This document shows, piece by piece, positions 1-64,000 of a stretch of DNA of 64,000 bases. The notes under the pieces were generated by a model that saw only the letters and a program-made list of their open reading frames with translations, made no database searches and was not told where the DNA came from. The translations under genes were made by a program, and so were the position numbers. How positions within the stretch are numbered: the first letter of the stretch is position 1; every line of letters starts with the position of its first letter. Source of the DNA: an uncultured Ignavibacteria bacterium (GTDB taxonomy: Bacteria > Zixibacteria > MSB-5A5 > SM1-73). The stretch lies in contig CAYOFL010000001.1 of NCBI GenBank assembly GCA_964403165.1, positions 6,521-70,520 of the forward strand, in the 5' to 3' direction.

Positions 1-68
1 CCCCACCCGTACGGGCGCTCGTCTGGGAATTCCCACCCCTTTTGCGGTTTTCAATAAGTTTCAAGAAA

Positions 69-151
69 GGCGCACCAGCCCCGCCAGGTCGGGGTCTCCG
101 CCCAGACGGGCGTCCGTCTGGACGCCTTGCTGCGACAAGCTGGTGCACTCC
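69..151. repeat. Nested-hairpin intergenic palindromic element, GGAGTGC family (copy D1, inverted orientation)
   Basis: Outer stem GCACCAGC (72-79) / GCTGGTGC (139-146) encloses CCAGACGG-gcgt-CCGTCTGG (102-121). The same outer GGAGTGCR...YGCACTCC layout recurs at 12362-12450 and 61619-61675. Confidence 0.6.
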
Positions 152-167
152 AAAAACGGGTCTTTGA

Positions 168-314
168 ATGCAAGCTTTCTACAAGAAAACGCAAAGAGGT
201 TGGATAATTAACTTGGTCTTCATCCCCATTCTTCTCTTTTTCATCGGTATCTTTTGTTATCTGGGATTGCTGAGGAAATTTCTTGTTGTGGGCGTGTCCC
301 CGCAGCTGGGTTGA
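168..314 (+). pseudogene. 48-codon ORF duplicating the 5' end of the 2158..2640 membrane-protein gene (truncated paralog)
   Basis: Manual translation gives MQAFYKKTQRGWIINLVFIPILLFF..., versus MQAIYKKTQRGWIINLVFIPILLFF... at 2158. I counted 9 mismatches in the first 73 nt, after which the sequences diverge. TGA at 312-314. Confidence 0.4.
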
Positions 315-356
315 GTTGCCTGAACACCAGTCAACTCTAAGATAGACGAAAAACTC

Positions 357-1994
357 ATGATCTTTGACCAAGAAGCAGACACATCCCTGGCTAAGAAGCT
401 GATAATAGCTTTGCTATTTTTTAATTTCCTGACCAGACTTATCATCCTCATCCGGCCTTTGATATACTTAGATAATTTAGTAATTGAGTCATTTTTCGAT
501 TATTCTCTGATTTCCGATGACGCCTATCTGTGCTTGAAAATCGCCAAGAACATCGCGTCGGGATTGAGACCCACCTTTGACGGGATCAGCTACACCAATG
601 GATTTCAGCCTTTGTATGTATTCTTGATGGTGCCCGTATTCTATCTTTTTCCCAATGATCTTGTTATTCCTGTCCACCTCTCTTTGTTGATCTTAAGCAT
701 CTTCGACACGTTATCCTTGTTTCTCCTTTATAAACTCAGTACCCGCCTTGCTAAACCCCTGCTTGCGCCGATTATTCTCGCGCTTTTCTGGATATTCAAT
801 CCTTACGTGATCAGCACTACGCTCAACGGCATGGAAACTATGATAGCCTTCTTTTTTGTCCTTCTCTTTTTATATTATTACGATTTGATCCAGCCGTTGG
901 ACGATGGCAAGAGGTGGTTCTTGCTGGGTGTTATTCTGGGGGCAGCCATGCTTGCCAGAATAGATTGCATCTTTTTGGGGTCATCGCTTCTTTTGCTAGT
1001 TACATACAGATTTTTGTCGAAGAAGGTTTCCTTCAAACGTTCTCTCAAAATGTTGCTTTTTGTAGCTATTGGAACCTTGATAACATATTCTCCTTGGATT
1101 TTTTACTCTTACGTTTTTACAAAGGACATATTTCCCATCAGCGGAAAGGCCATTCGACTCATAATGCTTTCAAGCGTAAACCATGCACCTACATTGCAGA
1201 ACCTTTACTTGCCTATGGTGCTCAAGGGACTGAAGGCTATAATGTTTGGAAACGCAATTCTGATCGCTTTATTGTGTGTAACTGCCTTAGGTTACTTATA
1301 TGCAGGGGGATTTGCGAGGTCTCGCATCAAAAAGATGATTGATAAAGCCAGAAGATTCGGACTCGTCTTTCTGTTTGGCATTTCTTTGTTCTTCGCCTAC
1401 GTTTTGTATTTTTTTGCTCCTTATTATTTTTCCAGATACCTGTTTCCGGTGATTTTGATTTTTCTATTTTGTTTTTTGGCACTAACAGATCTGTGCTTGG
1501 AACACGCCAACAAAAAGTCTCACAAGATCTGGCTTATTGTACCTGTAGTTTTGGCACTTCTGCTCACAACTTTTGCAGGTGGTTTCACCAAATTCTTTTT
1601 ATCCAAGAAATCGAGCTGCTGCGGATATATGAACATCGGCCTTTGGGCTAATGAAAACCTTGAGCCAGGCAGCATAGTAGGTTCCTGCCAAAGCGGAGCT
1701 TTGGGTTACTACGCTGACAATCTTAGAGTCATCAATTTAGATGGGGTGGTCAATAAACCATGTTATGAGGCACTGGTAAAAAGACAAGCTCTTGAGTACA
1801 TCAAAGCACAAAAGATCAAGTACGTGTTGGGTTGGGTGGTTAATTTTGATTTCCTATCAAGACAAACCACCAATTACAAAAAGACCGATTTTATGCTAAT
1901 GGAAAAGATTCTTCACTTCAAATCGTGGGATCAGCACTGGTATGTAATTATGGTCAACTATGCTAACCTGGACTCCTTGCCTGGGACCAAATAA
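357..1994 (+). CDS. Polytopic membrane protein, GT-C-fold glycosyltransferase-like (ArnT/PMT-like); paralog of 29903..31705
   Basis: 545 aa with many hydrophobic helices. N-terminal DDAY...NGFQPLY motif parallels QDDAFISYRY...EGYTNFLW of the 29903 ORF. C-terminal soluble domain. Confidence 0.55.
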   Translation: MIFDQEADTSLAKKLIIALLFFNFLTRLIILIRPLIYLDNLVIESFFDYSLISDDAYLCLKIAKNIASGLRPTFDGISYTNGFQPLYVFLMVPVFYLFPNDLVIPVHLSLLILSIFDTLSLFLLYKLSTRLAKPLLAPIILALFWIFNPYVISTTLNGMETMIAFFFVLLFLYYYDLIQPLDDGKRWFLLGVILGAAMLARIDCIFLGSSLLLLVTYRFLSKKVSFKRSLKMLLFVAIGTLITYSPWIFYSYVFTKDIFPISGKAIRLIMLSSVNHAPTLQNLYLPMVLKGLKAIMFGNAILIALLCVTALGYLYAGGFARSRIKKMIDKARRFGLVFLFGISLFFAYVLYFFAPYYFSRYLFPVILIFLFCFLALTDLCLEHANKKSHKIWLIVPVVLALLLTTFAGGFTKFFLSKKSSCCGYMNIGLWANENLEPGSIVGSCQSGALGYYADNLRVINLDGVVNKPCYEALVKRQALEYIKAQKIKYVLGWVVNFDFLSRQTTNYKKTDFMLMEKILHFKSWDQHWYVIMVNYANLDSLPGTK

Positions 1995-2157
1995 CCATTG
2001 AAAAGCAGAGAAGAATCATTCGACGATATGAACGAGGGCAAGTCAAAGATGCTTAAGAAGTGTTTTCCTGTGAACGTTATTTCTCTTGGCCTGGTAGTAC
2101 TAAACAGAAAAGTCAAAAGGCTAACATAAATGTTTGCACTCCAAGTCGGATGTGTAA

Positions 2158-2640
2158 ATGCAAGCAATTTATAAGAAAACGCAAAGAGGTTGGATAATTA
2201 ACTTAGTCTTTATTCCCATCCTCCTCTTTTTTGCAGCTATTCTTTATTATCAAGAAGTGCTGGGCAAACCTTTTGGCGACAGACCAGCCCCTTCCTGGTT
2301 CTATTTAGCGTTTATCCTGTTGTTTTTGATTCTCATGGCTTTATTTTCCACCCTTACCGTTACCGGATTTACCAACTTCCTCGAAATAAAATTTGGGATC
2401 GGGCTTATCCGAAAAAAGTTTAACTATAAAGACATTCGGTCCTGTTCGGTTCAGAAAAACCCTTTCTTATACGGATGGGGTATCAGAAAAATACCCGGCG
2501 GCTGGCTTTACAACGTGTCCGGCTCCATGTCCGTTCAACTGAATATGAAAAATGGCAAAATGTATCGTATCGGCACAGCCGAGCCTCAGAAATTGGAAGA
2601 GTTCATAAAAACCAGACTGAGCCTGTTTGGAGGATCATAG
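2158..2640 (+). CDS. Small membrane protein of unknown function (two TM helices plus soluble C-terminal domain)
   Basis: 160-aa ORF with an ATG start and two clear hydrophobic segments. No recognisable catalytic motif. Confidence 0.5.
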   Translation: MQAIYKKTQRGWIINLVFIPILLFFAAILYYQEVLGKPFGDRPAPSWFYLAFILLFLILMALFSTLTVTGFTNFLEIKFGIGLIRKKFNYKDIRSCSVQKNPFLYGWGIRKIPGGWLYNVSGSMSVQLNMKNGKMYRIGTAEPQKLEEFIKTRLSLFGGS

Positions 2641-2824
2641 GATCCTGTATAACCTCACCCCTAACCCCTCTCCTTAGAAAGGAGAGGGGAACGAGATACA
2701 GTCGTTGAATTAGTTTACCGACCTATCCCATCTTCCTTCTTCATTTAACTTTTGCTTGACTTATAGCCAAATCCGATTAAATTTGTCAAGAAATTCCTTC
2801 AGGATAAATCTGAAAGGAGACTGA

Positions 2825-3733
2825 ATGAAAAAGGATTTCTTAGCTATACTAAATTTCAGCACAGAGGAGATAAGAAGGACGTTTCAACTGGCGCTGGACA
2901 TGAAGTCAAAAAAGATTGTGCCGCTTCCACTAAAGGATAAAGCTGTGGCTTGCATTTTTCTCAAGCCATCACTTCGGACCAGGGTCAGCTTTGAAGTAGG
3001 GATCGGTCAGCTCGGAGGAAATTCTCTTTACATCTCCAAGGACGAGATCGGACTGGGTAAGAGGGAATCTGTATATGATGCCGCCAAAGTTCTCTCCCGA
3101 TTTGTGGACATGATAATGATAAGGGCATTCGATCATGGGGAGGTGGAGCAATTAGCAGAACATGCAGAAGTTCCGGTGATCAATGGCCTGACCGATCTTT
3201 TGCATCCCTGTCAAGTGATGGGAGATATGTTGACCGTTCTGGAGAAGAAAGGGAAATTGGAAGGTTTAACCATCGCCTATCTGGGTGACGGTAATAATGT
3301 GGCAAATTCCTGGCTTAACGCCTCCACTAAATTCTCCTTTAACCTCCGAATCGGCACCTCGCCGGAGACCAAACCGGATCAAGATATCCTTCAGAATGCC
3401 CAGAAGATCGGCTTAAGTCAAATAGCCGTGACCTTCGATCCGAAAGAAGCAGTAGGAGATGCAGACGTGGTGTATACCGATGTTTGGGCGAGCATGGGGC
3501 AGAAGGATTTGTCCGAACAAAGAGCGAAACTCCTTAAAGATTTTCAGGTCAACGATGATCTGCTGAAATATGCCAAATCAGACTGTATAGTTATGCACTG
3601 CCTGCCGGCAAACAGGGGAGAGGAGATCACCGATGAGGTGATGGATGGTCCCCTTTCAGTGGTGTTTGATCAGGCGGAAAACAGACTTCATGCCCAGAAA
3701 GCCATCATGGTGAAACTTCTGAGTGGAAGATGA
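2825..3733 (+). CDS. argF: Ornithine carbamoyltransferase
   Basis: SLRTRVSFE (carbamoyl-phosphate site), HPCQ, DGNNVANSW and HCLPA motifs in canonical order. RBS aaaggag lies upstream of the ATG. Confidence 0.85.
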   Translation: MKKDFLAILNFSTEEIRRTFQLALDMKSKKIVPLPLKDKAVACIFLKPSLRTRVSFEVGIGQLGGNSLYISKDEIGLGKRESVYDAAKVLSRFVDMIMIRAFDHGEVEQLAEHAEVPVINGLTDLLHPCQVMGDMLTVLEKKGKLEGLTIAYLGDGNNVANSWLNASTKFSFNLRIGTSPETKPDQDILQNAQKIGLSQIAVTFDPKEAVGDADVVYTDVWASMGQKDLSEQRAKLLKDFQVNDDLLKYAKSDCIVMHCLPANRGEEITDEVMDGPLSVVFDQAENRLHAQKAIMVKLLSGR

Positions 3734-3756
3734 ATGTCTTTCAAAAATTTAAGAGC

Positions 3757-3802
3757 GCAGGCTGTCTGCCATAGGCAGATCCGCCTTTGGCGGAAAGCCT
3801 GC
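3757..3802. repeat. Composite hairpin element downstream of argF (possible terminator or REP-like element)
   Basis: Outer stem GCAGGCT/AGCCTGC encloses TCTGCC-ata-GGCAGA and TCCGCC-tttg-GGCGGA. CCGCC-N3-4-GGCGG hairpins recur at about 12390, 18555, 29690 and 61630. Confidence 0.5.
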
Positions 3803-3929
3803 GGCTACCACTCTGGACTGATCAGAAGGATATCAAAAGGTATCCGCCCAAATGGGCGAGAGGAAAGCTTAGCCAGATTCTTGAAAGTACACGCAAAAAC
3901 TTTTTGAAATTTATTAGAAAGGTCCCAAC

Positions 3930-5468
3930 ATGGCAAAGATTGTAGAATGTGTTACCAATTTCAGTGAAGGAAGAAGACCTGAGGTGATCGATGCGATTCT
4001 GAATGAGATCAAGTCAGTACCAGGAGTTCTGCTTTTGGATAAAGAGATGGACAAAGATCACAATCGGGCGGTGGTCACCTTTGTGGGTGGACCGGAGGAG
4101 GTTAAGTCTGCCGCCTTTAAAGCCATAGCCAAAGCCGCCGAGTTGATAGACATGGAGAAGCATCAGGGTGAGCATCCTCGGATGGGTGCAACCGACGTGG
4201 TCCCCTTTATTCCCATCTCCGAAGTGACCCAACAGGATTGTGTGGTGCTGGCTGAACAATTGGGAAAAGAGGTAGGAGAGAAGCTTCAAATTCCAGTCTA
4301 CCTCTACGAGGCGGCAGCCAGAAAACCAGAGCGGGTTAACTTAGCTGACGTAAGACGAGGCGAATATGAGGGGATCAAAGCGGAGATAGAGACCAATCCC
4401 GACAGAAAGCCGGATTTTGGCCCAGCCAAGATGCACCCCACTGCTGGTGCTATTGCCATCGGATGTCGAATGCCGTTGATCGCCTTCAACGTGTATCTGG
4501 GAACTCCCTATGTGGGAATCGCCAAAAAAATCGCCCGGTCGATCAGGTTCTCAGGTGGTGGTCTCAGATTCTGCAAAGCCTTGGGATTTGAGATCAAGGA
4601 AAGGGGGTTGGCCCAGATATCCATGAATCTGGTCAATTATCGCAAGACCACCATCTTTCGGGTATTTGAGATGATAAAAGCTGAGGCGGAAAGATATGGG
4701 GTTCCCATTATCTCCAGCGAGATAGTTGGTCTGACACCACAGGATGCGCTTATGGATGTGGCAGAATATTATCTTCGCCTGGAGAACTTCAAAAAGGACC
4801 AAATTCTGGAAAGCAAACTGATGACCTTTGCCGGCGGCGAAAAGGAGGGATTGGAAGGGTTCATAGATCAGGTGGCTTCATCCTCTCCTGCTCCGGGTGG
4901 GGGAAGTGTCTCCGCCGCCTGCGGTGCCTTAGCTGGCGCTCTCTCTTCCATGGTATGCCGATTGACCATAGGTAAGAAAAGATTCAAAGAGGTAGAGGAT
5001 GAGTTGAAAGGTATCTTAGAGAAAGCCGAAGAAATCAGAAAACAGATGGAGGAGTTTATAGTCAAGGATGCTGAGAGTTTCGATAAGGTTATGGATGCTT
5101 TCAAACTCCCTAAATACACGGATGAGGAGAAGGAGAAACGAAACCAGGCAATTCAGGAGGCGACTAAAGGGGCCATATCCGTTCCACTCCAAGTGATGGA
5201 GAAGGGACTTCTGGCAATGAAATTAAGCCAGATAGTGGTTGAAAAAGGAAATCCCAACATGATCTCAGATGCAGGGGTATCAGCACTTACGGCAAGGACA
5301 GCAGTGGAAGGGGCTTACTTGAATGTTAGAATTAACCTGAATTCTATTGAGAACCAGGATTTCGTAACCTCCACCAAAGAAAAAGCAGATGCGGTCAGAA
5401 AAGAAGCTTTGCTTTTGTCCGGAGAGATCGAAACAAAGACAGAGGAGAAGTTAACCGAAACTCAGTGA
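3930..5468 (+). CDS. Bifunctional glutamate formimidoyltransferase / formimidoyl-THF cyclodeaminase
   Basis: N-terminus ECVTNFSEGRR is typical of formiminotransferases. The C-terminal half carries SSSPAPGGGSVSAACGALAGAL, typical of the cyclodeaminase domain. Confidence 0.8.
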   Translation: MAKIVECVTNFSEGRRPEVIDAILNEIKSVPGVLLLDKEMDKDHNRAVVTFVGGPEEVKSAAFKAIAKAAELIDMEKHQGEHPRMGATDVVPFIPISEVTQQDCVVLAEQLGKEVGEKLQIPVYLYEAAARKPERVNLADVRRGEYEGIKAEIETNPDRKPDFGPAKMHPTAGAIAIGCRMPLIAFNVYLGTPYVGIAKKIARSIRFSGGGLRFCKALGFEIKERGLAQISMNLVNYRKTTIFRVFEMIKAEAERYGVPIISSEIVGLTPQDALMDVAEYYLRLENFKKDQILESKLMTFAGGEKEGLEGFIDQVASSSPAPGGGSVSAACGALAGALSSMVCRLTIGKKRFKEVEDELKGILEKAEEIRKQMEEFIVKDAESFDKVMDAFKLPKYTDEEKEKRNQAIQEATKGAISVPLQVMEKGLLAMKLSQIVVEKGNPNMISDAGVSALTARTAVEGAYLNVRINLNSIENQDFVTSTKEKADAVRKEALLLSGEIETKTEEKLTETQ

Positions 5469-6304
5469 GGCGGATGCAGAGACGACGGGTAGATCTCCAT
5501 ATTCATACCACTGCCTCTGATGGTTTACTCACCCCGGAAGAGGTAGTTGAGATTGCCAAAAAAGAGGGGCTTTATGCCATCTCCATCACCGATCATGACA
5601 CCATCGATGGATACCTTGCCGCCAAAAAGAGGGCGGAGCAGTTAGAAATTGAACTCATTCCAGCATTAGAACTTTCCACCTCCTACCAGGGCGAAGATTT
5701 CCATATTTTAGGATATTTGATTGACTGCGAAAATCCTGAATTTTTAAAGAAGATAAACAGCTTCCAGGAGGAGAGGCGAACTCGAGGGGAGGAGATGGTG
5801 GAAAAATTAAATGAGTTGGGAATAGACTTGAGCATGGAGACGGTAAATAACATAGCGGGGAAAGGCTCAGTGGGAAGACCTCACTTGGCTGATGCTTTAC
5901 TCAAAGAGGAGTTTGTGCATACTTATGAGGAGGCTTTTGCCAGATATTTAGGTTATCACGCTCCGGCTTATGTTCCCAGACGATTCTTGACTCCCCAGGA
6001 AGGGATTGAGTTGATCCATCTGGTTCGAGGGGTGGCAGTTCTGGCTCATCCCGGGACCTACAGGTCACAACACGTCATATATGATTTCTTCCAGTTGGGA
6101 TTGGACGGAATTGAAGCCTATCATTCCAAACACGACCGGGAGGCAACGCAAAATTATATCAACTTAGCCAACAAACTGGGACTGATCTATACCGGGGGCT
6201 CGGATTGCCATGGCAGAAGAGGGGGAAAGATTATAATCGGGTCAATGAAAGTGCCTTACAGGTGTCTGGAGATGTTGCGAAAGGTGAAAGAGGAAAATTA
6301 TTAA
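5465..6304 (+). CDS. PHP-domain metal-dependent phosphoesterase (TrpH/YciV-like)
   Basis: DLHIHTTASDG...ITDHDT...AHP...GGSDCHG motif series. The start is uncertain (GTG 5465 or ATG 5474). Confidence 0.8.
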   Translation: MRRMQRRRVDLHIHTTASDGLLTPEEVVEIAKKEGLYAISITDHDTIDGYLAAKKRAEQLEIELIPALELSTSYQGEDFHILGYLIDCENPEFLKKINSFQEERRTRGEEMVEKLNELGIDLSMETVNNIAGKGSVGRPHLADALLKEEFVHTYEEAFARYLGYHAPAYVPRRFLTPQEGIELIHLVRGVAVLAHPGTYRSQHVIYDFFQLGLDGIEAYHSKHDREATQNYINLANKLGLIYTGGSDCHGRRGGKIIIGSMKVPYRCLEMLRKVKEENY

Positions 6305-6493
6305 AATCAATGACGGATGACGAATAACGAATAGAAAATAACAAATAACCGACCACTGATTTAATCTGTTTAATCTGTTGGTAAATCTGTTGGGAAATTA
6401 TCTTTAAGTAACAAAACTCGTTTCGCATATTAGCCATCATTTGAAAAGCAAAATTTTTAATAAATAGGTATACATCTGATTAAAAGGAGAGAT

Positions 6494-8365
6494 GTGATGA
6501 AGAGAGTCTTTTTTTTAGCCTTTTTTCTTTTTATTTTTCAAAATGCTCAGGCAGATGAACAGAAATTGAGCCAGGCTTATGAACAGCAACTTATAGAGAG
6601 GGTGAGGGGCGTCTTTTCATCCGAAGCTGCAAAGGAGGAGATCAAACGTCCGATCTGCGCCACGCCCATATTCCTGGAGGTAAAAGCTAATTGGGAAAGG
6701 CTTTCGGCTGAAACCAGAAAAATATTGCAATCCTACACCCTGAGGCCAACTTTTGAGTTTCCAGAGTATACCTACGATACCCCTCAGGGACATTTTAAGG
6801 TTCACTACGTTAGAGAGGGAAATAATGCAGTGTTTAACCCGGATATTGACAAAAATTTCAATGGTCATCCGGACTGGGTGGATACGGTGGGCATGGTTTT
6901 GGAGCACGTTTGGGATGTGGAGACGGGAATTAATGCTTTGGGCTATAAAGAACCTCCAAGCGATGGTTGGTATCACGATACTGTTGATAACGGAGGGGAT
7001 GGCAAATATGATGTATATTTGTTGAATTTGGCAAAGTTTTTGGGATACACCCAAGGTGAGTTTTTTCTCTCCCCCTATTCAATTTCTGCCACAAGCTTCA
7101 TTGTGCTGGACAACGACTATGTTAGGAGTGGGCATTCCCAAATTGAGTGGCTTCAGGTTACAGCGGCTCACGAGTTCTTTCACGCAATACAATTGGGTTA
7201 TGATGGCACTGAATATGAGGTTGAAAACGAGGCTATCAAGCCTTATTGGATGGAGATGTCGGCTGTGTGGATGGAGGAGATGGTCTATGACCATGTAAAT
7301 GATTATCTGGGTTATCTTTCGTCTTTTTTTAATCATCCTTCGTGGTCCCTAAAAACCTTCAGCTACGAGATGATAGTACCCGATAGTGCTTACCATCCTT
7401 ACGGCAGTTGTATCTGGCCCATGTTTCTTCAGGAAAGATTTGATACAACCATAATAAAGGATATCTGGGAAGAGTGTGCTAAGGATACCGGAAACAACGC
7501 CATAGACTATCATGGTGGTGAGTCTGCCACAGATAAGGCTTTAAAGGCAAGAGGAGTAAATTTTGAGGAGGTTTTCCGGGAATTCACGGTATGGAACTAT
7601 TTTACCGCAGATAGAGAACGAACTCAGCTTTTTTACTCTGAGGGCAATCTTTTCCCGAAAGTGAAAGTGGATAGCCTGCATTATCATACAAACTACAAAG
7701 ACACAATATACTCTTCGTCCGCTCCAAATCATCCTTATAATTTAGGCTCAAATTATGTGGTCTTCGTGCCCGACCCTGAGTTAAAAGAAGGTGGGATAAG
7801 CATTGGGTTTGCCGGAAGCAGTGGAGACTACAAAGTCTCGGTAGTCGGATATAAATCTTACCCTTCCTCACCCTTTGAATCTGCATTAATAGGGATGATA
7901 GACGTCTACGACTGGAACTATTATATGCAGATAGTCATGATCCCGGCGGTGGTGACCAGAAGTCCCGATGATCACTATACTTATGAATATCGTGCCTTCT
8001 ATGATAGCTCACTTCATGGAGAGCCAACACTGCCTGATGAGGACAAAATATTGCAAAACTATCCCAATCCTTTTGTGGTCAGAGGCGAGTCCGACCGCAC
8101 CTTTTTTCCGTTTATCCTCTCCTCGCCCAGTCGGGTGCGGATTGACATATTTACCTTGAGTGGAGAACGGATTAGGACCGTCGTTCCCAAATATGATCTT
8201 AAACTGGGAAGCGAAGAATATACTCATATGCTTGTACTTCAAGAGCTGGATATGTTCTGGGATGGCAAGAATGAAGAAGGAGAATGCGTATCCTCAGGCG
8301 TCTATCTATATAGATTCAAAACCGATAGAACCACCGTGGTCAAGAAAATGGCGGTTATCAGATGA
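6494..8365 (+). CDS. Secreted HExxH zinc metalloprotease with C-terminal T9SS-type (FlgD-Ig-like) sorting domain
   Basis: N-terminal signal peptide and an HEFFHAIQ motif. The C-terminus LQNYPNPF...IDIFTLSGERIRTV...GVYLYRFKTD...KKMAVIR matches the por-secretion CTD pattern. Confidence 0.7.
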   Translation: MMKRVFFLAFFLFIFQNAQADEQKLSQAYEQQLIERVRGVFSSEAAKEEIKRPICATPIFLEVKANWERLSAETRKILQSYTLRPTFEFPEYTYDTPQGHFKVHYVREGNNAVFNPDIDKNFNGHPDWVDTVGMVLEHVWDVETGINALGYKEPPSDGWYHDTVDNGGDGKYDVYLLNLAKFLGYTQGEFFLSPYSISATSFIVLDNDYVRSGHSQIEWLQVTAAHEFFHAIQLGYDGTEYEVENEAIKPYWMEMSAVWMEEMVYDHVNDYLGYLSSFFNHPSWSLKTFSYEMIVPDSAYHPYGSCIWPMFLQERFDTTIIKDIWEECAKDTGNNAIDYHGGESATDKALKARGVNFEEVFREFTVWNYFTADRERTQLFYSEGNLFPKVKVDSLHYHTNYKDTIYSSSAPNHPYNLGSNYVVFVPDPELKEGGISIGFAGSSGDYKVSVVGYKSYPSSPFESALIGMIDVYDWNYYMQIVMIPAVVTRSPDDHYTYEYRAFYDSSLHGEPTLPDEDKILQNYPNPFVVRGESDRTFFPFILSSPSRVRIDIFTLSGERIRTVVPKYDLKLGSEEYTHMLVLQELDMFWDGKNEEGECVSSGVYLYRFKTDRTTVVKKMAVIR

Positions 8366-8904
8366 GTTTTTCTACCAAAAAACTCGCCCTTTCGGGAGTT
8401 TTGATCGCCTTAGCCATCGCTTTAAAGCTTCCTATACTTTCTGTCCCAAACGTAGAATTCTTTTCCTTCATAATTTTTTCTTCTGGATATCTCCTGGGTA
8501 TGATCGGGGGAGTGGTGGTGGGAATTATCTCCATATCAATTTACACTTCCCTTATTACCCCATATGGTTTGCCTCCATTGCCCATCGCGTTTGCCCAGAT
8601 TCTCTGTATGGCTTTGATCGGATTTGCCGGAGGACTGGCTTATAAATTTAATATAGTTTCTGTCGACGAAAATTCGCCATCTCGGTTATTTGTTCACTAT
8701 TTGATCATGGGAGTTTTCGGGTTGGTTCTGACCATAATTTATGATCTCTTTACGAATTTAGCTACTGCGTTTGTAATGGGGCAATTTCTGCCAGTAATGG
8801 TTGCCGGTATTCCTTTTGCTCTTATCCACATCCTTTCCAATATCATCATCTTTGTGGTCTTCGGTCCCCATCTTTTGATGATATCAAAAATTCATTTTAA
8901 GTGA
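8362..8904 (+). CDS. Polytopic membrane protein, ECF-transporter S-component-like
   Basis: 180 aa with about 5-6 TM helices. ATGA overlap with the upstream gene. N-terminus resembles substrate-capture S components; the family assignment is tentative. Confidence 0.4.
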   Translation: MSFSTKKLALSGVLIALAIALKLPILSVPNVEFFSFIIFSSGYLLGMIGGVVVGIISISIYTSLITPYGLPPLPIAFAQILCMALIGFAGGLAYKFNIVSVDENSPSRLFVHYLIMGVFGLVLTIIYDLFTNLATAFVMGQFLPVMVAGIPFALIHILSNIIIFVVFGPHLLMISKIHFK

Positions 8905-9044
8905 AACCAGGGTTGACGCGGAGGTCCACCCCCTACATCTGTTTACCGAAGGATTGGGGATTATATCCCGAACACACCCCGGGATAGAATTCCGATAACC
9001 TTTAGGTGTGAAATTCGGGATGCGTTTTGATTCTGATGCATCTT

Positions 9045-9071
9045 GTAGGGGCAATTCATGAATTGCCCTAC
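9045..9071. repeat. GTAG...CTAC palindromic (REP-like) hairpin
   Basis: GTAGGGGCAATTCAT/ATGAATTGCCCTAC is a near-perfect hairpin in the intergenic region. Confidence 0.5.
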
Positions 9072-9109
9072 GATCTCAATAACGTGGAGTTGTTTGTGAT
9101 AAATTTCAC

Positions 9110-9138
9110 TTGACAGGGACGCCCTTTCTGTGTATATA
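9110..9138 (+). promoter_or_regulatory. Candidate sigma-70 promoter for the HMGCS operon
   Basis: TTGACA (9110-9115), a 17-nt spacer, then TATATA (9133-9138), about 100 nt upstream of the ATG at 9242. Confidence 0.4.
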
Positions 9139-9241
9139 CTGATAGTTTTTTGAAGGTTGGCGGCAGGAGATATAGCAGAATTGGTTTGCCTTTGACGGGT
9201 AAATCTTTCCAATTGAAATATTTGAAAAAAGTGAGGAGGAT

Positions 9242-10288
9242 ATGGTCGGAATAGTTGGCTACGGAGCTTATGTTCCCAGAAACAGGATAAAGGTAGAGGA
9301 GATCGCCAAGGTGTGGGGCGCAGATGCCCCCGCCTACAAGAAGGGGCTTTTGTTATATGAGAAGTCAGTTCCCAGTCCGGATCAGGACACTATAACCATG
9401 TCGGTGGAAGCGACCAAGTATGCCTTGAAGCGTGCAAACATCGACCCCAAAGAGATTGGGGCAGTCTATGTGGGATCTGAATCTCATCCCTATGCGGTTA
9501 AACCTTCAGGCACTGTCTTGGGTGAAGCAATCGGAGCTACGCCGGATATTCATTGCGCGGATTATGAGTTTGCCTGTAAGGCGGGAAGCGAAGCCATGTT
9601 CGTCTGCATCGGTTTGGTCGAATCCGGGCAGATCAAATATGGCCTGGCAGTGGGAGCAGATACCTCTCAGGGCGCTCCGGGAGATGCGCTGGAGTATTCG
9701 GCGGCCGCTGGAGCAGCTTCCTTCATATTCGGCAAAGAGAATCTGATAGCAAAGGTGCTTCACACTAACTCCTACATGACCGACACCCCTGATTTCTGGA
9801 GGCGAGAACATCAATTCTATCCCCGTCATGCAGGCCGTTTCACCGGAGAGCCCGCCTACTTCAAACACATTATCGGAGCGGCTAAGGGGATCATGAGCAA
9901 GGCCGGTATGAAGCCAGAGGATTTCAACTACGTCATCTTTCACCAGCCCAATGGAAAATTTCCCCAGAGGGTGGGGAAGATGCTGGGATTTACAAAGGAA
10001 CAGATAGAGCCGGGATGGCTTTCTCCCACACTGGGCAATACCTACTCTGGATCATCTCCCATGGGGCTTACTTCGACTCTGGACATTTCCAAACCAAAAG
10101 ATAAGATACTGATGGTCTCCTATGGTTCCGGCGCGGGAAGCGATGGGTTTATCTTTGAGGTAACCGAACGGATCGAAGAAGTTCGGGATAGAGCTCCCCA
10201 TACCAGATTCCAGTTAGACAATAATAAGAAGTACATAGATTACGGCACATACGCCAAATTCAGAGGCAAGATCCGAATGGGAACATAA
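9242..10288 (+). CDS. Archaeal-type hydroxymethylglutaryl-CoA synthase
   Basis: [26 protein letters not shown]...[11 protein letters not shown]...[10 protein letters not shown] is close to the archaeal HMGCS consensus. It is followed by thiolase and DUF35 genes, as in archaea. Confidence 0.8.
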
Positions 10289-10536
10289 ACTGATCGAAGC
10301 TGGTTTGTCGTTGGCGATGCCCAGACGGGCACGTCCGTGCTCGTTTCGATGCTGGATGCTGGGAATTCGAAGCTGGATAAAACCCAGAATAATAGTGGAG
10401 GAATTCTTAGAGGTGATGATGTTTTCGAGCTTCAAGCCTCGTAAAATTGAGCCTCAATACGAGCTTCGTCACCGATAAACGATTGACTTTTAATCTTACT
10501 CAGAAATTCAAAACGAAAAAAAAGGAGAAAAAAAGC

Positions 10537-11694
10537 ATGAGAGACGTTGCCATCATAGGTGTGGGAATGAACAAGTGGGGGGAGTTGTGGCAGAAATCGT
10601 TAAGGGACATCTTTGTGGAGAGCGCCCTTTTAGCCATCGAGGATGCGGGAGTGGATCATGTCGATTCCATGTATGTAGGTTGCATGACCTCCGGTCTTTT
10701 TGTGGGACAGGAACATCTCTCCTCTCTTTTGGCTGATTACTTAGGAGCTGGTTCTATTCCTTCAGCCCGGGTGGAGTCTGCCTGCGCCTCAGGTGGCTTG
10801 GCTGTAAGAATGGGATTTATAGAGGTGGCTTCTGGTATGTCTGATATAGTTCTGGTAGGAGGAGTGGAAAAGATGACCGACGTGGGCGGAGATGGTGCCA
10901 CTTATGCCCTCTCCACTGCGGCTGATCAGGAATATGAGGTGTATCAAGGGATAACCTTTCCTGGCCTTTATGCCCTGATGGCAAGAAGTCATATGCATAA
11001 ATATGGTACCACCAGAGAACAGTTAGCCCAGGTGGCGGTGAAAAATCACGAAAATGGGTCCAAAAATCCGTTAGCCCAGTTTCCCCAGAAGGTCACGGTG
11101 GACCAGGTGATCAACTCCATCATGGTAGCCGATCCTTTGACCATATTGGATTGTTCTCCTATCACGGATGGTGCCGCATGTGCTATTTTGTGCCCGGTGG
11201 AGATGGCGAAGAAAATCTCTAAAAAGCCTGCAGTGAAAATAATAGGCACAGGTAATGCCACCGACACCATCGCAATCCACAGCCGGCAAGATTTAACTAC
11301 TCTCAATGCTACGGTGAAGGCGGCAGAGGTGGCATACAAGATGGCGAACGTGAGACCGGATGATATAGATCTGGCTGAGGTGCATGATTGCTTTACCATA
11401 GCTGAAATAATCGTAACCGAGGATCTGGGCTTTTTTAAAAAAGGCGAAGGAGGAAAAGCTGCTGAAAGCGGGATGACTGCCATAGGAGGAAAAAAGCCGA
11501 TCAATACCAGCGGCGGTTTGAAATCCAAAGGACATCCGGTGGGAGCAACCGGCGTGGGGCAGGTGGTGGAGATGTTTCATCAACTCAGGGGCGAAGCCGG
11601 TGATAGACAAGTCAAAGACGCAAAGATCGGACTTACCCAAAACATGGGTGGTAGTGGAGGAAGTGCAGTGGTTCACATAATGCAAGCTATGTAA
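10537..11694 (+). CDS. Thiolase (acetyl-CoA acetyltransferase, archaeal-type partner of HMGCS)
   Basis: [16 protein letters not shown]..., active-site [10 protein letters not shown]-terminal GHPVGATG...NMGGSGG. The ATG at 10537 follows RBS aaggag; the track's TTG at 10447 lies in repeat-rich spacer. Confidence 0.8.
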
Positions 11695-11877
11695 AGGGCT
11701 CGCTTAGAACGAAGCTCGTTTAACGGTAACGAAGCTCGTTTCGATGCTCGAAGTTCGGATATAGAAGCTGGAAAATCTCAAAAGATAAAAAAATTCGAGT
11801 CTCGAGTTTCGAAAACAAACTTCGATACGAGCATCGACACCGACAAACGAGAAAATCGATATACGGAGGTTGTCCAA

Positions 11878-12267
11878 ATGTTCCCAGCCAGATACTGGAG
11901 AGAGATACCCCAGAGATACAGATTAGAAGCAAAGAAATGCAAAGGTTGCGGGAAGATATACTTCCCTCCTCGCCTTATTTGCGCCGAATGTAAATCCAGG
12001 GATTTTGAGGATGTAATACTCAAAGATCAGGGGAAATTGTTAAGTTATACTGTGATCCGGGTGGCACCCAGCCAGTTTGTGGATCAGTCCCCTTATCCCA
12101 TGGGAATTGTAGAGCTGGATGATGGAGCTAAACTGTTAGCCCAGATTGCAGATTGTGAGCCGGATCAGCTAAAAATCGGGATGAAGCTGAGGTTGGAGTT
12201 TAGAAAAATTCAGCAGGACGGTGAAGCTGGTATTCTCTGTTACGGATACAAATACGTTCCAGCATAG
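11878..12267 (+). CDS. DUF35 Zn-ribbon/OB-fold protein (scaffold of the thiolase/HMGCS complex)
   Basis: CKGCGKIYFPPRLICAECKS zinc ribbon followed by an OB-fold-like C-terminus. The position after thiolase is conserved. Confidence 0.75.
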   Translation: MFPARYWREIPQRYRLEAKKCKGCGKIYFPPRLICAECKSRDFEDVILKDQGKLLSYTVIRVAPSQFVDQSPYPMGIVELDDGAKLLAQIADCEPDQLKIGMKLRLEFRKIQQDGEAGILCYGYKYVPA

Positions 12268-12284
12268 CTGTATCTTGAACGCTT

Positions 12285-12306
12285 GTAGGGGCTCGATTTA
12301 TCGAGC
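12285..12306. repeat. GTAG-initiated hairpin (GTAGGGGCTCGATttaTCGAGC), related to the GTAGTTGCTCGATT family
   Basis: GCTCGAT-tta-TCGAGC stem directly after GTAGGG. Confidence 0.4.
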
Positions 12307-12361
12307 TCGCTCAATTTTGACTGGAGTGTAAAGCTTTAGGGATTGGAGAAAAAGTGTTTTT

Positions 12362-12450
12362 GGAGTGCGAAAGCTTGTCCGAAGGATCCCCCGCCTATGG
12401 CGGGGGGCTTTCGCGATCTTTAAAACCGCATCAGCAAGCTGATGCACTCC
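12362..12450. repeat. Nested-hairpin element, GGAGTGC family (copy D2)
   Basis: Outer GGAGTGCG...GCACTCC encloses CCCCCGCC-tat-GGCGGGGG and GCATCAGC-aa-GCTGATGC. Confidence 0.6.
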
Positions 12451-12472
12451 TTTAACTATTCCACATACAAAT

Positions 12473-14080
12473 ATGTTTCGAATAGAGAGCAAAACAGATA
12501 CAAAGAGTTCTGAGTTTCAGCAGAATAAAGCTGAAATGCAGAGGCTGGTCGCAGAGTATCAGGAGATATTGAACAAGATAAAATTAGGGGGGGCGGAAAA
12601 GGACCGCAAAAGGCACCACGAGAGGGGAAAGCTTCTGGTGAGGGAAAGACTGGACCTTTTATTTGATAAGAACACGCCCTTTTTAGAACTGTCTCCTCTA
12701 GCCGCTTATGAGATGTATGACAACGGAGCACCTGCCGCAGGCATGGTTACCGGCGTAGGGGTGGTGTATGGGAGAGAAGTTTTAGTGGTGGCAAACGATG
12801 CCACGGTCAAGGGTGGCACCTACTTTCCCATCACCATAAAGAAACATGTGCGGGCTCAAGAGGTAGCCATGGAGAATCGGCTTCCCTGCATCTACTTGGT
12901 CGATTCCGGCGGCATCTTTCTTCCCTATCAATCCGGAACCTTTCCGGATAAGGAACATTTCGGGAAGATATTCTATAATCAGGCTCGCCTCTCTGCTATG
13001 GGCATTGCTCAGATCGCCATTGTGATGGGTTCCTGCACAGCCGGAGGAGCGTATGTTCCCGCCATGAGCGATGAGGCCGTGATTGTAAGAAGACAGGGGA
13101 CCATCTTTATCGGCGGTCCACCTCTGGTCAAGGCGGCAACCGGTGAGGAGGTGACGGACGAGGAGTTGGGAGGTGCGGACGTTCATTGTAGAATCTCTGG
13201 CGTGGCTGATCATTATGCCTTAAATGATCATCATGCCCTGCAAATCGCCAGAAATATAATCCAATCTCTGGACCCGCCTAAAAAGTTTGAACTGGATGTA
13301 GCTGAACCAGAAAACCCTTATTATGATCCGGAGGAGATCTATGGTATAGTCCCCCGGGATTTAAGAAAGCAATATGATATCCGGGAAGTCATCGCCAGAA
13401 TAGTGGACGGAAGCAGATTTCAGGAGTTCAAGGAGCTATATGGACCTACCATCGTGACCGGATTTGCTCGAATCATGGGCTATCCGGTGGGGATTTTGGG
13501 CAACAACGGAGTGCTTTTCTCTGAGAGTTCTCTTAAGGCGGCTCATTTTATCAATCTCTGTACCATGCGAAAGATTCCCTTGATCTTCCTGCAGAATATA
13601 ACTGGTTTCATCGTAGGAAAACAATATGAACATGGTGGGATTGCCAGGGATGGGGCAAAAATGGTGCATGCGGTGGCTAATGCAGACGTTCCCAAGCTAA
13701 CAGTGATCGTGGGCGGCTCCTATGGAGCAGGTAACTACGGCATGTGTGGACGGGCCTATGATCCACGTCTTTTGTGGATGTGGCCCAATGCTAAAATCTG
13801 CGTGATGGGAGGCGAACAGGCCGCTTCCGTCCTTTTGACCGTGAAGATGAGACAGCTCAAAAAACAGGGCAAGACCATGACTAAAGAGGAACAGCAGAAG
13901 TTCATGGAGCCCACAATCAAAAGATATGATGAGGAGGCTAGCCCATACTATAGCGGCGCTCAAATCTGGGATGATGGAATTTTAGATCCTCTGGATACCC
14001 GCACCGCTTTGGCTTTGGGCATCTCCATGGCATTGAATGCTCCTATTCCCGATCAAAGGTTTGGAGTCTTCAGGATGTAA
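12473..14080 (+). CDS. Methylcrotonyl-CoA carboxylase carboxyltransferase (beta) subunit
   Basis: 535 aa. [41 protein letters not shown] and [16 protein letters not shown] are typical of MccB/LiuB. Confidence 0.8.
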
Positions 14081-14237
14081 GCTGTTTACTCTCAACATCT
14101 TCCCAAATAGAGCTAAAGTGATTGTTGAAGAAGCTAAACAAAGAACCTTCTTAAAATTTGAAGTGGAGTTTTGAAAGCTGACAGAAGAACAAAGTTTTGA
14201 GACTATCTCCTATTCCTTCAAAGATGGGATTGCTACG

Positions 14238-14972
14238 GTGACACTCAATCGCCTCGAAGTTCACAATGCCTTCAATGAGGTGATGATTGCTGAGCTTACC
14301 GAGATCTTCAAAAAGATTGCTAATGATGAGTCGGTGCGAGTTGTGGTTCTGACCGGAAATGGAAAATCTTTTTCGGCTGGAGCGGATTTGAACTGGATGA
14401 AGAAGATGATAAACTACAGCTATGAGCAGAACCTTGACGATTCGATTAAATTAGCTGAGTTATTTTATTTGATGTATTCTCTGCCCAAGCCGATTATTGC
14501 CAGAGTGAATGGAGCGGCGATAGGTGGAGGAACAGGTCTGGTAGCGGTGTGCGATATTGCCATTGCCTCGGAGAATGCCAAATTCAGCCTAAGTGAGGTT
14601 AAGCTGGGACTGGTGCCGGCATGTATCTCCCCCTACGTCATTCGTAAGGTGGGTGAAGGAAGATGCAGAGAATTCTTTCTTACTGGAGAAAGACTAACGG
14701 CTAAGAGAGCTTTAGAGGCGGGTCTGGTGAATCAGGTGGTTCCACTTGAAGAATTAAATCAGGCAGTGCAAGAGAAAACCAATCAGCTCATATCCAGTGG
14801 TCCAAAAGCTTTGGCAATGTGCAAGGAGCTTTTGAAGAACGTTCCGGGCATGAGTTTTGAAAAAGCGAAGTCCTATACTGCGGACATGATCGCCTCTATG
14901 CGGATAGGAGATGAGGGTCAGGAAGGTATGAACGCTTTTTTAGAGAAAAGAAAACCAAAGTGGACAGGATAG
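14238..14972 (+). CDS. Methylglutaconyl-CoA hydratase (crotonase family); the true start is probably upstream of the GTG at 14238
   Basis: Crotonase motifs FSAGADL and GGG. Crotonase-like sequence (ETISYSFKDGIATV) continues in frame upstream to the TGA at 14172, with no ATG/GTG/TTG there (only CTG at 14178). Confidence 0.7.
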   Translation: MTLNRLEVHNAFNEVMIAELTEIFKKIANDESVRVVVLTGNGKSFSAGADLNWMKKMINYSYEQNLDDSIKLAELFYLMYSLPKPIIARVNGAAIGGGTGLVAVCDIAIASENAKFSLSEVKLGLVPACISPYVIRKVGEGRCREFFLTGERLTAKRALEAGLVNQVVPLEELNQAVQEKTNQLISSGPKALAMCKELLKNVPGMSFEKAKSYTADMIASMRIGDEGQEGMNAFLEKRKPKWTG

Positions 14973-14973
14973 C

Positions 14974-15044
14974 GTAGGGACAGGGCTTGTCCTTCAGGAT
15001 GAATCCCTGTCCGAATTGCGGACAGCCACAAGGGCTGTCCCTAC
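14974..15044. repeat. REP family A doublet (copy A1), left flank of RAYT1
   Basis: GTAGGGACAGGGCTTGTCC...GCGGACAGCCACAAGGGCTGTCCCTAC, two hairpins bounded by GTAG and CTAC. Confidence 0.8.
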
Positions 15045-15055
15045 GACTGATTACC

Positions 15056-15538
15056 ATGTTGATCAAGACTAAACTAATCCAACGAAAAAACCCAAGGCTG
15101 AAAGATTTTGACTATTCTCAGGCATTCGCTTATTTCATAACTATTTGTACGAAAGACAAGCAGAAAATATTCTGCAAAGATGCTTTGAATAGCGAGATTA
15201 TCGATTGTCTGAAAGAAGAGAAGGAGAAAGCCGGAGCCAAAATCTTTGCGTTCTGTTTGATGCCTGATCATTTTCACATGTTGATTTCCCCCGGAGATAG
15301 TGGCGTTAGTATATCCAGATTTATTGGAGGTTTCAAAAGCAAGGCCACAAGAATAGGATGGAAGTACGGAATCGGGGAAAAGATGTGGCAAGGGAGATTT
15401 TATGATCACATCGTGAGGCCAAACGAGCCGATCAAGGACATTTGTGAATACATTTTAAATAATCCAGTAAGGAAGAATTTGGTTAAAGATTGGAAAGACT
15501 ACAAATTCAGTGGATTCTTTGATCCTGTTCCAGCGTAA
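15056..15538 (+). CDS. REP-associated tyrosine transposase (RAYT, IS200/IS605-like HUH Y1 family), copy 1
   Basis: HUH motif DHFHMLI and catalytic Tyr motif EYILNNPVRKNLV. Flanked on both sides by family A REPs. The ATG at 15056 is preferred, because the track's start at 14987 is REP-encoded. Confidence 0.8.
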   Translation: MLIKTKLIQRKNPRLKDFDYSQAFAYFITICTKDKQKIFCKDALNSEIIDCLKEEKEKAGAKIFAFCLMPDHFHMLISPGDSGVSISRFIGGFKSKATRIGWKYGIGEKMWQGRFYDHIVRPNEPIKDICEYILNNPVRKNLVKDWKDYKFSGFFDPVPA

Positions 15539-15545
15539 TTACATC

Positions 15546-15602
15546 GTAGGGACAGGGCTTGTCCCTGTCCTCATTGCGGACAGCCATGAAGGCTGTCCCT
15601 AC
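15546..15602. repeat. REP family A doublet (copy A2), right flank of RAYT1; an extra half-site lies at about 15614-15635
   Basis: GTAGGGACAGGGCTTGTCCCTGTCC...GCGGACAGCCATGAAGGCTGTCCCTAC. Confidence 0.8.
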
Positions 15603-15644
15603 GGTTTTAGATTACCATAAGGGTTGTCCGTACGGTTTTAACTT

Positions 15645-17147
15645 ATGATAAAGAAGATACTCATAGCCAATCGGGGGGAAATCGCCGTTAGAATTATAAA
15701 CGCTTGCAGGGAGATGTCCATCCCCACGGTAGCGGTATTTTCCACCGTGGATAGAAACTCCTTACATGTGCAGATGGCGGATGAGGCTTTTTTAATCGGC
15801 GATCCACCTCCCCTGGAAAGCTATCTGAATATCGATAAAATCATCCAGGTGGCAAAAGAGACTGGTGCCGATGCTATACATCCAGGCTATGGATTTTTAG
15901 CAGAGAATTCAAACTTTTGTGAAAGATGTGAAAAAGAGGGAATCATCTTCATTGGCCCGAACTCCAAGGCTTTGAGACTGGTGGGCGACAAGGTGGAATC
16001 GCGTAAGACCATGACTCAGGCCAAGATTCCGATTATTCCTGGCATGATGAGTAGTGGAAAAGAGGTGAAAGGATTTAAAGAGGCAGCAGAGAAGATCGGG
16101 TATCCTGTGATGATTAAAGCTTCTGCAGGAGGTGGGGGAAAGGGAATGCGGATCATTTACTCTCCTGAGGAATTGGAGAAAGGAATTGAGGCAGGGATGC
16201 GTGAGGCTAAGTCTGCCTTTGGAGATGAATCTGTCTACCTGGAGAAATACATAGAGGAGCCAAGACATGTGGAGTTTCAGGTGCTGGCAGACAATTTCGG
16301 AAACGTGGTTCATCTGTGCGAAAGAGAATGCTCTATTCAGCGAAGACACCAGAAGATCGTGGAGGAGACGCCTTCCTGTGCTCTGGATGATGAGCTTAGA
16401 GCAAAGATGGGGGATGTGGCAAAACAAGTGATAAAAGTCTCCGGCTATAACAATGCCGGGACAGTTGAATTCCTCCTGGATAAAAACAAAAACTTCTATT
16501 TCCTGGAAGTAAATGCCCGACTTCAGGTGGAACACCCCATCACCGAGCTGGTAACTGCTGTGGATCTGGTAAAGCAACAGATAAGAATAGCCTCCGGAGA
16601 AAAACTTTCGCTCACTCAGAAAGATATCAAGCAAAGAGGTCATGCCATCGAATGCAGAATCTATGCAGAGGATCCGGAAAACAATTTCTTTCCCTCCTCT
16701 GGTAAAATCCTTTTTATGAAAGAGCCGTCCGGACCGGGGATCAGACATGATTGCGGCATATATTCAGGTTTTGAGGTCTCAGTCTTTTACGATCCAATTC
16801 TATCCAAGGTGATCACCTGGGGAGAGACCAGAGAAGATGCCCGCAAGCGTATGATCTTAGCTTTGTTCGACTATACCATTTTGGGAATTAAGACCAGCAT
16901 TGAGTTTTTAGCGTCGGTTATGGATCATCCCGAATTTGTCGCCGGAAACACTCAAACAAACTTTATCGATAAAAATATGTCAGACTGGAAAGAGAAGAAA
17001 AAAGAGAAAAGATTTGTCGATGAAGCCTTGATAGCTGCCGCCATCTCTTCTCAGACCAAGACTGCTTCAAAAAAGAGAGTTCAGGGTAAAGAAGAGATGC
17101 CCAGCCCTTGGTTGACTGTAGGGAAGTGGAGCATAGGAGGAGATTAG
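15645..17147 (+). CDS. Biotin carboxylase (ATP-grasp) portion of acyl-CoA carboxylase alpha subunit, lacking BCCP
   Basis: KILIANRGEIAVRI, GGGGKGMR, EVNARLQVEHPITE. Ends ...SPWLTVGKWSIGGD inside what is normally the BT domain of MCC alpha. Confidence 0.85.
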   Translation: MIKKILIANRGEIAVRIINACREMSIPTVAVFSTVDRNSLHVQMADEAFLIGDPPPLESYLNIDKIIQVAKETGADAIHPGYGFLAENSNFCERCEKEGIIFIGPNSKALRLVGDKVESRKTMTQAKIPIIPGMMSSGKEVKGFKEAAEKIGYPVMIKASAGGGGKGMRIIYSPEELEKGIEAGMREAKSAFGDESVYLEKYIEEPRHVEFQVLADNFGNVVHLCERECSIQRRHQKIVEETPSCALDDELRAKMGDVAKQVIKVSGYNNAGTVEFLLDKNKNFYFLEVNARLQVEHPITELVTAVDLVKQQIRIASGEKLSLTQKDIKQRGHAIECRIYAEDPENNFFPSSGKILFMKEPSGPGIRHDCGIYSGFEVSVFYDPILSKVITWGETREDARKRMILALFDYTILGIKTSIEFLASVMDHPEFVAGNTQTNFIDKNMSDWKEKKKEKRFVDEALIAAAISSQTKTASKKRVQGKEEMPSPWLTVGKWSIGGD

Positions 17148-17207
17148 AGCGGAGAGCAGAGAGCAAAGAGCGGAGAGCGGAGAGAACAAGAAAATCTTCG
17201 GAGAAAC

Positions 17208-17555
17208 TTGAAGGACTATAGGAAATTAGAGATTTGGCACAGGGCAATGGATTATGCTGTTGAAATATATAAATTGTCAGCCCGCTTACCTTCCATGGAA
17301 AAATATGGTTTAACCTCTCAAATCCGACGTGCGGTTTGCTCCATACCGTTGAATATTGCAGAAGGGGCTGGTTGTGATTCTCAGAAAGAATTCAGATTAT
17401 TCTTGGAATATGCGCACAGATCCACTCATGAGGTGTTGACTATTTTGGACTTAGTGGAACGGCTTAAACTTTGTGAAATCAAATGTATTCCAGGTTTATT
17501 ACATGAGGGTAAAGAACTCCGTGCGATGATCCATGCTTTTATGAAGAAACTGTAA
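17208..17555 (+). CDS. Four-helix-bundle protein (23S rRNA intervening-sequence protein family)
   Basis: LEIWHRAMDYAVEIYKLSARLP...YGLTSQIRRAVCSIPLNIAEG...EF..FL..A..S..E is the typical family signature. Flanked by AGAGC-word inverted low-complexity repeats. Confidence 0.75.
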   Translation: MKDYRKLEIWHRAMDYAVEIYKLSARLPSMEKYGLTSQIRRAVCSIPLNIAEGAGCDSQKEFRLFLEYAHRSTHEVLTILDLVERLKLCEIKCIPGLLHEGKELRAMIHAFMKKL

Positions 17556-17609
17556 ACTTTTAGCTCTATGCTCTTCACTCTATGCTCTAAGCTCTAAATT
17601 CATTTAGCC

Positions 17610-18122
17610 ATGGAACTAGAATTCAACATAGACGAGAAAATTCGCAGGCTCCAGGTTGAATTCAAGGATGGACAATACCGGATCAATTTGGAAGATAGAA
17701 AATATGTAGTTGACGCCACTTTCATCTCCGATAATTGCCTTTCTCTTTTGGTAAACGACAAGGCATTCACCGTCTATTTTGCCGAGGCTGACGACAAGAA
17801 GTATTTCTCCGTCGGGGGAGAACAGTTCTGTATACAAGAAGCAAAATCAGAAAGCGTTAGAGTATCTGAGGCGGATTCGGCTGCCATTGAGGAAGCTCCC
17901 GTCGCCGCCTCTCCTATGCCCGGAAAAGTAGTTAAGATATTGGTGAGGGAAGGGGATGAGGTGGAGAAGGGTCAGGGACTGGTGATTGTGGAGGCGATGA
18001 AGATGGAGAATGAGATTAAATCGCCGGTCAAGGGAACAGTGGAGAAGGTAAACTTCAAACCCGGCGACCTGGTGAATGCCGCCCAGCCCATTTTAGAAAT
18101 AAAACCGGAAGAAGAAAAGTAA
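17610..18122 (+). CDS. BT-domain remainder plus biotin carboxyl carrier domain of the acyl-CoA carboxylase alpha subunit
   Basis: C-terminal biotinylation motif VEAMKMENEI. The N-terminal ~95 aa are beta-rich, like the MCC/PCC BT domain. Confidence 0.75.
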   Translation: MELEFNIDEKIRRLQVEFKDGQYRINLEDRKYVVDATFISDNCLSLLVNDKAFTVYFAEADDKKYFSVGGEQFCIQEAKSESVRVSEADSAAIEEAPVAASPMPGKVVKILVREGDEVEKGQGLVIVEAMKMENEIKSPVKGTVEKVNFKPGDLVNAAQPILEIKPEEEK

Positions 18123-18234
18123 AGTCTATCTGAACATGGTCACATTAGCCTTCAAATAAAATCTACCATATTCTGAATACCTTCTAAGAGTCCTCCCAAA
18201 AATAAAAGAATTTTCCAGAAAACCGTTTTGAGGT

Positions 18235-18333
18235 GTAGCGGAAGGTCAGTTGACTCAAATGAGCTTCAGCCTTCCATCTATTGTTATGGCAACCTTCCTT
18301 CGGTAAACTCAAGACGAGAAGGGTTTCTGCTAC
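18235..18333. repeat. GTAG...CTAC bounded palindromic element
   Basis: GTGTAGCGGAAGG...CTGCTACAC outer inverted repeat with an inner GGAAGG...CCTTCC stem. Confidence 0.45.
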
Positions 18334-18488
18334 ACTCCTATTTTGGGTCATTCTTAAATAATGTGGAGAATTTCTTATAAGTTATTGATAGAGAGGGAGA
18401 AACAAAAAAGCATCTTTGGAGGAATAGATTTTGTAGTTATCCCCGTGAATCGGGACGGAAATCATTTGCCTACAACGGATGATCACGC

Positions 18489-18590
18489 GTAGGGGCGAAG
18501 CTTGTTGAGCGAAGCGAAATCCCGCTTTTTGCGGGGTCTTCGCCCGAATAACCCCGCCAGAGGCGGGGTGGAGATGAACTCCACCCCTAC
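18489..18590. repeat. GTAGGGG...CCCCTAC nested palindromic element
   Basis: Outer GCGTAGGGG/CCCCTACGC. Inner stems are GGCGAAG...CTTCGCC, CCCGC-ttttt-GCGGG and CCCCGCC-aga-GGCGGGG. Confidence 0.6.
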
Positions 18591-18715
18591 GCGAACACAA
18601 CATGTATTATCCCCCGGGGGACAACAAAGAAGGGCATAGTAAAACACAATTTCCACATTAAATACGAAAGAACCCCTATTTTGAATGACAGGTTCAATAG
18701 TTGACAGGTAGTCGT

Positions 18716-19207
18716 CTACCGTTTAGGCAAAAACTTCTTTTGAAGGAGAGCAGAGAGGGTGGCAAAATTTTTGTGGAAGAAAATTACCATGATTCCCAGA
18801 TAGAGGAAAATAAAATCCTTTATGAGCAGAGTAGCTCCTTCCTTTTTTCCGGCAGGATCGGTAGAGAAACAGCCACAGTTCAAATCTATGCCCCTGAAAA
18901 TATTTATGGAGGTGACGATGATGAAGATTACGAACAAAAAACAAGCCAGGGTTGAGGCGCTCTCGGTGAATATGCCCAAAATCAAAAGGAAGCCAACTAT
19001 GAACTCAACCCAAGGGAGGGTGACGGCAAAGATATTTATCAAGAACTGGGGCAGAATCTTGTAGTTGTAAACTATTCTGGCAAACTGTTCTGGATGAGCG
19101 ATCTTGTCTAAACTGGCGTAGATGAAGGTTACACCCAAAATCAGTCTGAAGAGCAAAACCACTCTTTTGTCTGTAACTACACTGATTAGCACTTTTAGTA
19201 TTTTCAT
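18716..19207 (-). CDS. MauE/DoxX-family membrane protein
   Basis: Four TM helices and a C-terminal NCGCF motif characteristic of the MauE family. Confidence 0.65.
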   Translation of the reverse strand: MKILKVLISVVTDKRVVLLFRLILGVTFIYASLDKIAHPEQFARIVYNYKILPQFLINIFAVTLPWVEFIVGFLLILGIFTESASTLACFLFVIFIIVTSINIFRGIDLNCGCFSTDPAGKKEGATLLIKDFIFLYLGIMVIFFHKNFATLSALLQKKFLPKR

Positions 19208-19210
19208 TTT

Positions 19211-19735
19211 TTAATTATCAGTCTCCACAGATAATCCGCTCCTCTTCCATTCGTGCCATCCGCCAAAGAACACCTTCACGTCTTTATACCCCAGTTCCAG
19301 TAGTTCTCTTGCTAAAAGCAAGCTGGTTTCGCATTCGGTCCCATCACAGTAAGTTATGATCTCCCCATTTTGGGGAAGCTTTGGCAAAACCTGTGGAGCA
19401 AATTCCTCAAACTCCTCATAGGGAAAATTAATGGCTCCTTTGATATGTCCCGCCTTGTAATCCTCCGAATAACGGGAATCCAAGAAAACGGTGTTTTTTG
19501 ATTGAAATTTCATCACAGCGTAATCCAGACTGATAGCGGGAGGATCAACGTCCTCATCATAGCCATAGGGAACCACTAAGCTGTTAGAATTTACTTTGGG
19601 GTTCCAATTTCCCTTCAGAGCGATTCCACCGGGCGAGATGGCGTTGTAGATTAAACCTATGGCTGAACCAAAAAGAATTATGCCCAGTGTTTTGAAAAGA
19701 ACATGAGAAAGTTTAAGCTGGGTGAGCATTGGCAT
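19211..19735 (-). CDS. Membrane-anchored rhodanese-domain protein
   Basis: N-terminal TM helix. Rhodanese fold with active-site loop YCDGTECETS and GGWHEW near the C-terminus. Confidence 0.65.
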   Translation of the reverse strand: MPMLTQLKLSHVLFKTLGIILFGSAIGLIYNAISPGGIALKGNWNPKVNSNSLVVPYGYDEDVDPPAISLDYAVMKFQSKNTVFLDSRYSEDYKAGHIKGAINFPYEEFEEFAPQVLPKLPQNGEIITYCDGTECETSLLLARELLELGYKDVKVFFGGWHEWKRSGLSVETDN

Positions 19736-19742
19736 GGGAAGT

Positions 19743-20519
19743 TTATTCGCTTATAACCACTCCACTGATGGGGATGCTAACTCTGACTATCTTGGAGCCC
19801 TCAAAGTCCAGAGTCAAGGAGGTGTGAAGATTTCCTGAAGTCGCCTCCTTTTTCAACTTCAGGGTGATTTGAATGCTTTCGCCTGGATTAAGAGTTTTGC
19901 TTTCTAAGTCCATATCCACATTTTCTCCGGGACCTTCTATCAGGTCCACGGAAAGTTCTTCTCCAGAGATATTCTTAATTGTTAAGGTTCGCTTATCTTC
20001 GGTTCCCTGAGAGACGGTGTCAAAATTAAGCTCTGTGGGAGTAAGCTTAACTAAGGAGTTGCTCTTTCCTATCTTTGCGGTGAATTGCACCTCTGCAAAG
20101 GGATTGTTGGGATCTGTGGAGATTACCTGGAGTTTTTTGGTGGTTTCACCTTCCCTTATCTTTCTTGGGTCAAAAATAACCTTCATCTCTGTGGTCTCAT
20201 TGGGAGCTACTCTCTGTTTGGATAATGGTGTAGTGGTACAGCCGCAGGTGGTTCGGACTTTAACAATGATAAGCGTGTCTTGTCCGATGTTTTTAATCAG
20301 GTATGTGTGTGATACCCTCCCGGTCTTGGGAACATATCCAAAATCCCACATGTGCTCGGAGAAAGATATCTTTGCTTGGGATAGCTCTCCCTTTTGGGCA
20401 GATGTGGAAACGGCTGGGAGCAGAATGAAAAACAACACAAGATAGCTTTTCAGACCCGGGTTCTTCATAGAACAGCTCCTTGAAGCAATAAGAAGAAGTC
20501 CTACCTTAAAATACTTCAT
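19743..20519 (-). CDS. Secreted DUF1573 (ASH/PapD-like) domain protein, two repeats
   Basis: WDFGYVPKTGRVSHTYLIKNIGQDTLIIVKVRTTCGCTT is the DUF1573 signature. The likely start is the internal Met at 20468, which gives a signal peptide. Confidence 0.7.
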   Translation of the reverse strand: MKYFKVGLLLIASRSCSMKNPGLKSYLVLFFILLPAVSTSAQKGELSQAKISFSEHMWDFGYVPKTGRVSHTYLIKNIGQDTLIIVKVRTTCGCTTTPLSKQRVAPNETTEMKVIFDPRKIREGETTKKLQVISTDPNNPFAEVQFTAKIGKSNSLVKLTPTELNFDTVSQGTEDKRTLTIKNISGEELSVDLIEGPGENVDMDLESKTLNPGESIQITLKLKKEATSGNLHTSLTLDFEGSKIVRVSIPISGVVISE

Positions 20520-20690
20520 TCTTGTTACGAAGGTGAAAAAGCTGAAGTTGGTGGGAAAAGAAAACGGGGTTATTTTTTGCCAAAAATCTTTTAATTATTT
20601 CTTCAAAATAAACGTAGTGGTGAAACCTTCACAAATGTTGCAAAATTAGAATCTTGAGGCAGGATGAATGAGAGGTGCCGTTTTGCTCAG

Positions 20691-21176
20691 TTACAACTTG
20701 AACATTTCCAAAAGTTTTTTTCTTCTCAAGATGATTAACAACAAAGGATATCCCAAAACAAAGCAGGCTCCGATTTCACCTGTGGCAATGTAAGCCACGG
20801 TAAGCCAGTAAGGAAGCTGAAACAAAAAATGAAGATACAGGCTTACCCCTAATGCATTGACTATGACTGGTGGAAGGGGGGCTAAAATTGGCTTTCGGGT
20901 TCTGGACAAAAGATAGGTCAAAAAGGCGGCCAAAAGAGTGCACAGGCTTCCTCCCACTACATCGTAAATGCCCAGCCCACCGTAGATGTTTGCCACCACA
21001 CATCCGACGAAAAGCCCGGGTATGGCGGCGGCGGTCAGATAAGGAAGGACGGTCAAAGCTTCAGAGATACGCATCTGAATGGGCCCATAGCTTATGGGCG
21101 CCAGCGCGATGGTGACTGTCGCATACAGGCTGGCGATGATACCTACTTGAGCGATGTATCTAGTAGAAAAAGTCAA
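20691..21176 (-). CDS. queT: QueT-family queuosine-precursor transporter (ECF S component)
   Basis: PISYGPIQMRISEALTVLP and the overall 5-TM layout match the QueT family. The only available start is the TTG at 21176, abutting a tandem repeat. Confidence 0.7.
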   Translation of the reverse strand: MTFSTRYIAQVGIIASLYATVTIALAPISYGPIQMRISEALTVLPYLTAAAIPGLFVGCVVANIYGGLGIYDVVGGSLCTLLAAFLTYLLSRTRKPILAPLPPVIVNALGVSLYLHFLFQLPYWLTVAYIATGEIGACFVLGYPLLLIILRRKKLLEMFKL

Positions 21177-21288
21177 GGGTTCAAAAGTTCAAGGGTTCAA
21201 AGGTTCAAGGGTTCAAAAGTTCAAGGGTTCAAAGGTTCAAGGGTTCAAAAGTTCAAGGGTTCAAAAGTTCAAAGGTTCAAAAGTTCAA
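21172..21288. repeat. 8-bp tandem repeat (RRGTTCAA)n, about 14-15 units
   Basis: The run gggttcaa/aagttcaa/aggttcaa is read directly, and it touches the queT start codon. Confidence 0.9.
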
Positions 21289-21487
21289 TAAGTCTAAGCC
21301 CGGAATTCCAGACGCAGATCACACCAACAATAGTAAGAAGAAAGTCTTTTTGCAAATAATACCCTCATTAGATATAAATTCGGAATCTTTTTGTCAACAA
21401 AAAAAGCTTGCCTTTCTAAGGGCACTTGATTTATATTCAACCAGCAAGAACTCATATGAGTGAACTTTGGTCTCAGGAGAGTTAGCT

Positions 21488-22780
21488 ATGAAGATGTTAG
21501 TGGTAGGTGGTGGGGGCAGAGAGCACACCTTAGTCTGGAAGCTCGCCTCCAGCCCACTGGTGGATAAGCTCTTTGCCGCACCGGGGAATGCCGGAATGGC
21601 TGAGCTGGCTGAATGCGTTGACATAAAAGTGGAGAATCTAACCCCCCTAGCAGATTTTGCTGAAAAGAGTTCGATTGATCTGACCGTGGTAGGACCCGAG
21701 GTACCCTTAACTTTGGGGATCGTGGATGAATTTGAGAGAAGAGACTTAAAAGTTCTGGGACCAAAAAGATCAGCCGCTGAAATCGAAGGAAGTAAGGTGT
21801 TTGCCAAGGAGTTCATGAAAAAGTATCACATCCCCACCGCCAGCTTCAAGATATTCGATAATCCGGAAAAAGCTTCTGATTTCGTTAGGTCATCTGAGAT
21901 GCCTTTAGTCATCAAGGCAGATGGTCTGGCGGCAGGTAAAGGAGTGGTGGTGGTAGAAGATACCTCTTCTGCGCTTTCAACTATTAGGAAGATGATGGTG
22001 GAGAAAGTCTTTGGCCCGGCTGGATCTCGGGTGATGGTTGAAGATTTCTTAGAAGGGGAGGAGATCACCATTTTGGCTTTCACCGATGGCAAAGCCATTT
22101 CCCCCATGCTCTCATCGCAGGATCACAAGAAGATCTTTGAAGGTGACCTGGGTCCCAACACCGGAGGAATGGGAGCCTATGCCCCCACCACCGTGGTGGA
22201 TGATAAGATGATGAAGCGCATATCTGATGAGATACTGGAGCCTTCCGTAGCCGGGTTGGAGCGGGAGGGAAGGACTTTCAAAGGCATACTTTATGCCGGC
22301 TTGATGATTACGGATAGAGGTCCCAAGGTGATGGAGTTCAACTGCCGGTTCGGCGATCCAGAAACTCAGGTGATCCTTCCTCTTCTGAAAACTGATCTGG
22401 CTGAGATATTTTTATCCATGGGGGATGGAGAATTGTCCTTACAGGAGGTGGAGTGGGGCGAAAAATTCGCAGTGTGTGTGGTTTTAGCCTCAGCCGGGTA
22501 TCCGGGAAAATATCAAAGGGATAAGGAGATCTCCGGACTGAACAGAGCGAAACAAATGGAGGATGTGTTGATTTTCCATGCTGGAACCAAAAAGCAAAAG
22601 GGAAGAATCTTTACCAACGGAGGTAGGGTGTTGGGTGTGACCGCAACAGATAAAAGCATGGAGAAGGCGATTCAAAAAGTTTATTCCGCCATAGACAAAT
22701 TAGAATTTGAAGGGATGCAATATCGAAAAGACATAGGATACAGAGCCACCCGGGTCAAAAAAAGACTGTGGTGGGAGTAG
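21488..22780 (+). CDS. purD: Phosphoribosylamine-glycine ligase
   Basis: MKMLVVGGGGREHTLVWKL..., ATP-grasp motifs, GGMGAY. The ATG at 21488 follows RBS aggagag. Confidence 0.9.
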   Translation: MKMLVVGGGGREHTLVWKLASSPLVDKLFAAPGNAGMAELAECVDIKVENLTPLADFAEKSSIDLTVVGPEVPLTLGIVDEFERRDLKVLGPKRSAAEIEGSKVFAKEFMKKYHIPTASFKIFDNPEKASDFVRSSEMPLVIKADGLAAGKGVVVVEDTSSALSTIRKMMVEKVFGPAGSRVMVEDFLEGEEITILAFTDGKAISPMLSSQDHKKIFEGDLGPNTGGMGAYAPTTVVDDKMMKRISDEILEPSVAGLEREGRTFKGILYAGLMITDRGPKVMEFNCRFGDPETQVILPLLKTDLAEIFLSMGDGELSLQEVEWGEKFAVCVVLASAGYPGKYQRDKEISGLNRAKQMEDVLIFHAGTKKQKGRIFTNGGRVLGVTATDKSMEKAIQKVYSAIDKLEFEGMQYRKDIGYRATRVKKRLWWE

Positions 22781-22966
22781 AAACTGAAGAGGTTTCTCTT
22801 TTAGTAGTTAATTCCATAATCTACAATTTTCCGATTTGCCTTGCTCGCTTTGTTTTTTGAAAAAGAGCTTGTCCACCGAATCTTGCGATTGGACTCGGTA
22901 AGTCGAGCAACTGTATTCTTGCATAGCCTGTACGATCCGTAGTCTCTACCCATAAAGGGAAACAAA

Positions 22967-23431
22967 ATGTTGACTCCAAAAGTATTGATATTGATGGGGA
23001 GTAAGAAAGACCAAGAAGTTATGCTGAAAAGTGCAGAAATCCTTAAGGAATTTAAAATCCCCTATCAGGTGGAGGTCAGCTCTGCTCACCGCAATCCGGA
23101 GAGGATAAAAAAATTAGCCCAGAATGCAGAAAAGAAAGGGGTGAGGGTGATAATTGCTGGAGCAGGAATGGCGGCTCATCTTCCGGGTGTTGTCGCCTCT
23201 TACACCAATCTGCCAGTGATCGGCGTTCCTCTTTCTGCCTCTTCGCTTTCCGGAATAGACTCACTTTTCTCAATAGTTCAGATGCCGTCCGGAATACCGG
23301 TAGCAACCATGGCAATCGGCAAAGCTGGAGCAAAAAACGCTGCCATCCTTGCCGCCCAGATTTTAGCTCTGTCGGATGATCGCATAAAAAAAAGTGTAGA
23401 CGAATTCAGAAAGGAGTTGGGCAAGAAGTAA
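22967..23431 (+). CDS. purE: N5-carboxyaminoimidazole ribonucleotide mutase
   Basis: MGSKKD...SAHRNPE...AGAGMAAHLPGVVAS...PVIGVP. Confidence 0.9.
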   Translation: MLTPKVLILMGSKKDQEVMLKSAEILKEFKIPYQVEVSSAHRNPERIKKLAQNAEKKGVRVIIAGAGMAAHLPGVVASYTNLPVIGVPLSASSLSGIDSLFSIVQMPSGIPVATMAIGKAGAKNAAILAAQILALSDDRIKKSVDEFRKELGKK

Positions 23432-23491
23432 GGATAGAAATTCCTTTTTGATCGGACGGTCCTTCGTCCTCAAATCCTGAAAGGAGCGAAA

Positions 23492-24058
23492 ATGGGAGCG
23501 GTATTTTTGGTTCTTTTATTCATTTTCATTGTTCTGGGTGTGCCCCTTCTTATTCTCATCTTGTTGTATAACAAGCTGGTGAAGTTGAGAAATCGTGGCG
23601 AAAATGCCTGGCATCAGATAGATGTACAGTTGCAGAAGAGAGCGGATCTGGTGCCCAATTTGGTGGAGACGGTGAAAGGCTATGCCGCCCATGAAAAGAG
23701 AGTTTTCGAGGAGGTGACCAAAGCCAGATCCATCTATTCTCAAGCAGGATCTGTGAAAGAGAAAGCGGATGCCACCAATATGCTCACCTCCGCCTTAAAG
23801 ACCCTTTTCGCAGTGGTGGAGAATTATCCTGAGCTTAAAGCGAATCAGAATTTCCTTCTGCTTCAAGAGGAACTTTCGGGAATCGAAAGCAAGATAGCCT
23901 ATGCCCGGCAGTTCTATAACGACGTGGTGATGTCCTTCAACAACGCCCAGCAGGTTTTCCCTTCGAATATCATAGCCGGTTGGTTTGGCTTCAAGCCCAG
24001 AGAATATTTTGAGATCGAAGAGACCAAAAGGGAAGCCCCTAAGGTGGATTTTAAATAG
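23492..24058 (+). CDS. lemA: LemA family protein
   Basis: N-terminal TM helix, then YNKLVKLRN...[27 protein letters not shown], the typical LemA signature. Confidence 0.85.
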
Positions 24059-24231
24059 GGAAATCTTTTCCGCTTTGAAAAAAACCTTTGAATAAAAGTG
24101 TTTGTCCAGCCCGGAGTTCTAAAGAAAGATCATTTTAATTTAAAAATGACGGATGGGGGGTCGTAAAGGTATCGGATTTATTTTCTGGTGAAAGTTTTAA
24201 GAAAGAAGAAAATAGGAAGCTTCAGAGATTT

Positions 24232-25110
24232 ATGGTTTACGAAGAGATTGCGGCTAACAGAAGAAGAAGCTTTGTTTTGATTTTTATTTTTGTGGTTTTT
24301 CTTTTGCTTCTGGGGTGGATATTTGGAGAGGCTTACGGCGCTGGGGGTGAGGGTGTTCTGATTGCCCTTATTATCGCCCTGTTTATTTCTCTTATCACAT
24401 TTTTCTACGGCGACAAAATGGTTTTGAGCATCAGCCGTGCCCGGCCAGTGGACAGAAAAAAGAATCCGTATCTGGCAAACGTGGTGGAAGGATTGGCTAT
24501 CGCAGCGGGAACACCAACTCCCAAGACTTATATCATCGAAGATTCGGCACCCAACGCTTTTGCTACTGGAAGGAAACCAGAGAATTCCTCCATTGCCGTT
24601 ACCACCGGGCTTTTAGAAAAGCTGAACCGTCTGGAGCTGGAAGGGGTAATCGCCCACGAGATGTCACACATTAAAAACTATGATATAAGATATGCCACAT
24701 TCGTGGTGATTATGGTGGGGACAGTGGCACTTCTTTCCGATTGGATGAGAAGGAGCTTTTTCTATCGAGGAAGAAGAAAAAGCAAAGCCGGTGGTGGAAT
24801 AATCATACTTATTGCTCTGGTTCTGGCGATCCTGGCGCCCATTGTAGCCCAGTTGATTAGACTTGCCATATCCAGACAGAGAGAATATTTAGCAGATGCG
24901 AATGGTGCACTTTTAACCAGATATCCAGAAGGTTTGGCTTCCGCTTTGGAGAAAATCTCCAAAGATACCGAGCCTTTAGAGACGGCAAATAAAGCCACCG
25001 CTCATCTTTACATTGTCAATCCTCTTCTGGAGCATAGAGGAAAGCTTAACACCCTTTTTTCCACCCACCCACCAGTGGAGGAGAGGATAGCTCGATTGAG
25101 AGCGATGTGA
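24232..25110 (+). CDS. M48-family zinc metalloprotease (HtpX-like)
   Basis: HEMSHIKNYD motif, four TM segments, C-terminal STHPPVEERI. Confidence 0.8.
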   Translation: MVYEEIAANRRRSFVLIFIFVVFLLLLGWIFGEAYGAGGEGVLIALIIALFISLITFFYGDKMVLSISRARPVDRKKNPYLANVVEGLAIAAGTPTPKTYIIEDSAPNAFATGRKPENSSIAVTTGLLEKLNRLELEGVIAHEMSHIKNYDIRYATFVVIMVGTVALLSDWMRRSFFYRGRRKSKAGGGIIILIALVLAILAPIVAQLIRLAISRQREYLADANGALLTRYPEGLASALEKISKDTEPLETANKATAHLYIVNPLLEHRGKLNTLFSTHPPVEERIARLRAM

Positions 25111-25248
25111 ACTCAAAATTTTTAGGCGCTTTATTGCCGACTTTAAAGGTGGAGTTTTATAATATCAATATATTTATTTAACGAAAAATGGCAAAGGTGC
25201 GAGGCAATAATGGAATGGTTTATTATGCTGGGAAGCAGAGGACAGAGT

Positions 25249-25290
25249 GTAATTACTCGATTTATCCAGCCCAATAAATTGGGCAACTAC
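25249..25290. repeat. Degenerate member of the GTAGTTGCTCGATT...GGCAACTAC element family
   Basis: GTAATTACTCGATTTATCCAGCCCAATaaATTGGGCAACTAC. Confidence 0.45.
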
Positions 25291-25358
25291 GGTTACAACT
25301 CCTGAAGTTGCTTCCGACAAAGACTATTGAGGCCCCTTATTGGATAAGGAGGTTGAAG

Positions 25359-26639
25359 ATGGCAAAAAAGCTTTTCATATTCGAAGATGATAAATATGAT
25401 CAGTTCCTTCCTCTAACCTATAATCGTCCGGTTTATGAGCTTCTCTGCGGGATGACCAAAATAAAGGATAAATTTAGCTCGTTTTTTCCTGATGCTGAGG
25501 TGATTTTTTTGTGTCTGGATTATCTGGAAAAGATATTGACGATCAAAATCGGACAAAAGGTTAATGAGTTTGTAATAAAAGACCAAGACCAGATTTTGTT
25601 AATCAATGGAAGAATTCTCCCCTCCCCGGGTTTTTCCGAGAAGGTGAATTTCTCTGGTGAGGAGAGGTTTTTCTTCCAGGACGATGATATGGTGGGGTGG
25701 GCTGGCAGGGGAGAGGCTTTCAAAACTCGGAAAAGTTCGTTTCAGTCCTTGTATGTTAAAGATCAGATTGAATTACTAAAATCTAAAATTGATTCCTTAA
25801 AAGTGGAAGTTAGCATAGTCAATTATCTGTGGGATATTGTATCCGAAAATAGCTTAAAGATCGAGGCTGATTTTAAGAGAATTAAACCAAGTTTGGATTT
25901 CAAGAACATGTTCAAACATAGTCAGGTGGACGACGACGCGTTGATTTATGACGTGGAAAAAGTGTATATCGGAAAAGGCTCGCAAATAGATGGACAGGTG
26001 GTGTTGGATGCTCGGAATGGTTCTATATTTATCGGGGATAGAGTAAGCATCCAGCCTCATACCCGGGTGATGGGACCATGCTATATTGGTGAAGATTCCA
26101 TCCTGGTGGGTGGCAAGATCGAAGGGGGGACAAGCATTGGACCGGTCTGTAGAATCGGTGGAGAGGTGGAGGGGTCGATCTTTTTGGGATATTCCAATAA
26201 ATACCATGAAGGATTTCTGGGACATTCTTATGTGGGTGAATGGGTAAATCTGGGTGCTTTGACCACTAACAGCGATCTGAAAAATAACTACAGCCCAGTC
26301 AAGGCGATGGTTAACGGTAATCTGGTTGACTCTGGACTGACAAAGGTGGGCGCATTCATAGGCGATCACGTCAAAACGGGGATTGGAACCTTGCTCAATA
26401 CCGGGATCTCCATAGGCTTTGCTTCTAATTTATTTGGAGGAGGAATGATCCATCAGAAGTACATCCCTGCTTTCATCTGGGGAAGTGCGGAAAAACAAGA
26501 AGAATACAATATAGAAAAGGCAATCCAGACCGCCAGGATAGTGATGAAAAGAAGAAATTCAGAATTGATGACTGATGAGGTTAATTTATTCAAGAAGATA
26601 TCCCAACTGACCGAAAAAGAGAGAAGAAGAGTTAGCTAA
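25359..26639 (+). CDS. Putative sugar nucleotidyltransferase with left-handed beta-helix (GlmU-like) C-terminal half
   Basis: N-terminal FEDDKYDQFLPLTYNRPVYELLCG (nucleotidyltransferase-like). Hexapeptide-repeat stretch IGDRVSIQP...IGEDSILVGG...IGPVCRIGG. The ATG at 25359 follows RBS aaggagg. Confidence 0.5.
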   Translation: MAKKLFIFEDDKYDQFLPLTYNRPVYELLCGMTKIKDKFSSFFPDAEVIFLCLDYLEKILTIKIGQKVNEFVIKDQDQILLINGRILPSPGFSEKVNFSGEERFFFQDDDMVGWAGRGEAFKTRKSSFQSLYVKDQIELLKSKIDSLKVEVSIVNYLWDIVSENSLKIEADFKRIKPSLDFKNMFKHSQVDDDALIYDVEKVYIGKGSQIDGQVVLDARNGSIFIGDRVSIQPHTRVMGPCYIGEDSILVGGKIEGGTSIGPVCRIGGEVEGSIFLGYSNKYHEGFLGHSYVGEWVNLGALTTNSDLKNNYSPVKAMVNGNLVDSGLTKVGAFIGDHVKTGIGTLLNTGISIGFASNLFGGGMIHQKYIPAFIWGSAEKQEEYNIEKAIQTARIVMKRRNSELMTDEVNLFKKISQLTEKERRRVS

Positions 26640-26877
26640 CCTGCCACTTGGCTAAGCATTACCGAAGTTTGTTCTTTCGTCTCGTCCCCAAAACGATAAG
26701 AATGGAAGCGTCCAAGTCTGTGCAGATCAAAAAGGTTCGATTCAACTTTTGAAATATCAGAAAGTGAAATTTGAGAGGATGGTTTCAAAAAAAAGTGACC
26801 CTCTATATAGAGGAGGGAGGGGGTAGCCGCAGGCTTTAGGGCGTGTTGAAAAAGCCATTTTGTCGAGAAGTTTTTAC

Positions 26878-26939
26878 GTAGGAACAGGGCTTGTCCCTGT
26901 CCTAACTCTAAGGAGGACAGCCACAAGGGCTGTCCCTAC
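26878..26939. repeat. REP family A doublet (solo copy A3)
   Basis: GTAGGAACAGGGCTTGTCCCTGTCC...GGACAGCCACAAGGGCTGTCCCTAC, about 11 kb from RAYT1. Confidence 0.8.
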
Positions 26940-27128
26940 GATTACTTCTTCTTCCCGATTAAAGCATGTAAGGCACTTTTTCAACAGTCCCTTTAGCCTG
27001 CGGGGCAAGAGTGAAAAGATGGGAAACTTCTTCAGATATTTTTGTTGACATAATGAGGAGAGGAATATATCCTTTTTGATTGAAGAAGGATAAAGCTCTT
27101 CACGCTGTGCTTATTTCAGGAGGGAAGA

Positions 27129-28130
27129 GTGCCAGAACTTAGAAAAGACCCTGTAATCGGCAGATGGGTGATCATATCCACAGAAAGAGGAAAAAGACCA
27201 TCAGACTTTTCCGGTGCTCCCAAAAGAAGAAGGGAAAGCAAACTTTGTCCGTTTTGCCAGGGCAATGAGTCCGCCACCCCACCGGAGATTTTGGTTCTTC
27301 GTTCGGATTCATCAAAGCCTAACAAGCCGGGCTGGACCTTGAGGGTCATTTCAAACAAATATCCAGCTTTGCGAATTGAGGGGAATCTGAATCGAGAAGG
27401 AGTGGGAATCTTCGATAAGATGAACGGTGTAGGAGCACATGAGGTAATAATAGAGACGCCGGAACATGATAAGGACTTAGTAGATCTTAACCTCACGCAG
27501 ATGCAGGATGTCATCTGGGCTTATCGGGAAAGAACCCTGGATCTGAAAAAGGACCCTCGCTTCCGATACATATTAATTTTCAAGAATCAAGGAGAAACCG
27601 CCGGCGCATCTTTGGAACACAGTCATAGTCAGCTTATCGCCACTCCAATTGTCCCCAAAAGGGTGATAGAGGAGATGGAGGGTGCCAGCAAATATTATGG
27701 CTACAAGGAGAGGTGTATTTTTTGTGACATCATAAAACAAGAGATCTCTGATGATGAGCGTGTGGTGATTCAAAACGACTCCTTCATCTCGCTGGAACCT
27801 TTCGCCCCCAGATTTCCTTTTGAAACCTGGATTTTGCCGAAAAAACACTTACCCGCTTTTGAAGACATCAAAAAAGAAAGTATTCCAGAGTTGGCTTCCA
27901 TACTTTTGGAAACTCTCCAGAGACTGGCTAAGGCGTTGAATAATCCGCCATATAACTATGTTCTGCACACCAGTCCCGTGGGTAACGATTACACCGAAGA
28001 ATATCACTGGCATATTGAGATCATGCCCAAATTAACTAGAGTGGCGGGTTTTGAATGGGGAACTGGCTTTTACATAAATCCCACCACCCCGGAGGATGCG
28101 GCCGCATATTTGAAAGAAATAGAAATCTAA
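27129..28130 (+). CDS. GalT-like HIT-family hexose-1-phosphate nucleotidyltransferase (possibly an ADP-glucose phosphorylase-type enzyme)
   Basis: CPFC zinc motif, active-site HSHSQL (HxHxQ), duplicated half-barrel layout. GTG start. Confidence 0.7.
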   Translation: MPELRKDPVIGRWVIISTERGKRPSDFSGAPKRRRESKLCPFCQGNESATPPEILVLRSDSSKPNKPGWTLRVISNKYPALRIEGNLNREGVGIFDKMNGVGAHEVIIETPEHDKDLVDLNLTQMQDVIWAYRERTLDLKKDPRFRYILIFKNQGETAGASLEHSHSQLIATPIVPKRVIEEMEGASKYYGYKERCIFCDIIKQEISDDERVVIQNDSFISLEPFAPRFPFETWILPKKHLPAFEDIKKESIPELASILLETLQRLAKALNNPPYNYVLHTSPVGNDYTEEYHWHIEIMPKLTRVAGFEWGTGFYINPTTPEDAAAYLKEIEI

Positions 28131-28152
28131 AAATTTAATCTAAGGGGGAAAC

Positions 28153-29655
28153 TTGAAGTCCAAAAGGTTAAAAATCTTGGTTGTCTCTCCAGAGGTGGTT
28201 CCTTTTGCCAAGACCGGAGGTCTGGCTGATGTATGCGGGGCTTTGCCCCAAGCCCTGGCGAAGTTAGGTCACCAGGTCAAGGTAATCTTACCTAAATACA
28301 GAATGGTGGATGAAAAAAAATTCAAGTTATCGGAGGTGAGAACAGATATTCCCCTAATTCCGGTAGGAGATAGAAGTGTTAAGATCGCACTGAGAAGCTA
28401 TAATCCAACTTCTCCTGCGTTAGAATATCTTTTTATTGTGAACGATAAGTATTATGATCGGGATGAACTTTACAAGAATCGATTAACCGGTTTCGATTAT
28501 GAGGACAATGACGAAAGATTTATTCTGTTTGCCAGAGGAACCTTAGAGATTCTAAAAGCCATAAAGTGGCAACCTGACATCATTCATGCCAATGACTGGC
28601 AGTCTGCCTTGATTTTAGCATATTTAAAAACCCGATATGCGGGGGATCCATTCTTCAAGCATACAAAAGCAGTCTTCTCCATTCATAACTTAGCCTATCA
28701 GGGCAATTTCCCCAAAAGTACATTTGACAAGATTGGAATGTCCAAAGACTTGTTTTATCCTACCAGCCCATTTGAATTCTGGGGAAACGTGAATTTTATG
28801 AAGGCAGGGATCTGTTATGCCGACGTGATCAACACGGTTTCCGAGACCTACGCGGTAGAGATACAGTCCAGCTCTGAGTTCGGTCATGGGTTGGAAGGCG
28901 TTTTGAGAAGCAGAAACAGAGATCTTTATGGCATCATCAACGGCATCGATTACGAGGTCTGGTCTCCGGAAAAAGATAAACTGATCTCCTATAACTACAG
29001 CATGGAGGATCTTTCTGGCAAAAGGAAAAACAAAGAGCTTTTGCTTAAGTTGTGCAACTTACCCCCATCCACCAAAGATGTTCCACTTGTAGGAATCATC
29101 TCCAGGCTGGCAGATCAGAAGGGATTTGATCTTTTAGCCCAGATTTCAGATGAGCTTCTTTCATTGGATTTACAAATGGTGATTTTAGGAACTGGAGACG
29201 AGAAATATCACCGATGGTTTAAAGAGATGAGTTTAAAATATCCCGACAAAATTTCAGTCAATCTTCTTTTTGACAATTCGCTGGCTCATCTGATTGAGGC
29301 GGGAAGCGATATGTTTCTCATGCCCTCCAGATACGAGCCTTGTGGCTTGAATCAACTATACAGTCTGAAGTATGGAACCGTTCCCATAGTTCGAAAGACC
29401 GGGGGATTGGCAGATACCATAGAAAATTATGATCCCCAAACCGGGCGGGGAACCGGCTTCATGTTCAAAAATTATGATGCTGTCGAACTTTTGGATACAA
29501 TCAAGTTGGCGCTGAGAGTGTATAAAGATGGAAACGCCTGGGGCAAGCTGATAGAAAATGGGATGAGGCAAGACTTTTCCTGGGAAGCATCAGCGAAAAA
29601 ATACGTTGACATTTACCAGAAAGCCATCCAGAAAATGAACGTGGTTGACGTTTGA
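28153..29655 (+). CDS. glgA: Glycogen (starch) synthase
   Basis: VVPFAKTGGLADV motif, HANDWQSAL, and the C-terminal PSRYEPCGLNQLY...GGLADT pattern. Confidence 0.9.
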   Translation: MKSKRLKILVVSPEVVPFAKTGGLADVCGALPQALAKLGHQVKVILPKYRMVDEKKFKLSEVRTDIPLIPVGDRSVKIALRSYNPTSPALEYLFIVNDKYYDRDELYKNRLTGFDYEDNDERFILFARGTLEILKAIKWQPDIIHANDWQSALILAYLKTRYAGDPFFKHTKAVFSIHNLAYQGNFPKSTFDKIGMSKDLFYPTSPFEFWGNVNFMKAGICYADVINTVSETYAVEIQSSSEFGHGLEGVLRSRNRDLYGIINGIDYEVWSPEKDKLISYNYSMEDLSGKRKNKELLLKLCNLPPSTKDVPLVGIISRLADQKGFDLLAQISDELLSLDLQMVILGTGDEKYHRWFKEMSLKYPDKISVNLLFDNSLAHLIEAGSDMFLMPSRYEPCGLNQLYSLKYGTVPIVRKTGGLADTIENYDPQTGRGTGFMFKNYDAVELLDTIKLALRVYKDGNAWGKLIENGMRQDFSWEASAKKYVDIYQKAIQKMNVVDV

Positions 29656-29666
29656 AATCCCCGTTT

Positions 29667-29747
29667 GTAGTTGCTCGATTTATTGAAAATCCCCCGCCAA
29701 CGGCGGGGTGATCGAGCTTTTTATTGCCTGATGAATCAGGCAACTAC
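29667..29747. repeat. Nested palindromic element, GTAGTTGCTCGATT...GGCAACTAC family (copy E1)
   Basis: Outer GTAGTTGC/GCAACTAC, second level GCTCGAT/ATCGAGC, core CCCCGCC-aac-GGCGGGG, plus TTGCCTGAT-ga-ATCAGGCAA. Confidence 0.7.
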
Positions 29748-29902
29748 TACGAGAGAGTTTTTTATTTGTTTTTCCGAAGCTCCTTTTTTACATATCACCC
29801 TTTATCTGCTTGACGGATTCACATATTCTTAATAAATTTCACTTCAGATAACAGAATAAAAAAGCCTTTATAGCTAATAGATGTACCTCTGGGAGAGAAT
29901 CG

Positions 29903-31705
29903 ATGCGAAGCAAACTCATTCTTTTAGTTATCATACTCATTTTCGTGATTCACTGCCTCAGCTTAAATTTCACTCAGGACGACGCTTTCATCTCCTACCG
30001 TTATGTAGAGAATTTCACTCAGGGTAACGGTCTGGTTTTCAATTCCGGTGAGAGGGTGGAGGGATACACCAATTTTCTTTGGATAATCCTCTTATCCATT
30101 TTCGCCCAGCTTGGCTTGGATATAATCTTGGTTTCCAAAATACTGGGGATTGCCTCAGGGTGTGTGACCTTGATTCTTCTTCAACAGATCTCACAGCTAT
30201 TTTTGCCAAAAAAAGATTGGCTGTTGGCTCTTTTCCCTTCCGTTCTATTGACCGCAAGTAGTGCCTTCGCCTACTGGAGCATAAGCGGACTGGAGACCAC
30301 TTTCTTTGTAATGATGGTTTTAGTTTCTGTTTACTTGTATTTGACTTATCCGCGATTATGGGTGGTGTCTTGTGCGCTGTCTGTTCTCATCCGCCCTGAA
30401 GGTGGATTGATTTTTGGGATTCTTCTTTTGCACAAATTGGTAATTAGAAATGATCCTTTACGTAAGTCTTTCTCATGTTTGGCTGGATTCGTTTTGCTTC
30501 TTCTGCCTTTTGTGATTTTTAAAGTGTTTTATTACGGAGATATTCTGCCCAATCCGTTTTATGCAAAGACTGGTTTATCTTTTGAGTATGTGAAGAGCGG
30601 ATTAGAATATTTTTGGCTGTTTTTGAGACACTATGCTCTCTGGGGAGTTCTTTATCTGGTGCCCATCTTTTTCTACAAGAGTTTGGACTGGCGAGGCCGA
30701 CTATTGATTTTGCTTGTCTATCTTTACACTCTATATGTTATCATAATTGGAGGGGATGTGCTGAAAGTCCATCGATTCTTCTTGCCCATTTTACCACCAT
30801 TATATCTACTTTTTATTATCTGTTTGAGAAGATTGTATGCTAAGTTAAAAAGCAATTTGAGAGGGAGGGTGGTTCTCATATTTCTGTTAGTTTCAATTCC
30901 GGTCTTTCTTTTTCTGCTCCCCCACAAATGGATTCGTCAGACCAGAGCCGCAGAGAAAAATCTTGTGGAAAAGATGCAATTTATAGCTGAATATTTGAGA
31001 AGACATTATGATGATACCTCCATTGCACTCACCACCATCGGTTCAGTATCCTATTATCTGGGGACTGAGGTAAAAGTTATCGATATGTTAGGACTGACAG
31101 ATAAATACATCTCCCAGCATCCGGAACAAATTGAGGGGATAGCGATTACCTGGAAGGAGAGAAAGTATAATACTCAGTATGTTCTTTCTTGTGATCCTGA
31201 TTTTATTCTTTTCTCAACCGGGTTAAAGCCCAGTGCTCCGGCGGAAAGAGCTTTGCTTTTGAATTCTGAATTTCGGCAAAATTATTTCGTAGTTCCCATC
31301 TTTCTCAGCAAGACGGGATTTATCTCCATCTTCAGAAGGAAAGGACCATATTCTAAGGAGAATGAGATTTTTAAGGACACACGATTTGTGGACTTATTTT
31401 GTGAGGGCGTGCATTTGCATATAAAAAGAAAAAGACATAAAGAGGCAATTGAGAAACTAAAAAGGGCAACTATGATGTGTCCCAAGGATTTTGCTTTAAT
31501 ATATGAAGTGATTGGAGCGTGCTATATCAATTTGGGGAATTATTCCCTTGCTGAAAAATACCTGAAGAGGGCGATTCAGGTTGACGACTGGTCGGTTATG
31601 CCGCACGATTACCTGGCAACTATTTATCAGAAAACTGGTCGATTAAAGGAGGCTAAAGCAGAAAAAAAGAAGGTCTATTTATATGACCCCAATTTTCCAT
31701 GGTGA
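29903..31705 (+). CDS. GT-C-fold membrane glycosyltransferase-like protein with C-terminal TPR repeats
   Basis: 600 aa. QDDAFISYRYVENF...EGYTNFLW, then about 10 TM helices. The C-terminus (AIEKLKRA...NLGNYSLAEKYLKRAIQ...IYQKTGRLKEA) is TPR-like. Confidence 0.6.
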   Translation: MRSKLILLVIILIFVIHCLSLNFTQDDAFISYRYVENFTQGNGLVFNSGERVEGYTNFLWIILLSIFAQLGLDIILVSKILGIASGCVTLILLQQISQLFLPKKDWLLALFPSVLLTASSAFAYWSISGLETTFFVMMVLVSVYLYLTYPRLWVVSCALSVLIRPEGGLIFGILLLHKLVIRNDPLRKSFSCLAGFVLLLLPFVIFKVFYYGDILPNPFYAKTGLSFEYVKSGLEYFWLFLRHYALWGVLYLVPIFFYKSLDWRGRLLILLVYLYTLYVIIIGGDVLKVHRFFLPILPPLYLLFIICLRRLYAKLKSNLRGRVVLIFLLVSIPVFLFLLPHKWIRQTRAAEKNLVEKMQFIAEYLRRHYDDTSIALTTIGSVSYYLGTEVKVIDMLGLTDKYISQHPEQIEGIAITWKERKYNTQYVLSCDPDFILFSTGLKPSAPAERALLLNSEFRQNYFVVPIFLSKTGFISIFRRKGPYSKENEIFKDTRFVDLFCEGVHLHIKRKRHKEAIEKLKRATMMCPKDFALIYEVIGACYINLGNYSLAEKYLKRAIQVDDWSVMPHDYLATIYQKTGRLKEAKAEKKKVYLYDPNFPW

Positions 31706-31727
31706 ACATCTTCATAATTCTGCCCGG

Positions 31728-31996
31728 TTGGTGCGGGGTACCCTTCGACTTTCGCCCTCAGGGCAAGCCATTACCCCGCACCTTCAATGTTTCGGGGTGA
31801 GGGTTCACCCTGAAGGGATTCACCCTGAAGGGCACCCCGAAACAACAGATAAATTCTTTTTGACTGTTGGTGCGGGGTACCCTTCGGCTTGCGCCCTCAG
31901 GGCAAGCCCTTATCCCGCACCTCTTATGTTTCGGGGTAGGGGTACCCCGAAACAACCGTGTCTACTGTTGGTGCAGGGTACCCTTACCCTGCACCA
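31728..31996. repeat. REP family B array (left flank of RAYT2)
   Basis: Alternating hairpins GGTGCGGGGTA...TACCCCGCACC and GTTTCGGGGTG...CACCCCGAAAC. Positions 31728-31956 are a near-identical direct repeat of 32611-32838. Confidence 0.85.
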
Positions 31997-31999
31997 TTT

Positions 32000-32533
32000 C
32001 TAAAAAATAGGATCTAATTTTATAATGGAACTGTCATCGCAATAATAATTTCTGTAGCTGGAATAAATGTAATCTTCTGGGTTCTTAACCAATCCCCTCT
32101 TAACTGGATTGTTATGAATATAGTTCATTTTGATATTGAACACTCCCTCTGAATGGATTCCCAAGCCTCTGAAACCCTCTTCCCAAACCATGTGTTTTTC
32201 TTTCTTTGGATTTAGAACGGTAAATAATTTGATTAAATTGGACTTCTTCTCTTTCTTCAATTGCTTCAAAATTTTCTTAGAAGTATACCTTTTGAACTCC
32301 TCCATGATCTTTGACAAATCATTCTTATCACCTAAATAGATCATTAGGTGAATATGCTCTGGCATGATTACATATCCCCAAAGTTTAAAGCCAAATTTCT
32401 TTCGATAAAAATTTAGGTTTTCAATAATAATATCGAAGTAAGGCTTGGTTTCAAAAACTACAACATAATCTTTTATCTTGGTGGTAATGAAATAGTCGTA
32501 GCCTTCTAATGAAATATTCTTCCACTTTGGCAT
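32000..32533 (-). CDS. REP-associated tyrosine transposase (RAYT), copy 2
   Basis: HUH motif EHIHLMI and Tyr motif NYIHNNPVKRGLV. The ATG at 32533 is preferred, because the upstream 36 codons of the track ORF are REP-encoded. Confidence 0.8.
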   Translation of the reverse strand: MPKWKNISLEGYDYFITTKIKDYVVVFETKPYFDIIIENLNFYRKKFGFKLWGYVIMPEHIHLMIYLGDKNDLSKIMEEFKRYTSKKILKQLKKEKKSNLIKLFTVLNPKKEKHMVWEEGFRGLGIHSEGVFNIKMNYIHNNPVKRGLVKNPEDYIYSSYRNYYCDDSSIIKLDPIF

Positions 32534-32550
32534 TTTCAAACTTTTTTTAT

Positions 32551-32838
32551 GTTTCGGGGTGACGGAGACCCGTCTGGGAGGGCACCCCGAAACAACGGAA
32601 TCACACCACGTTGGTGCGGGGTATCCTTCGGCTTGCGCCATCAGGACAAGCCCTTACCCCGCACCTTCAATGTTTCGGGGTGAGGGTTCACCCTGAAGGG
32701 ATTCACCCTGAAGGGCACCCCGAAACAACAGATAAATTCTTTTTGACTGTTGGTGCGGGGTACCCTTCGACTTTCGCCCTCAGGGCAAGCCCTTATCCCG
32801 CACCTCTTATGTTTCGGGGTAGGGGTACTCCGAAACAA
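32551..32838. repeat. REP family B array (right flank of RAYT2)
   Basis: Same two hairpin types as the left array. The first unit carries a different loop (acggagacccgtctgggaggg) between identical stems. Confidence 0.85.
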
Positions 32839-32866
32839 CGGATTAGAGGTAACCCGTTACAACGGA

Positions 32867-34189
32867 TCAAGACTCATTCCCCCAAATTTTCTTATTCAGA
32901 ACCGTGACCAAATCATCGATTTTATGCCTGGTCTGTTCCATGGAATCTCTTTCCCTTAAAGTGACGGTTTCGTCCTGCAGGGTTTGAGAATCCACGGTGA
33001 TACCGTAGGGTGTACCAGCTTCGTCCTGACGACGATAGCGTCTTCCCACCGCTCCTCTATCATCGTAAAACACGGTAAAATGAGGTCGGAGCATCTGGGC
33101 AATCTTTTGGGCGATCTCCGGCATGTTGTCCCGATTCACCAGGGGTAGAACGGACGCTTTGAAGGGGGCAATCTTAGGATCCAGCCGCAAGACCACCCTC
33201 TTTTCACCTTTGACCTCCTCCTCATGGTATGCATCCACCAAACAGACCAGCAGACTCCGGTCAACCCCGGCAGAAGTCTCTATGATATAGGGGATGAATC
33301 TCTCCTTGGTCTGGTCATCGAAATAGGAAAGGTCTTTACCTGTGGCTTGGCTGTGACGGGACAGGTCATAATCGGTGCGGTTATGTATCCCCTCAATCTC
33401 CTTCCAGCCAAAGGGGAAATTGTATTCTATATCCCATGCTGTCTTGGCGTAATGAGCTAACTCCTTTTTCTCGTGCTGGTGAAGCTTCAGATTCTCCTTT
33501 CTGATACCGATGTCAAGATACCACTTCATCCTTTCTTCTTTCCAGTAATCGATCCATTTTTCATCCTCTTTGGGGTTGATGAAATACTGCATCTCCATCT
33601 GCTCAAATTCACGGGAGCGGAAGATAAAGTTACCCGGTGATATCTCATTCCTGAAAGCTTTACCTATCTGAGCGATGCCGAAGGGAACTTTCTGCCGGGC
33701 AGGTCCCATCACATTCAGAAAATTTACATAGATTCCCTGAGCAGTTTCCGGTCTCAAATAGACCACGGATGCTGCATCCTCCACCGGTCCCATGTGAGTC
33801 TTAAACATCAAATTGAACATGCGCGGCTCGGTAAGCTCACCGCCGCAGGCAGGACAGACGGAACTCTCCAAATCATCAGCTCTAAACCTTTGCTTACACT
33901 TCTTGCAGTCGACCATGGGATCGGTGAAGCCCTCCACATGTCCTGAAGTTTCCCACACTTTGGGGTGCATCAAGATGGAAGCATCCACCCCCTCGATGTC
34001 GTTGCGGTACTGGGTCATGCATCTCCACCAGTAGTCCTTGATATTTTTCTTCATCTCAACACCCATGGGACCATAATCCCAACAGCTGTTGATCCCACCG
34101 TAGATTTCTGAGGATTGAAAGATGAAACCTCTCCTTTTGCACAGGGAGACCAGCTTGTCCATTAGATCGGATTCTTTCTTTTTTGCCAC
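32867..34189 (-). CDS. glyQS: Glycine--tRNA ligase (homodimeric class II type)
   Basis: 440 aa. FIFQSSEIYGG, FRNEISPGNFIFRSREFEQMEMQYF and GVDRSLL are class II motifs typical of GlyQS. Confidence 0.9.
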   Translation of the reverse strand: MAKKKESDLMDKLVSLCKRRGFIFQSSEIYGGINSCWDYGPMGVEMKKNIKDYWWRCMTQYRNDIEGVDASILMHPKVWETSGHVEGFTDPMVDCKKCKQRFRADDLESSVCPACGGELTEPRMFNLMFKTHMGPVEDAASVVYLRPETAQGIYVNFLNVMGPARQKVPFGIAQIGKAFRNEISPGNFIFRSREFEQMEMQYFINPKEDEKWIDYWKEERMKWYLDIGIRKENLKLHQHEKKELAHYAKTAWDIEYNFPFGWKEIEGIHNRTDYDLSRHSQATGKDLSYFDDQTKERFIPYIIETSAGVDRSLLVCLVDAYHEEEVKGEKRVVLRLDPKIAPFKASVLPLVNRDNMPEIAQKIAQMLRPHFTVFYDDRGAVGRRYRRQDEAGTPYGITVDSQTLQDETVTLRERDSMEQTRHKIDDLVTVLNKKIWGNES

Positions 34190-34283
34190 ATCTTCTCCTT
34201 GATAGCTCGAGTTTTTCCTGCCTGGTATACCCGACGAAATTTAATCTTTTCTTGTGTTTCCGAGACTACATTTGTCTGAAGCT

Positions 34284-35042
34284 TCACTCAGTTTTTAAAA
34301 ATTCCAATGACCTCAAATCTTTACCTCTTCCAGTATGATAATCCAAAAGATTAAGGATAACACATAAAATCTCCTTTAAGTGTTCCTTTGGAATGTTATA
34401 CGTATTTAAATCTTCGGTCTTTATGGATTGAAGTTTAAGCGCCGAGGTCACAGAAGCATTTGATAATCTAAGATATGCCTGATCTGCTCTGGTGCAACTT
34501 TTACAGATGATTCCTCCCTTCTCCGGGCTGAACAATACAAATTTCCCCCCAACATGTTTATTGCAAATTACGCACCTATCAAACTTTGGCTTGTATCCCA
34601 GAAGATGGGCTAATTTTAGAGCATAGGAGCAAAATGATTTTTCAAGAGATTCCTCAGAACAGCTTTCCATGAAAGATAAGTTAGCTTTCATCAATTCAAA
34701 AAGTTGGGGATTTGATTCCTCACCGGTGATCAACCGATCCAAAAGCTCCAAAGTGGCTGAAGCAAAGACATATCGATTCAAATCTTTATAAAGTGACTGA
34801 TACGTTTTTATTGTTTCGCTTTGGGACAAAAGATAGATCTCAGAAGTTCGTTTTTTGTAGAAGACGATCTGAATGTGGGAAAGAGTTTGTAAAGCCCCGG
34901 CCAATCTGCTTTTGGGCTTTCTGATTCCTTTGGCAATGACTTTGATCTTCCCGCAGTCCTTGGTATACAGGGTGGCGATTTTTGAGGTGTCGCCAAATTT
35001 TATGCTTTTCAAAACGATGGCTTCGGTCTTGGTGATACTCAT
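34284..35042 (-). CDS. recO: DNA repair protein RecO
   Basis: N-terminal OB-fold signature TEAIVLKSIKFGDTSKI. C-terminal zinc motif CVICNK...CKSC. Confidence 0.8.
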   Translation of the reverse strand: MSITKTEAIVLKSIKFGDTSKIATLYTKDCGKIKVIAKGIRKPKSRLAGALQTLSHIQIVFYKKRTSEIYLLSQSETIKTYQSLYKDLNRYVFASATLELLDRLITGEESNPQLFELMKANLSFMESCSEESLEKSFCSYALKLAHLLGYKPKFDRCVICNKHVGGKFVLFSPEKGGIICKSCTRADQAYLRLSNASVTSALKLQSIKTEDLNTYNIPKEHLKEILCVILNLLDYHTGRGKDLRSLEFLKTE

Positions 35043-35458
35043 GGGGATAGGGAATCAGGTGGAGGAGGTTGAGCAGATTTCTTTTCTTCGTCTGGAGTGG
35101 ATTTTTCCTGGTAGATGATACGATACACTTTTTCCCCCTCTTTTATCATACCCAGTCTCTCTCTGGCTTGTTTTTCCAAATAGAACTCATCATCGGTGAG
35201 CCTTTTTTTCTCAATTTCTAAGTCTACGATTTCCGCGTCAAGCATTTTAGATTCTTTTTCCAAGCTCTTTTTCTCTTTCCACAAAGAGTGAATCTGAACA
35301 AATCCATAGGGTCCGGTAAAAAAACGATAGACTAAGAAGGCGAAAGCCAAAAGGAGCAAAATCCTTTTGACCATTCTTGTCTTCTGGACGCTTCTTTCTT
35401 TTACCTTTTTGAAGAAACTGCTCTGTGGTGAACTTTTTTTCTTTCTTCTTCTGGGCAT
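35039..35458 (-). CDS. ftsB: Septum formation initiator FtsB/DivIC family
   Basis: Single TM helix followed by a coiled coil and LEKQARERLGMIKEGEKVYRI, the family signature. Confidence 0.75.
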   Translation of the reverse strand: MPRRRKKKSSPQSSFFKKVKERSVQKTRMVKRILLLLAFAFLVYRFFTGPYGFVQIHSLWKEKKSLEKESKMLDAEIVDLEIEKKRLTDDEFYLEKQARERLGMIKEGEKVYRIIYQEKSTPDEEKKSAQPPPPDSLSP

Positions 35459-35471
35459 TTGCGAATACTTT

Positions 35472-35570
35472 GTAGGTCAACCATGTCCTTTAGGACTGGT
35501 TGACGAATTTTAAAAACAATCTGTCAAGCAGGCTTTCCTACGGATCCGTTGGACGCCATGCTTGACCTAC
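35472..35570. repeat. REP family C (copy C1), flank of RAYT3
   Basis: GTAGGTCAACCATGTCCTTTAGGACTGGTTGAC...GTCAAGC...GCTTGACCTAC. Confidence 0.8.
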
Positions 35571-35587
35571 GTTTTTTTTACATTTTT

Positions 35588-36100
35588 TTACTCCAAGTTC
35601 ATTTCTTCCAAATCTTTCAATTCCGTATGGCCCCAACCGACTTGATAGATTTCTTTTTTCAGCCAATGCAGATAACTGGATTGTTTAAAATCCTCCGGTC
35701 GATCAACAATTCTATGCTTGACCGGATTATAGTGAATATAATCAAAATGTCTCTTGAAGTCATCTTCATTTCTAATGATATGATCCCAAAAGCGATATTG
35801 CCACACTCGAATATTAGTTTTGATTCCATTCAGCTTTTTATATTGGCGGGAGAAATTATCTTTGAGTGACTGCATAACTACAGATACGTTTTCTTTTAAA
35901 GGCAAAATCAAAAAATGAAAATGATTAGGAATCAGAACATGAGCATAAAGTTTATAGGGATGGATTTTCTTCAGATTTTTTGCGATTTCCCAGAATAAAG
36001 ATATATTTTCTGACAATGTAAAAAGATTCTTTCTTCTATAAGTCACGCAGGTGATGAAATAAACGGCTTCCGGAATGTAGTATCTTCGAATGTTTGTCAT
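35588..36100 (-). CDS. REP-associated tyrosine transposase (RAYT), copy 3
   Basis: HUH motif NHFHFLI and Tyr motif DYIHYNPVKHRIV. The ATG at 36100 is preferred, because the track's TTG at 36112 lies inside REP C2. Confidence 0.8.
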   Translation of the reverse strand: MTNIRRYYIPEAVYFITCVTYRRKNLFTLSENISLFWEIAKNLKKIHPYKLYAHVLIPNHFHFLILPLKENVSVVMQSLKDNFSRQYKKLNGIKTNIRVWQYRFWDHIIRNEDDFKRHFDYIHYNPVKHRIVDRPEDFKQSSYLHWLKKEIYQVGWGHTELKDLEEMNLE

Positions 36101-36103
36101 AAT

Positions 36104-36353
<250 letters not shown>

Positions 36354-36357
36354 TTAT

Positions 36358-36427
36358 GTAGGTCAACCATGCCCTTTAGGACTGGCTGACGTCTTTTGCC
36401 AAGTAGGCTTCGTTATGCTTGACCTCC
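36358..36427. repeat. REP family C (copy C3, right end degenerate CTCC)
   Basis: GTAGGTCAACCATGCCCTTTAGGACTGGCTGAC...GCTTGACCTCC. It supplies the last 17 codons and the stop of the 940-aa ORF. Confidence 0.75.
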
Positions 36428-39198
36428 ATGTCTTTATCAACCTTATATACGGGCAACTGTTCTCTTAAGAGCTCATAGAGTTTGGCATCTTTTGGCTTAT
36501 GGCTATTAACTGCCCTAAGGCCCAGTTTTAACTCCTCAAAAGAAAGCTGTTTTTGTAATGTCTCCCAGAGAGGTTGATCATCTTTGAGAGTAAGTTTTTT
36601 AACCATATCTTCTGGTAATATCTCTGTGCCTCCGTTGACAGCAATGGTCTTGGCCATCGTCTCTGTAAGGTCCTGGCGCAAAATCTCCCATAGCTCCTTT
36701 CCCTGTATATGGGCAATAAGTCTGGCTAAAGCCAGGGACTGAGACAATATAGCATTCATACCCAGGTTGCCTTTTCTCTGCATAACATTAATCTGCTCTT
36801 TTATGGTTGAGTCTGGTTTTAGATGCCCACGCTCTTGAGCAAGTTGCCTTTCTAAGGTAAGGAGTCGTCTGTCTACGTTAACTAAGCTGATGAGATCAGT
36901 TATTCTCTGGCCTTCAAAGGCATTGGCTAATATCTCGTTTACATGGTCCACAGCATTAAGGCAACCCTTGCCGTAATAACGCTTAGAGCGCCGAAAAAGC
37001 TCGCTTAAAGAGGGATCCTGATATTTATCAATCTCATCTTTGGTGACCTCTTTGTTAAAACGATAACTTTCATCCGGCATCTTTTTAAATAAGGATAGGT
37101 GTTCATCTTTGGTTATCTGGCTTCTGTCGATGACGCTATCCACCAAGTGTATTGCCTCATCAGTGCCGGCTGAGGTTCCCAAGGGTGTAGACCCGGTAAA
37201 GTTGAAGAAATCCCTAAAACGCTTGCTTCCTTTGATCCCAAAGGATACCCTTACACCTACCGTAGGTATCCCGGCATTAGTTGCCTCTTCCCAGGCAGAG
37301 ACATTAGTGATAACCAGACGATTAACCAGATTCTCTGCATCCAGCTCCAATAACTTATCTTCTTCGCTTGTGTCTTGTGCCTTAGATTGGGTCTGTTTTA
37401 CTGCCTCGGCCATAATCTTCATGATTGCACCATATTTAAATAGCCGCTCTGTATTTGCACCTCCGCCTGCCTTAATGCCCATGGTAGAAGCAGCCAGGGC
37501 AATCTGAGCCTCCATGTCATCGTTGGGAGATTTGGAGCGATGAGAGACTAAAATATCTAAGTTCTTCCCTAAGGCAACCAGAATGGCAATGAGTGTCTCA
37601 GACAGGGTTCCGATCTGATTGGCCTTGCATAAAAAGGTATCATTCAGGTTATTATCGGCGGCATATTCAATCGAAGAATCTTTGGTGGTAACTGAATCGT
37701 CGCCAATGATAAATAACTTATCGCCTAATTCTTTCATGATTAAAGCCCAGCCCGCATCATCGTCTTCAGCAAAGCCATCCTCTATGGTTACGATGGGCAC
37801 ATCATCTTCTTCAATGGTCTTTCTGTAAAGTTCGAAGACCTGATCTCTGGACATAACCACCTTTTCCTTGTCCCTCCAGAATAGATACATGCCTACGGCA
37901 TCGGGTTGTCCGAATTCCTCTCTGTAAGCGTTCTGTAATTCACTGGTTGCAGGATCCAGAGCTAAAGCTACATCCTCCCCCGGGACGAACCCGCAATCGA
38001 TGATGGCTTGCTTTGCCATTCTCCAGAGTCTTTGCTCAGGGACTATATCTTTTGTCTCTTTGGTAACATAAGGAGCCAATCCCCCTTCCAATCCTATACC
38101 CATAACCCGACATCCCTCCGCATTTTCGATAATTTCTTTTAGACGGGTCTGTAGTTTTAGGGTCATCTCTTGGGCGTCTTCGTAATTTTTGGCTGAGAGG
38201 ATTACGAACATGGTCTCTTGCATGGAGATGTTGCTCTCGGGGTATTCCTTTTCAGTGTGGCGGCCACCCATACCGGAGTTACGATGTTGCCAGGGTGCCC
38301 AAATTTCTACTCCCTCTTCACGCACGACCGTTTGCATTCTTGTTTTCTGCATACGTTCCTTAACGGAGGCTACCCGTTCTATCCAGGCTGATGGTTTGGC
38401 CTTTTCCTGTATCTCTTTTCCGCGTTGCTTGGCTGTGCTCTCTCTCTCCTTAAATTGTTTGTATTTACCCGGGTCAGCTATCAGGAAGTCCAGTCCACTT
38501 ACTGCACCCAGGCCTAAAAAGAGACGACCAATATAAACTGCCAGTGGTAGGTCGGCTGATAATCCTAAGACCAGCAAGATAACAGCTAAGGGCAGGAATA
38601 TGGTGCTTAACTTCCTACTTGCGGCGGGACCGGCAGCGGACACTGCCAGGTTAAATGGTGCATCTGGATAATAGGTAAGGCCTTTCTTGAAAACCCCGGG
38701 AAACTTACCATAGGGGATAAGGCAAAACATCTTTAAATACCAGAAGATTCTCTTGAATGGGGATTTGGCTATATTTGCCTTAGCCTTAGGAAGTAATTTT
38801 ACACTCAAAGCATCTAGTTTTACTGCCTTCAGGTAATGACCCATCTCATGGATAGCAATACCTGTATGTCCGACAAACCATAAAAACAAAGCCGAGATCA
38901 AGGTCTCTGGTGAGAAGAATATGAATTTTAATGTCCCGCCTTTACCTATAATTTCCGAAGGCAGGGATAAGACACTGGAGATAAATGCCACGTGAAAAGA
39001 TACTAATATATGATTGGCGATTACCCAACCTTTTTCCAGATAACAACCGGGAACCTGTTTTGATAGATCAGACATACCTCGTTTTGAGGAGACAAATAAC
39101 ATCTTCAGATAACATTTGAACAAACTAAGATTATGAACAACCAGATCAAACACGCTTTTAATACTCTTGATTGTCGGCATGTTTTTTCTCCTCCTCAT
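36376..39198 (-). CDS. Membrane protein: M50-like HExxH transmembrane domain fused to an enolase-superfamily module with barrel domain preceding the N-terminal domain
   Basis: HEMGH at aa 117-121 within hydrophobic segments. Enolase barrel motifs at aa ~305-595 (QETMF, LEGGLAP, ALDPATSE, TIEDGFAEDD, IGDDSVTT, CKANQIGTLSET, SHRSKSPNDD, IKAGG). Enolase N-domain motifs at aa ~628-842 (NAGIPTVGVRV, PLGTSAGTDEA, YYGKGCLNAVDHVNEIL, GNLGMNAILSQSLALARL). Confidence 0.65.
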   Translation of the reverse strand: MRRRKNMPTIKSIKSVFDLVVHNLSLFKCYLKMLFVSSKRGMSDLSKQVPGCYLEKGWVIANHILVSFHVAFISSVLSLPSEIIGKGGTLKFIFFSPETLISALFLWFVGHTGIAIHEMGHYLKAVKLDALSVKLLPKAKANIAKSPFKRIFWYLKMFCLIPYGKFPGVFKKGLTYYPDAPFNLAVSAAGPAASRKLSTIFLPLAVILLVLGLSADLPLAVYIGRLFLGLGAVSGLDFLIADPGKYKQFKERESTAKQRGKEIQEKAKPSAWIERVASVKERMQKTRMQTVVREEGVEIWAPWQHRNSGMGGRHTEKEYPESNISMQETMFVILSAKNYEDAQEMTLKLQTRLKEIIENAEGCRVMGIGLEGGLAPYVTKETKDIVPEQRLWRMAKQAIIDCGFVPGEDVALALDPATSELQNAYREEFGQPDAVGMYLFWRDKEKVVMSRDQVFELYRKTIEEDDVPIVTIEDGFAEDDDAGWALIMKELGDKLFIIGDDSVTTKDSSIEYAADNNLNDTFLCKANQIGTLSETLIAILVALGKNLDILVSHRSKSPNDDMEAQIALAASTMGIKAGGGANTERLFKYGAIMKIMAEAVKQTQSKAQDTSEEDKLLELDAENLVNRLVITNVSAWEEATNAGIPTVGVRVSFGIKGSKRFRDFFNFTGSTPLGTSAGTDEAIHLVDSVIDRSQITKDEHLSLFKKMPDESYRFNKEVTKDEIDKYQDPSLSELFRRSKRYYGKGCLNAVDHVNEILANAFEGQRITDLISLVNVDRRLLTLERQLAQERGHLKPDSTIKEQINVMQRKGNLGMNAILSQSLALARLIAHIQGKELWEILRQDLTETMAKTIAVNGGTEILPEDMVKKLTLKDDQPLWETLQKQLSFEELKLGLRAVNSHKPKDAKLYELLREQLPVYKVDKDMEVKHNEAYLAKDVSQS

Positions 39199-39533
39199 TA
39201 AGGGTTAGAGACAATCCTTGTCTCGGAGCATAATTTAAGTTAAGGAAAATCATTTTTCAACAAAAAAATCCATATGACAGATTTATATTAATTTTTTAGC
39301 TAAAAAATTTTTTTATGCTCATCCAAAACCATCCACGGTCATTTCTAAACTACACCGTGTTTTTGAAATCTATATATTTGTAAATCGGAAGCTGTTGCGT
39401 CATCTTTAAAATCTTTGCCGGGAGGGAGTAAAAGAGAAAGGAGACACTTATTATTGTAACATGACTCTCTCAAGAGGGGATGTCATTTGTTGGTTTAAAA
39501 TTCAATTTCTGCTTCCCAGCCCAGATTCGTTTT

Positions 39534-41723
39534 CTACAAAAGCTGTGATCTTTTTCTTATAGCCCATTCGATGGACAGGCAAAGGATAAAGATAACTAAA
39601 AGCAGAGGATGATTCCACAGTTGAATCTCCTTTTTCTTCTGCTCTTCTTTTTCTACCAGCTTAAGATCACCCACCAGGTTTTCAATCTGGTCCTTTTCGT
39701 AATATCTTCCTCCGGACACCTCAGCTATCCTCTTCAGAAGATCGAAATTTGTTTTCAGATCGGAGTCCTCCACGCTGTATTCCTCCACTAAGAATTCACC
39801 TTTTTTTGCGCCCATTTTTTCCCCGTCCCTGAAGGCGTTTCCTACAAAAGAGTATTTTCCGGGTGGGAGTGCTCCCAATGTGGCGGTATAGCGACCCGAC
39901 TCGTCTAAGCTCAAATTGACCACCTCCGAATCTGGCAGAGCCTCTCCTTCGATGTTTACCACCACCGAGGCGTCTTCGATTCTTTGATAATTTTGATCAA
40001 AGATTTTGGCTTTGAAAGTTATTCTCTCTCCACCCTTGTAAATCTTTTTATCGGTGAACAGATTTATCAAATCCATATCCTCTCTGACCACCAGCCAACG
40101 GACTGAGTTGTTCCAGAATGTTTGATAGATTTGGTTATCCTTTCCGATCCCCCACAAAAGAAAATCCCATCTCCAGAAGGGTGTTACGGTAATTGCCATC
40201 ACCTTTCCTTTTCCATAATTTCTAACTACTATCCCGGGAGAGAAGGTATCACGATTCAAAGGATTTTTAAAACCGGCCAGGTTGGTGGCATCTTTGGTTA
40301 CCGAACCGAGCGCACAAACTCCTAAAAATGGAGGGAGATCAGACCATATCTTTATATTCTCATCCAGATTTTCCACCAGGCGGGTAATAGGGTGTAGCTT
40401 ACCTTCTTCTGTCAACTTCAGATTGAGCCTGGGGGAAGAAAAGGTGATGCTTCTTCCTGCAAGGTCGAAAGGCAGAAGAGATGATATCTCCATAAAGCCA
40501 TGGGAATCCAGGAATACCTTGCCCAGTAAGAAGGAAGCCGAACCTCCTTGGCTGAAGACAAAATCTTCGATTTGCTTTTTATGGTCCTTCAGGATGAATC
40601 TGGAGGGATCAACAAAAATTAAAATATCAAATGAACTTAGTTGTTTTTCCCCTTGTGGAAATCTGCCCACCAGAGGTTGCCTTTTTTTCCCATAAATTAA
40701 AGTTTCAAGCTTGATATTTCTGTCCCGTTCTAAAGCCCTTTTCAAAAAAGTGTATTCCCAGTTTAAGCTTCCGGTGATTAAAAGTATCTTGATCTTGCTT
40801 TTTAGGACCTTGATGGTAAATGAGCGCTGGTTATTTTCCTTAACCGACTCCCCTTCTAAAACAGGAATCGTGAGTCGATACTGATGCAGTCCGGGTTCTT
40901 CCGGAGTGATGGTAAGATTGACGGTCTGGGTTGCTCCGGATTTGCCCGGGCTTAAGTTCTGCTGGGTTAAGGTTTTTTTCTTTTCCTTTATCGAAACTGG
41001 GATTTTGATACGATCAAAGCCTGTTTGCGAAATGTCTACCCGAATGGGAATCTGATCTCCAACATAGCCGATATCTGTATAGAGGATCCTTTCTATGGAT
41101 ACATCCCGGGGTGGGATGTACTCGCCCACGCCGCAGGTATAAATAGGGATATCCTCCGATCTTGCCACCAGCACCGGATCCTCACCCAGATTATTTGCGC
41201 CATCACTTAAGATCACGATACCGACAAGATTTTCCTCCTTCAATTTTTTCTCCACCAATTTAATGCCCTCTCCTATGGAAGTGGCGGTGCCCAAAGAGTC
41301 AGGAAATTTCCCCTTTATGTCCACCCGAACAAGGGAGTCAGCAAAGCCGAATGTTTTTAATTCTGCCTCAGATGAGATCTTCTCAAAGATGTCGTTTTTC
41401 AACAAATTCTGCAGTTCCTCTATTCTTTTGATGTCAGCCCCTTTGAGGCTCATGCTTCTGGAGACGTCCAAAAGCAAAGCGATCACCGGTTTTTGGGAAA
41501 CCCTTCTGGCGATGGTTAAAATCGGCTCGGAGAGGACCAGAAAAAGAGAAAACAAAGCGATGATCCTCAAGCCCAGAAGCAGAGTCTTTTTTCTTTTACC
41601 TAAAGGAGGAAAGGTGTGGCGGTAAGTGAGAATGGCGAAAAGACAAGCCAGGATGAAAAGGCCGATCACCAGTTCCAGATTTCTCTCTTGGAGATTTAGA
41701 AGTAATTCACTGATTTTAAGCAA
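39534..41723 (-). CDS. Membrane-anchored vWA-domain protein (BatA-like N-terminal double TM, C-terminal TM anchor)
   Basis: Two N-terminal TM helices, MIDAS-like DVSRSMS, large beta-rich middle region, terminal TM helix LLLVIFILCLSIEWAI. TTG start. Confidence 0.5.
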   Translation of the reverse strand: MLKISELLLNLQERNLELVIGLFILACLFAILTYRHTFPPLGKRKKTLLLGLRIIALFSLFLVLSEPILTIARRVSQKPVIALLLDVSRSMSLKGADIKRIEELQNLLKNDIFEKISSEAELKTFGFADSLVRVDIKGKFPDSLGTATSIGEGIKLVEKKLKEENLVGIVILSDGANNLGEDPVLVARSEDIPIYTCGVGEYIPPRDVSIERILYTDIGYVGDQIPIRVDISQTGFDRIKIPVSIKEKKKTLTQQNLSPGKSGATQTVNLTITPEEPGLHQYRLTIPVLEGESVKENNQRSFTIKVLKSKIKILLITGSLNWEYTFLKRALERDRNIKLETLIYGKKRQPLVGRFPQGEKQLSSFDILIFVDPSRFILKDHKKQIEDFVFSQGGSASFLLGKVFLDSHGFMEISSLLPFDLAGRSITFSSPRLNLKLTEEGKLHPITRLVENLDENIKIWSDLPPFLGVCALGSVTKDATNLAGFKNPLNRDTFSPGIVVRNYGKGKVMAITVTPFWRWDFLLWGIGKDNQIYQTFWNNSVRWLVVREDMDLINLFTDKKIYKGGERITFKAKIFDQNYQRIEDASVVVNIEGEALPDSEVVNLSLDESGRYTATLGALPPGKYSFVGNAFRDGEKMGAKKGEFLVEEYSVEDSDLKTNFDLLKRIAEVSGGRYYEKDQIENLVGDLKLVEKEEQKKKEIQLWNHPLLLVIFILCLSIEWAIRKRSQLL

Positions 41724-41901
41724 ACGGTTTTTCTCCTTTCAGAGGACTTATACAAACATACGTAACTGTTGACCCCGACGTTTTTAAAATGAAACAGAAA
41801 GCACACCCAGAATCATTGTAAGATGACACTGGCTGAGGATATAGGGAGGGTGAATGGAATTTGGGTTCTTTGTTCTGGCAAAGTAATGAAAAAAAAGACC
41901 T

Positions 41902-42891
41902 TTATTTTTCTCTTTGGATCACAAAGCTGACCAGATCCTGCAAAGCTTTTTTGTATTTTGAATCTTTTAGCTCAAGAAGGAAGCTTAATGCCTTCTCCCC
42001 AAAGGCGCTGGCTTTCTTTTGGGCATATTCCATCCCGCCATTGCCTTTTATCAGAGAGAGTATCTTATCAAAATCTTCTTGATTGAAGTCGTTTTTCAGA
42101 AGCTTTAGAAGTTTTCTTCTGGAGGGTTGGTCACTTTCTCTTAAGGTGTGTATCAGTGGGAGGGTGATCTTTCCTTCCCTTAAATCATTTCCCAGACCTT
42201 TGCCCGTCTTTTCGGTCTCACCCACCCAGTCTAGGAGATCGTCTGTTATCTGAAAAGCCATTCCCAGGTTTTGTCCATACTTCTTTAATTTTTCCTGCAC
42301 TTTCTTTTCTGCTCCAGCCGCTACAGCTCCAGATTCACAGGAGGCGGTGAACAGCGAGGCAGTTTTTGCAGAAATGATTTGCAGATAAGCTTCCTCATTC
42401 AGATCGAAGTTGTGACTCTCCTGTACCTCATTCATTTCCCCGATGCTCAAATTCTCTGTTGCCTTGGAAATGGTGGAGAGAAGAGGGGATGATTTGGTCT
42501 CCACTATTAATCTTAGCGACTTTGCCAGAAGGAAATCGCCCATCAACACCGAGACTAAATTGTTCCATTTATGATTTACCGAAACCTGCCCCCTTCTTAC
42601 CTTGGATTGGTCTACTACGTCATCGTGCAGGAGAGTGGCGGTATGTATGAACTCAATTGCCAAAGCTACGTTCATCACCTGTAAATCAGAGGCAGAGTTA
42701 ACCTCAGAGTTTAAACATGCACTATACGAAAGAAATACCATTGCCGGTCTGAGCCTTTTACCCTTGCGATTCACCAGATGACCAGCTACCTGAGAGATCA
42801 GAGCTGAATCAGAATTCAGATTCTCCTTAAGTCTCTCATCGAACAGTGCCAGATTCTTTTTGACTGACGAGAGGATAAAATCCAGTTCCAT
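41902..42891 (-). CDS. Long-chain polyprenyl diphosphate synthase (IspB-like)
   Basis: First DDxxD region LLHDDVVD and second QITDDLLD. 329 aa. Confidence 0.85.
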   Translation of the reverse strand: MELDFILSSVKKNLALFDERLKENLNSDSALISQVAGHLVNRKGKRLRPAMVFLSYSACLNSEVNSASDLQVMNVALAIEFIHTATLLHDDVVDQSKVRRGQVSVNHKWNNLVSVLMGDFLLAKSLRLIVETKSSPLLSTISKATENLSIGEMNEVQESHNFDLNEEAYLQIISAKTASLFTASCESGAVAAGAEKKVQEKLKKYGQNLGMAFQITDDLLDWVGETEKTGKGLGNDLREGKITLPLIHTLRESDQPSRRKLLKLLKNDFNQEDFDKILSLIKGNGGMEYAQKKASAFGEKALSFLLELKDSKYKKALQDLVSFVIQREK

Positions 42892-42984
42892 ATTTTAAGT
42901 AAAGGTCAATTCTTCTACAGAAAAAATTAAATTACTGCAATTCCGTTGATTCAATAATATCACCTTTCATCTCAAAAGTCAAAC

Positions 42985-43025
42985 AAAAAAGCGCCAGCAC
43001 CTAACTTAAGTTAGGTGTGGTCTCA
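42985..43025 (-). terminator. Rho-independent terminator after dusB
   Basis: The minus strand reads a CACCTAACTTAAGTTAGGTG-centred hairpin followed by ctggcgcTTTTTTg. Confidence 0.6.
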
Positions 43026-43131
43026 AGACAAAACTCCACCGGATATGGTGGGAAAAAGGTTCTCTTTGATTCCCCAAGTGCAAAAGTGAGTTTAGAAAGA
43101 GAGCTTGAGGGTTTGCTCAGTTTTCACCAAT

Positions 43132-44115
43132 TCAGAGGGTTTGGTATTCTTTTTTAAGCTGGCGAAGATATTTATGAAAAGCCTGTTTTACCTCATCCAA
43201 CGTTTGTAGAACAGAAAGCTTTGATCTGAGCTCTTTTGAGTTGGGCATACGCTTGGTATACCAGATCAAATGTTTTCTCATGCTTCTTGATCCCACATAT
43301 TCCCCTTTTTCCTTAACTGCAAGCTCTGCATGCTCAAGACAGACCTTGATTTTTTCTTCAAGTGATGGTTCTGGCAGAAGTTCTCCACATTTCAGGAAGT
43401 GATTGGTGCGGGAGAAGATCCATGGATTTCCCAAAGAGCCCCTCCCGATCATCACCGCATCACAACCTGTGCGATCAAGCACTTTTTTTGCATCCTGCGG
43501 AGAGAGGACATCCCCAGATGCGATCACCGGTATATTCACCTCTTTTTTCACGCAAGCGATGATATCCCAATTCGCTTTCTTGGAGAATCCATCCTTTTGA
43601 GTGCGGGGATGAACGGTGATGGCTTTTGCTCCACAGTCTTGGGCGATCTTTGCTACCTGGATTGCCACCAGATTACTCTGATCCCAGCCGCTCCTGGTCT
43701 TGATGGTTACCGGCATCTTTGTAGAACTGGTGACCGCTGAGACTATTTTTTCCAGAAGTCCCAGATCTTTAAGCACAGCCGCCCCCTCGTTTTTTTTGAC
43801 CACCTTTTTCACCGGACAGCCAAAGTTCAAATCAATCAGATCCGGCTTAAGTTTATTGGCCAGACGACAAGCTGAGGACATCCTCTCCGGGTCGGAGCCA
43901 AAGATTTGAATGCCGATCGGTCTTTCTTCCGGTTTAAAATAAAGAAGCCTCAACGTGCCGGTATTACCCCTCAAAAGCCCCTCAGCCGAGATCATCTCAG
44001 TGTAAACTAAAGCCGCACCAAACCGTTTGGCTATAAGTCGAAAGGGAGTATCGGCGACTCCGGCTAAGGGAGCCAAGATCACCTTTCCGGACAAAATCAA
44101 GTTTCCAATTTTCAT
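43132..44115 (-). CDS. dusB: tRNA-dihydrouridine synthase
   Basis: LAPLAGVADTPFR, DLNFGCP, TVHPRT and the C-terminal helical domain are typical Dus motifs. Confidence 0.85.
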   Translation of the reverse strand: MKIGNLILSGKVILAPLAGVADTPFRLIAKRFGAALVYTEMISAEGLLRGNTGTLRLLYFKPEERPIGIQIFGSDPERMSSACRLANKLKPDLIDLNFGCPVKKVVKKNEGAAVLKDLGLLEKIVSAVTSSTKMPVTIKTRSGWDQSNLVAIQVAKIAQDCGAKAITVHPRTQKDGFSKKANWDIIACVKKEVNIPVIASGDVLSPQDAKKVLDRTGCDAVMIGRGSLGNPWIFSRTNHFLKCGELLPEPSLEEKIKVCLEHAELAVKEKGEYVGSRSMRKHLIWYTKRMPNSKELRSKLSVLQTLDEVKQAFHKYLRQLKKEYQTL

Positions 44116-44407
44116 GACGACAATATAACAAAAGCGGGGCGAGGATGCAAACTACTTTGAATCCCCCTCCACCATATGTTATTTAGAAAGTGAGCCGACC
44201 TGACAAAAGAGGTTGACAAGAATCCTCAAAGAGGTTATTCTTTTAGACTGAAAACGTGAGCGAAGGGATCATGATGCCTGAAATTGAGGTCAAGTACAAG
44301 GACAACGTAATCGGAAGGGTGGTTACTCAAAAGAAAATGATCAGCAAGAATGATGACCTGATTGAAGTAGACAGGCCTGTATTTAGTCACATCCAGGGAA
44401 ACAGCAA

Positions 44408-45136
44408 ATGAGATATGGATTCTTCTCAGACGTCCATTCCAATTTGGAAGCTTTAAAGGTGGTGGTGGCAGATTTCCAGAAGGAAAAACTGGACCGAGTA
44501 TTCTTTCTGGGAGATGCGGTGGGATATGGACCTGATCCGAACGAATGCACCTCCATAATCAACCGGATAGCGGACGTGAAGTTAATGGGGAATCATGATT
44601 ATGCCGCCTTGGGCTTGATAGAGACCAATTTGTTCAACAAGTATGCGCAAGAAGCCATGGAGTGGACCAAAAGTGTGTTGACTGAGAAAAGCCTAAAAAT
44701 CCTATCCCGTTTCGCTATGGACCACAGATTCGATCAGTCCTATTTAGTTCATTCCACCCCCAAGGAGCCACAGGAGTGGAATTATATTTTCGATTTAGAC
44801 GATGCTGAAGAGAACTTCAACTTTTTTAACAAACAGATCTGTATAATCGGTCATTCACATCATCCAGTTATAATCAAAAAATATGATGAAAAGCACTGTT
44901 TTTTACACCAGGAGAGCCGAACGGAAATAGAAAAGGGATTCAAATATCTCATAAATATTGGTGCGGTGGGGCAACCACGTGACGGGTCCAACCAGGCGTG
45001 TTATATGATCTGCGATACCAAAGAGAATTTAGCTGTTTTAAAAAGACTTCCTTACAATTTCAAAAAGACACAGGCAAAGATGAAAAAGAGGGGGTTACCC
45101 CAATTCCTTATTGATCGGCTGGCTGTGGGAAGATAG
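44408..45136 (+). CDS. Metallophosphoesterase (calcineurin-like; possible protein phosphatase partner of the adjacent kinase)
   Basis: SDVHSN, GDAVGYGP, GNHD and GHSH motifs. Confidence 0.75.
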   Translation: MRYGFFSDVHSNLEALKVVVADFQKEKLDRVFFLGDAVGYGPDPNECTSIINRIADVKLMGNHDYAALGLIETNLFNKYAQEAMEWTKSVLTEKSLKILSRFAMDHRFDQSYLVHSTPKEPQEWNYIFDLDDAEENFNFFNKQICIIGHSHHPVIIKKYDEKHCFLHQESRTEIEKGFKYLINIGAVGQPRDGSNQACYMICDTKENLAVLKRLPYNFKKTQAKMKKRGLPQFLIDRLAVGR

Positions 45137-45360
45137 TTGGAAGCCAAGAAAACTCTTTTTAGGTTTAAGAAAAAGTTTTGTATTGCCGAGGAATTATTTT
45201 CAGAAAACTTACTCTTTGCACTGATTGATGCATGGGGTATCAGTTTTTCGGGGTGTGAGTTATTTGGGTTGACCAAACCCTTAGGCTTAGTGCTAAGGGT
45301 TCGTCCTGAATAGACAAACCTTTGGTTGCGCGCTGGCAACCTAAAAGTTATCCTTAAAAA

Positions 45361-46239
45361 ATGTTGAAAAAATTCGAAAGAGAATCTCCTACTCTTTCCC
45401 AGTTTGGTCGCTATAAGATCATCCAGCTTTTAGGAAAGAGTGGAGGAGGGACGGTATATAAGGGAGTGGATACGGTGCTGGATAGGCCGGTGGCTCTGAA
45501 GACCATGAAAATGGTTTCTACCCTTTCTCCGGTTAAAATCTCTGCGCTTAAGGAGAGAATGATTCGAGAAGCCAAAGCGGCGGGCAAACTTTCTCATCCA
45601 AACATAGTGACCATCTACGATGTGGGCGAGGAAGGGAGTGTACACTATATAGCTATGGAATATCTGTCAGGCTATACCCTGGAAGAATTCATCAACAAGA
45701 AGGGAGCGCTAAACTATAGGATCGTTGCCAAAATCATTATGCAAACATGTGAGGCGTTGAACTATGCTCATCATCATGGGATCGTACATAGGGATATTAA
45801 ACCAGCCAACATCATGCTTTTAGAAGATTTTCACGTAAAGGTGATGGGCTTCGGAATTGCCGAACTGGGGGCAGGGTCACTGACCCTAAGTGAGGTAATA
45901 TTGGGGACTCCACATTACATCTCCCCGGAGCAGTTAGAGGGAGAGCCAGCAGACAAAAGGTCGGATATCTTTTCGTTAGGGGTGGTAATCTACGAGTTTC
46001 TCACCGGACGGAGACCTTTTCAAGGGGAAAACGTCAGTTCGCTTATGTATCGTGTTTTGAATCACCATCCTCCTCCCTCCTCAACTGTAAACGAAAAAAC
46101 TCCATTGGTGTTCGATCAAATCACATCCAGGGCTATGGCGAAAAAACCGGAGGAGAGATATCAGGATGCGGAAGAGATCAACCTAATCCTTAAAGAGTTT
46201 ATCTCCAGTTTCGTGGTTACTCGTAGCATTCGGATATAG
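45361..46239 (+). CDS. Ser/Thr protein kinase (kinase domain only)
   Basis: GGGTVYKG...ALK, HRDIKPANIML, GTPHYISPEQ. Confidence 0.85.
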   Translation: MLKKFERESPTLSQFGRYKIIQLLGKSGGGTVYKGVDTVLDRPVALKTMKMVSTLSPVKISALKERMIREAKAAGKLSHPNIVTIYDVGEEGSVHYIAMEYLSGYTLEEFINKKGALNYRIVAKIIMQTCEALNYAHHHGIVHRDIKPANIMLLEDFHVKVMGFGIAELGAGSLTLSEVILGTPHYISPEQLEGEPADKRSDIFSLGVVIYEFLTGRRPFQGENVSSLMYRVLNHHPPPSSTVNEKTPLVFDQITSRAMAKKPEERYQDAEEINLILKEFISSFVVTRSIRI

Positions 46240-46469
46240 TTTGCATTATGGATCCTCATTGATCAGAAATCAATATTTTACTCCTGCAAAAAAGCTCCAA
46301 CCATAAACCACTTTGGAGCAGGCAATTTTTAGCAAATCTGAATTATTTCCACAAGATAAGCTTGAAGATAGTTTTAGCTCCCCCAATCGTTTGACGATAA
46401 CTTTACCTACCAAACTCGAGTGTCTTCAAATGGTTTAGCGATCGATCCTTGGTTGGGGGTTATTTTTTC

Positions 46470-46498
46470 TTGACTTTTATTTTCACGTGCTGTATAAT
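46470..46498 (+). promoter_or_regulatory. Sigma-70-type promoter for tRNA-Leu
   Basis: TTGACT (46470-46475), a 17-nt spacer, then TATAAT (46493-46498), 10 nt before the tRNA 5' end. Confidence 0.6.
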
Positions 46499-46508
46499 TC
46501 AAAATAGT

Positions 46509-46592
46509 TGCCGGAGTGGTGAAATTGGTAGACGCACGGGACTCAAAATCCCGCGACCCTCGGGTCGTGTCGGTTCGATTCCGACCTCCGGC
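46509..46592 (+). tRNA. tRNA-Leu (anticodon CAA), no encoded CCA
   Basis: Acceptor stem GCCGGAG/CTCCGGC, anticodon loop CTCAAAA, long variable arm CGACCCTCGGGTCGTG, T-loop GGTTCGATTCC. Confidence 0.9.
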
Positions 46593-46703
46593 ACAATGCA
46601 ATCAGGGGAATTCGAGAGAGTAAAGGGGGGGTCTTTTTTGTATGGTTTCAGGGGTGGACCCACCTTAAGCAGGGATATAATCGGTTAAAAAATGCCCCAA
46701 ACC

Positions 46704-47246
46704 CTATAATAGAGCTTGTCTTTTCTTCTCTTCCAGCAGGACAGAGCAAGCCTTGCAGAAATTTTTCGACTTGAAATCAATCTCTTCAGCGTAAGTGTAT
46801 GCATGCATCACGCACTCTGGTTCACGGCAGTGAATCAAACCAAAAGTATGTGCCAACTCGTGAATAGCTTCCTTTTCCAGCCGTTCTTTCAGCCGCTTTC
46901 GATTTTTGGGTAGTCCATAAAGCTCGTCTCGCAGACGATAGGAAGAGACTACCGCCGCTTTTCCTTCTAACTGAGCCTCGCCAAAAACAAAGGTTAGAAC
47001 CGGGACGTATAGGTCCACGTTGGTAACCCCTAAGACTTTGCAATTTTCTTCTGAAACCTTTTTCAGAAGCTGAGACAAAATCCAGGTGGAGTTGAATTGA
47101 TTTCGAACCAGATCATATCCTTCCTTTAAGGAAAAGGGCTCTTGCAGGAGAGAGACCGGTATTTTAAAGACCTTGGCGAGAACGGAAGAAAGATCTTCCA
47201 ATAGGTCGTTGTCTGCGAAACGGAGTGGCGTTATATAAAGCTTCAC
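46704..47246 (-). CDS. Archaemetzincin-like zinc peptidase (M54 family)
   Basis: HELAHTFGLIHCREPECVMH...CKAC matches the HExxHxxGxxHC...CxM...CxxC archaemetzincin signature. GTG start. Confidence 0.75.
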   Translation of the reverse strand: MKLYITPLRFADNDLLEDLSSVLAKVFKIPVSLLQEPFSLKEGYDLVRNQFNSTWILSQLLKKVSEENCKVLGVTNVDLYVPVLTFVFGEAQLEGKAAVVSSYRLRDELYGLPKNRKRLKERLEKEAIHELAHTFGLIHCREPECVMHAYTYAEEIDFKSKNFCKACSVLLEEKKRQALL

Positions 47247-47248
47247 GT

Positions 47249-48610
47249 CTATTTTCGTAAACCATATTTTTTAATCTTATGATACAGAGTAGCTCTATCA
47301 ATCCCTAACATTTCGGCTGAGCGAGTTATGTTCCATCCCATCTGCTCCAGAACATTCTTTATCTGAGCCCTTTCCACCGCTTCTAAGCTCTGATCATCAG
47401 GAAGGGCTTTTGAAGATGAAGGAATGGGAAGATCGTCCACAGTAATGGAAGACCCTTTTGCTACAACCACAGCTCTTTCGATGGCATTCCTCAGCTCTCG
47501 CACGTTCCCCGGCCAATCATATTGCTTTAATTTTTCCATTGCATCGGGAGAGATACGGGTTACGGGTTTGTTCGTGCTATTTGCCAGTTTCTTAAGGTAA
47601 TAATTGCACAAGAGCGGTATATCGGTGCGTCTTTCCCTCAAAGGAGGGATAGAGATGGAAAAGACGTTCAGCCTGTAATACAGATCCTCCCTGAATTTTT
47701 CCTCTTTGACAGCCAGCTCCAGATCACGATTGGTGGCACATATCAGGCGGAAATCCACCTGGATGATTTCATCCCCACCCACTCGAGTGAATTGTTTGGT
47801 TTCAATTACTCGCAAAAGGTCGGTCTGAGCTTTAGCGTCGATGTTTCCCACTTCATCCAAAAAGATGGTGCCTCCATTAGCCATCTCAAATTTTCCCTTG
47901 CGCCGATATAAGGCTCCGGTAAAAGCTCCCTTTTCGTGTCCAAAAAACTCACTTTCCGTCAAACCTTCTGTTAACCCCCCACAGTTGATGGTAATAATAG
48001 GGAAAAATCGCCTGGGGCTATTGGAATGAATGGCCCGGGCGATAAGCTCCTTACCAGTTCCGCTTTCTCCCTTAATCATTACGCTGGTATCTGTGGGAGC
48101 CACGGTTTTGATCAGGTCAAAAACTTTCGACATGGCTGGACTCTCCCCGACGATCTGGTCTATTTCATAAAGCTCCTGAATTCTTTCTTTGAGCTGGATA
48201 TTTTCCGAAAGCAATCGTCTTTGTTTGATGGCGTTGGCAACCAGATGAGAAAGGTAATCCGGGTCCACTGGCTTGGTAACATAGTCATACGCTCCCTCCT
48301 TGAGGGATTTAACTGCCGTATCCACGGAGGCATAAGCCGTGATCATGATAATGGTGGCATCTGGATCGATTTCTTTAATCCTCTGCTGTAACTCCATTCC
48401 GTCCATGCCCGGCAATTTTATGTCCAGAAAGATAATATCCCAAATTCCGGGCTTGAGTTTTTTTAAAGCCTCGTTGGCATCGACAGCAGCGTCTGCTTTG
48501 TAACCATCTTCGATAAACCATTTGGTCAGCGAATCACGCACGCTGAGCTCATCGTCCACAACTAAAATGCTTACTGATTTATCATTTTTGCTGAAATTCA
48601 TCACACTCAC
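47249..48610 (-). CDS. Sigma-54-dependent response regulator (NtrC family)
   Basis: Receiver domain (DD...D...K), AAA+ GESGTGKE, GAFTGA loop, C-terminal Fis-type HTH. Confidence 0.9.
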   Translation of the reverse strand: MSVMNFSKNDKSVSILVVDDELSVRDSLTKWFIEDGYKADAAVDANEALKKLKPGIWDIIFLDIKLPGMDGMELQQRIKEIDPDATIIMITAYASVDTAVKSLKEGAYDYVTKPVDPDYLSHLVANAIKQRRLLSENIQLKERIQELYEIDQIVGESPAMSKVFDLIKTVAPTDTSVMIKGESGTGKELIARAIHSNSPRRFFPIITINCGGLTEGLTESEFFGHEKGAFTGALYRRKGKFEMANGGTIFLDEVGNIDAKAQTDLLRVIETKQFTRVGGDEIIQVDFRLICATNRDLELAVKEEKFREDLYYRLNVFSISIPPLRERRTDIPLLCNYYLKKLANSTNKPVTRISPDAMEKLKQYDWPGNVRELRNAIERAVVVAKGSSITVDDLPIPSSSKALPDDQSLEAVERAQIKNVLEQMGWNITRSAEMLGIDRATLYHKIKKYGLRK

Positions 48611-50196
48611 CTCTTATTTTGCTCCTTTTTCGAAATTTGAGATTTTTCAAAGGAGAGCCTGTTTTTTTCATTCTCAATGGAATGCAGGGGAAGTTCAATA
48701 ATGAAAGTGGAGCCTTGTCCCAGCACTGAGGTAACCTCGATTTTTCCATTGTGTCTCTCTATAATACCATAGCACACCGATAAACCCAAACCTACTCCCT
48801 TGCCTTCCTTCTTGGTGGTATAGAAAGGTTCGAAAATATGCGGAAGATCCGCGGGAGCGATGCCTGGGCCGGTATCTTGAATCTGAATTTTCACTTTCTT
48901 TTTACGCAAATTGGAATTGGTTATTATACTTAAGCTGCCACCGTGGGGCATGGCCGCTGTGGCGTTATCTAAAATTGCCAAGAATGCCTGTTGGATCTGG
49001 TCTTTGTCGCAGATAACTTCTGCCCTCTCCCCCTGATAAGCTTTGACCAACTCTATATTGTTCAATTTCAAGTGATGTTCCACCAACTGCATACAACGGT
49101 CTAAGATCTGGTGCAAATCGACTACAACAAACTCTCCTATCTGCTTTTTGGAGAAAAGCAGGAGGTTTTTCACTATATTTCCACAGCGGCTGGTCTCGTC
49201 AGCTACTATAGAGAGGTCCTCCTGGATGGAGGAGAGCCGTTCAGGAGTCAAATTCGGTGAAGCCAGTTTCTTTTGCGTGAGCCGGGCGTAGGTCAATATT
49301 CCGCCCAGAGGGTTATTCAGCTCGTGTGCCACGCTAGCACAAAGTTTTCCCAAAGAAACCATCTTCTCCATCTGGACCAAGTGAGCCTGAATACGTCCCA
49401 ACTCTTCACGTGCCTTTTTTAATTCGGTGGTCATGATGTTGAAAGAATTCGCCAGTTCCCCGATTTCATCTTTTCGGTGAAGAGGAATGGTATAATCTAG
49501 GTTTCCCTGTGCAATAGCCCTTGTGCCCTCAGTCAGCTTGCGAACGGGCGCACGAATCAAAGTCCAGATCAAAAACCCTGTCACAAAAAGAACGCTGATC
49601 ACCAAGATAACAGATACCAAGATGGTCTGACGGCGGCTACGGGCAATGTCCGCATCTACGGTGGCCAAAGACATCTGCACGTCCAACACTCCCAGGATGA
49701 ATTTCTCATCCGGGTGTAAATGACAGCCGGAGCCGTAACAGGCTGGCTCGTTTTCTATGGGATTGATCAAAGCCAAGATCCGATGACCATCTGGAGCAGT
49801 TATGATCCTGTGGCGCTCTTTGGTGGCCAGAGCTTTAAGCGGTTCCGGATAGCGGTGACATACCTGACAAGCCTCGGAATTAATGGTAACTTTGGTTGAT
49901 GCTTCCTCAGGACGAGTGGTGAAAATGACTTCACCGTTTTTGTCGTAAATCCGAGTAACCTCAAACCCCGGCATCTGGCGGAAGTTTTCGAATATTTGAT
50001 GAATGTCCTCCTTACGGTTTATCAGCATGCTGTAATGAATGGATTCTTTGATCAGATCGGTAGTCCGGAGGGCGGCTAATTCAACCTGCTCCAGAAGGTC
50101 ATTGGCCTCGCTCTTAACGTTTATATAAGTAAAGGTAGCCAGGCCCACAAACATCACCAAGAACAGTGCAATGAAAAACTTTAATCCTAAAGGCAT
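48607..50196 (-). CDS. Sensor histidine kinase with extracytoplasmic domain carrying c-type heme-binding motifs, HAMP, HisKA and HATPase
   Basis: TM1 and TM2 bracket about 165 aa containing CQVCH and CYGSGCH. H-box SVAHELNNP. N, G1 (DTGPGI) and G2 (GVGLGLS) boxes. Confidence 0.85.
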   Translation of the reverse strand: MPLGLKFFIALFLVMFVGLATFTYINVKSEANDLLEQVELAALRTTDLIKESIHYSMLINRKEDIHQIFENFRQMPGFEVTRIYDKNGEVIFTTRPEEASTKVTINSEACQVCHRYPEPLKALATKERHRIITAPDGHRILALINPIENEPACYGSGCHLHPDEKFILGVLDVQMSLATVDADIARSRRQTILVSVILVISVLFVTGFLIWTLIRAPVRKLTEGTRAIAQGNLDYTIPLHRKDEIGELANSFNIMTTELKKAREELGRIQAHLVQMEKMVSLGKLCASVAHELNNPLGGILTYARLTQKKLASPNLTPERLSSIQEDLSIVADETSRCGNIVKNLLLFSKKQIGEFVVVDLHQILDRCMQLVEHHLKLNNIELVKAYQGERAEVICDKDQIQQAFLAILDNATAAMPHGGSLSIITNSNLRKKKVKIQIQDTGPGIAPADLPHIFEPFYTTKKEGKGVGLGLSVCYGIIERHNGKIEVTSVLGQGSTFIIELPLHSIENEKNRLSFEKSQISKKEQNKR

Positions 50197-50406
50197 ATTT
50201 TACTCTTCAGGTAAATTTGTTACACCCGGAATGATCTCCTCAGTTGATCTTGTCCACCTTAAATAATATACTTATCTTCCGGCTAAACCAAAAGTATTTT
50301 TTTATTTTTTGGGAATCAAACTTGAAGTGGGGATGGGTTCCGGCAACATAAAAGGAGGCTTTCTCTGAATCTTACTTGCTTTACCTGCTCCGGTGGTAAG
50401 CTAAAT

Positions 50407-51243
50407 TTACCAAGCCTGTTTTCCAGATGCCATCAGTTCGACTGCCAATCTCAGGCAAACCGGGCCGGGCAAGACTTGATGAAGGTATTTGATATGCGCT
50501 CCCCCGTCAGGGAGGGTCTCTCCTATCTGGTCGACTTGAATGCCTCTATGTTTGAGAAGAAATTTCAAATGCTGAGCCTCTTCTTCTAAGAATCTTCTCC
50601 CTGTAAGTCCAGTATAAAACTTACCCAGTTCTGAGTCACTTGGGAACCACTCTATCTCCGCCAGCCAGCCTTCCCCATAAGGATCCTGTTGCATCAGCTC
50701 TGGGCACTGGGCTAATTTGGAATTCGTTTGTACCACACGTCCAGAAAGGGGAGAAGTTAAAGGGACTGTTCCTGCCTGGGCATGTACTTTCCCAAATAGT
50801 TGATTCTGGAGCACTTTCGTATTTGAACCATATAACTCCACCTCCACCACAGGCGGCAGGACATACGCTAATAGTTTGTCAATCCCCAGCATCCATTTCT
50901 GCTCCTCTACCCGACGAACCCAAAGGTGAGTGGGGTGCAAATACAATTCTCCGCCCACCTCACCTACCGAGAAGGTAAAGAAGAGAGGGGGGTTCTTGGA
51001 ATCACTGCTTGCTATGGGGAGTTTTTCGGATGACACCAGAGTTTTCGGTTTATGCCTTTTGACTCTGGACCTTACCTCTTTCAACCTGACCTGGGATCTC
51101 ATCACCTCGTCAAAATCACAGTGCTCGCAATCATAGTTAAGGGGACATAATTTGAAGGAGATAACTCCAGCGGTCATCCAGATGCAGCGGTTTTGCGCGG
51201 TAGCAGATTCTATTTTTTGCTTTTTTGTAACTCTTTTTTTCAT
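50407..51243 (-). CDS. Cys-rich N-terminal domain fused to a GcvH-like (glycine cleavage H fold) domain
   Basis: The N-terminal cysteines are spaced C-x12-C-x5-C-x2-C (CIWMTAGVISFKLCPLNYDCEHC). The C-terminal HLWVRR...LGIDKLL...PLSGRVVQTN...DPYGEGWLAEIE parallels GcvH, but no Lys sits at the lipoylation turn. Confidence 0.6.
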   Translation of the reverse strand: MKKRVTKKQKIESATAQNRCIWMTAGVISFKLCPLNYDCEHCDFDEVMRSQVRLKEVRSRVKRHKPKTLVSSEKLPIASSDSKNPPLFFTFSVGEVGGELYLHPTHLWVRRVEEQKWMLGIDKLLAYVLPPVVEVELYGSNTKVLQNQLFGKVHAQAGTVPLTSPLSGRVVQTNSKLAQCPELMQQDPYGEGWLAEIEWFPSDSELGKFYTGLTGRRFLEEEAQHLKFLLKHRGIQVDQIGETLPDGGAHIKYLHQVLPGPVCLRLAVELMASGKQAW

Positions 51244-51289
51244 AAAATCGCCTTATTTTGTAAAAAGTTCTTCTCCAGTCGGAGAATTG

Positions 51290-52516
51290 TCAATGCATCC
51301 CCCTATAGTCCGGGTGTTCCCGGTGGACGGGCATTCGGTTCACGATCCACCGGTAGATTAAAATCTCGACGGTGATTATAGTTATTACTAAGATCAATTC
51401 CTTCCAGTGAAAGAATTCACGGTGCGGAAGTTTCCAGTTGAGTGCGATCATTGAAACGGTAAAACGGTTGATGATCACACCGAGGATGGTAAAAAAGGCT
51501 GTAAACCGGATAAGATCTACATTTCTTTTTTGGACTCCATAGGCGAAATAGAAACAAGGGAGAAGGACGAAAACAAAAATCTCCACCAAAAACCAATGAC
51601 CCCACGATGTGTTCAAAAGGTTCCAGTGGTTCCCATGGGCAACCCCGACCCACTTCAGGCAAAAGTAGGTTAAGAGGACCAGGGAGGCGGCTCTGCCCAA
51701 GCCGATGGTAAGTTTGTCAAAGCTCGCAGCGCGATGAGGGTCCATCCGGCCTCTGAGTGCCCGACGGGAAAGCGTGCTTTCAGCGATCACCATGGAAAGC
51801 CCGGCGAAGATGCTGGAAACGAAGAAAAACAAAGGTATGAACTCCGAATACCAGAGGGGATGTAGTTTTCCCGGGGCCAGAAGAAACAACGCCCCCAGTG
51901 CAGACTGGTGAAGTGTCGACAGAATTACCCCGAAGATCGTGGCTCCAATGGTTACCCTCAGGGCCCATCTGCGGAATCTATCCGAGCCAATCCACTCAAA
52001 GATGGTCGGGCAAAACTCTACGAACTGGGTTGAAAGATAGAGAGCCACATGCCAGCCCACCAGAAACAGAACAGAGGTTGTGCCAAATGAGATAGTCATG
52101 GGGTAAGGCAGTCGCCAGGGGCGACCCAAATCAAACAGGAGAAAGACCACAGCGAAGAGGTAACCTATTAAGCCTGTAAGGACAGCGGGTCGAACAAGCG
52201 AGTGGTAGTCTTTCAATCCAAAGAGATAAACGGCTGATGCCATTATATATCCTGTGGCAGCAAGAGGGACGCCGGTGAAAAGCCCCCACCCAAGAAAGAG
52301 TCCCCAGGGTTGATCTTGTGAGGCGTGCGTCACAGCGCCGAGTCCTTGAGTAAACCGCATTATCACAAAAGGAAGCCCAATCAGAATAATGATTCCAGCG
52401 ACGATGTTGAAAGGCTTGATTAGCCCCTTCAGGTATTCTTTGACACTGAGTCCGAGGAATATCCTATCTCGTACCCAAGACTGGACAACAGCTCTTTTTT
52501 CCGCATACTCGGCCAT
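51290..52516 (-). CDS. NrfD/PsrC-family integral membrane quinone-interacting subunit
   Basis: 408 aa with about 10 TM helices. Located after a Tat-exported 4Fe-4S subunit, as in Hmc/Nhc/Ohc, Psr and ACIII modules. Confidence 0.75.
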   Translation of the reverse strand: MAEYAEKRAVVQSWVRDRIFLGLSVKEYLKGLIKPFNIVAGIIILIGLPFVIMRFTQGLGAVTHASQDQPWGLFLGWGLFTGVPLAATGYIMASAVYLFGLKDYHSLVRPAVLTGLIGYLFAVVFLLFDLGRPWRLPYPMTISFGTTSVLFLVGWHVALYLSTQFVEFCPTIFEWIGSDRFRRWALRVTIGATIFGVILSTLHQSALGALFLLAPGKLHPLWYSEFIPLFFFVSSIFAGLSMVIAESTLSRRALRGRMDPHRAASFDKLTIGLGRAASLVLLTYFCLKWVGVAHGNHWNLLNTSWGHWFLVEIFVFVLLPCFYFAYGVQKRNVDLIRFTAFFTILGVIINRFTVSMIALNWKLPHREFFHWKELILVITIITVEILIYRWIVNRMPVHREHPDYRGMH

Positions 52517-52518
52517 GG

Positions 52519-53439
52519 TTAGTTCTCCTTTTTCTCCAGGAATTCCGCTTCCTCCTCATCCGTCTGCGCCCGATGCTGGGTGAACATGTAAAAGCCTCCT
52601 AAGAGGGCAGGCCAAATCACAAGTACGGCAGGAACCATGGAAAGGAACCCTTTGGTTAATTCCGGATAGGGCTTGGTGCCAATGTCCATGGGGAACCCCA
52701 ACTGTTCAAAGGGAACTCCTGAAATATATAGCCAGGAGGTTCCTCCCACTTCATGTTCTCCATAGATGTGGTCGACATATTTATCCGGATGATCCAGGAT
52801 CCTCCTCCAGGCAACTTTGATCAAGTCACTTCGCTTGCCGAAAGTCATGGCCTCCATGGGACAAGCCTCGACACATGCCGGAATGCCACCTTTGGAAATC
52901 CTGGTATCGTAACACATAGTACATTTTTTGATCTCCGGGGAAAACGGGTCATGGTACTCGTAAGCCGGGACGTAGAAGGGGCAGGCGGTCATACAATAGC
53001 GGCAACCTACACATACACCCTTGTTGTAAGTGACTGGCCCTTCCGGTGTTTTTGTGAAAGCTGCTACCAAGCAGGCAGAAGCGCAGGCCGGCTCGTCGCA
53101 ATGCCTGCATTGGTGCTTAACATAAATCGGCGATCCTTCAGGCTTAGGATTGGGATAACGATTAACCACAGTATAGGCCTTCTCGGTTGTTCTCCTTGTC
53201 TTTTCGAAGACAGATTGATCTTCAAAAGGAACCTCTGGTGGCGGCAAGTTATTCACCTGGTTGCAGGCAGCTTCGCACGTGCGACAACCAACACAACGGG
53301 TAAGATCGGTAAGAACACCAAAGCGATCTGGATAACCGGTAAGATGTTCGGCCCCGTGCGCCAACTTAGATTTACCAACCAAGCCCGCACCTCCAGCCGC
53401 TGCGGCAGCTTTCAAGAATTTTCTTCGGCTTATTCCCAT
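52519..53439 (-). CDS. Tat-exported 4x[4Fe-4S] ferredoxin subunit (NrfC/HmcB/DsrO-like) with C-terminal TM anchor
   Basis: Twin-arginine signal SRRKFLKAAAAAG. Multiple CxxCxxCxxxCP clusters. Hydrophobic C-terminal helix. Confidence 0.85.
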   Translation of the reverse strand: MGISRRKFLKAAAAAGGAGLVGKSKLAHGAEHLTGYPDRFGVLTDLTRCVGCRTCEAACNQVNNLPPPEVPFEDQSVFEKTRRTTEKAYTVVNRYPNPKPEGSPIYVKHQCRHCDEPACASACLVAAFTKTPEGPVTYNKGVCVGCRYCMTACPFYVPAYEYHDPFSPEIKKCTMCYDTRISKGGIPACVEACPMEAMTFGKRSDLIKVAWRRILDHPDKYVDHIYGEHEVGGTSWLYISGVPFEQLGFPMDIGTKPYPELTKGFLSMVPAVLVIWPALLGGFYMFTQHRAQTDEEEAEFLEKKEN

Positions 53440-53560
53440 CAGTAATCCTCCACTTAGTTTTGTTTGACCGTTATTTTCCTAAAGTCTCTTTCTCTCTGTT
53501 GTGTAACTGAATAAAACAACAAATGCGGTCAGAGCCTTCCGGCACCAACTGCGCGTGATT

Positions 53561-54349
53561 CTATTTCTTACTTACACCTGTCTTTTGGCTTACCTTCTTG
53601 GCATGGCATTCCGTGCAACCCACAGGGCCACCAATCTCCTTATGACAACCCATACATTGTAGATGGTATGCACCTTTAAGGCCTGGCATGTTCAGATTTT
53701 TAGGGTCAAACGGGGCACCATGGCATTCCCTGCATGAGGGAGTCTGACCAGCAGGGCTGTGATGATGGCACGTTGCGCAATTATCACTTATCACGGCATG
53801 CATGGCATGAGAAAATATCACCGGTTGGTATAACTTCTCCAGACTACTCATGGTATAGGTCTCTGTCACATGTTTCGAGCTCTTCTTCCCCACTACTTCT
53901 TTAGATGCAGGCTTAACCGGTGGCGTCTGGCTGGTTCTCTTGGTGTGACACTCCATGCAGCCGGTGGGCCCCATCTCCATCTCCCTATGACAACCCATGC
54001 ACTGGCGATGATATGCATCCTTGAGTCCTGGCATACCCGATTCCTTGGAAACCACTGAAGCCCCGTGGCACTTATTGCAGGATGGAGTCTGACCTGCTTC
54101 ACTGTGGTGGTGACACGTGGCACAATCCTCAACTACAAGGGAGTGCATGCCATGAGAGAATTCCACCGGTTCGTATATTTTGGCTATGGTGCCCAAGGAG
54201 CAAGTCTCAGGACCATTTTCTGAGGAGTATGTAGTTGCCTTGTTTGAAAGAATAAAAAGGCCAACGCATAACACCAGGACAGTGCCTAATATCGTTTTCC
54301 TGATCATTATATGCGAAGCATTCATACGAATCTCCCTTTTGTTTGGCAT
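53561..54349 (-). CDS. Octaheme cytochrome c (two tandem tetraheme cytochrome c3-like units)
   Basis: Eight CxxCH motifs in two repeats: CATCH, CNKCH, CMGCH, CMECH, then CATCH, CRECH, CMGCH, CTECH. N-terminal signal/anchor. Confidence 0.85.
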   Translation of the reverse strand: MPNKREIRMNASHIMIRKTILGTVLVLCVGLFILSNKATTYSSENGPETCSLGTIAKIYEPVEFSHGMHSLVVEDCATCHHHSEAGQTPSCNKCHGASVVSKESGMPGLKDAYHRQCMGCHREMEMGPTGCMECHTKRTSQTPPVKPASKEVVGKKSSKHVTETYTMSSLEKLYQPVIFSHAMHAVISDNCATCHHHSPAGQTPSCRECHGAPFDPKNLNMPGLKGAYHLQCMGCHKEIGGPVGCTECHAKKVSQKTGVSKK

Positions 54350-55036
54350 TTAGATTTGTTTGCTCACGTCTGTATTAAAAAACTCCTGGGTTACCTGTTC
54401 CCATTGTTGCGGAGTTAATTCATCACCTAAATTGGGTTTGATCTCCCCGCCTTCTTGTAAAACTGGATATTCGCCTGGCACTAAAACAGCTACCAACTGC
54501 TCCTTGACCGCTTGGTTCCAACGAGCCAATGTCTCTCCTGAAAAAAGATTCTTTAGTTCTCGAGCCAGACCGGTAGGTTCAACCTTTAAAATCCAATTTT
54601 CTTTTGGATTTTTCTGATTTAAGAGTTTTGGATTTTCCATAAGCTTCTTGTTGACCTCCACGACTCTACCACTGATGGGGGAGGCTTGAACTAATTCCCT
54701 TTCGCCTCTTTTTATTTTCCAAGCTTTACTCCCCTGGTAAATTTTATCGCCCTGGCTGGGAAGCTCGATCTTTTGAATGGAACCGAAAACTGATGAGGTG
54801 AACTCATCCATTCCCACATTCACCACATTGGGTTGGAGTACCTCTGCCCAACTATGAGTTGGGTGAGTAAAGATTTCCTTACTGATTTTGAAGGATTCAA
54901 CAGCTAATTCTGTCAGTGGACGGTAATGAGGATTACTCAAAAATCTCCAGAAAAAAATGAATAGCACCATGAACACAATAGCTATTAAATACTCATTACC
55001 TTTGGTTGCAAGCAGAAATTCCTGAAGAGTATGCAT
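54350..55036 (-). CDS. Membrane-anchored GcvH-like protein (paralog 1)
   Basis: One N-terminal TM helix. HPTHSWAEV...VGMDEFT...PISGRVVEVNKKLMENPKLLN...WILKVEP parallels GcvH. Confidence 0.6.
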   Translation of the reverse strand: MHTLQEFLLATKGNEYLIAIVFMVLFIFFWRFLSNPHYRPLTELAVESFKISKEIFTHPTHSWAEVLQPNVVNVGMDEFTSSVFGSIQKIELPSQGDKIYQGSKAWKIKRGERELVQASPISGRVVEVNKKLMENPKLLNQKNPKENWILKVEPTGLARELKNLFSGETLARWNQAVKEQLVAVLVPGEYPVLQEGGEIKPNLGDELTPQQWEQVTQEFFNTDVSKQI

Positions 55037-55089
55037 CTTTAGGCCCTTTCGATATTGTTAAGTTATCGCAACTGCTCCTTTGTCTGTCT

Positions 55090-55728
55090 TTAAAAAAACT
55101 CCTGAGCTATCTTTGCCCACTGTTGAGATGTTAATTCGTCTCCCAAATTAGGTTTGATTTCCCCTCCTTCTTGCAGGACTGGAAATTCTGCTAAAGTCAG
55201 GGTAGCTACCAACTGTTCTTTTATAACTTGATTCCACCGAGTTAGCATATTCCCATGGAGCAGATTTTGCAGTTCTCTTTTCAGTCTGATGGGCTTGATT
55301 TTTAATATCCAGCTCACTCTGGTATCCTTTTGGAGTAAGAACTTGGGATTGTGCACCAGATCTTGATTGATTTCCACCACTCTTCCGCTGATGGGTGCAG
55401 TTTGAACCAGTTTCCGTTTTCCTCTTCTTAAACCCCAGACTTTTCCACCTTGTTGAATGATAGTGCCCGGCTCTGGAAGAGTGAATCGGTCAACCGAACC
55501 AAAGACAGATTTGGTGAACTCATCAGTTCCAACAGTAACCAAGTTGGGCTTGATCGCCTCCACCCAGGCATGTCCTGGATGGACAAAGATTCCTTCCATG
55601 AATGGGATCAATTTGGCTTTGTGGGCTTCCTTTTGGGGAACCGCCGCATGTTTCCTTTCAAGCCAGGTGCCTATTCCAATTGCGATCCCCACGAAAAGCA
55701 GAGCAAGGATTACGGACATTTTAATCAC
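55090..55728 (-). CDS. Membrane-anchored GcvH-like protein (paralog 2); the likely true start is the ATG at 55719
   Basis: N-terminal TM helix followed by a basic stretch. HPGHAWVEA...VGTDEFT...PISGRVVEINQDL...WILKIKP. RBS aggtga precedes the ATG at 55719. Confidence 0.6.
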   Translation of the reverse strand: MIKMSVILALLFVGIAIGIGTWLERKHAAVPQKEAHKAKLIPFMEGIFVHPGHAWVEAIKPNLVTVGTDEFTKSVFGSVDRFTLPEPGTIIQQGGKVWGLRRGKRKLVQTAPISGRVVEINQDLVHNPKFLLQKDTRVSWILKIKPIRLKRELQNLLHGNMLTRWNQVIKEQLVATLTLAEFPVLQEGGEIKPNLGDELTSQQWAKIAQEFF

Positions 55729-55775
55729 CTCGACTTTTTGTTAATGGTTAACGGTTCATTGCATCGCCTAATAAA

Positions 55776-55790
55776 GCAAAGGGGATGCCA
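55776..55790 (-). promoter_or_regulatory. Sigma-54 (-24/-12) promoter upstream of the GcvH-like/cytochrome operon
   Basis: The minus strand reads TGGCATCCCCTTTGC, with GG and GC at canonical spacing (TGGCAC-N5-TTGC consensus). About 50-60 nt upstream of the start codon, with an NtrC-family regulator downstream. Confidence 0.65.
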
Positions 55791-56097
55791 AAAAACATCA
55801 GGCAAACAATTACACATTCTAAGTTCAGGGATACATTATAATTATAACTGAAAACTATTTTATGAAAGCTCAAAACCGTAAAAGAATTCTGCACCCAATC
55901 GTTGAAAATTCCTACGTTGTTTAATTGAGGTAGGTGGCGAAACTGATTAAGTCGTTTACATTAAACAAGAAGAATCATGTGGAAAAACTCTACAGCAACT
56001 GTTGCGGTTTTCAACGAATTTTCATCTCCAATTGGGAGGTAGGAGCCTTCGGCATGGCTCGGACGAAAACGTAAAAACATTTAGTGCGTTTGCATTA

Positions 56098-56433
56098 GAT
56101 TAAGCTGATGAGTGGTTATAAACATCTGTTTAATCTGCTTCATCTGTTGTGAATGCATGGGTGGAGAAGCCCGGCCAAAAGTGAGATGGGCCTATTTGGA
56201 TCTACGGGGAGAGATTAATTTCTCACAGCTGATTATTTGGATTAAGCTGATGAGTGGTTATAAACATCTGTTTAATCTGTTTCATCAGTTGTGAATGCAT
56301 GGGTGGAGAAGCCCGGCCAAAAGTGAGATGGGCCTATTTGGATCTACGGGGAGAGATTAATTTCTCACAGCTGATTATTTGGATTAAGCTGATGAGTGAT
56401 TATAAACATCCGTTTAATCTGTTTCATCTGTTG
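56098..56433. repeat. 142-bp tandem direct repeat, 2 full copies plus a partial third
   Basis: Unit starts (GATTAAGCTGATGAG) at 56098, 56240 and 56382. Copies are nearly identical by eye. Confidence 0.9.
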
Positions 56434-56768
56434 GGAAATCTGCCGTTGGTAACGGATGCCTCGCTCGTTACCTTCGAGGCTCAACTTTCCCGTCACAGAC
56501 AGGGTGTCCTTGACGAAACAAGGGGGGACAATCTTACATGTCGGGCAGTCCGAAAGGACCGCCCAACCTACCGCTGCCCAAATAGGGGTAAAAGTTGGGG
56601 CAGGGGTTTAACCCCTGCCCCAACAAGGGGATGTTTCGTTATGCTCAACATGACAGGCAGTCTGTCAACTTATGTATTCGCTTGTCATAATAAGAACCAA
56701 TTCGTTTTAGATATTGTGTTTTAAGAAAAATGTATTAAATTACCTATGAGTATCCAAACTAATGCTGA

Positions 56769-57048
56769 TGGTATTCATTAGGTCTGAAATTTTGGCGTCG
56801 CACAATAAATTTGAAACTCAATGAAGCGGAGTCCGTTTTAAGAAAGATGAAGGGAGTGGAAGACCTGCATGAGTTACGCACATGGAGTATTTTTTATAAA
56901 GATTTAGCACTCTTGTCATGTGACGATAAAAGACTTAAGCGCCCACTCTGTCCAGGAAAGACTAAACCAACTCCAATCACAACTTAAGGAAAAATTTGGA
57001 ATCGAATACACCACCATACGACTTAAGTGTGGTTGCTCTACGACGTAA
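56769..57048 (+). pseudogene. 5'-truncated, frameshifted remnant of a cation diffusion facilitator (CzcD/ZitB-like) gene
   Basis: One frame reads ...LNEAESVLRKMKGVEDLHELRTWSI...LALLSC. The +1 frame reads SCHVTIKDLSAHSVQERLNQLQSQLKEKFGIEYTTIRL. Together they match the CDF C-terminal cytoplasmic domain, and no TM domain lies upstream. Confidence 0.6.
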
Positions 57049-57148
57049 AGAACGGAATGTTGGCTTATTTGGAAAACCGAAGGTAGCTTGAAATTACCTT
57101 AACAAACGGTCTTTCAGCCGAAAACGTATCAAAAAACGAGAAGGGTAA

Positions 57149-57838
57149 ATGATCTCTGCCAAATTTAATAGCGGAAAATTCATAAAAGAAAAAAAAGAAG
57201 ATGTTGATGCCAAGAGCGCTCAGAACAAATCCAAGGGATCAGAGTCCAGCGCGGAAGACAAAGATCTTCTGGAGATTATAGAGAGAGCAAAGAAAGGAGA
57301 TGAAAGCGCTTTTCAACAGATCGTAGATAAGTATAAGACCCAGGTGGCTAGTATCGCTTTCAAGATGGTGGGAGATTATGAGGACGCCAAAGATATCTCA
57401 CAGATAGTATTTGTCAAGACCTATCAAAACCTGGTCAACTTTGACACCAGCAAGAAGCTTTCCACCTGGCTTTATCGAATAACCATTAATGCTTCCATTG
57501 ATTTCATCCGAAAACATAAAAAGCACAAGCATGAACTTTTAGACAATATCTTCGGCGAACTGAAGGAAAAGAAACAAGATGTAGAGAAAATTTATCAGCG
57601 CAATTTAATAAAATGGGCGATCAACAGTTCCATGGACGCGCTTAACCCCAGACAAAAGGCTGTTTTTGTTCTGCGGGATCTGGAAGGGTTAGACATTAAA
57701 GAGGTTGCCCAGATAACCGGCATGCCACAGGCTACTGTGCGGTGGTATTTACATAGAGCACGATCCAAACTGAGAAGTGAGTTGACAAAGTATCATCCTC
57801 AACTATTAAAGAAGATGGGGATAAAACATGAGGTGTAG
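57149..57838 (+). CDS. ECF-type RNA polymerase sigma factor with Lys/Ser-rich N-terminal extension
   Basis: Region 2 (AFQQIVDKYKTQV...DAKDISQIVFVKTYQNL...WLYRITINASIDFIRK) and region 4 (FVLRDLEGLDIKEVAQITGMPQATVRWYLHRARSKLR). Confidence 0.85.
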   Translation: MISAKFNSGKFIKEKKEDVDAKSAQNKSKGSESSAEDKDLLEIIERAKKGDESAFQQIVDKYKTQVASIAFKMVGDYEDAKDISQIVFVKTYQNLVNFDTSKKLSTWLYRITINASIDFIRKHKKHKHELLDNIFGELKEKKQDVEKIYQRNLIKWAINSSMDALNPRQKAVFVLRDLEGLDIKEVAQITGMPQATVRWYLHRARSKLRSELTKYHPQLLKKMGIKHEV

Positions 57839-58304
57839 AAAGGCTAAAAAGCTGATCCTCAGTTATCCCGAGCTAAATTCGCCCCAAAAGAAGAGACTGG
57901 ATAAGCATCTTGTATCCTGCCCTCACTGCTCTTACGAATTCTCCCTCCATCTGAAATCCATCAATCTACTAAAAGACGTTAGAAACTTCGAGGAGTCCAA
58001 GGATTTCTGGGAGGGCTACGAGGTGAATCTAAAAAGAAAGATTCCACCTTTTCCTTTCTGGAGCAGAGTCTGGACAAAAATAGAAGGGTTCACCAGCCTT
58101 TTCAGGACTCCTGTTTTGGGCCCGGTTCCCGCTTATGTGTTCTCTTTCGTCCTAATAGCGCTTTTGACCTTGAGCCTTTATCCGAGCCTGGTCTCTTCCA
58201 AAAATGCAAAAGGCTTCAAAAACAATCTGGTGGTCTATGAAGGGGAACTACTTTCAGCAGTAGATGATGAAGGGGTGACCATTTACACCTTAGAGGACAG
58301 ATAG
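57828..58304 (+). CDS. Anti-sigma factor (zinc-binding ZAS type) with one TM helix
   Basis: HLVSCPHC (Hx3Cx2C). Overlaps the sigma gene by 11 nt. Hydrophobic segment VPAYVFSFVLIALLTLSLY. Confidence 0.7.
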   Translation: MRCRKAKKLILSYPELNSPQKKRLDKHLVSCPHCSYEFSLHLKSINLLKDVRNFEESKDFWEGYEVNLKRKIPPFPFWSRVWTKIEGFTSLFRTPVLGPVPAYVFSFVLIALLTLSLYPSLVSSKNAKGFKNNLVVYEGELLSAVDDEGVTIYTLEDR

Positions 58305-58396
58305 CAAAAGGCAACAAATGAGGATCTTTTAAAAAACGATCTGGGTGAGGAGAAGGAGTCAAAGATCGTTCGAAATTTGATAAAGTTTAGGGGAGT

Positions 58397-59422
58397 ATGC
58401 GGTCAAGGAAAAAAAAGGCGGGAGTTTTCCTCTGGCTTTCTGGGATGATAATCCTTTTAGGCGGATGTAGCGAAAGCTCGCTTCGGGGTCTGGAGGAAGA
58501 CTTAGCCAAAGTTGTGGAAAAGGCGGGGCCTTCTGTAGTCTGCTTGATGGCTAAAAATGAAAGCTCCGGGGAGGTGAAGTTCGGCTCCGGAGTGGTTTTG
58601 GGTGGGGGGTATATTCTCGCCACGGAAAATATCTTAGACAACGTAGATAACATCACCGTGAAGTTACAGGATGGACGGGTAATAAACGACCACGAGATCG
58701 TTGGGATATTTTGTGACTTCGAAACCAATGTCAGTTTGATTCAGGTGAAAAATAAGGAGCTTGAGCCGATCCGCATTATGGAAGAGGGGAAGATAGAGAA
58801 CGGATGTCTGGGCATCGCATTAGGAAATACCAATTATTCCAAGGGCTTGGATGTCAGTCTGGGCACGGTGACCAAATCCTGGATAGGGGGGGCGGATGCA
58901 TATGATGAGAGCCTTTTGATCTGGCACGGCCCTGTGGTCCCCTACCATGGAGGAACCCCCATATTCAACCGCAAGGGAGAGCTTTTAGGTTTAACTGAGG
59001 GCATACCCAAAGGGAAAGATGGGGTGGTCTTCATCTTGCCTGCCAGAACCTGTATGCGAGTAAGCGAGGTGCTTAAAAAAGATGGTAAGGTAAAAAGAGG
59101 GTGGATTGGAATCTTCTGTGAAAGAGAGTCACGTAAGTGTGAAAAGGGAAAAACTTCAGAAGGTGTTTTGATAACAAAGGTAATGGAAGAAAGCCCTGCC
59201 TTTAGAGCAGGATTAAATCCCGGTGATAGAATCGTCAGCTTTAACGGAAAACCGATCGAAAGCTCATCTCAGCTCAGAAGGCTTATCTCTACTACGGGAG
59301 TAGGGTCCCACGTCCTGCTAAATGTGATCCACCGAGGCGATGATAGAGGATCAAATGTCGTAATCAAAACGACTGAACATAATGGTTTGGGAATGAGAAG
59401 ATGTCCCCACCGGTCAATTTAA
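58397..59422 (+). CDS. Lipoprotein, HtrA-like trypsin fold plus PDZ but with all three catalytic residues substituted (pseudo-protease)
   Basis: Lipobox LLGGC. Aligned against the HtrA at 59846: LTNAHVV becomes LATENIL (His to Asn), DLAVIKI becomes NVSLIQV (Asp to Asn), and GNSGGPL becomes YHGGTPI (Ser to His). A PDZ-like C-terminus is present. Confidence 0.65.
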   Translation: MRSRKKKAGVFLWLSGMIILLGGCSESSLRGLEEDLAKVVEKAGPSVVCLMAKNESSGEVKFGSGVVLGGGYILATENILDNVDNITVKLQDGRVINDHEIVGIFCDFETNVSLIQVKNKELEPIRIMEEGKIENGCLGIALGNTNYSKGLDVSLGTVTKSWIGGADAYDESLLIWHGPVVPYHGGTPIFNRKGELLGLTEGIPKGKDGVVFILPARTCMRVSEVLKKDGKVKRGWIGIFCERESRKCEKGKTSEGVLITKVMEESPAFRAGLNPGDRIVSFNGKPIESSSQLRRLISTTGVGSHVLLNVIHRGDDRGSNVVIKTTEHNGLGMRRCPHRSI

Positions 59423-59564
59423 AAATTTCTCACTCGCTGGAACTTCTCACCTCTTTTTTTGTATATCCTAATATAAAGACTGGTTGAGATTATGGGAACT
59501 AAGGTATGAGGGTTGAAAGTTCTCCAAAGAAAGGCACAAAACCTTTTAAAACAAGGAGGCAAAG

Positions 59565-59726
59565 ATGGCTATTGACCCGATTTGCCTGATGGAGATAGAC
59601 GAGAAGAGCGCTCCCGCCAAGAGCGTGTATAATGGTCAGACTTTTTATTTTTGCAACGAAAATTGTAAACAGAAGTTCGAAGAGGATCCGGAGAAATATA
59701 TAGACGTGGAGAGGAAAGAAAACTAA
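59565..59726 (+). CDS. YHS/TRASH-domain small metal-binding protein (53 aa)
   Basis: Manual translation gives MAIDPICLMEIDEKSAPAKSVYNGQTFYFCNENCKQKFEEDPEKY. DPxCxM...YYFC..C...F is the YHS signature. RBS aaggagg lies 6 nt upstream. Not in the ORF track because it is under 60 aa. Confidence 0.7.
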   Translation: MAIDPICLMEIDEKSAPAKSVYNGQTFYFCNENCKQKFEEDPEKYIDVERKEN

Positions 59727-59845
59727 GCAAGCATAAAGATGAGTTGATTTCATTTATTCGAGTCATTCAATTTGGGTCGGGAAAAGGTTTTGACTGGACA
59801 GGAAACCATCCCGACCTCTTAATATTAGTATAAGAGAATTTGAAA

Positions 59846-61384
59846 ATGTCAACCTCCAGCGCTAAAAAGGTAGGCGTAACATTTTTTTCCATTATCCTCG
59901 GTATGATAGTTGGAGCAATCATACTGGTTTTACTCTATGCTTTCGGACTCTTCCATCCTCCGTTTTCGACAGGACCTGAAGGATCAGTGGAGGAGGATGT
60001 ATTCCCCCCAGCGCCTGCCATGGTGCAAACTTCTGCATCTGTGCAAGATGAGATAACGAATAGCCGGCAGAACGCCATAGTCTATGCCGCACAAAAGGCG
60101 GGTCCAGCCGTGGTGTCCATCAGCGTGATTCAGGTGAGGGTGATCAGAGAGCATCCTTTTTTCTCCCCATTTAGGGATGAGTTTTTTGACGAGTTTTGGG
60201 AAAGGTTCTTTCGCCCCCGGGAATATAAAGAGAAAGTTTACAGCATCGGCTCCGGGTTCGTAATAAATCCGGAAGGATTTATATTGACCAACGCCCATGT
60301 GGTAAGAGGGGCAGACCAGCTAAAGGTGAGTTTGACCACCGGAGAGGAATATGAAGGAAAAGTAGTGGGCTTAGATGAAGTTTCAGATCTGGCGGTAATC
60401 AAAATTGATGCAGAAAATTTACCCTCGGTGGTTTTAGGCAACTCCGATGATCTGATAATCGGGGAGTGGGCCATTGCCATTGGTAATCCCTTTGGCTATC
60501 TTCTGGACGATCCCAATCCTACCGTGACCGTGGGAGTCATCAGTGCAGTTAATCGAGACATAAAAAAAGAAAGAGGTCAGGTTCAGATCTACAGAAAGAT
60601 GATTCAGACTGATGCCGCCATAAATTTAGGAAACTCAGGTGGACCTCTGGTGAACGCCTCCGGTGAAGTGATTGGAATCAACACCTTCATCTTTACCACC
60701 AGCCGGGGATCTGAGGGGATCGGCTTTGCCATACCCATCAATCGGGCTAAGGCAATACTTTCCGATCTGCTCAAACACGGAAGGATCATCCCTGCCTGGA
60801 TTGGTTTAAGGGTGCAAGAGGTCAATCCCATACTGGCACAGAGCCTGGATTTGGATAAGGCTGAGGGAGTGATCGTATCCGACGTGGAGGAGGATAGCCC
60901 GGCACAAAAAGCGGGCTTGAAAATGAAGGACGTTATAATAAAGGTGGATGATCAAAAGATCAGAAACTTAAGCGACTGGGAGGACTTAGTCTATCTGGTC
61001 AGAGAAAAGCAGGGCTTGGACATCACTTTTGTGCGGGATGGCGAAAAGACACGTGCCCGATTAGTGCCGGAAATACTTCCCACTCAAGCAAGCAAAGCTT
61101 CCCAAACAGAGCTGGGGATTACCGTGGCTAACATAAGCTCGTCCGTTGCCTACCAGTTGGGAATAACTGATCGGAGAGGAGTAGTCGTGATCGGTGTGGA
61201 CAAAGAAGGCATCGCTTACAAGGCTGGTCTGGAGGTGGGAGATATAATCCGAAAAATCGGCGATCAATTGATTAGAAATATCAAAGACTATGAAAAAGCA
61301 ATAAGCAGTAAGAAGAATAAAGAAAGAATGCTTTTGTTGATTGAGCGGCATGGTGTTTTGTATTTTGTTTCCTTGGAGGTGTGA
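59846..61384 (+). CDS. Periplasmic serine endoprotease HtrA/DegP/DegQ family with two PDZ domains
   Basis: Intact triad contexts LTNAHVV, DLAVIKI and GNSGGPL. Two PDZ-like segments. N-terminal TM anchor. Confidence 0.9.
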   Translation: MSTSSAKKVGVTFFSIILGMIVGAIILVLLYAFGLFHPPFSTGPEGSVEEDVFPPAPAMVQTSASVQDEITNSRQNAIVYAAQKAGPAVVSISVIQVRVIREHPFFSPFRDEFFDEFWERFFRPREYKEKVYSIGSGFVINPEGFILTNAHVVRGADQLKVSLTTGEEYEGKVVGLDEVSDLAVIKIDAENLPSVVLGNSDDLIIGEWAIAIGNPFGYLLDDPNPTVTVGVISAVNRDIKKERGQVQIYRKMIQTDAAINLGNSGGPLVNASGEVIGINTFIFTTSRGSEGIGFAIPINRAKAILSDLLKHGRIIPAWIGLRVQEVNPILAQSLDLDKAEGVIVSDVEEDSPAQKAGLKMKDVIIKVDDQKIRNLSDWEDLVYLVREKQGLDITFVRDGEKTRARLVPEILPTQASKASQTELGITVANISSSVAYQLGITDRRGVVVIGVDKEGIAYKAGLEVGDIIRKIGDQLIRNIKDYEKAISSKKNKERMLLLIERHGVLYFVSLEV

Positions 61385-61446
61385 GGAGTTTTTTGTGTTG
61401 TGTCAGGACCTCAGTCCTTACACCTTTTTTCAAGTATGGGGGAGGT

Positions 61447-61735
61447 GTAGTTGCTCGATTCCCAGACGGGAGGGCATACGCCCCGGCATACGCCCCCGTC
61501 CGGGCGTCTGGGCGTCCGCTCATCAAGCAGGGGAGAGGATAGTTATATTTTCCAGATACTTTAGGACAAAAATCGCCCAATAATGGTCACCAACTATTTA
61601 ATTTGACAAATTCGCTTTGGAGTGCGTTCCGCCAAAGGCGGAACGCAGCGTCCCGCCAAAGACGGGGCGCACTCCTTTTCTTACTCTTTTCCGAATCGCT
61701 AGGATAATTAGTTGATAACCATAATTGGCAACTAC
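61447..61735. repeat. Composite intergenic mosaic: GTAGTTGCTCGATT left end ... GGCAACTAC right end (E2), enclosing GGAGTGC-family element D3 (61619-61675) and other hairpins
   Basis: The left-end 14-mer is identical to E1 (29667). The right end GGCAACTAC matches E1 and E3. The inner GGAGTGCG...CGCACTCC holds TTCCGCC-aaa-GGCGGAA. Confidence 0.5.
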
Positions 61736-61759
61736 GATATTGCAGGTGAAACAAAAAAA

Positions 61760-61793
61760 CAGGGGCAGGATAATTTCCTGCCCCTGTTTTTTT
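61760..61793. terminator. Bidirectional rho-independent terminator
   Basis: CAGGGGCAGGA-taatt-TCCTGCCCCTG is flanked by an A-run upstream and a T-run downstream. It sits between convergent genes (HtrA + and C25 peptidase -). Confidence 0.75.
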
Positions 61794-61816
61794 CAAAAGT
61801 TTCTTAATGCCTTTAT

Positions 61817-64000
61817 TTAAGGACAACCTGGTGCAGGACCACCCTTGAACAGATAATTGATCAGGTAAACTGCATCACCGATGTCAACTATTCCGTCGCA
61901 GTTAGCATTTCCTGCTTCTAAGGGATTAGGAGCGGGACCGTTTTTGTACATATAGTTTATTAAGTAAATCACGTCCTCAATATCTATTATTCCATCGCTA
62001 TTGCAATCACCGCGAGAAAATATGGATACGGACAACGAATCCGACCAGGCACTTTGGTGATCATGTATGTCCTTGGCTTTTACCTTTACATAATATGAAC
62101 CACTATTCATCCAAGTATTAGAAGCCGAACAGGTGTCTCCGGACTTATATGATCCAAGCCAGTTACTGTTAGTTTCGTCTCCCCAGTCAAAGAAATAGGA
62201 TATGCTATCTTCCTCTGGATCAGTGGTACTGCTTGAAAAATCGTACAGAATCCCAGTTTCTCCCTCAGTTATCCCAGATGGTTTAACCGGTGTTAATGGA
62301 GGATAGTTGGAAATGATAGGCACCATTCCCAGATCAGGGTTGCCCCAAAGTGCTCCCCACTCAAACATCTCATACTTCACCATACTCCACAATCCGTGAG
62401 TGTACATATATCTCAAAGCCGATTGAAGAGCCTCACCCTGAGTGTAATTTCCCGAAGTAACATAGGTGGTGAAGAAGTAGTCCAATGACTGAGAGGAGCC
62501 ATCGTTGGGATTATTCCAACCGGGCATTCCATATGCAACTTTTGTGGCACCGACAAAACCAACACCGCCCTGATTTAGCATGGCCCGTCCAATATTAGGA
62601 TAATCAGTATCAGAATTACTGCAGGCATCAGCGAAGATGATGGCTGGATAGTTGTCGTTGAGGTTGGAGCAGTCGCTCGACGTGATGAAAGCCTCACCAG
62701 TGGAGTGGTATATGTGACTAGAGGTGGGGGACCCGTGACCAGCCCAGTTTACAAAGGCGAATTTGCCGGTTGACCAAACCGAGACCACATTGCTGTGCCT
62801 TAAGTCGTAGTCCATAGGATACGTGGAGTAACCCAACTCATACATCCGGGTCATAGTCCAATCAGACATCCATATCTGATCAACCTTTGCTTCCATAAGC
62901 ACAGCATTATCAGTTCGCGGATTGGGATCATTATCCCAGAAGAAAGCTCCGAGAAGTAGCATGTTTTTCTTAAATGTGGGATCATCGTTCTGTTCATAAG
63001 CAACAGATTTTTGGCAAATGCCTAAAACAGTTGCAGATTGGCTCCATGGAATTCTTCCAACGTTTACCTCAGAATAAAAATCGATCGGGTCAGAGTTTTC
63101 ACCCCAGCGATGATCCCCATCAGCATCCCAGGACTCGTTATCGGGAAGGGAGAGCTCAGCATAGTATAAATCAGTCTCTGGTTGTCCGTATCCTACATCC
63201 TGCCATGTGCGGCGCATGGGCACATCATCGTAATCACCAACCAGCAGAACGTCCTCAATGCCCCAAACACCTGAGGGGTATTTATCTCTGAGAAAATTTC
63301 TCATTTTCTCAGCCAGATCGTAGCCACTGTAGTTGGAACTGATCCAGGAGGTAGTCACCACTTCAACGGTTCTGCCTTTGGAGGTTTCCCAGTTCACCAA
63401 AGGCGTTACCGATGATGTCAATGCATCAAGAGTAATGATAACAAAATCATGAACACCCTTACCCATATTTGTATCTTTTGGGTACCAATTCTTAGCTTGA
63501 TGGTAATTGAAGATGATTTCCTCTGCGATCCGTTCCTTCCCAGAAAGGTTATCGATCATTATGTCTTCTGAAGAAAAATCTTTTGGAAAAGTATAACTTA
63601 TGTGGACAGTGACTTCAGGATAATGTGTTAATTGACCAGATATGGGACGAAAGGTAAATGGTGTGACTCTTACATCTACTAAATTATACTTTCTGAAACC
63701 CGCGGTGCGAACAACTTCCCCAACCGAAGCCGGGTATGGTTCATCGCTTCTGTAAACTGAGTTAAAGTTCTCCTCATACATCTGCCGGTCTCGTTCGTAA
63801 AGAAGTGGATCCTCCTGGCCAATTACTCGGGGTAAAGGCGCAGGGGATATCTCATAGATTCCAGGAAGAATTATACCCTCATAAGTATCAAAGGTAACCT
63901 CAGCCACCTTAGCTCCCGGGGGTATTGCTATGGCAAAGATCTTTGAAGGTAAATTTGGCTTTCCCGGAACCAGCAGACGACCAAAGCTTTCAACAGACAT
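61817..64000 (-). CDS. Peptidase C25 (gingipain-like) cysteine protease with PKD-like domain and C-terminal dockerin-type repeats; the N-terminus probably lies beyond the window
   Basis: Catalytic contexts NWAGHGS (His) and FADACSNS (Cys). PKD-like YDFSSSTTDPEEDSISYFFDWGD. Tandem dockerin-like DCNSDGIIDIEDVIYLINY and NCDGIVDIGDAVYLINY. The ORF reaches the window edge and no signal peptide is seen. Confidence 0.75.
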   Translation of the reverse strand: MSVESFGRLLVPGKPNLPSKIFAIAIPPGAKVAEVTFDTYEGIILPGIYEISPAPLPRVIGQEDPLLYERDRQMYEENFNSVYRSDEPYPASVGEVVRTAGFRKYNLVDVRVTPFTFRPISGQLTHYPEVTVHISYTFPKDFSSEDIMIDNLSGKERIAEEIIFNYHQAKNWYPKDTNMGKGVHDFVIITLDALTSSVTPLVNWETSKGRTVEVVTTSWISSNYSGYDLAEKMRNFLRDKYPSGVWGIEDVLLVGDYDDVPMRRTWQDVGYGQPETDLYYAELSLPDNESWDADGDHRWGENSDPIDFYSEVNVGRIPWSQSATVLGICQKSVAYEQNDDPTFKKNMLLLGAFFWDNDPNPRTDNAVLMEAKVDQIWMSDWTMTRMYELGYSTYPMDYDLRHSNVVSVWSTGKFAFVNWAGHGSPTSSHIYHSTGEAFITSSDCSNLNDNYPAIIFADACSNSDTDYPNIGRAMLNQGGVGFVGATKVAYGMPGWNNPNDGSSQSLDYFFTTYVTSGNYTQGEALQSALRYMYTHGLWSMVKYEMFEWGALWGNPDLGMVPIISNYPPLTPVKPSGITEGETGILYDFSSSTTDPEEDSISYFFDWGDETNSNWLGSYKSGDTCSASNTWMNSGSYYVKVKAKDIHDHQSAWSDSLSVSIFSRGDCNSDGIIDIEDVIYLINYMYKNGPAPNPLEAGNANCDGIVDIGDAVYLINYLFKGGPAPGCP

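What the first reader, a model, noticed from the sequence alone, without database searches (positions are those of the whole stretch)
31728..32838. RAYT2 embedded between two ~228-bp direct repeats built from two hairpin types with conserved stems and swapped loops
A second RAYT (EHIHLMI; NYIHNNPVKRGLV) is flanked by arrays of two stem families:
- GGTGCGGGGTA...TACCCCGCACC
- GTTTCGGGGTG...CACCCCGAAAC

Positions 31728-31956 and 32611-32838 are almost identical direct repeats in the same orientation.

The 11-bp stems are invariant, but the loops differ between units:
- a 33-nt loop holding a tandem TTCACCCTGAAGGG duplication
- a 4-nt GGGG loop
- an acggagacccgtctgggaggg loop

This REP family shares no sequence with families A or C. 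The window therefore holds three separate RAYT/REP pairs, which is an unusual density.

Direct repeats of this length around the gene could also promote its excision or duplication.
Basis: partly seen in the sequence, partly recalled or inferred. Interest (0 to 1): 0.6.

Follow-up and report, generated by a model that had tools for sequence, protein, structure and literature searches.

The report
RAYT gene flanked by hairpin-repeat arrays
A domesticated transposase gene (RAYT) that sits next to the glycyl-tRNA synthetase gene in a group of uncultured Zixibacteria is embedded in a tandem array of its own hairpin repeats, which is an ordinary "REPtron" layout except that short extra cassettes have been inserted into several hairpin loops.

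Summary
A 230-nt direct repeat (31727-31956 and 32610-32839; 96% identical, 9 mismatches, no gaps) flanks an intact RAYT gene (32000-32533, minus strand).

The two "stem families" are one REP archetype in opposite orientations: 5'-GT tail, 12-bp G-rich stem, CCCY tetraloop.

An A hairpin plus a B hairpin forms a tail-out doublet, like a BIME or REPIN. The locus is five tandem doublets. The RAYT sits inside the middle one, as in the E. coli REPtron.

In every relative that carries it, this RAYT lies directly downstream of glyS. It is under strong purifying selection. Some relatives have lost it but kept the hairpins.

The family is low-copy. In one closed relative genome, exact hairpins occur only at this locus. 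Other bins carry a few dispersed doublets.

The long loops are not swapped. Each is the basal tetraloop, then an insert, then the tetraloop again. One insert, (A)TTCACCCTGAAGGG, is a copy-number-variable cassette also found in unrelated hairpin repeats across Zixibacteria.

Two assemblies and independent Logan contigs support both repeat copies.

Verdict: a new member of a known kind. The loop cassettes are the only unexplained feature.

The parts
29903..31705 (+). Left neighbour: a 600-aa membrane protein with TPR repeats. Its presence varies between relatives.
   Evidence: ORF. TPR hits in Pfam. Present in CP070839.1 (62% identity) and absent from L109, L117 and L119.
31727..31956 (+). Left copy of the 230-nt direct repeat. 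It equals doublet 1 (A1-B1), a 24-nt linker, and doublet 2 (A2-B2).
   Evidence: It starts at the GTTG tail of A1 and ends at the CAAC tail of B2.
31730..31782 (+). A1 hairpin. Stem GGTGCGGGGTA / TACCCCGCACC; 31-nt loop = CCCT + 23-nt insert + CCAT.
   Evidence: Inverted repeat I24. DNA fold -14.9 kcal/mol, z = -4.0.
31788..31844 (+). B1 hairpin. Stem TGTTTCGGGGTG / CACCCCGAAACA; 33-nt loop = AGGG followed by two (A)TTCACCCTGAAGGG cassettes.
   Evidence: I14. Tandem Repeats Finder period 15. Fold -19.3 kcal/mol, z = -5.7. Depth 2000-2900 against 7-15.
31869..31921 (+). A2 hairpin, long loop, with one stem mismatch (TATCCCGCACC).
   Evidence: fold -17.6 kcal/mol, z = -4.5.
31927..31954 (+). B2 hairpin with the basal 4-nt loop (GGGG).
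   Evidence: I17. Fold -13.5 kcal/mol, z = -5.1.
31969..31996 (+). A3 hairpin with the basal 4-nt loop (CCCT). Its stem carries a compensated change (TGGTGCAGGGTA / TACCCTGCACCA). It lies 3 nt beyond the RAYT stop codon.
   Evidence: I22. Fold -14.1 kcal/mol, z = -7.3. The same CAGGG variant occurs downstream of the RAYT in L117.
32000..32533 (-). RAYT (REP-associated tyrosine transposase), 177 aa. HUH motif PEHIHLMI; catalytic Tyr in NYIHNNPVKRG.
   Evidence: Pfam Y1_Tnp 3e-10. NCBIfam NF047646 109.5 bits, cut-off 80. Best solved structure is E. coli TnpA_REP 4ER8, with both motifs aligned. pN 0.06-0.10 against pS 0.66-0.92 versus orthologues.
32550..32594 (+). B3 hairpin, starting 16 nt upstream of the RAYT start codon. 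21-nt loop = ACGG + 13-nt insert + AGGG.
   Evidence: I18. Fold -16.5 kcal/mol, z = -4.9.
32610..32839 (+). Right copy of the 230-nt direct repeat: A1' 32613-32665, B1' 32671-32727, A2' 32752-32804, B2' 32810-32837.
   Evidence: Junction contigs.
32839..32862 (+). Degenerate B-like remnant (CGGATTAGAGGTAACCCGTTACAA).
   Evidence: Third member of repeat family D6, 71% identity.
32867..34189 (-). glyS (class II glycyl-tRNA synthetase). This is the conserved anchor gene: the RAYT lies directly downstream of it in every relative that carries the RAYT.
   Evidence: Pfam tRNA-synt_2b + HGTP_anticodon. Synteny in L001, L117-L121, L089 and L339.

Best explanation
**What it is.** This is a REPtron: a single-copy, vertically inherited RAYT (a domesticated IS200/IS605-type HUH/Y1 transposase) embedded in a local array of its own REP hairpins.

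**The repeat unit.** The basic REP is 5'-GT tail, 12-bp stem TGKTKCGGGGTR, CCCY tetraloop, 3' arm. A REP on the top strand ("A", stem GGTGCGGGG) and a REP on the bottom strand ("B", stem GTTTCGGGG) sit 5-6 nt apart. Together they form a tail-out doublet, 5'-GTTG...CAAC-3', comparable to a BIME or a REPIN.

**The locus.** It is five doublets in tandem. The RAYT gene occupies the inner linker of the middle one (A3-RAYT-B3), just as tnpA sits between the end hairpins of an IS200/IS605 element.

**The 230-nt direct repeat.** It is a block of two doublets present on both sides of the RAYT unit. It most likely arose by local amplification: either tandem duplication through unequal recombination between REPs, or RAYT-catalysed cleavage and strand transfer at REP feet. 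Gene conversion has since kept it partly homogenised.

**The long loops.** They are secondary insertions into the tetraloop. They are tolerated because recognition depends on the tail and the stem, and the CCCY is retained next to each arm.

**What is shown and what is inferred.**
- Shown: gene identity, hairpin structure, orientation rules, synteny, purifying selection, loss alleles, low copy number, and loop anatomy.
- Inferred: that this RAYT binds and cleaves these hairpins, the route by which the block was duplicated, and any host function of the array.
For: **Gene identity**
- RAYT family scores and catalytic motifs.

**Conserved layout**
- In every RAYT-bearing relative, a B hairpin lies about 15 nt upstream of the start codon. 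The exception is L119, which has a variant B stem about 20 nt upstream.
- An A hairpin lies 3-5 nt after the stop codon.
- The RAYT is always directly downstream of glyS, whereas the gene on the other side varies.

**Selection**
- pN is 0.06-0.10 while synonymous sites are saturated (pS 0.66-0.92).
- Across the same genomes, the 11-12-nt stems stay identical or change by compensated pairs.
- Of 12 stem pairs, 6 show double-sided changes. Cells paired: 96.4%. Covariation score 0.331 against 0.103 in shuffles, with 0 of 500 shuffles reaching it.

**Orientation rule**
- 41 of 47 units carry the GT tail. All 41 then show a CCCY-type loop on the same strand.

**Boundaries and duplication**
- The direct-repeat boundaries coincide with the outer GTTG/CAAC tails.
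- A relative keeps a 57-nt relic of a second RAYT 3' end plus its A hairpin. This shows that the unit has been tandemly duplicated.

**Loss alleles**
- L109, L113 and L285 lack the RAYT but keep the doublets.

**Literature**
- Tandem REPIN clusters next to each RAYT (PMC3116915).
- RAYTs are single-copy and vertically inherited (PMC5581495).

**More distant homologues**
- RAYT homologues at 35-43% identity are also flanked by two perfect palindromes with 4-nt CCCT/AGGG-type loops.
Against: - The repeat family is low-copy. In the closed chromosome CP070839.1, exact A and B hairpins occur only at the RAYT locus. That search needed exact stems, and parts of that record are masked as N.
- In the source metagenome the A units and B2 reach only 2-5 times single-copy depth.
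- The tail is not the GTAG (or CGTC) tag that defines the classical REP superfamilies (PMC3733652). In one tested RAYT, a GTAG-to-GTTG change abolished cleavage (PMC8266576).
- No biochemical evidence links this RAYT to these hairpins.
- The hairpins used for the covariation count were pre-selected for at least 9 of 12 paired positions. The percentage paired is therefore inflated.
Confidence: 0.8

Rival explanations
1. The 230-nt duplication is an assembly artefact. A single REP array was placed on both sides of the RAYT by a short-read assembler.
For: - The repeat (230 nt) is longer than typical short reads.
- Logan contigs break inside it.
- No contig covers 31856-31875 at 95% identity or better.
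- The loop variants GACTTT and GGCTTG are reciprocally exchanged between the two copies. Mis-phasing could produce that pattern.
Against: - All four junctions between unique and repeated sequence are covered without differences by independent Logan contigs in two runs: left flank to A1, B2 to A3-RAYT-B3, B3 to A1', and B2' to glyS. Copy-specific variants are linked to their own flanks.
- A second assembled contig is 100% identical across both copies.
- Depth over the linker is about 3 times single copy.
- Relatives also have A/B arrays on both sides of the RAYT.
Confidence: 0.05
2. The unit is an active, autonomous IS200/IS605-type insertion sequence. The hairpins are simply its left and right ends, and the direct repeats result from repeated insertion.
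For: - The B-RAYT-A layout mirrors LE hairpin-tnpA-RE hairpin.
- There is a weak hit to the IS200 model.
- A relic of a second copy sits beside the first in CP070839.1.
Against: - The IS200 equivalog scores 31.8 bits against a cut-off of 55, while the RAYT model passes.
- The gene sits at the same chromosomal site, downstream of glyS, in all relatives across saturated synonymous divergence.
- No second intact copy was found in the window or in any fetched locus.
Confidence: 0.05
3. The hairpin arrays are maintained mainly for a host function and only incidentally surround the RAYT. Candidate functions are insulating or attenuating transcription between glyS and the RAYT, or stabilising the 3' ends of the glyS and TPR-protein mRNAs.
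For: - The arrays sit exactly at the 3' ends of glyS and of the TPR gene, and between glyS and the RAYT on the same strand.
- The hairpins are kept in alleles that have lost the RAYT.
- REPs are credited with such roles in other bacteria (PMC3733652).
Against: - No hairpin here is followed by a T-run, and the terminator scan finds none in the arrays.
- The same doublets occur at unrelated intergenic sites in relatives (L268, L289, L301, L306, L310, L335).
- The strict B-upstream / A-downstream pairing with the RAYT points to co-evolution with the enzyme.
- This reading can also hold alongside the main explanation.
Confidence: 0.1

Closest known systems
E. coli REPtron (tnpA_REP / yafM bordered by BIMEs; Ton-Hoang et al. 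2012, PMC3333891; structure 4ER8)
   Same: - A single-copy Y1/HUH transposase gene sits between REP hairpins, in an IS200/IS605-like layout.
- REPs are paired in inverse orientation, with linkers.
- The number of tandem pairs differs on each side.
- The position is fixed across the clade.
- Loss occurs by deletion with the repeats retained, or by replacement with another gene. Here, L285 carries a GNAT-like ORF between the repeat pairs.
   Different: - The tail is NGT-TG rather than GTAG.
- The stems are perfect 11-12-bp palindromes with no bulge.
- The family appears low-copy rather than present in hundreds of copies.
- The loops carry inserted cassettes.
- Protein similarity to 4ER8 is weak (E = 9.5e-5).
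Pseudomonas fluorescens SBW25 RAYTs with adjacent REPIN clusters (Bertels & Rainey 2011, PMC3116915)
   Same: - There are several RAYTs per genome, each with its own REP flavour.
- Beside each RAYT lies a cluster of nearly identical REP doublets repeated in tandem, flanking sequence included.
   Different: - SBW25 REPINs number in the hundreds and fold as one long hairpin across the two REPs.
- Here each REP is itself a strong hairpin, and the doublets are few.
IS200/IS605 insertion sequences (IS608, ISDra2)
   Same: - An HUH/Y1 enzyme sits between two subterminal hairpins with related stems.
- A conserved short sequence lies 5' of the hairpin foot, where these elements carry their guide tetranucleotide.
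   Different: - This unit is not multi-copy and shows no sign of mobility as a unit.
- There is no tnpB.
- The IS200 model scores below its cut-off.
Insertion of IS1397/ISKpn1 into the loops of enterobacterial palindromic units (recalled from memory, not checked here)
   Same: The loop of a REP hairpin serves as a specific insertion site.
   Different: Those are full-size IS3-family elements that carry a transposase. The inserts here are 10-23 nt plus a repeated tetraloop, and they encode nothing.

Membership tests
RAYT / TnpA_REP | HUH motif and a single catalytic tyrosine in a Y1_Tnp fold | tested here: met
   PEHIH aligns with PEHMH of 4ER8, and YIHNNPVKRG aligns with YIYINPVKHG. Pfam PF01797 E = 3e-10.
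RAYT / TnpA_REP | Scores above the curated cut-off of the RAYT model and below that of the IS200 transposase model | tested here: met
   NF047646: 109.5 bits (cut-off 80). NF033573: 31.8 bits (cut-off 55).
RAYT / TnpA_REP | Single copy, fixed chromosomal position, vertical inheritance, purifying selection | tested here: met
   Directly downstream of glyS in the window, L001, L117/L118, L119, L120/L121 (truncated), L089 (remnant) and L339. pN 0.06-0.10 against saturated pS.
RAYT / TnpA_REP | Flanked by its cognate palindromic repeats | tested here: met
   B hairpin upstream and A hairpin downstream in all RAYT-bearing relatives.
RAYT / TnpA_REP | Binds and cleaves single-stranded REP DNA | not testable with these tools
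   Requires purified protein and oligonucleotide substrates.
REP / BIME / REPIN | Extragenic palindrome of 20-60 nt that forms a stable hairpin, with compensated stem changes | tested here: met
   Folds with z = -4 to -7. 6 of 12 stem pairs show double-sided changes; covariation 0.331 against 0.103 in shuffles (the input was pre-selected for pairing).
REP / BIME / REPIN | Pairs of REPs in inverted orientation separated by short linkers | tested here: met
   A on the top strand and B on the bottom strand align in register. The GT tail and the CCCY loop are co-oriented in 41 of 41 tailed units. Inner linkers are 5-6 nt.
REP / BIME / REPIN | Conserved unpaired GTAG (or CGTC) tag at one end | tested here: not met
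   The tail is NGT followed by TG of the stem (consensus CNGTTG). The other two RAYTs in the window do have GTAG-tagged hairpins.
REP / BIME / REPIN | High copy number, dispersed through extragenic space | tested here: inconclusive
   - Only the RAYT locus in the closed genome CP070839.1. The search needed exact stems, and that record has masked stretches.
- 2-5 times single-copy depth in the source metagenome.
- At least three other doublet contigs at genome depth.
- One to three dispersed doublets per bin in six related bins.
- My metagenome-wide scan was mis-designed and gave no information.
REPtron | RAYT bordered by variable numbers of tandem REP pairs, and not mobile as a unit | tested here: met
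   Two doublets on each side in the window. Relatives have different numbers. The position is fixed.
Autonomous IS200/IS605 element | Multiple near-identical copies at different sites; often carries tnpB | tested here: not met
   One intact copy at a conserved site. No tnpB-sized ORF is adjacent. Only a 57-nt relic of a second copy was seen, in one relative.

The most novel reading that the evidence does not exclude
**Proposal.** The long loops record a previously undescribed process: very short cassettes (10-23 nt, each containing a CCC-N3-4-GGG mini-hairpin) are inserted at the CCCY tetraloop of G-rich hairpins, with the tetraloop duplicated on either side.

**Evidence that cassettes move between hairpin families.** One cassette, (A)TTCACCCTGAAGGG, occurs in all of these contexts:
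- B hairpins;
- an A-like stem (L310);
- a quite different nested-hairpin repeat, ACCTCnCCCCCT...GGAGAGGGG;
- other hairpins.

It was found in at least ten bins labelled Zixibacteria, plus a few bins labelled as other phyla. Unit number varies from 1 to at least 7, and it differs between orthologous sites (L246 versus L267).

**Implication if true.** Either HUH-enzyme strand transfer or another single-strand DNA mechanism acts at hairpin tips, or this is the smallest mobile module yet described.

**Mundane alternative.** Slippage duplicated arm-plus-loop segments: TCAGGGTGAA-CCCT resembles TCGGGGTG-CCCT of the B stem. Recombination between G/C-run microhomologies then spread the cassette.
Probability: 0.2. 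Interest if true: 0.65.

Novelty: new member of a known kind. Interest (0 to 1): 0.38.

Why it matters
- **Reach of REPtrons.** RAYT/REP systems have been worked out almost entirely in Proteobacteria. This locus shows the same REPtron logic in uncultured Zixibacteria.
- **A different tail.** The REP here carries a non-GTAG tail. Two GTAG-type REPtrons sit in the same 64 kb. That gives a natural test of how RAYTs tell their own repeats apart.
- **A different persistence regime.** The system has persisted across saturated synonymous divergence while staying almost confined to its own locus. This differs from the large REPIN populations used to argue that RAYTs persist because they serve their repeats.
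- **Loop cassettes.** If they are inserted actively, they would point to an unrecognised reaction at hairpin tips.
- **Practical value.** Annotators should call the 177-aa start rather than the 213-aa ORF, which runs into a hairpin.

Tried and rejected
1. **Metagenome-wide census of doublets (failed).** The pattern CCCGCACCN{3,12}GTTYCGGGGT was too unspecific.
2. **Census of the A-long insert (failed).** I mis-spaced the pattern, using six Ns where five were needed, so it returned nothing. Within the loci already fetched, the insert occurs only in A-type hairpins at the glyS locus (window, CP070839.1, SM23_73_3). One partial look-alike occurs in another hairpin.
3. **Rfam.** Only sub-threshold miRNA noise; no known RNA family.
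4. **Intrinsic terminators.** The scan found none in the arrays.
5. **Look-up of the 177-aa protein.** It was not on record because gene callers used the 213-aa ORF. That version retrieved the second contig.
6. **Idea that the long loops are foreign "swapped" sequences.** Rejected in favour of tetraloop-insert-tetraloop anatomy.
7. **Idea that A and B are two unrelated families.** Rejected by the in-register alignment.
8. **The RAYT-skipping joint (31997 to 32553, with GCGTGG filler, at genome depth).** I considered it as an excised allele. Only about 31 nt match on one side, so it is more likely another A-B doublet elsewhere. It remains unresolved.
9. **Assignment to Bertels' RAYT Groups 1-5.** Not attempted, because no reference sequences were on hand.
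Full report
**1. The observation**

The region contains a 230-nt direct repeat, 31727-31956 and 32610-32839, at 96% identity. There are nine mismatches and no gaps. Eight mismatches lie in the loops of the two A hairpins and one in the last B stem. The central ~115 nt are identical.

The loop variants GACTTT and GGCTTG are reciprocally exchanged between the first and second A positions of the two copies. This looks like gene conversion, or possibly mis-phasing by the assembler.

Between the copies lies an intact 177-aa gene on the minus strand (32000-32533).
- It matches Pfam Y1_Tnp at 3e-10.
- It scores 109.5 bits on the NCBIfam equivalog "REP-associated tyrosine transposase" (cut-off 80). 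It scores only 31.8 bits on the IS200 transposase model (cut-off 55).
- Its best match among solved structures is E. coli TnpA_REP (4ER8). The HUH motif (PEHIH) and the tyrosine motif (YIHNNPVKRG) both align.

The two stem motifs occur 10-11 times each, against 0.3-0.8 expected, and only at this locus within the 64 kb. Every unit folds as a single-stranded DNA hairpin far better than shuffled sequence (z = -4 to -7).

The window holds two further RAYT genes, at 15056-15538 (+) and 35588-36112 (-). They are 26-32% identical to this one, and both score above the RAYT cut-off. Each is flanked by its own GTAG-tagged hairpins.

**2. Is the duplication real?**

- Logan contigs from two salt-marsh metagenome runs hold the locus.
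- They cover all four junctions between unique and repeated sequence with no differences. Copy-specific variants are attached to the proper flanks.
- A second assembled contig from a JGI sample (16.5 kb) is 100% identical over 5.5 kb, including both copies.
- Only contigs, not raw reads, were available. The interior of each copy cannot be phased independently.

I rate an assembly artefact at about 5%.

**3. Anatomy**

I oriented every hairpin from the window and seventeen related loci by one rule: a GT immediately 5' of the stem.
- 41 of 47 units have such a tail in one orientation. A random palindrome would have it about one time in eight.
- In all 41, the loop then begins with a CCCY-type tetranucleotide.
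- In this orientation the A stem (TGGTGCGGGGTA) and the B stem (TGTTTCGGGGTG) align in register. They differ at two G/T positions, and the partner positions change to match.

Across the set, 6 of 12 stem pairs show compensated changes:
- GGTGCAGGG/CCCTGCACC
- GGTCAGGGG/CCCCTGACC
- GTTCCGGGG/CCCCGGAAC
- GGTTCGGGG/CCCCGAACC

The covariation score is 0.331 against 0.103 in shuffles, and no shuffle of 500 reached it. One caveat: I selected hairpins with at least 9 of 12 pairs, so the percentage paired is inflated.

A and B are therefore one REP archetype in opposite orientations. An A and a B sit 5-6 nt apart and form a doublet whose outer tails read 5'-CNGTTG...CAACNG-3'.

On the plus strand the locus reads:

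[A1-B1]-linker-[A2-B2]-[A3-RAYT-B3]-[A1'-B1']-linker-[A2'-B2']

That is five tandem doublets. The RAYT sits in the inner linker of the middle one. The 230-nt repeat is exactly two doublets, starting at a GTTG tail and ending at a CAAC tail.

**4. Relatives**

The closest genome is a closed Zixibacteria chromosome, CP070839.1 (RAYT 81% identical).
- The gene sits at the same place there, between glyS and the same 600-aa TPR gene.
- It has a B hairpin upstream and an A hairpin downstream.

Other contigs carry RAYTs that are 72-88% identical. All place the gene immediately downstream of glyS, in the order recO-glyS-RAYT. The gene on the far side varies: acetyltransferase, glycogen synthase or the TPR protein.

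Between orthologues, synonymous sites are saturated (pS 0.66-0.92). Non-synonymous differences are 6-10%, so the gene is under strong purifying selection. Over the same distances the hairpin stems stay the same or change by compensated pairs.

Loss alleles exist:
- L109 has the array with the same linker, but no RAYT.
- L113 has a single doublet on the other side of glyS.
- L285 (SM23_73_3; GlyRS 93% identical) has [B, A-long] - GNAT-like ORF - [B, A-long] and no RAYT.
- L089 and L120 keep only RAYT fragments.

CP070839.1 keeps a diverged 57-nt copy of the RAYT 3' end with its A hairpin, just downstream of the intact gene. This is a relic of a tandem duplication of the whole unit.

All of this matches the published E. 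coli REPtron:
- a variable number of BIMEs on each side;
- a fixed position;
- local amplification;
- loss by precise deletion with the BIMEs retained, or replacement by other genes (PMC3333891).

It also matches the tandem REPIN clusters next to each RAYT of P. fluorescens SBW25 (PMC3116915), and the single-copy vertical inheritance of RAYTs (PMC5581495).

**5. Copy number**

Scans for exact A and B hairpins across 185,579 species-representative genomes gave these results.
- In the closed relative, hits occur only at the RAYT locus. That record has masked stretches next to other repeats.
- Doublets occur at unrelated intergenic sites in several Zixibacteria bins: L268, L289, L301, L306, L310, L335, L308, L311 and L280. 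That is one to three per bin.

In the source metagenome:
- The A units and B2 reach only 2-5 times the genome's depth.
- At least three contigs at genome depth carry A-B3-type doublets with other flanks.
- One of these joins A3-like and B3-like hairpins through a 6-nt linker, without the RAYT.

The family is real and has moved. It is low-copy, however, far from the hundreds of copies of classical REPs. My attempt at a metagenome-wide census failed because the pattern was too loose.

**6. The loops**

In relatives almost all loops are 4 nt: CCCT or CCCC in the tail orientation. In that orientation, each long loop in the window is the tetraloop, an insert, and the tetraloop again.

| Hairpin | Loop, tail orientation |
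|---|---|
| A-long | CCCT[TCGGCTTGCGCCCTCAGGGCAAG]CCCT |
| B1 | CCCT[TCAGGGTGAAT]CCCT[TCAGGGTGAA]CCCT |
| B3 | CCCT[CCCAGACGGGTCT]CCGT |

Each insert contains a CCC-N3-4-GGG mini-hairpin.

A-long is old. It is present at the glyS locus of CP070839.1 and SM23_73_3.

B hairpins with one to three units of the B1 cassette occur in five other loci. This cassette, (A)TTCACCCTGAAGGG, is the only part of the locus that is massively over-represented in the source metagenome, at depth 2000-2900 against 7-15.

A scan for two adjacent units found 43 stretches, mostly in Zixibacteria bins, with up to seven loci per bin.
- Most lie inside a different nested-hairpin repeat: ACCTCnCCCCCT-n4-CCCCCTCTCC-n7-GGAGAGGGG-[cassettes]-GAnnnAGGGGGnGAGGT.
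- Others lie in other hairpins.
- Unit number ranges from 2 to at least 7 and differs between orthologous sites.
- One A-like stem also carries it (L310).
- Another relative has yet another nested loop insert.

How the cassettes arise is unknown.
- Slippage is plausible. TCAGGGTGAA-CCCT resembles TCGGGGTG-CCCT of the B stem, and the flanking 4-nt repeats would also allow precise loss.
- However, the identical unit occurs in unrelated hairpin families, which slippage alone does not explain.

[quoted passage not shown] More distant homologues of this RAYT (35-43% identical) are flanked by palindromes with quite different stems but similar CCCT/AGGG/TCCT tetraloops. The tetraloop may therefore be a recognition element. 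The long forms retain it next to both arms.

**7. Mechanism proposed**

*Shown:* the gene is a conserved RAYT. The hairpins are structurally constrained, oriented and paired. They co-occur with the gene and have been amplified locally.

*Inferred, by analogy with TnpA_REP and IS200/IS605 enzymes:*
- The RAYT binds the folded single-stranded hairpin and the 5' tail, then cleaves near the foot.
- Strand transfer between REPs, or unequal recombination between them, generates and reshuffles tandem doublets beside the gene.
- The two-doublet block was copied to the other side of the RAYT unit in this way. Alternatively, it is what remains of a tandem duplication of the whole unit, as the relic in CP070839.1 suggests.
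- Gene conversion keeps the copies similar.
- Recombination between the 230-nt repeats would delete the RAYT and leave one array, a state close to that seen in L109.

A host role in transcript-end processing is possible, but the terminator scan does not support it.

**8. Comparison and verdict**

The locus works like a REPtron, and every defining REPtron feature that could be tested was met.

It fails one defining feature of classical REPs, the GTAG/CGTC tag (PMC3733652). High copy number could not be shown.

No known RNA family matches.

I file it as a new member of a known kind, in a phylum where such systems have not been described. Its one unexplained feature, the loop cassettes, deserves a dedicated look.

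Three RAYT/REP pairs within 64 kb is more than the 1.3-1.8 RAYTs per replicon reported on average (PMC5581495). It is not unprecedented, since SBW25 has three per genome.

Noticed in passing
window 31800-31832 and 32683-32715; loci L241-L283: The 14-15-nt unit (A)TTCACCCTGAAGGG is a dispersed cassette in Zixibacteria bins, and its copy number varies. It lies mostly inside a different nested-hairpin repeat (ACCTCnCCCCCT...CCCCCTCTCC-n7-GGAGAGGGG-[units]-GAnnnAGGGGGnGAGGT). Unit number runs from 2 to at least 7 and differs between orthologous sites. In the source metagenome its depth is about 200 times that of the genome.
   Followed up: partly
window 2650-2690: A cassette-less partial copy of that nested-hairpin repeat (AACCTCACCCCTAACCCCTCTCCTTAGAAAGGAGAGGGG), in the intergenic space after the ORF that ends at 2640.
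   Followed up: no
window 35470-35505, 36103-36137, 36355-36390 and 14973-15046, 15545-15640: The other two RAYTs (35588-36112 minus strand; 15056-15538 plus strand) are flanked by their own GTAG-tagged hairpins: GTAGGTCAACCATGTCCTTTAGGACTGGTTGAC, and GTAGGGACAGGGCTTGTCC... / GCGGACAGCC...GGCTGTCCCTAC. The window therefore holds three REPtrons with different repeats within 21 kb of each other.
   Followed up: partly
L001 (CP070839.1) 3700-3790: A diverged 57-nt copy of the RAYT 3' end, followed by a second A-short hairpin, lies downstream of the intact RAYT. It is a relic of a tandemly duplicated RAYT unit.
   Followed up: partly
L286, L300, L307, L309, L313, L320, L329, L332, L333 (MAG JACPPP, labelled Armatimonadetes): Nine contigs of one bin carry hairpins with the same B stem and loop (GTTTCGGGGTA-CCCT-TACCCCGAAAC). 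They are usually paired with GTTTCGGGGAAGGGGTTCCCCGAAAC. This looks like a higher-copy REP family sharing the stem, in a bin assigned to another phylum.
   Followed up: no
L285 (SM23_73_3) 6570-7350: At the same glyS-downstream site, a GNAT-like ORF (about 6763-7256) replaces the RAYT. It too is bracketed by direct [B, A-long] hairpin pairs.
   Followed up: partly
window 32000-32641 (minus strand): Gene callers used a 213-aa ORF that starts inside hairpin A1'. Relatives show that the real start is the ATG at 32533 (MPKWKNISLEGY...), giving 177 aa.
   Followed up: yes
window 21168-21288 and 56098-56437: Two tandem repeats. One has a 16-nt unit repeated 7.6 times, abutting the start of the queT-like gene (20691-21176, minus strand). 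The other has a 142-nt unit repeated 2.4 times at 96% identity.
   Followed up: no
L002, L018, L022, L053 (RAYT homologues at 35-43% identity): Distant homologues of this RAYT in other phyla are flanked by perfect palindromes. Their stems are unrelated, but their 4-nt loops are similar (CCCT, AGGG, TCCT, GGGA). This hints that the tetraloop is a conserved recognition feature of this RAYT subfamily.
   Followed up: no

What the first reader, a model, noticed from the sequence alone, without database searches (positions are those of the whole stretch)
36376..39198. Membrane-anchored enolase homolog with apparent circular permutation (barrel domain before N-domain), fused to an M50-like HExxH transmembrane domain
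**Barrel motifs.** In the 940-aa ORF, residues ~305-595 carry the enolase TIM-barrel motifs in canonical order:
- NSGMGGRH (cf NGGAHA)
- MQETMFV (cf QEFMI)
- GLEGGLAP (cf GDEGGFAP)
- ALDPATSE (cf ALDxAASE)
- VTIEDGFAEDD (cf SIEDPxxEDD)
- IIGDDSVTT (cf VGDDLxVTN)
- CKANQIGTLSET (cf IKxNQIGTLTET)
- VSHRSKSPNDD (cf ISHRSGETED)
- GIKAGG...TERLFKY (cf QIKTGS...SERxAKYN)

**N-domain motifs.** Only after these, at residues ~628-842, come the enolase N-terminal-domain motifs:
- NAGIPTVGVRV (cf RGNPTVEVEV)
- PLGTSAGTDEA (cf PSGASTGxxEA)
- YYGKGCLNAVDHVNEIL (cf YxGKGVxxAVxNVNxxI)
- GNLGMNAILSQSLALARL (cf LGANAILxVSLAxAKA)

**Interpretation.** This C-then-N order is the reverse of every enolase I know. 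By eye, the Mg ligands and acid/base residues (E, E, D, E, D, K, H-R-S, K, and the loop Ser) all appear retained.

Residues ~850-900 (IAVNGGTE..., LSFEELKLGLRAV) weakly resemble the start of a second barrel. That is what a duplication-then-truncation route to permutation would leave behind.

The first ~250 aa are hydrophobic, with HEMGH embedded in a helix (site-2-protease-like). The protein would therefore be a membrane-tethered enolase-fold enzyme. I am not aware of a described family with this architecture.
Basis: partly seen in the sequence, partly recalled or inferred. Interest (0 to 1): 0.88.

Follow-up and report, generated by a model that had tools for sequence, protein, structure and literature searches.

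The report
Membrane-tethered circularly permuted enolase family
This gene encodes a real, widespread but undescribed enolase with its two domains in reverse order, fused to a protease-like membrane domain, and in this organism it sits where the ordinary glycolytic enolase gene used to be.

Summary
ORF 36376-39198 (-) encodes 940 aa. Pfam and profile alignments place the enolase barrel (residues 295-607) before the enolase cap domain (629-845). Every catalytic, metal and substrate residue is invariant in 173 family members.

Upstream lies a four-helix membrane domain with invariant HExxH and Asp residues. It resembles site-2 proteases (M50) only distantly, below Pfam's cut-off and with no significant fold match.

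It is not an assembly artefact. The identical protein is recorded on four contigs, and 264 GTDB species representatives labelled with more than ten phyla carry the same architecture at 50-85% identity. No paper describing it was found.

In close Zixibacteria-like relatives the same syntenic slot holds a canonical 431-433 aa enolase. The window holds the long gene plus a 57-codon 3' relic of that canonical gene. Elsewhere the two genes lie in tandem.

Other lineages fuse the module to pyruvate phosphate dikinase (PPDK) lacking its PEP-binding barrel, or embed it in giant multi-enzyme proteins.

Best reading: an active, membrane-tethered enolase that can replace the housekeeping enzyme. The role of the metal-binding membrane domain is unresolved. 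The "second-barrel remnant" idea is not supported.

The parts
36376..39198 (-). Whole ORF, 940 aa: membrane domain, stalk, permuted enolase and tail.
   Evidence: ORF; 869 homologues, of which the top 120 are 50-100% identical; the identical protein is recorded on 4 contigs; the two shown are from JGI and Logan.
39040..39198 (-). Residues 1-53: basic, non-conserved N-terminal leader, probably cytoplasmic. The true start may be M7.
   Evidence: Homologue alignments start at about residue 53. pLDDT is below 50. P0001 was called from M7.
38473..39039 (-). Residues 54-242: four-helix membrane domain, distantly S2P/M50-like. Contents: TM helices at about 58-79, 90-117, 195-215 and 218-240, plus a cytoplasmic amphipathic stretch with a beta-hairpin at 169-178.
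   Evidence: Hydropathy. AF2 pLDDT 84-95 over residues 100-300. Pfam M50 matches are weak but recurrent, 11/15 members. The profile finds only 140 clusters among 1.84 billion proteins: those over ~800 aa are enolase-module-sized or giant, the short ones look like fragments, and no ordinary M50 protein is hit.
38836..38850 (-). HEMGH (H117, E118, H121): putative zinc-binding and catalytic motif at the cytoplasmic end of the second TM helix.
   Evidence: Invariant in 172/172 sequences. Retained in both copies of the tandem-duplicated modules of L005 and L036.
38473..38490 (-). LDFLIAD (D237...D242) at the cytoplasmic end of the fourth TM helix. D237 is a candidate third metal ligand, compared with the LDG motif of site-2 proteases.
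   Evidence: D237 and D242 are invariant in 173/173 sequences. The equivalence to the S2P LDG motif is inferred, not shown.
38317..38472 (-). Residues 243-294: charged two-helix stalk linking the membrane domain to the barrel.
   Evidence: AF2 helices 243-266 and 272-286, pLDDT about 77-91.
37378..38316 (-). Residues 295-607: complete enolase TIM-barrel domain. Catalytic residues: H314, Q327, E328, E371, D415, E473, D500, K525, H553, R554, S555, K576. Family signatures: K556 (SHRSK against canonical SHRSG) and an H314 loop longer by 5 residues.
   Evidence: Pfam Enolase_C E 3e-43. hhalign to canonical residues 136-421, E 6e-46. Foldseek top hits are all enolases, with about 300 aligned columns. 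Invariance.
37315..37377 (-). Residues 608-628: new linker joining the old C-terminus (end of barrel) to the old N-terminus (start of cap).
   Evidence: It lies between the two hhalign blocks. AF2 predicts a helix at 612-627.
36664..37314 (-). Residues 629-845: enolase N-terminal (cap) domain placed after the barrel. It contains the catalytic-loop Ser676 (PLGTSAGT) and two insertions, at 686-738 and about 783-805.
   Evidence: Pfam Enolase_N E 1.2e-10. hhalign to canonical residues 3-135, E 3e-20. S676 is invariant.
36430..36663 (-). Residues 846-923: conserved helical C-terminal tail of unknown origin.
   Evidence: pLDDT about 90. Conserved motifs include R912 and Y918. No significant similarity to the start of the barrel.
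36358..36390 (.). REP-like palindromic hairpin, copy 3. It overlaps the stop codon and supplies the last codons of the ORF. It also marks the right breakpoint of the replacement.
   Evidence: Colinearity with L091 resumes at 36350.
36180..36353 (-). 57-codon 3' relic of a canonical enolase ([19 protein letters not shown]...NIKNL*) with no 5' part. It is the remnant of the displaced housekeeping eno.
   Evidence: It is 86.6% identical in nucleotides and 96% in amino acids to the canonical eno of relatives. It is colinear with the 3' end of the L091 eno.
35472..36136 (-). IS200-like Y1 transposase gene (35588-36112) flanked by two identical 33-nt hairpins (36104-36136 and 35472-35504).
   Evidence: Pfam Y1_Tnp E 6e-7. 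Hairpins. A homologous Y1_Tnp sits at the same site in L091.
35039..35458 (-). divIC/ftsB-like gene, the conserved downstream neighbour of the eno slot.
   Evidence: Pfam DivIC E 1.9e-21. Same position in L081-L084 and L091-L093.
39534..41723 (-). 729-aa membrane protein gene, the conserved upstream neighbour of the eno slot and the left breakpoint.
   Evidence: It precedes either the long gene or the canonical eno in relatives. A homologue precedes the long gene in L024.

Best explanation
**What it is.** The ORF belongs to a large, undescribed protein family.
- It starts with a four-helix, site-2-protease-like membrane domain. Both termini are probably cytoplasmic, and HExxH and Asp sit at the cytoplasmic face.
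- A two-helix stalk follows.
- Then comes a complete cytoplasmic enolase whose two domains are circularly permuted: barrel first, cap second, joined by a new ~20-residue linker.
- A helical tail ends the protein.

**How it most likely works.**
- The enolase part is most likely a working 2-phosphoglycerate/phosphoenolpyruvate (PEP) enolase held at the inner face of the membrane.
- In this Zixibacteria-like organism it occupies the exact slot of the housekeeping eno gene, between the 729-aa gene and divIC. A 3' relic of that eno survives beside it.
- It has therefore probably taken over ordinary enolase duty.
- The invariant metal-site residues of the membrane domain, and the fact that the two parts are never found apart, imply a second coupled function.
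- I favour a zinc-dependent intramembrane hydrolytic or regulatory activity linked to 2-PGA/PEP turnover.

**Shown:** the architecture, the residue conservation, the distribution and the locus replacement.
**Inferred:** catalytic activity, functional replacement, membrane topology, and any protease activity.
For: **Domain order and homology.**

**Residue conservation.** All catalytic, metal and phosphate-binding residues, the lid Ser, HExxH, D237 and D242 are invariant in 172-173 of 173 sequences.

**Structure.**
- The full-length AF2 model is confident (pLDDT 80.9, pTM 0.78).
- The barrel matches solved enolases.

**Family.**
- 869 homologues were found.
- 264 GTDB species representatives from many phyla carry the same architecture at 50-85% identity.
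- The identical protein occurs on 4 contigs.

**Locus replacement.**
- L090-L093 carry a canonical 431-433 aa eno between the 729-aa gene and divIC.
- The window, L001 and L081-L084 carry the long gene there.
- L091 is colinear with the window at about 84% nucleotide identity up to 39531 and again from 36350.
- The window keeps a 57-codon eno relic.
- L024 has both genes in tandem in the same context.

**Link to PEP metabolism.** Fusions to pyruvate phosphate dikinase (PPDK) residues 14-509 tie the module to PEP metabolism.

**Membrane domain.**
- Topology follows from hydropathy and charge distribution.
- The membrane domain is not found apart from the enolase module, short fragment-like hits aside.
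Against: - No enzymatic data exist.
- The protein scores below NCBIfam's equivalog cut-off for enolase (193.9 against 300).
- Family-specific changes lie next to the phosphate site: K556, a longer H314 loop, and a ~50-residue insertion after the lid loop. These could mean an altered substrate.
- In 13 of 80 loci a canonical eno lies next to the long gene, so the long form is not simply redundant.
- I could not show that the window genome lacks another eno elsewhere.
- M50 membership is not established.
- No gene neighbour conserved across phyla points to a protease substrate.
Confidence: 0.62

Rival explanations
1. Metabolite-gated intramembrane protease. The primary activity is site-2-type proteolysis. 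The enolase module serves mainly as a cytoplasmic sensor of 2-PGA/PEP, taking the place of the CBS or PDZ domains of known site-2 proteases. Catalytic turnover is secondary or irrelevant.
For: - HExxH and two Asp residues are invariant, and further His residues in the TM helices are nearly invariant.
- The order HExxH helix, beta-hairpin, AGP helix, Asp helix matches the S2P core as I recall it. Pfam M50 matches are weak but recurrent.
- The enolase sits C-terminal and cytoplasmic, like the CBS domain of SpoIVFB (my own knowledge).
- The long form coexists with a canonical eno in 13 loci.
Against: - The long gene replaces the housekeeping eno in situ in the window lineage. A pure sensor would not explain this.
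- All 14 or so catalytic residues are invariant across phyla.
- Fusions are to metabolic enzymes such as PPDK, fructose-1,6-bisphosphatase (FBPase) and glycogen synthase, not to signalling partners.
- There is no significant fold or PDB sequence match to S2P.
Confidence: 0.17
2. An enolase-fold enzyme with a changed substrate. The permuted module performs enolase-type chemistry on a different, possibly membrane-associated or larger 2-phospho-3-hydroxy-acid substrate, together with the membrane metal site. It is not a 2-PGA enolase.
For: - Family-specific invariant K556 lies next to the phosphate-binding H-R-S motif.
- The H314 loop is 5 residues longer and invariant.
- A large insertion follows the lid loop.
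- The score is below the equivalog cut-off.
- The module is always linked to a membrane domain rich in conserved polar residues.
Against: - Every residue known to bind 2-PGA/PEP and both Mg ions is retained.
- The positional replacement of the housekeeping eno argues for the ordinary activity.
- Fusion to PPDK domains fits PEP as the ligand.
Confidence: 0.12
3. Passive anchor. The membrane domain is only a tether, a degenerate relic of a protease, and the protein is simply a membrane-localised enolase.
For: - There is no significant structural or PDB match to active S2Ps.
- The module serves as the membrane-embedded part of giant cytoplasmic multi-enzyme proteins.
Against: A mere anchor would not keep HExxH in 172/172 sequences, D237 and D242 in 173/173, and H63/H69/H111 nearly invariant across more than 10 phyla and in both copies of tandem duplicates.
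Confidence: 0.08
4. Artefact. The ORF is a chimeric assembly or a mis-joined gene.
For: None found.
Against: - The identical protein is recorded on 4 contigs; the two shown come from different sources, JGI and Logan.
- 264 species representatives and hundreds of metagenome proteins share the full-length architecture.
- GC content is uniform across the locus.
Confidence: 0.01

Closest known systems
Canonical enolase (phosphopyruvate hydratase, EC 4.2.1.11; Pfam PF03952 + PF00113; TIGR01060)
   Same: - Both domains are present and significant.
- The barrel is about 30-35% identical to canonical enolases.
- All catalytic, Mg-binding and phosphate-binding residues and the lid Ser are retained.
- It occupies the same genomic slot as the housekeeping eno in relatives.
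   Different: - The domain order is reversed (barrel, then cap), joined by a new linker.
- An N-terminal membrane domain of about 290 residues and an ~80-residue helical tail are added.
- There are two insertions in the cap, a longer H314 loop, and SHRSK in place of SHRSG.
- It scores below the equivalog cut-off.
Site-2 proteases, family M50 (RseP, SpoIVFB, M. jannaschii S2P)
   Same: - HExxH sits in a TM helix at the cytoplasmic face.
- It is followed by a beta-hairpin, an 'AGP' helix and a later TM helix with a conserved Asp.
- A cytoplasmic C-terminal domain sits where SpoIVFB-type proteases carry CBS domains. The comparison of motif order and of CBS placement rests on my own knowledge.
- Pfam M50 matches are weak but recurrent.
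   Different: - It is below Pfam's gathering score in the window protein.
- No PDB sequence hit was found.
- Foldseek puts 3b4r at E 2.3 only.
- A profile of the domain finds no ordinary M50 protein in 1.84 billion sequences.
- No PDZ or CBS domain is present.
Pyruvate phosphate dikinase (PPDK), relevant only to the long relatives
   Same: In 14 loci the module is followed by PPDK residues 14-509. These comprise the ATP-grasp and the phospho-His swivel domain with the GGxTSHAAV motif (E 6e-44 to 1kbl).
   Different: - The PEP/pyruvate-binding TIM barrel of PPDK is missing.
- The window protein has no PPDK part, and the window encodes none.
Enolase recruited to the membrane in trans (RNA degradosome: RNase E in E. 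coli, RNase Y in B. subtilis)
   Same: Enolase is held near the inner face of the membrane. This rests on my own knowledge; the PDB entries 2fym and 5ohg appear among the hits.
   Different: There a soluble canonical enolase binds a membrane-anchored partner. Here the anchor is covalent and carries its own metal site. No RNase is involved.

Membership tests
Enolase (PF03952 + PF00113) | C-terminal TIM-barrel domain scores above Pfam's gathering score | tested here: met
   148.6 bits against 21.5, E 3e-43. hhalign E 6e-46. Foldseek top 50 hits are all enolases.
Enolase (PF03952 + PF00113) | N-terminal cap domain scores above Pfam's gathering score | tested here: met
   42.1 bits against 35. hhalign to canonical residues 3-135, E 3e-20.
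Enolase (PF03952 + PF00113) | Cap domain precedes the barrel in the chain | tested here: not met
   Barrel at 295-607, cap at 629-845. The order is the same in all homologues examined.
Enolase (PF03952 + PF00113) | Catalytic acid/base residues, Mg ligands, phosphate-binding H-R-S and lid Ser are present | tested here: met
   H314, Q327, E328, E371, D415, E473, D500, K525, H553, R554, S555, K576 and S676 are invariant in 173/173 sequences. They align to the canonical positions.
Enolase equivalog (TIGR01060) | Whole-protein score at or above the curated cut-off of 300 bits | tested here: not met
   193.9 bits.
Enolase (function) | Mg-dependent interconversion of 2-phosphoglycerate and PEP | not testable with these tools
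   Support is indirect only: the gene occupies the housekeeping eno slot, with a relic of the old gene beside it.
Circular permutant of enolase | The same 3D fold is reconstituted with relocated termini | tested here: inconclusive
   Both domains are recognised, and the full-length model is confident (pTM 0.78). Sequential Foldseek aligns only the barrel.
Peptidase M50 (site-2 protease) | Pfam PF02163 at or above the gathering score (27.2 bits) | tested here: not met
   12.5 bits for the full protein and 14.6 bits for the domain alone. Eleven of 15 members match at E<=1, the best at 1.2e-7.
Peptidase M50 (site-2 protease) | HExxH within a transmembrane helix | tested here: met
   HEMGH at 117-121, at the end of the hydrophobic segment 90-117. 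Present in 172/172 sequences.
Peptidase M50 (site-2 protease) | Third zinc ligand Asp (LDG-type motif) in a later transmembrane helix | tested here: inconclusive
   D237 in 'LLDFL' at the end of TM 218-240 is invariant. Its equivalence to the LDG Asp was not shown by any alignment.
Peptidase M50 (site-2 protease) | Fold similarity to solved site-2 proteases | tested here: inconclusive
   The domain model has pLDDT 77.8. The best S2P hit is 3b4r_A at rank 23, E 2.3, 171 columns, rmsd 6.9. hmmsearch against the PDB found none.
Peptidase M50 (site-2 protease) | Intramembrane proteolytic activity | not testable with these tools
Pyruvate phosphate dikinase fusion subfamily | ATP-grasp and phospho-His domain follow the enolase module | tested here: not met
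   The window ORF ends at residue 940. There is no hit to the PPDK-like tail anywhere in the window.

The most novel reading that the evidence does not exclude
**Short form.** The membrane metal site and the permuted enolase form one coupled machine. Turnover or occupancy of 2-PGA/PEP in the enolase would directly gate a site-2-type intramembrane cleavage or another zinc-dependent membrane reaction. That would wire lower-glycolytic flux to membrane signalling.

**Long relatives.** The enolase barrel would replace the missing PEP/pyruvate barrel of PPDK. The phospho-His swivel domain would then exchange phosphate with PEP bound in an enolase active site, giving a new 2-PGA/pyruvate/ATP enzyme.
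Probability: 0.22. Interest if true: 0.92.

Novelty: new variant of a known kind. Interest (0 to 1): 0.82.

Why it matters
**Enzymology.**
- Enolase is one of the most conserved and best-studied enzymes. To my knowledge, and in the papers searched, no natural circular permutation of it and no integral-membrane form has been described.
- Here such a form is found in at least 264 species-level genomes from many, mostly uncultured, phyla. It is as conserved as enolase itself.

**Genome annotation.**
- In close relatives it can stand in the place of the housekeeping gene, so annotation pipelines that call it 'hypothetical' or plain 'enolase' miss a real difference in central metabolism.
- Metabolic reconstructions of Zixibacteria, WOR-3, Omnitrophota, Planctomycetota and other MAGs may score enolase as absent or present for the wrong gene.

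**Testable questions.**
- Why tether a glycolytic enzyme to the membrane?
- What does an invariant protease-like metal site do next to it?
- Can an enolase barrel serve a PPDK phospho-His domain?

**Protein evolution.** It offers a natural case for studying how a two-domain enzyme tolerates permutation.

Tried and rejected
1. **Chimeric assembly.** Rejected. The identical protein is recorded on 4 contigs (the two shown are from JGI and Logan) and the family is very large.
2. **Tail 846-923 as a vestige of a second barrel start.**
   - hhalign of the tail alone against canonical enolase gave P 0.07.
   - Against canonical residues 125-210 it gave P 0.01, with only a 10-residue match (KLYELLRE to PLYRYLGG), barely above 60 column-shuffled controls (17.7 against a maximum of 15.4).
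   - Not supported.
3. **A gene neighbour conserved across phyla.** All-against-all clustering of ORFs from 80 loci found none in more than 15 loci. Neighbours such as an M48 peptidase, Nth, Psd and PssA are lineage-specific.
4. **The small ORF downstream in Planctomycetota (cluster c4) as FtsB/DivIC.** No Pfam hit and no hhalign support.
5. **The eno relic as a passenger fragment brought in by the IS200-like element.** Rejected once L091 proved colinear through the relic, the transposase and divIC.
6. **Search for the window lineage's own intact canonical eno.** Among the 120 closest Zixibacteria enolases none has the relic's exact C-terminus; the best is 53/57. This is suggestive only.
7. 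**PDB hmmsearch with the membrane-domain profile.** Only a chance hit, E 0.07.
8. **Foldseek of the membrane-domain model.** Nothing significant.
9. **Rfam and promoter/terminator scans around the gene.** Nothing informative.
10. **Look-up of the L090 eno context.** L091-L093 served instead.
11. **Literature.** Six searches found no description of the family. Two papers were read and proved irrelevant.

Full report
**1. The observation**

The ORF at 36376..39198 on the minus strand is real and encodes 940 residues.

- Pfam places Enolase_C at residues 320-604 (E 3e-43). It places Enolase_N after it, at 630-783 (E 1.2e-10). Both are above their gathering scores.
- Peptidase_M50 gets only a weak match at 114-292 (E 0.093, below cut-off).
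- NCBIfam's enolase equivalog matches at 193.9 bits, below its cut-off of 300.
- phmmer against PDB sequences aligns residues 318-601 to residues 154-415 of B. subtilis enolase 4a3r. Later pieces (739-780 and 803-846) align to enolase residues ~57-140.
- I built a profile-profile alignment against the 13 canonical enolases found in related loci. It maps residues 295-607 to canonical 136-421 (probability 100, E 6e-46). It maps residues 629-845 to canonical 3-135 (E 3e-20).
- That alignment shows two insertions in the cap domain, at 686-738 and about 783-805.

The barrel-then-cap order is therefore a fact of the sequence, far beyond chance.

**2. Conservation of functional residues**

I aligned 173 family members.

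- All of the following are invariant: H314, Q327, E328, E371, D415, E473, D474, D500, D501, K525, H553, R554, S555, K576, S676 and E681.
- From my own knowledge of yeast enolase numbering, these correspond to H159, Q167, E168, E211, D246, E295, D296, D320, D321, K345, H373, R374, S375, K396 and S39.
- The family also has its own invariant signatures next to the active site. One is SHRSK in place of SHRSG (K556). Another is an H314 loop five residues longer than in canonical enolases (GGRHTEKEYPESNISMQE). The third is the ~50-residue insertion right after the lid loop.

**3. The membrane part**

- Hydropathy gives four helices at about 58-79, 90-117, 195-215 and 218-240.
- The basic N-terminus, the Lys/Arg-rich stretch 122-194 and the charged segment after 241 point to both termini and the enolase being cytoplasmic. 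This reading is from the sequence.
- HEMGH (117-121) is present in 172/172 sequences. D237 and D242 are present in 173/173. H63, H69 and H111 inside the helices are nearly invariant.
- Both copies in tandemly duplicated modules keep HExxH and the Asp.
- The relation to M50 is distant. Eleven of 15 members match PF02163 at E<=1, the best at 1.2e-7, and the window protein scores 14.6 bits against a cut-off of 27.2.
- A profile of the domain finds nothing meaningful among PDB sequences.
- The domain model (pLDDT 77.8) has no significant Foldseek match. The M. jannaschii site-2 protease 3b4r appears at rank 23 with E 2.3.
- An exhaustive profile search of 1.84 billion representative proteins finds only 140 clusters. 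The hits over ~800 aa are the length of the enolase module or giant proteins, and the short ones look like fragments. No ordinary M50 protein is hit.
- The motif order is HExxH helix, beta-hairpin, 'AGP' helix, then an Asp-bearing helix. This matches what I recall of site-2 proteases, but that is a lead and not a test.

**4. Structure prediction**

- The full-length AF2 model built on a 51-sequence alignment is confident (mean pLDDT 80.9, pTM 0.78). Residues 100-300 and most of the enolase part score above 85.
- Foldseek against the PDB returns only enolases at the top. They have about 300 aligned columns and a TM-score of 0.55 normalised to the target. This is what a sequential aligner gives for a permuted protein.
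- Model coordinates are not exposed, so I could not run a permutation-aware superposition.

**5. The proposed second-barrel remnant**

- The C-terminal tail 846-923 is conserved, helical and confidently modelled.
- A greedy alignment does extend from the cap into canonical residues 136-206, but without confidence.
- The tail alone scores P 0.07 against canonical enolase.
- Against canonical 125-210 it scores P 0.01 through a 10-residue match, only slightly above 60 column-shuffled controls.
- In-frame tandem duplications of the whole module do occur (L005 and L036). This keeps the duplication route to permutation plausible.

**6. Not an artefact, and a large family**

- The protein search returned 869 hits. 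The best 120 are 827-1418 aa (plus one fragment), 50-100% identical over ~92% of the query. They are named only 'hypothetical protein' or 'enolase'.
- In one-genome-per-species GTDB data, 264 stretches encode a relative.
- The 80 loci fetched are labelled WOR-3, Stahlbacteria, Cloacimonadota, Omnitrophota, Planctomycetota (several orders), Acidobacteriota/Aminicenantes, Chloroflexota, Desulfobacterota-like, Gemmatimonadota, Verrucomicrobiota, Ignavibacteria and two Asgard archaeal MAGs.
- The identical protein is recorded on four contigs. The two shown are from JGI and Logan, and the JGI one has the same downstream transposase.

**7. Genomic context: the decisive evidence**

*The downstream relic and hairpins*

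- Immediately downstream of the ORF I found a 57-codon, in-frame 3' fragment of a canonical enolase at 36180-36353. It has no 5' part.
- It is boxed in by copies of a 33-45-nt palindromic hairpin. The hairpin occurs three times in the window, at 35472-35504, 36104-36136 and 36358-36390. None is expected by chance.
- One copy supplies the stop codon of the long gene.
- The other two flank an IS200-like Y1 transposase gene.

*Synteny in relatives*

- Close relatives L001 and L081-L084 share the order: Dus, polyprenyl synthase, 729-aa gene, long gene, DivIC, RecO, GlyRS. They have no canonical eno nearby.
- I searched with the relic, and then ran an exact DNA pattern scan. This led to the contigs L090-L093 from Zixibacteria-like organisms.
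- These contigs carry the same block. A canonical 431-433 aa enolase lies between the 729-aa gene and DivIC, and there is no long gene.

*Breakpoints against L091*

- L091 is colinear with the window at about 84% nucleotide identity up to window position 39531, the end of the 729-aa gene.
- Colinearity resumes at 36350, inside eno at about codon 378, and runs on through the transposase, DivIC, RecO and GlyRS.
- Between the breakpoints L091 has 1470 nt. The window has 3180 nt carrying the long gene.
- The relic differs from the relatives' eno mostly at synonymous sites (86.6% nucleotide, 96% amino-acid identity). It was therefore part of a functional gene until recently.

*Interpretation*

- L024 has the 729-aa homologue, the long gene, a canonical eno and DivIC in a row.
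- The simplest history is a tandem state followed by loss of one or the other gene.
- Either way, the long gene now holds the housekeeping eno slot in this organism.
- I could not show that no other eno exists elsewhere in the genome. None of the 120 closest Zixibacteria enolases has the relic's exact C-terminus; the best is 53/57.

**8. Other lineages**

- In 13 of 80 loci a canonical enolase lies nearby. It is directly after the long gene in 11 loci and on the opposite strand in the two Asgard-labelled MAGs. One of these loci is on the complete WOR-3 chromosome CP070664.
- The long form is therefore a paralogue with some function of its own.
- In 14 loci the ORF continues for ~1200 more residues and ends in PPDK residues 14-509. 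These comprise the ATP-grasp and the phospho-His swivel domain with GGSTSHAAV (E 6e-44 to 1kbl). The PPDK PEP/pyruvate barrel is missing.
- In Omnitrophota the module sits inside giant ORFs of 3214, 3866 and at least 6716 residues.
- Those giant ORFs also carry glycogen synthase, GlpX fructose-bisphosphatase, UDP-glucose pyrophosphorylase, guanylate kinase, a Glu/Leu/Phe/Val-type (ELFV) dehydrogenase, HD and nitroreductase domains.
- These fusions tie the module to PEP and carbohydrate metabolism rather than to signalling.

**9. Mechanism**

- *Shown:* the architecture, the invariance of both sets of functional residues, the wide distribution, the locus replacement, and the fusion partners.
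- *Inferred:* the enolase part is catalytically active on 2-PGA/PEP at the inner face of the membrane and can supply the housekeeping activity.
- *Inferred:* the membrane domain binds a metal through H117, H121 and D237 and does something that needs the enolase next to it. The two parts are not found apart, short fragment-like hits aside.
- I put 0.62 on the active, membrane-tethered, replacement-competent enolase.
- Within that, the role of the metal site is open. I favour a site-2-type hydrolytic or regulatory activity coupled to substrate occupancy of the enolase.
- The rivals are a sensor-only enolase gating a protease (0.17), an enolase-fold enzyme with a changed substrate (0.12), a passive anchor (0.08) and an artefact (0.01).

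**10. Comparison with what is known**

- It works like an enolase and passes the domain and residue tests. It fails the defining domain order and the equivalog score.
- It resembles site-2 proteases in motif pattern and inferred topology. It fails the Pfam threshold and shows no significant fold match.
- Six full-text searches found no paper on a permuted or integral-membrane enolase. The two papers I opened were irrelevant.
- I rate it a new variant of known kinds: the parts are known, while the permutation, the covalent membrane and metal domain, and the PPDK-type fusions are new.

**11. Limits**

- No enzymatic, expression or experimental structural data are available.
- There was no access to whole genomes for counting enolase copies.
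- MAG taxonomic labels may be wrong in some cases.
- The membrane topology is inferred from sequence alone.

Noticed in passing
window 36180-36353 (-): A 57-codon in-frame 3' relic of a canonical enolase with no 5' part. It is called as a 52-aa 'gene' (P0262) in public data. Compared with relatives' eno it is 96% identical in amino acids but only 86.6% in nucleotides, so it was truncated recently.
   Followed up: yes
window 35472-35504, 36104-36136, 36358-36390: Three copies of a 33-45-nt palindromic REP-like hairpin. Two flank an IS200-like Y1 transposase (35588-36112). The third overlaps the stop codon of the long gene. The same hairpins flank a PD40 beta-propeller ORF at the same site in L081/L082, so this intergenic site looks like an insertion hot spot.
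   Followed up: partly
L044-L050, L057, L060, L061, L065, L068, L072, L077 (e.g. L050:9824-16129): ORFs of 1800-2430 aa with this layout: membrane domain, permuted enolase, about 700 residues with no Pfam match, then PPDK residues 14-509 (ATP-grasp plus phospho-His domain). The PPDK PEP/pyruvate barrel is missing.
   Followed up: partly
L033:2-20151, L036:5549-17149, L003:751-10395: Giant Omnitrophota ORFs (at least 6716, 3866 and 3214 aa) embed the module among glycogen synthase, GlpX FBPase, guanylate kinase, response-regulator, GNAT, nitroreductase, HD, ELFV dehydrogenase and UDP-glucose pyrophosphorylase domains. L036 has two full modules plus a third partial barrel.
   Followed up: partly
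L005:9968-15634: A Cloacimonadota ORF of 1888 aa made of two complete tandem modules in one frame, followed by a canonical enolase gene. It shows that in-frame tandem duplication occurs in this family.
   Followed up: no
L034 and L035: Two MAGs labelled as Asgard archaea (Sifarchaeum, Promethearchaeota) carry the long gene at 52-53% identity to the window, with a canonical enolase nearby on the opposite strand. This could be transfer, or a binning error.
   Followed up: no
window 39534-41723 (-): A 729-aa membrane protein with only faint MG2-like matches. It is the constant upstream neighbour of the eno slot in all Zixibacteria-like relatives and in L024. Its function is unknown.
   Followed up: no
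window 28153-29655 (+) and 46510-46593 (+): A glycogen synthase (GT5) gene lies about 7 kb from the long gene, in the same position as in relatives. A single tRNA is the only Rfam hit in the window.
   Followed up: no
L007-L011, L013, L014, L031 (downstream of the long gene): In several WOR-3-type loci the long gene is followed by an M48 peptidase with zinc-ribbon domains, then endonuclease III and a polysaccharide-flippase-like gene. The pattern is lineage-specific.
   Followed up: no

What the first reader, a model, noticed from the sequence alone, without database searches (positions are those of the whole stretch)
50407..55790. Sigma-54-controlled octaheme cytochrome/NrfC/NrfD membrane redox module bracketed by three GcvH-fold proteins lacking the lipoyl-lysine context
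One minus-strand operon encodes, in order:
1. two paralogous single-TM proteins with GcvH-like domains (55090-55728 and 54350-55036)
2. an octaheme cytochrome made of two c3-like tetraheme units
3. a Tat-exported 4x[4Fe-4S] protein
4. an NrfD-type membrane subunit
5. a third GcvH-like protein with a Cys-rich N-terminus

A sigma-54 promoter precedes the operon, and a heme-motif sensor kinase plus an NrfC-family... NtrC-family regulator follow it.

The cytochrome/FeS/NrfD core resembles the Hmc/Nhc/Ohc class of sulfate-reducer complexes, which move electrons between periplasmic cytochromes and the quinone pool. I do not know of an association of such cores with GcvH-fold proteins.

Aligning on the conserved P-(I/L/V)-S-G-x-V-V-E-x-N motif, the residue at the usual lipoyl-Lys position (8 before the Pro) is:
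- Glu in 54350
- Lys in a non-canonical RGKRK context in 55090
- Ala in 50407

The lysine is therefore not conserved among the paralogs.

The basic stretch after the TM helix of 55090 suggests that its GcvH-like domain is cytoplasmic. These proteins could act as cytoplasmic partners or carriers for the complex, conceptually like DsrC or LbpA in other systems. That role is speculative.
Basis: partly seen in the sequence, partly recalled or inferred. Interest (0 to 1): 0.8.

Follow-up and report, generated by a model that had tools for sequence, protein, structure and literature searches.

The report
Respiratory complex with lysine-less GcvH-fold subunits
A membrane electron-transfer complex of the Hmc/Nhc type, probably from a Zixibacteria genome, carries cytoplasmic domains that look like the glycine-cleavage H protein but cannot be lipoylated, and the same gene set with its own sensor kinase, regulator and protease recurs in several uncultured phyla without, as far as I could find, ever having been described.

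Summary

Residues in the lipoyl-lysine column are K104, E112 and A157. None is conserved in its family.

New findings:
- The N-terminus of the 54350 protein is an HmcD homologue, so the core is an Nhc-like HmcABCD complex whose small subunit is fused to a GcvH-fold domain.
- All three proteins share an unannotated C-terminal helix-"DGG"-helix domain.
- The third protein has an invariant Cys4 motif (C-x12-C-x5-C-x2-C).
- Topology evidence places the GcvH domains in the cytoplasm.
- A cassette recurs at 25-33% identity in Zixibacteria, Bacteroidota, Ignavibacteriales, WOR-3 and Aminicenantes/Acidobacteria. It comprises anchored GcvH-DGG, HmcB-like FeS, HmcC-like NrfD, Cys4-GcvH-DGG, a di-haem sensor kinase, a sigma-54 activator and an archaemetzincin.
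- The cytochrome is optional. In one lineage an HdrABC-like module, with GcvH-DGG fused to HdrC, replaces the membrane pair.

These proteins are not lipoyl carriers. I favour an adaptor or regulatory role on the cytoplasmic face, at modest confidence. A carrier role with unknown chemistry is the main rival.

The parts
55776..55790 (-). Sigma-54 (-24/-12) promoter, TGGCATccccTTTGC
   Evidence: It has one mismatch to TGGCAC-N5-TTGC and lies 48 nt upstream of the GTG start at 55728. Equivalent GG/GC sites occur upstream of the first cassette gene in 29 of 58 distinct related loci, against 4.1% of random 265-nt windows. They are visible at conserved positions in Zixibacteria relatives.
55090..55728 (-). 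Membrane-anchored GcvH-fold protein 1 (212 aa): N-terminal TM helix, GcvH-fold domain, C-terminal helix-EGG-helix domain. K104 is in the lipoyl column but is not conserved.
   Evidence: GCV_H E 4.6e-14. It is 53% identical to the 54350 protein. Family members have K, K, T and T in the lipoyl column. Basic residues follow the TM helix.
54350..55036 (-). HmcD-GcvH fusion (228 aa): HmcD-like N-terminus plus TM helix (residues 2-34), GcvH-fold domain (about 55-155) and a C-terminal PVLQEGGEIKPxLGDEL domain. E112 is in the lipoyl column.
   Evidence: NCBIfam sulf_resp_HmcD scores 36 bits against a cut-off of 34. Homologues carry the precomputed Pfam family PF28260 DVU_0533. GCV_H E 1.4e-18. The AF2 model shows a TM helix at 4-34 and a GcvH fold, with a Foldseek TM-score of 0.81 to 1onl. 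Across 122 family members the lipoyl column reads E85/K7/D7 and R113 is invariant.
53561..54349 (-). Octahaem cytochrome c (262 aa) with a signal or anchor sequence and two c3-type tetrahaem units
   Evidence: Eight CxxCH motifs. Two Cytochrom_CIII stretches. The best NCBIfam hits are the HmcA C-terminus, the nine-haem cytochrome and TmcA, all below their cut-offs. It is absent from most distant cassettes.
52519..53439 (-). HmcB: Tat-exported 4x[4Fe-4S] protein with a C-terminal TM anchor
   Evidence: NCBIfam HmcB equivalog, 446.2 bits against a cut-off of 420. TAT_signal is present. It has 16 Cys and a hydrophobic C-terminal segment.
51290..52516 (-). HmcC: NrfD-family integral membrane subunit, the presumed quinone site
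   Evidence: Pfam NrfD E 6.5e-19. NCBIfam HmcC 494.5 bits against a cut-off of 550. Its start overlaps the hmcB stop by 4 nt.
50407..51243 (-). Soluble Cys4-GcvH-DGG protein (278 aa): invariant RCIWMTAGVISFKLCPxxYDCExC motif, GcvH-fold domain and a C-terminal TLPDGG domain. A157 is in the lipoyl column.
   Evidence: GCV_H E 1.7e-17. C20, W22, C33, C39, C42 and D246-G247-G248 are invariant even among members 22-30% identical. A profile search finds 75 representatives at E<=1e-30, nearly all with the same architecture. The hairpin tip is at residues 156-157 in the AF2 model. The alignment to 3ift puts Ala under the lipoyl Lys.
48607..50196 (-). Sensor histidine kinase: two TM helices flank a periplasmic domain with CxxCH and Cx4CH haem-c motifs, followed by HAMP, HisKA and HATPase domains
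   Evidence: Pfam domains. Motifs lie at residues 110 and 153. Both motifs are conserved in the kinases of the membrane-type cassettes examined, in distant loci.
47249..48610 (-). NtrC-type sigma-54-dependent response regulator
   Evidence: Response_reg, Sigma54_activat, AAA_lid_14 and HTH_8 domains. Its start overlaps the kinase stop by 4 nt. It is conserved downstream of the cassette.
46704..47246 (-). Archaemetzincin (peptidase M54), translationally coupled to the regulator
   Evidence: NCBIfam archmetzin, 164 bits against a cut-off of 145. An M54 gene follows the regulator in Zixibacteria, Bacteroidales and many unassigned metagenome loci.

Best explanation
Shown:
- The region encodes an Nhc/Hmc-type membrane redox complex. 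Its parts are an octahaem c3-type cytochrome, a Tat-exported 4x[4Fe-4S] HmcB and an NrfD-type HmcC.
- The single-helix HmcD subunit is fused to a GcvH-fold domain plus a conserved helix-DGG-helix domain. A second anchored paralogue precedes it.
- A soluble paralogue with an invariant Cys4 motif closes the operon.
- None of the three keeps the lipoyl lysine.
- The operon has a sigma-54 promoter.
- It is followed by a di-haem sensor kinase, a sigma-54 activator and an archaemetzincin. These co-occur with the GcvH-fold genes across phyla.

Inferred:
- Electrons pass between periplasmic donors, the cytochrome, HmcB and the quinone pool at HmcC, as proposed for Nhc.
- The kinase senses periplasmic redox state through its haems and switches the operon on through the activator and the sigma-54 promoter.
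- The GcvH-fold domains sit on the cytoplasmic face.

Most speculative step (about one chance in three):
- The GcvH-fold domains act as cofactor-less protein-protein adaptor or regulatory subunits.
- An anchored GcvH-DGG would pair with the soluble Cys4 (metal or Fe-S) paralogue through the shared C-terminal domain. This would couple the state of the redox module to cytoplasmic partners, possibly the cognate two-component system.
- They would not shuttle a lipoyl-bound intermediate.
For: - Gene identities.
- HmcD homology of the anchor.
- GcvH fold.
- No lipoyl Lys:
  - PDB alignments and family columns.
  - Lys occupies the lipoyl column in 2% of 128 Cys4-GcvH representatives.
  - Anchored proteins have R (70) or K (17) of 91 one residue later, so Arg is the usual residue there.
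- Cytoplasmic location:
  - K/R counts are 3-7 after the helix against 0-1 before it in most distant homologues.
  - Bacteroidales versions read signal peptide, about 330-aa outer domain, TM helix, RWNRK, then the GcvH domain.
  - The Cys4 protein has no signal peptide or hydrophobic segment.
- Conserved cassette:
  - 27 genome loci and 440 metagenome relatives, of which 80 were fetched.
  - 26 of 27 distinct long-flank loci keep HmcB and HmcC, and all 27 keep a second GcvH-fold gene.
  - Further examples.
- Module swapping: L102/L103 replace HmcBC with FrhB-like, HdrA, GcvH-DGG::HdrC and HdrB. They keep the Cys4 protein, M54, the regulator and a kinase.
- Regulatory link:
  - The kinase haem motifs are conserved.
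  - Sigma-54 sites are enriched about 12-fold upstream of the cassettes.
  - One representative (P0276) fuses Cys4-GcvH-DGG directly to HisKA and HATPase domains.
- Nhc analogy: PMC4215793.
Against: - No experiment or structure of the complex exists.
- The AF2 models are confident only for the GcvH core. The Cys4 region and the DGG domain have pLDDT below 50.
- The adaptor/regulator role is argued by exclusion, plus a single kinase fusion cluster.
- Co-transfer of a two-component system with its target operon is common and need not mean physical coupling.
- About a third of Zixibacteria loci lack the kinase, regulator and M54 genes immediately downstream.
- The association with HdrABC-like genes and the Cys4 motif fit a redox-partner role at least as naturally.
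- Many cytochrome-less cassettes have FeS subunits without a Tat signal. If those subunits face the cytoplasm, direct electron transfer to the GcvH-fold proteins becomes possible there.
Confidence: 0.5

Rival explanations
1. The GcvH-fold proteins are true redox or sulfur carriers, functional analogues of DsrC or LbpA. They would use an unrecognised group, such as an Fe-S cluster on the Cys4 motif or a new modification, and be reduced or oxidised by the membrane complex or, in the variant cassette, by an Hdr-like enzyme.
For: - A GcvH-DGG domain is fused to HdrC and encoded next to HdrB (CCG) and HdrA homologues in L102/L103.
- The cytoplasmic partner of Hmc/Tmc is unknown, with DsrC or ferredoxin suggested (PMC4215793).
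- The Cys4 motif is invariant. Its 5- and 2-residue spacings recall cluster-binding sensors; this is from my own knowledge and was not tested.
- GcvH-like LbpA is essential for the sHdr pathway (PMC6067878).
- Tat-less FeS subunits in many cassettes could face the cytoplasm.
Against: - No Lys or Cys is conserved in the GcvH domain. The strictly conserved Lys that defines LbpA is absent.
- The anchored proteins have no Cys motif at all.
- In the window HmcB is Tat-exported and NrfD carries no cofactor, so no electron path to the cytoplasm is evident.
- HmcC topology bias is the same in Tat+ and Tat- cassettes.
Confidence: 0.27
2. The GcvH-fold proteins and the archaemetzincin are assembly, maturation or turnover factors for the FeS/NrfD complex. 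They would be comparable in role to the accessory genes of hydrogenase operons, not working subunits.
For: - A protease gene is a conserved member of the cassette.
- HmcB and HmcC are also the closest relatives of HybA and HybB. The hyb operon carries maturation genes; this is from my own knowledge.
- The low-confidence, possibly partner-dependent C-terminal domain would suit a chaperone.
Against: - The anchor is homologous to HmcD, a stoichiometric subunit gene of Hmc/Nhc operons.
- The same domain is fused in-frame to HdrC.
- Two to three paralogues per operon, with strong sequence conservation (73% mean column identity), suggest structural subunits.
Confidence: 0.12
3. They are ordinary lipoylated H-proteins or lipoyl carriers that merely happen to lie next to a respiratory operon.
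For: - Public annotation calls all of them 'glycine cleavage system protein H'.
- The 55090 protein has a Lys in the lipoyl column.
Against: - Scores of 43-57 bits fall far below the GcvH equivalog cut-off of 115.85.
- The lipoyl column is Glu, Ala or variable.
- The proteins carry a TM anchor or Cys4 extension and a C-terminal domain that H-proteins lack.
- Linkage to FeS/NrfD genes is conserved at 25-33% identity.
Confidence: 0.02
4. The hydrophobic N-termini are cleaved signal peptides and the GcvH-fold domains are periplasmic partners of the cytochrome and FeS protein.
For: - The 55090 protein starts with a short basic stretch (MIKM) followed by a hydrophobic run, superficially like a signal peptide.
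- Periplasmic placement would allow direct contact with HmcA and HmcB.
Against: - The hydrophobic run is 19 residues long and is followed by 5 K/R within 17 residues. The same bias holds across distant homologues.
- The 54350 N-terminus has a conserved acidic or neutral pre-helix segment that matches HmcD.
- The Bacteroidales fusion places the domain after a second membrane pass.
- The third paralogue and the HdrC-fused form are plainly cytoplasmic.
Confidence: 0.03

Closest known systems
Nhc (nine-haem cytochrome) complex of Desulfovibrio, the 'simplified Hmc' NhcABCD
   Same: - A shortened multihaem c3-type cytochrome, an HmcB-type periplasmic FeS protein, an HmcC NrfD-type subunit and an HmcD-type single-helix subunit are all present.
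- There is no HmcE cytochrome b and no HmcF CCG protein (PMC4215793).
- The presumed function is electron exchange between periplasmic cytochromes and the quinone pool.
   Different: - There are eight haems rather than nine. The score against the nine-haem model is 108 bits against a cut-off of 640.
- The HmcD-type helix is fused to a roughly 190-aa cytoplasmic GcvH-fold plus DGG module.
- A second anchored paralogue and a soluble Cys4 paralogue are encoded in the operon.
- The regulation differs: sigma-54 promoter, di-haem kinase, regulator and M54.
- The organism is not a known sulfate reducer lineage (Zixibacteria, by nearest labelled homologues).
Hmc complex (HmcABCDEF) of Desulfovibrio vulgaris
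   Same: HmcB passes the equivalog cut-off, HmcC comes close and HmcD passes. The cytochrome aligns best to the C-terminal part of HmcA.
   Different: - HmcA has 16 haems.
- HmcE and HmcF, which carry electrons across the membrane to a cytoplasmic CCG protein, are absent.
- In their place, on the cytoplasmic side, are GcvH-fold proteins without recognisable redox centres, apart from the Cys4 motif of one.
sHdr-LbpA sulfur-oxidation system (Hyphomicrobium denitrificans and others; PMC6067878)
   Same: GcvH-fold proteins are genetically tied to a redox enzyme system. A variant of the present cassette (L102/L103) pairs them with HdrA, HdrB and HdrC homologues.
   Different: - All 95 LbpAs keep the lipoyl lysine and most keep two extra cysteines. 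Here the lysine is absent.
- No lipoate ligase or radical-SAM lipoate genes lie in the operon.
- The proteins carry TM, Cys4 and DGG extensions that LbpA lacks.
E. coli hydrogenase-2 membrane module HybA/HybB
   Same: This is the second-best family match for the FeS subunit (238 bits) and the NrfD subunit (220 bits). Both are a Tat-exported FeS protein with a C-terminal anchor plus a cofactor-less NrfD-type quinone subunit.
   Different: No hydrogenase genes are present, the scores are below the HybA and HybB cut-offs, and extra GcvH-fold subunits are present.
Canonical GcvH of the glycine cleavage system
   Same: The fold is the same: Foldseek TM-score about 0.8 and probability 1.0 to 1onl, 3klr and 3ab9. 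The structural motifs HxW, PxSG and GW are conserved.
   Different: - There is no lipoyl lysine.
- Scores are below the family cut-offs.
- The proteins have extra N- and C-terminal domains.
- No gcvT or gcvP gene lies in the operon or its immediate flanks (46-60 kb), and the only GcvH-fold ORFs in the 64-kb window are these three.

Membership tests
GcvH (glycine cleavage H protein, TIGR00527 / PF01597) | H-protein fold (hybrid barrel-sandwich) | tested here: met
   Pfam GCV_H is above the gathering score for all three proteins. The AF2 model of the 54350 protein superposes on 1onl, 3klr and 3ab9 with target-normalised TM-scores of 0.80-0.83.
GcvH (glycine cleavage H protein, TIGR00527 / PF01597) | Lipoyl-attachment lysine at the hairpin tip | tested here: not met
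   The column holds E112, A157 and K104 in the window. By family it reads E85/K7/D7 of 122, variable in 37, and Lys in 2% of 128 representatives.
GcvH (glycine cleavage H protein, TIGR00527 / PF01597) | Score above the NCBIfam equivalog cut-off (115.85 bits) | tested here: not met
   Scores are 43.3, 56.7 and 54.7 bits.
LbpA (lipoate-binding protein of the sHdr pathway) | Strictly conserved lipoyl lysine (PMC6067878) | tested here: not met
   The paper's statement was read. The residue is absent here.
LbpA (lipoate-binding protein of the sHdr pathway) | Encoded in or next to an shdr cluster with lipoate ligase genes | tested here: not met
   No Hdr or ligase genes lie in or next to the window operon. 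Only the distant variant L102/L103 has HdrABC-like genes.
Hmc complex (HmcABCDEF) | HmcB, HmcC and HmcD homologues in one operon | tested here: met
   HmcB scores 446 against 420. HmcD scores 36 against 34. HmcC scores 494.5 against 550, just below the cut-off but the best hit by far.
Hmc complex (HmcABCDEF) | 16-haem HmcA | tested here: not met
   There are eight CxxCH motifs. The HmcA model scores 117.8 bits against a cut-off of 400.
Hmc complex (HmcABCDEF) | HmcE (cytochrome b) and HmcF (CCG/HdrD-like) subunits | tested here: not met
   No such ORFs lie between 46.7 and 55.8 kb.
Nhc complex (NhcABCD) | B, C and D subunits without E and F, with a shortened cytochrome | tested here: met
   The definition comes from PMC4215793.
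Nhc complex (NhcABCD) | Nine-haem cytochrome NhcA | tested here: not met
   There are eight haems. The 9HemeCytC model scores 107.9 bits against a cut-off of 640.
Ohc complex | Octahaem OhcA with OhcB and OhcC (composition recalled from memory only) | not testable with these tools
   No Ohc model appeared among the NCBIfam hits. The review that defines Ohc was not available.
Sigma-54-dependent operon | -24 GG / -12 GC promoter at the correct spacing, plus a cognate bacterial enhancer-binding protein | tested here: met
   Promoter. Regulator with Sigma54_activat. Enrichment in related loci, 29 of 58 against 4.1%. RpoN dependence itself was not tested.
DsrC-type carrier | Two conserved cysteines on a flexible C-terminal arm | tested here: not met
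   The C-terminal domains of the anchored proteins have no Cys. The only invariant residues across the C-terminal domain alignment are Gly-Gly.

The most novel reading that the evidence does not exclude
The conserved unit is not the respiratory complex. It is a previously unrecognised module made of an enzyme-tethered GcvH-DGG domain, a soluble Cys4-GcvH-DGG partner, a dedicated kinase, a sigma-54 regulator and an archaemetzincin.

This module would plug into either a membrane FeS/NrfD quinone module or a soluble HdrABC-like module. The H-protein fold would be reused, without lipoate, in one of two ways:
- as a transducer that reports the redox or turnover state of the enzyme to the two-component system;
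- as a carrier with a so far unknown prosthetic chemistry.
Probability: 0.3. Interest if true: 0.85.

Novelty: new variant of a known kind. Interest (0 to 1): 0.68.

Why it matters
The cytoplasmic partners and exact roles of the Hmc, Nhc and Tmc complexes remain unsettled (PMC4215793).

**What is new**
- A widespread natural variant has the HmcD subunit itself carrying a folded cytoplasmic domain.
- The same domain is alternatively fused to HdrC.
- This gives a concrete, testable handle on what these complexes contact on the inside.

**Annotation consequences**
- A large protein family across at least six phylum-level lineages is uniformly mis-annotated as 'glycine cleavage system protein H'. 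It comprises 75 clusters at 50% identity with E<=1e-30 and 1,478 with E<=1e-10.
- Two domains have no Pfam model: the Cys4 motif and the DGG domain.

**Further payoffs**
- Bacterial archaemetzincins currently have no known role, and the cassette gives them a genomic context.
- If the H-protein fold works here without lipoate, that extends the known functions of a classic swinging-arm domain.

Tried and rejected
**Ideas considered and set aside**
- DGG as a ubiquitin/ThiS-like Gly-Gly processing site for the M54 protease. I consider this unlikely. The helix after DGG is itself conserved. In L102 the whole GcvH-DGG-helix unit is followed in-frame by an HdrC domain. No E1-like gene is in the cassette.
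- A structural relative for the C-terminal domain. A profile search of the PDB gave only E>=0.07. The 3vjz/3wur hit shows a similar 'TLADGG' string but has E 0.32, which I judge to be chance.
- Pfam scans of the Cys4 region, both DGG domains and the extra 'MKCPFLE' N-terminus found nothing.
- Flipped NrfD topology as the explanation for Tat-less FeS subunits. The K/R bias is the same in the Tat+ and Tat- cassettes whose ten helices could be resolved, so this is not supported.

**Searches that led nowhere**
- The literature search for 'HmcD' was swamped by unrelated acronyms.
- Searches for GcvH with HmcD, NrfD with glycine cleavage, and archaemetzincin with sigma-54 returned nothing relevant.
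- The review that defines Nhc and Ohc was not held under the PMC id I recalled.
- The first metagenome query (A3) was too divergent to search with. A narrower alignment worked.
- The third homologue search (profile A3) mostly re-found Zixibacteria because of the word index.
- An exact look-up of the window's own protein found no record.

**Error corrected**
- My first sigma-54 scan had an indexing error. It was corrected.

**Uninformative scans**
- The sigma-70 promoter and terminator scans were at background level.

Full report
**1.

The minus strand between 46.7 and 55.8 kb carries the ORFs described, with tight spacing:
- hmcB and hmcC overlap by 4 nt.
- The kinase and regulator genes overlap by 4 nt, as do the regulator and peptidase genes.
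- A 210-nt gap separates the third GcvH-fold gene from the kinase gene.

Family scans confirm the parts:
- Three GCV_H domains.
- Two Cytochrom_CIII units with eight CxxCH motifs.
- A Tat-exported protein with 16 cluster cysteines.
- An NrfD protein.

NCBIfam is more specific:
- The FeS protein passes the HmcB equivalog cut-off (446 against 420 bits).
- The membrane protein is HmcC-like (494.5 against 550).
- Residues 2-34 of the 54350 protein pass the HmcD model (36 against 34). Homologues carry the matching precomputed Pfam family DVU_0533.

The core is therefore HmcA(short)-B-C-D without HmcE or HmcF. That is the layout described for Nhc, the simplified Hmc (PMC4215793).

The promoter TGGCATccccTTTGC at 55776-55790 is a one-mismatch sigma-54 site, 48 nt upstream of the first start codon.

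**2. These are not lipoyl carriers**

- HMMER alignments to solved H-proteins run ungapped through the hairpin. They place E112 (54350 protein) and an alanine (A157, 50407 protein) under the lipoyl lysine.
- The AF2 models put the hairpin tips at residues 111-112 and 156-157. The fold matches H-proteins with a TM-score of about 0.8.
- The 55090 protein has K104 in that column, but its closest family members show K, K, T and T.

Across families:
- The 54350 family reads E85/K7/D7 of 122, with an invariant Arg one position later.
- The Cys4 family has Lys in the lipoyl column in 2% of 128 representatives.
- Anchored proteins from all loci have R (70) or K (17) of 91 at the position after it.

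An arginine cannot be lipoylated. LbpA proteins, by contrast, keep the lysine strictly (PMC6067878).

**3.

- All three proteins continue past the H-protein fold into a domain of about 70 residues: a helix, a loop with invariant Gly-Gly (PVLQEGGEI or TLPDGG), then a second helix. It has no Pfam model and no relative in the PDB by sequence.
- The third protein begins with R-C-I-W-M-T-A-G-V-I-S-F-K-L-C-P-x-x-Y-D-C-E-x-C. The four cysteines, the Trp and the DGG stay invariant among members only 22-30% identical.
- A profile search of 1.84 billion representative proteins gave 75 hits at E<=1e-30 and 1,478 at E<=1e-10. Nearly all of the best 150 share the architecture Cys4, GcvH fold, DGG. Some have two to four Cys4 copies.
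- Where named, these proteins come from Zixibacteria, Bacteroidota, Ignavibacteriales, WOR-3, Aminicenantes/Acidobacteriota and candidate division B38. They are called only 'glycine cleavage system protein H' or hypothetical.

**4. Topology**

- In distant homologues the single helix of the anchored proteins is followed by 3-7 Lys/Arg. In most it is preceded by 0-1.
- In Bacteroidales a paralogue has a signal peptide, a domain of about 330 residues, a TM helix, RWNRK and then the GcvH fold. That order puts the fold inside the cell.
- The Cys4 protein has no hydrophobic segment.
- In one lineage the domain is fused to HdrC, a cytoplasmic protein.

A periplasmic location is therefore unlikely. 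This rests on sequence rules and fusions, not on experiment.

**5. The linkage is conserved, and the cassette is larger than the finding**

- A scan of species-representative genomes returned 27 loci. A metagenome scan found 440 relatives of the Cys4 protein, of which 80 loci were fetched.
- I scored the window's nine proteins against all ORFs of these loci. A recurring set emerged: anchored GcvH-DGG, HmcB-like, HmcC-like, Cys4-GcvH-DGG, kinase, sigma-54 regulator and archaemetzincin. It holds even where the Cys4 protein is only 25-33% identical, and it appears in at least two gene orders.
- Of 27 distinct loci with long flanks, 26 keep HmcB and HmcC. All keep a second GcvH-fold gene, and 21 keep the kinase and regulator nearby. 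Two further look-ups agree.
- The cytochrome occurs only in one Zixibacteria type and a few other loci.
- Some lineages instead fuse a tri-haem domain to HmcC and place three 8-9-haem cytochromes upstream.
- Bacteroidales have no cytochrome and, in the loci examined, no Cys4 protein.

**6. A soluble variant**

In L102/L103, and probably L110, the membrane pair is replaced. The genes there are:
- an FrhB-like protein;
- a 1,036-aa HdrA homologue;
- a GcvH-DGG domain fused to HdrC;
- an HdrB (CCG) homologue;
- a free GcvH-DGG protein and a Cys4 protein;
- M54, the regulator and a cytoplasmic kinase on the other strand.

The GcvH-DGG/Cys4/kinase/regulator/M54 set is thus the constant part. The redox module is exchangeable.

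**7. Regulation**

- The kinases of the membrane-type cassettes examined keep two haem-c motifs, CxxCH and Cx4CH, in the loop between their two TM helices.
- Sigma-54 -24/-12 sites with intact GG and GC cores occur upstream of the first cassette gene in 29 of 58 distinct loci. The rate in random windows is 4.1%.
- In many Zixibacteria relatives the site lies further upstream, because a mini-ORF encoding only a TM helix intervenes.

A feedback loop of periplasmic redox signal, kinase, regulator and sigma-54 promoter is a reasonable inference. It is not shown.

**8. Mechanism**

Shown: composition, absence of the lipoyl lysine, conserved linkage and module exchange.

Inferred from family knowledge: electrons move between periplasmic donors, the octahaem cytochrome, HmcB and quinone at HmcC.

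For the GcvH-fold proteins I favour a cofactor-less adaptor or regulatory role on the cytoplasmic face. The reasons:
- The anchor is an HmcD homologue, so it is presumably a stable subunit.
- NrfD has no cofactor to pass electrons inward from a Tat-exported FeS protein.
- The GcvH domain has no conserved modifiable residue.
- Outside the Bacteroidales loci, the cassettes examined pair at least one tethered form with one soluble Cys4 form sharing the same C-terminal domain.
- The set travels with a dedicated signalling pair.
- One representative fuses the Cys4-GcvH-DGG unit to HisKA and HATPase domains.

I put this last step at roughly one in three.

The main rival, at about one in four, is a true redox-carrier role with unknown chemistry. 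It is supported by the Hdr-linked variant and by the Cys4 motif.

**9. Unexplained**

- Twenty-three of 58 distinct HmcB-like proteins, mostly in cytochrome-less cassettes, lack a Tat or any other signal peptide yet keep the C-terminal anchor. Where ten helices could be resolved, their HmcC partners show the same charge bias as the Tat-type ones. How these FeS proteins reach the periplasm, or whether they do, is open. The answer bears directly on the carrier rival.
- The role of the archaemetzincin is unknown.

**10. Novelty**

The respiratory core is a known kind, and the sigma-54 and two-component control is ordinary. Four things appear undescribed in the literature I could search:
- the HmcD-GcvH fusion;
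- the lysine-less GcvH-DGG and Cys4-GcvH-DGG families;
- their conserved cassette;
- their alternative pairing with Hdr-like enzymes.

I file it as a new variant of a known kind. There is a real chance that the constant module is something new in its own right.

Noticed in passing
window 56098-56437: A 142-bp unit is repeated 2.4 times in tandem (96% matches), about 300-650 nt upstream of the sigma-54 promoter in the intergenic region. Whether it holds enhancer sites for the activator or is a mobile or repeat element is unknown.
   Followed up: partly
window 46510-46594 (+): A tRNA-Leu(CAA) gene lies immediately downstream of the archaemetzincin gene on the opposite strand.
   Followed up: yes
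L006, L008, L015, L016, L024, L031, L041, L076 (upstream of the first TM-GcvH gene): Many Zixibacteria relatives carry a mini-ORF with its own ribosome-binding site. It encodes only a copy of the N-terminal TM helix (MSVILGL...WRERK) of the 55090-type protein and sits between the sigma-54 promoter and that gene. The window lacks it.
   Followed up: partly
L055, L060, L066, L069, L071-L074, L077, L080, L081, L088, L089, L091, L095, L108: The HmcB-like FeS subunits of cytochrome-less cassettes have no Tat signal or other signal peptide but keep the C-terminal hydrophobic anchor. The topology bias of the partner HmcC is unchanged where it could be resolved. Their sidedness is unresolved.
   Followed up: partly
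L102/L103 780-13071; L110: A variant cassette has FrhB-like, HdrA-like, GcvH-DGG::HdrC fusion, HdrB-like, free GcvH-DGG, a Cys4 protein with two Cys motifs, M54, a sigma-54 regulator and a soluble kinase. It has no FeS/NrfD pair.
   Followed up: partly
L073, L074, L077, L080: The HmcC-like subunit (531-538 aa) has an extra TM helix and a C-terminal domain with three CxxCH motifs. In L073, L074 and L077, three cytochromes with seven to nine haem motifs lie directly upstream of the cassette.
   Followed up: no
P0276 (505 aa, metagenome protein): A Cys4-GcvH-DGG unit is fused to HisKA and HATPase_c domains without TM or HAMP segments. It is a single cluster seen on two short contigs.
   Followed up: partly
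L026 5064-6851, L029 4815-6602, L030 653-2383: In Bacteroidales the first cassette gene encodes a signal peptide plus a domain of about 330 aa with no Pfam match, then a TM helix and a GcvH-DGG domain. These loci have no cytochrome.
   Followed up: partly
L027 7930-8775: A bacteriorhodopsin-like gene lies directly after the archaemetzincin gene of the cassette in one Bacteroidales MAG.
   Followed up: no
window 45361-46239 (+) and 57149-61384 (+): The flanks hold a Ser/Thr-kinase-like ORF on one side. On the other are what read like an ECF sigma factor, an anti-sigma factor with a CxxC motif and two HtrA/PDZ-type proteases. This is judged from the translations only and was not scanned against family libraries.
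   Followed up: no
P0246, P0287 (N-termini): Some multi-Cys4 family members from Aminicenantes and related MAGs begin with a further conserved cysteine-rich segment, MKCPFLExxVxxCKAYP, that has no Pfam match.
   Followed up: no
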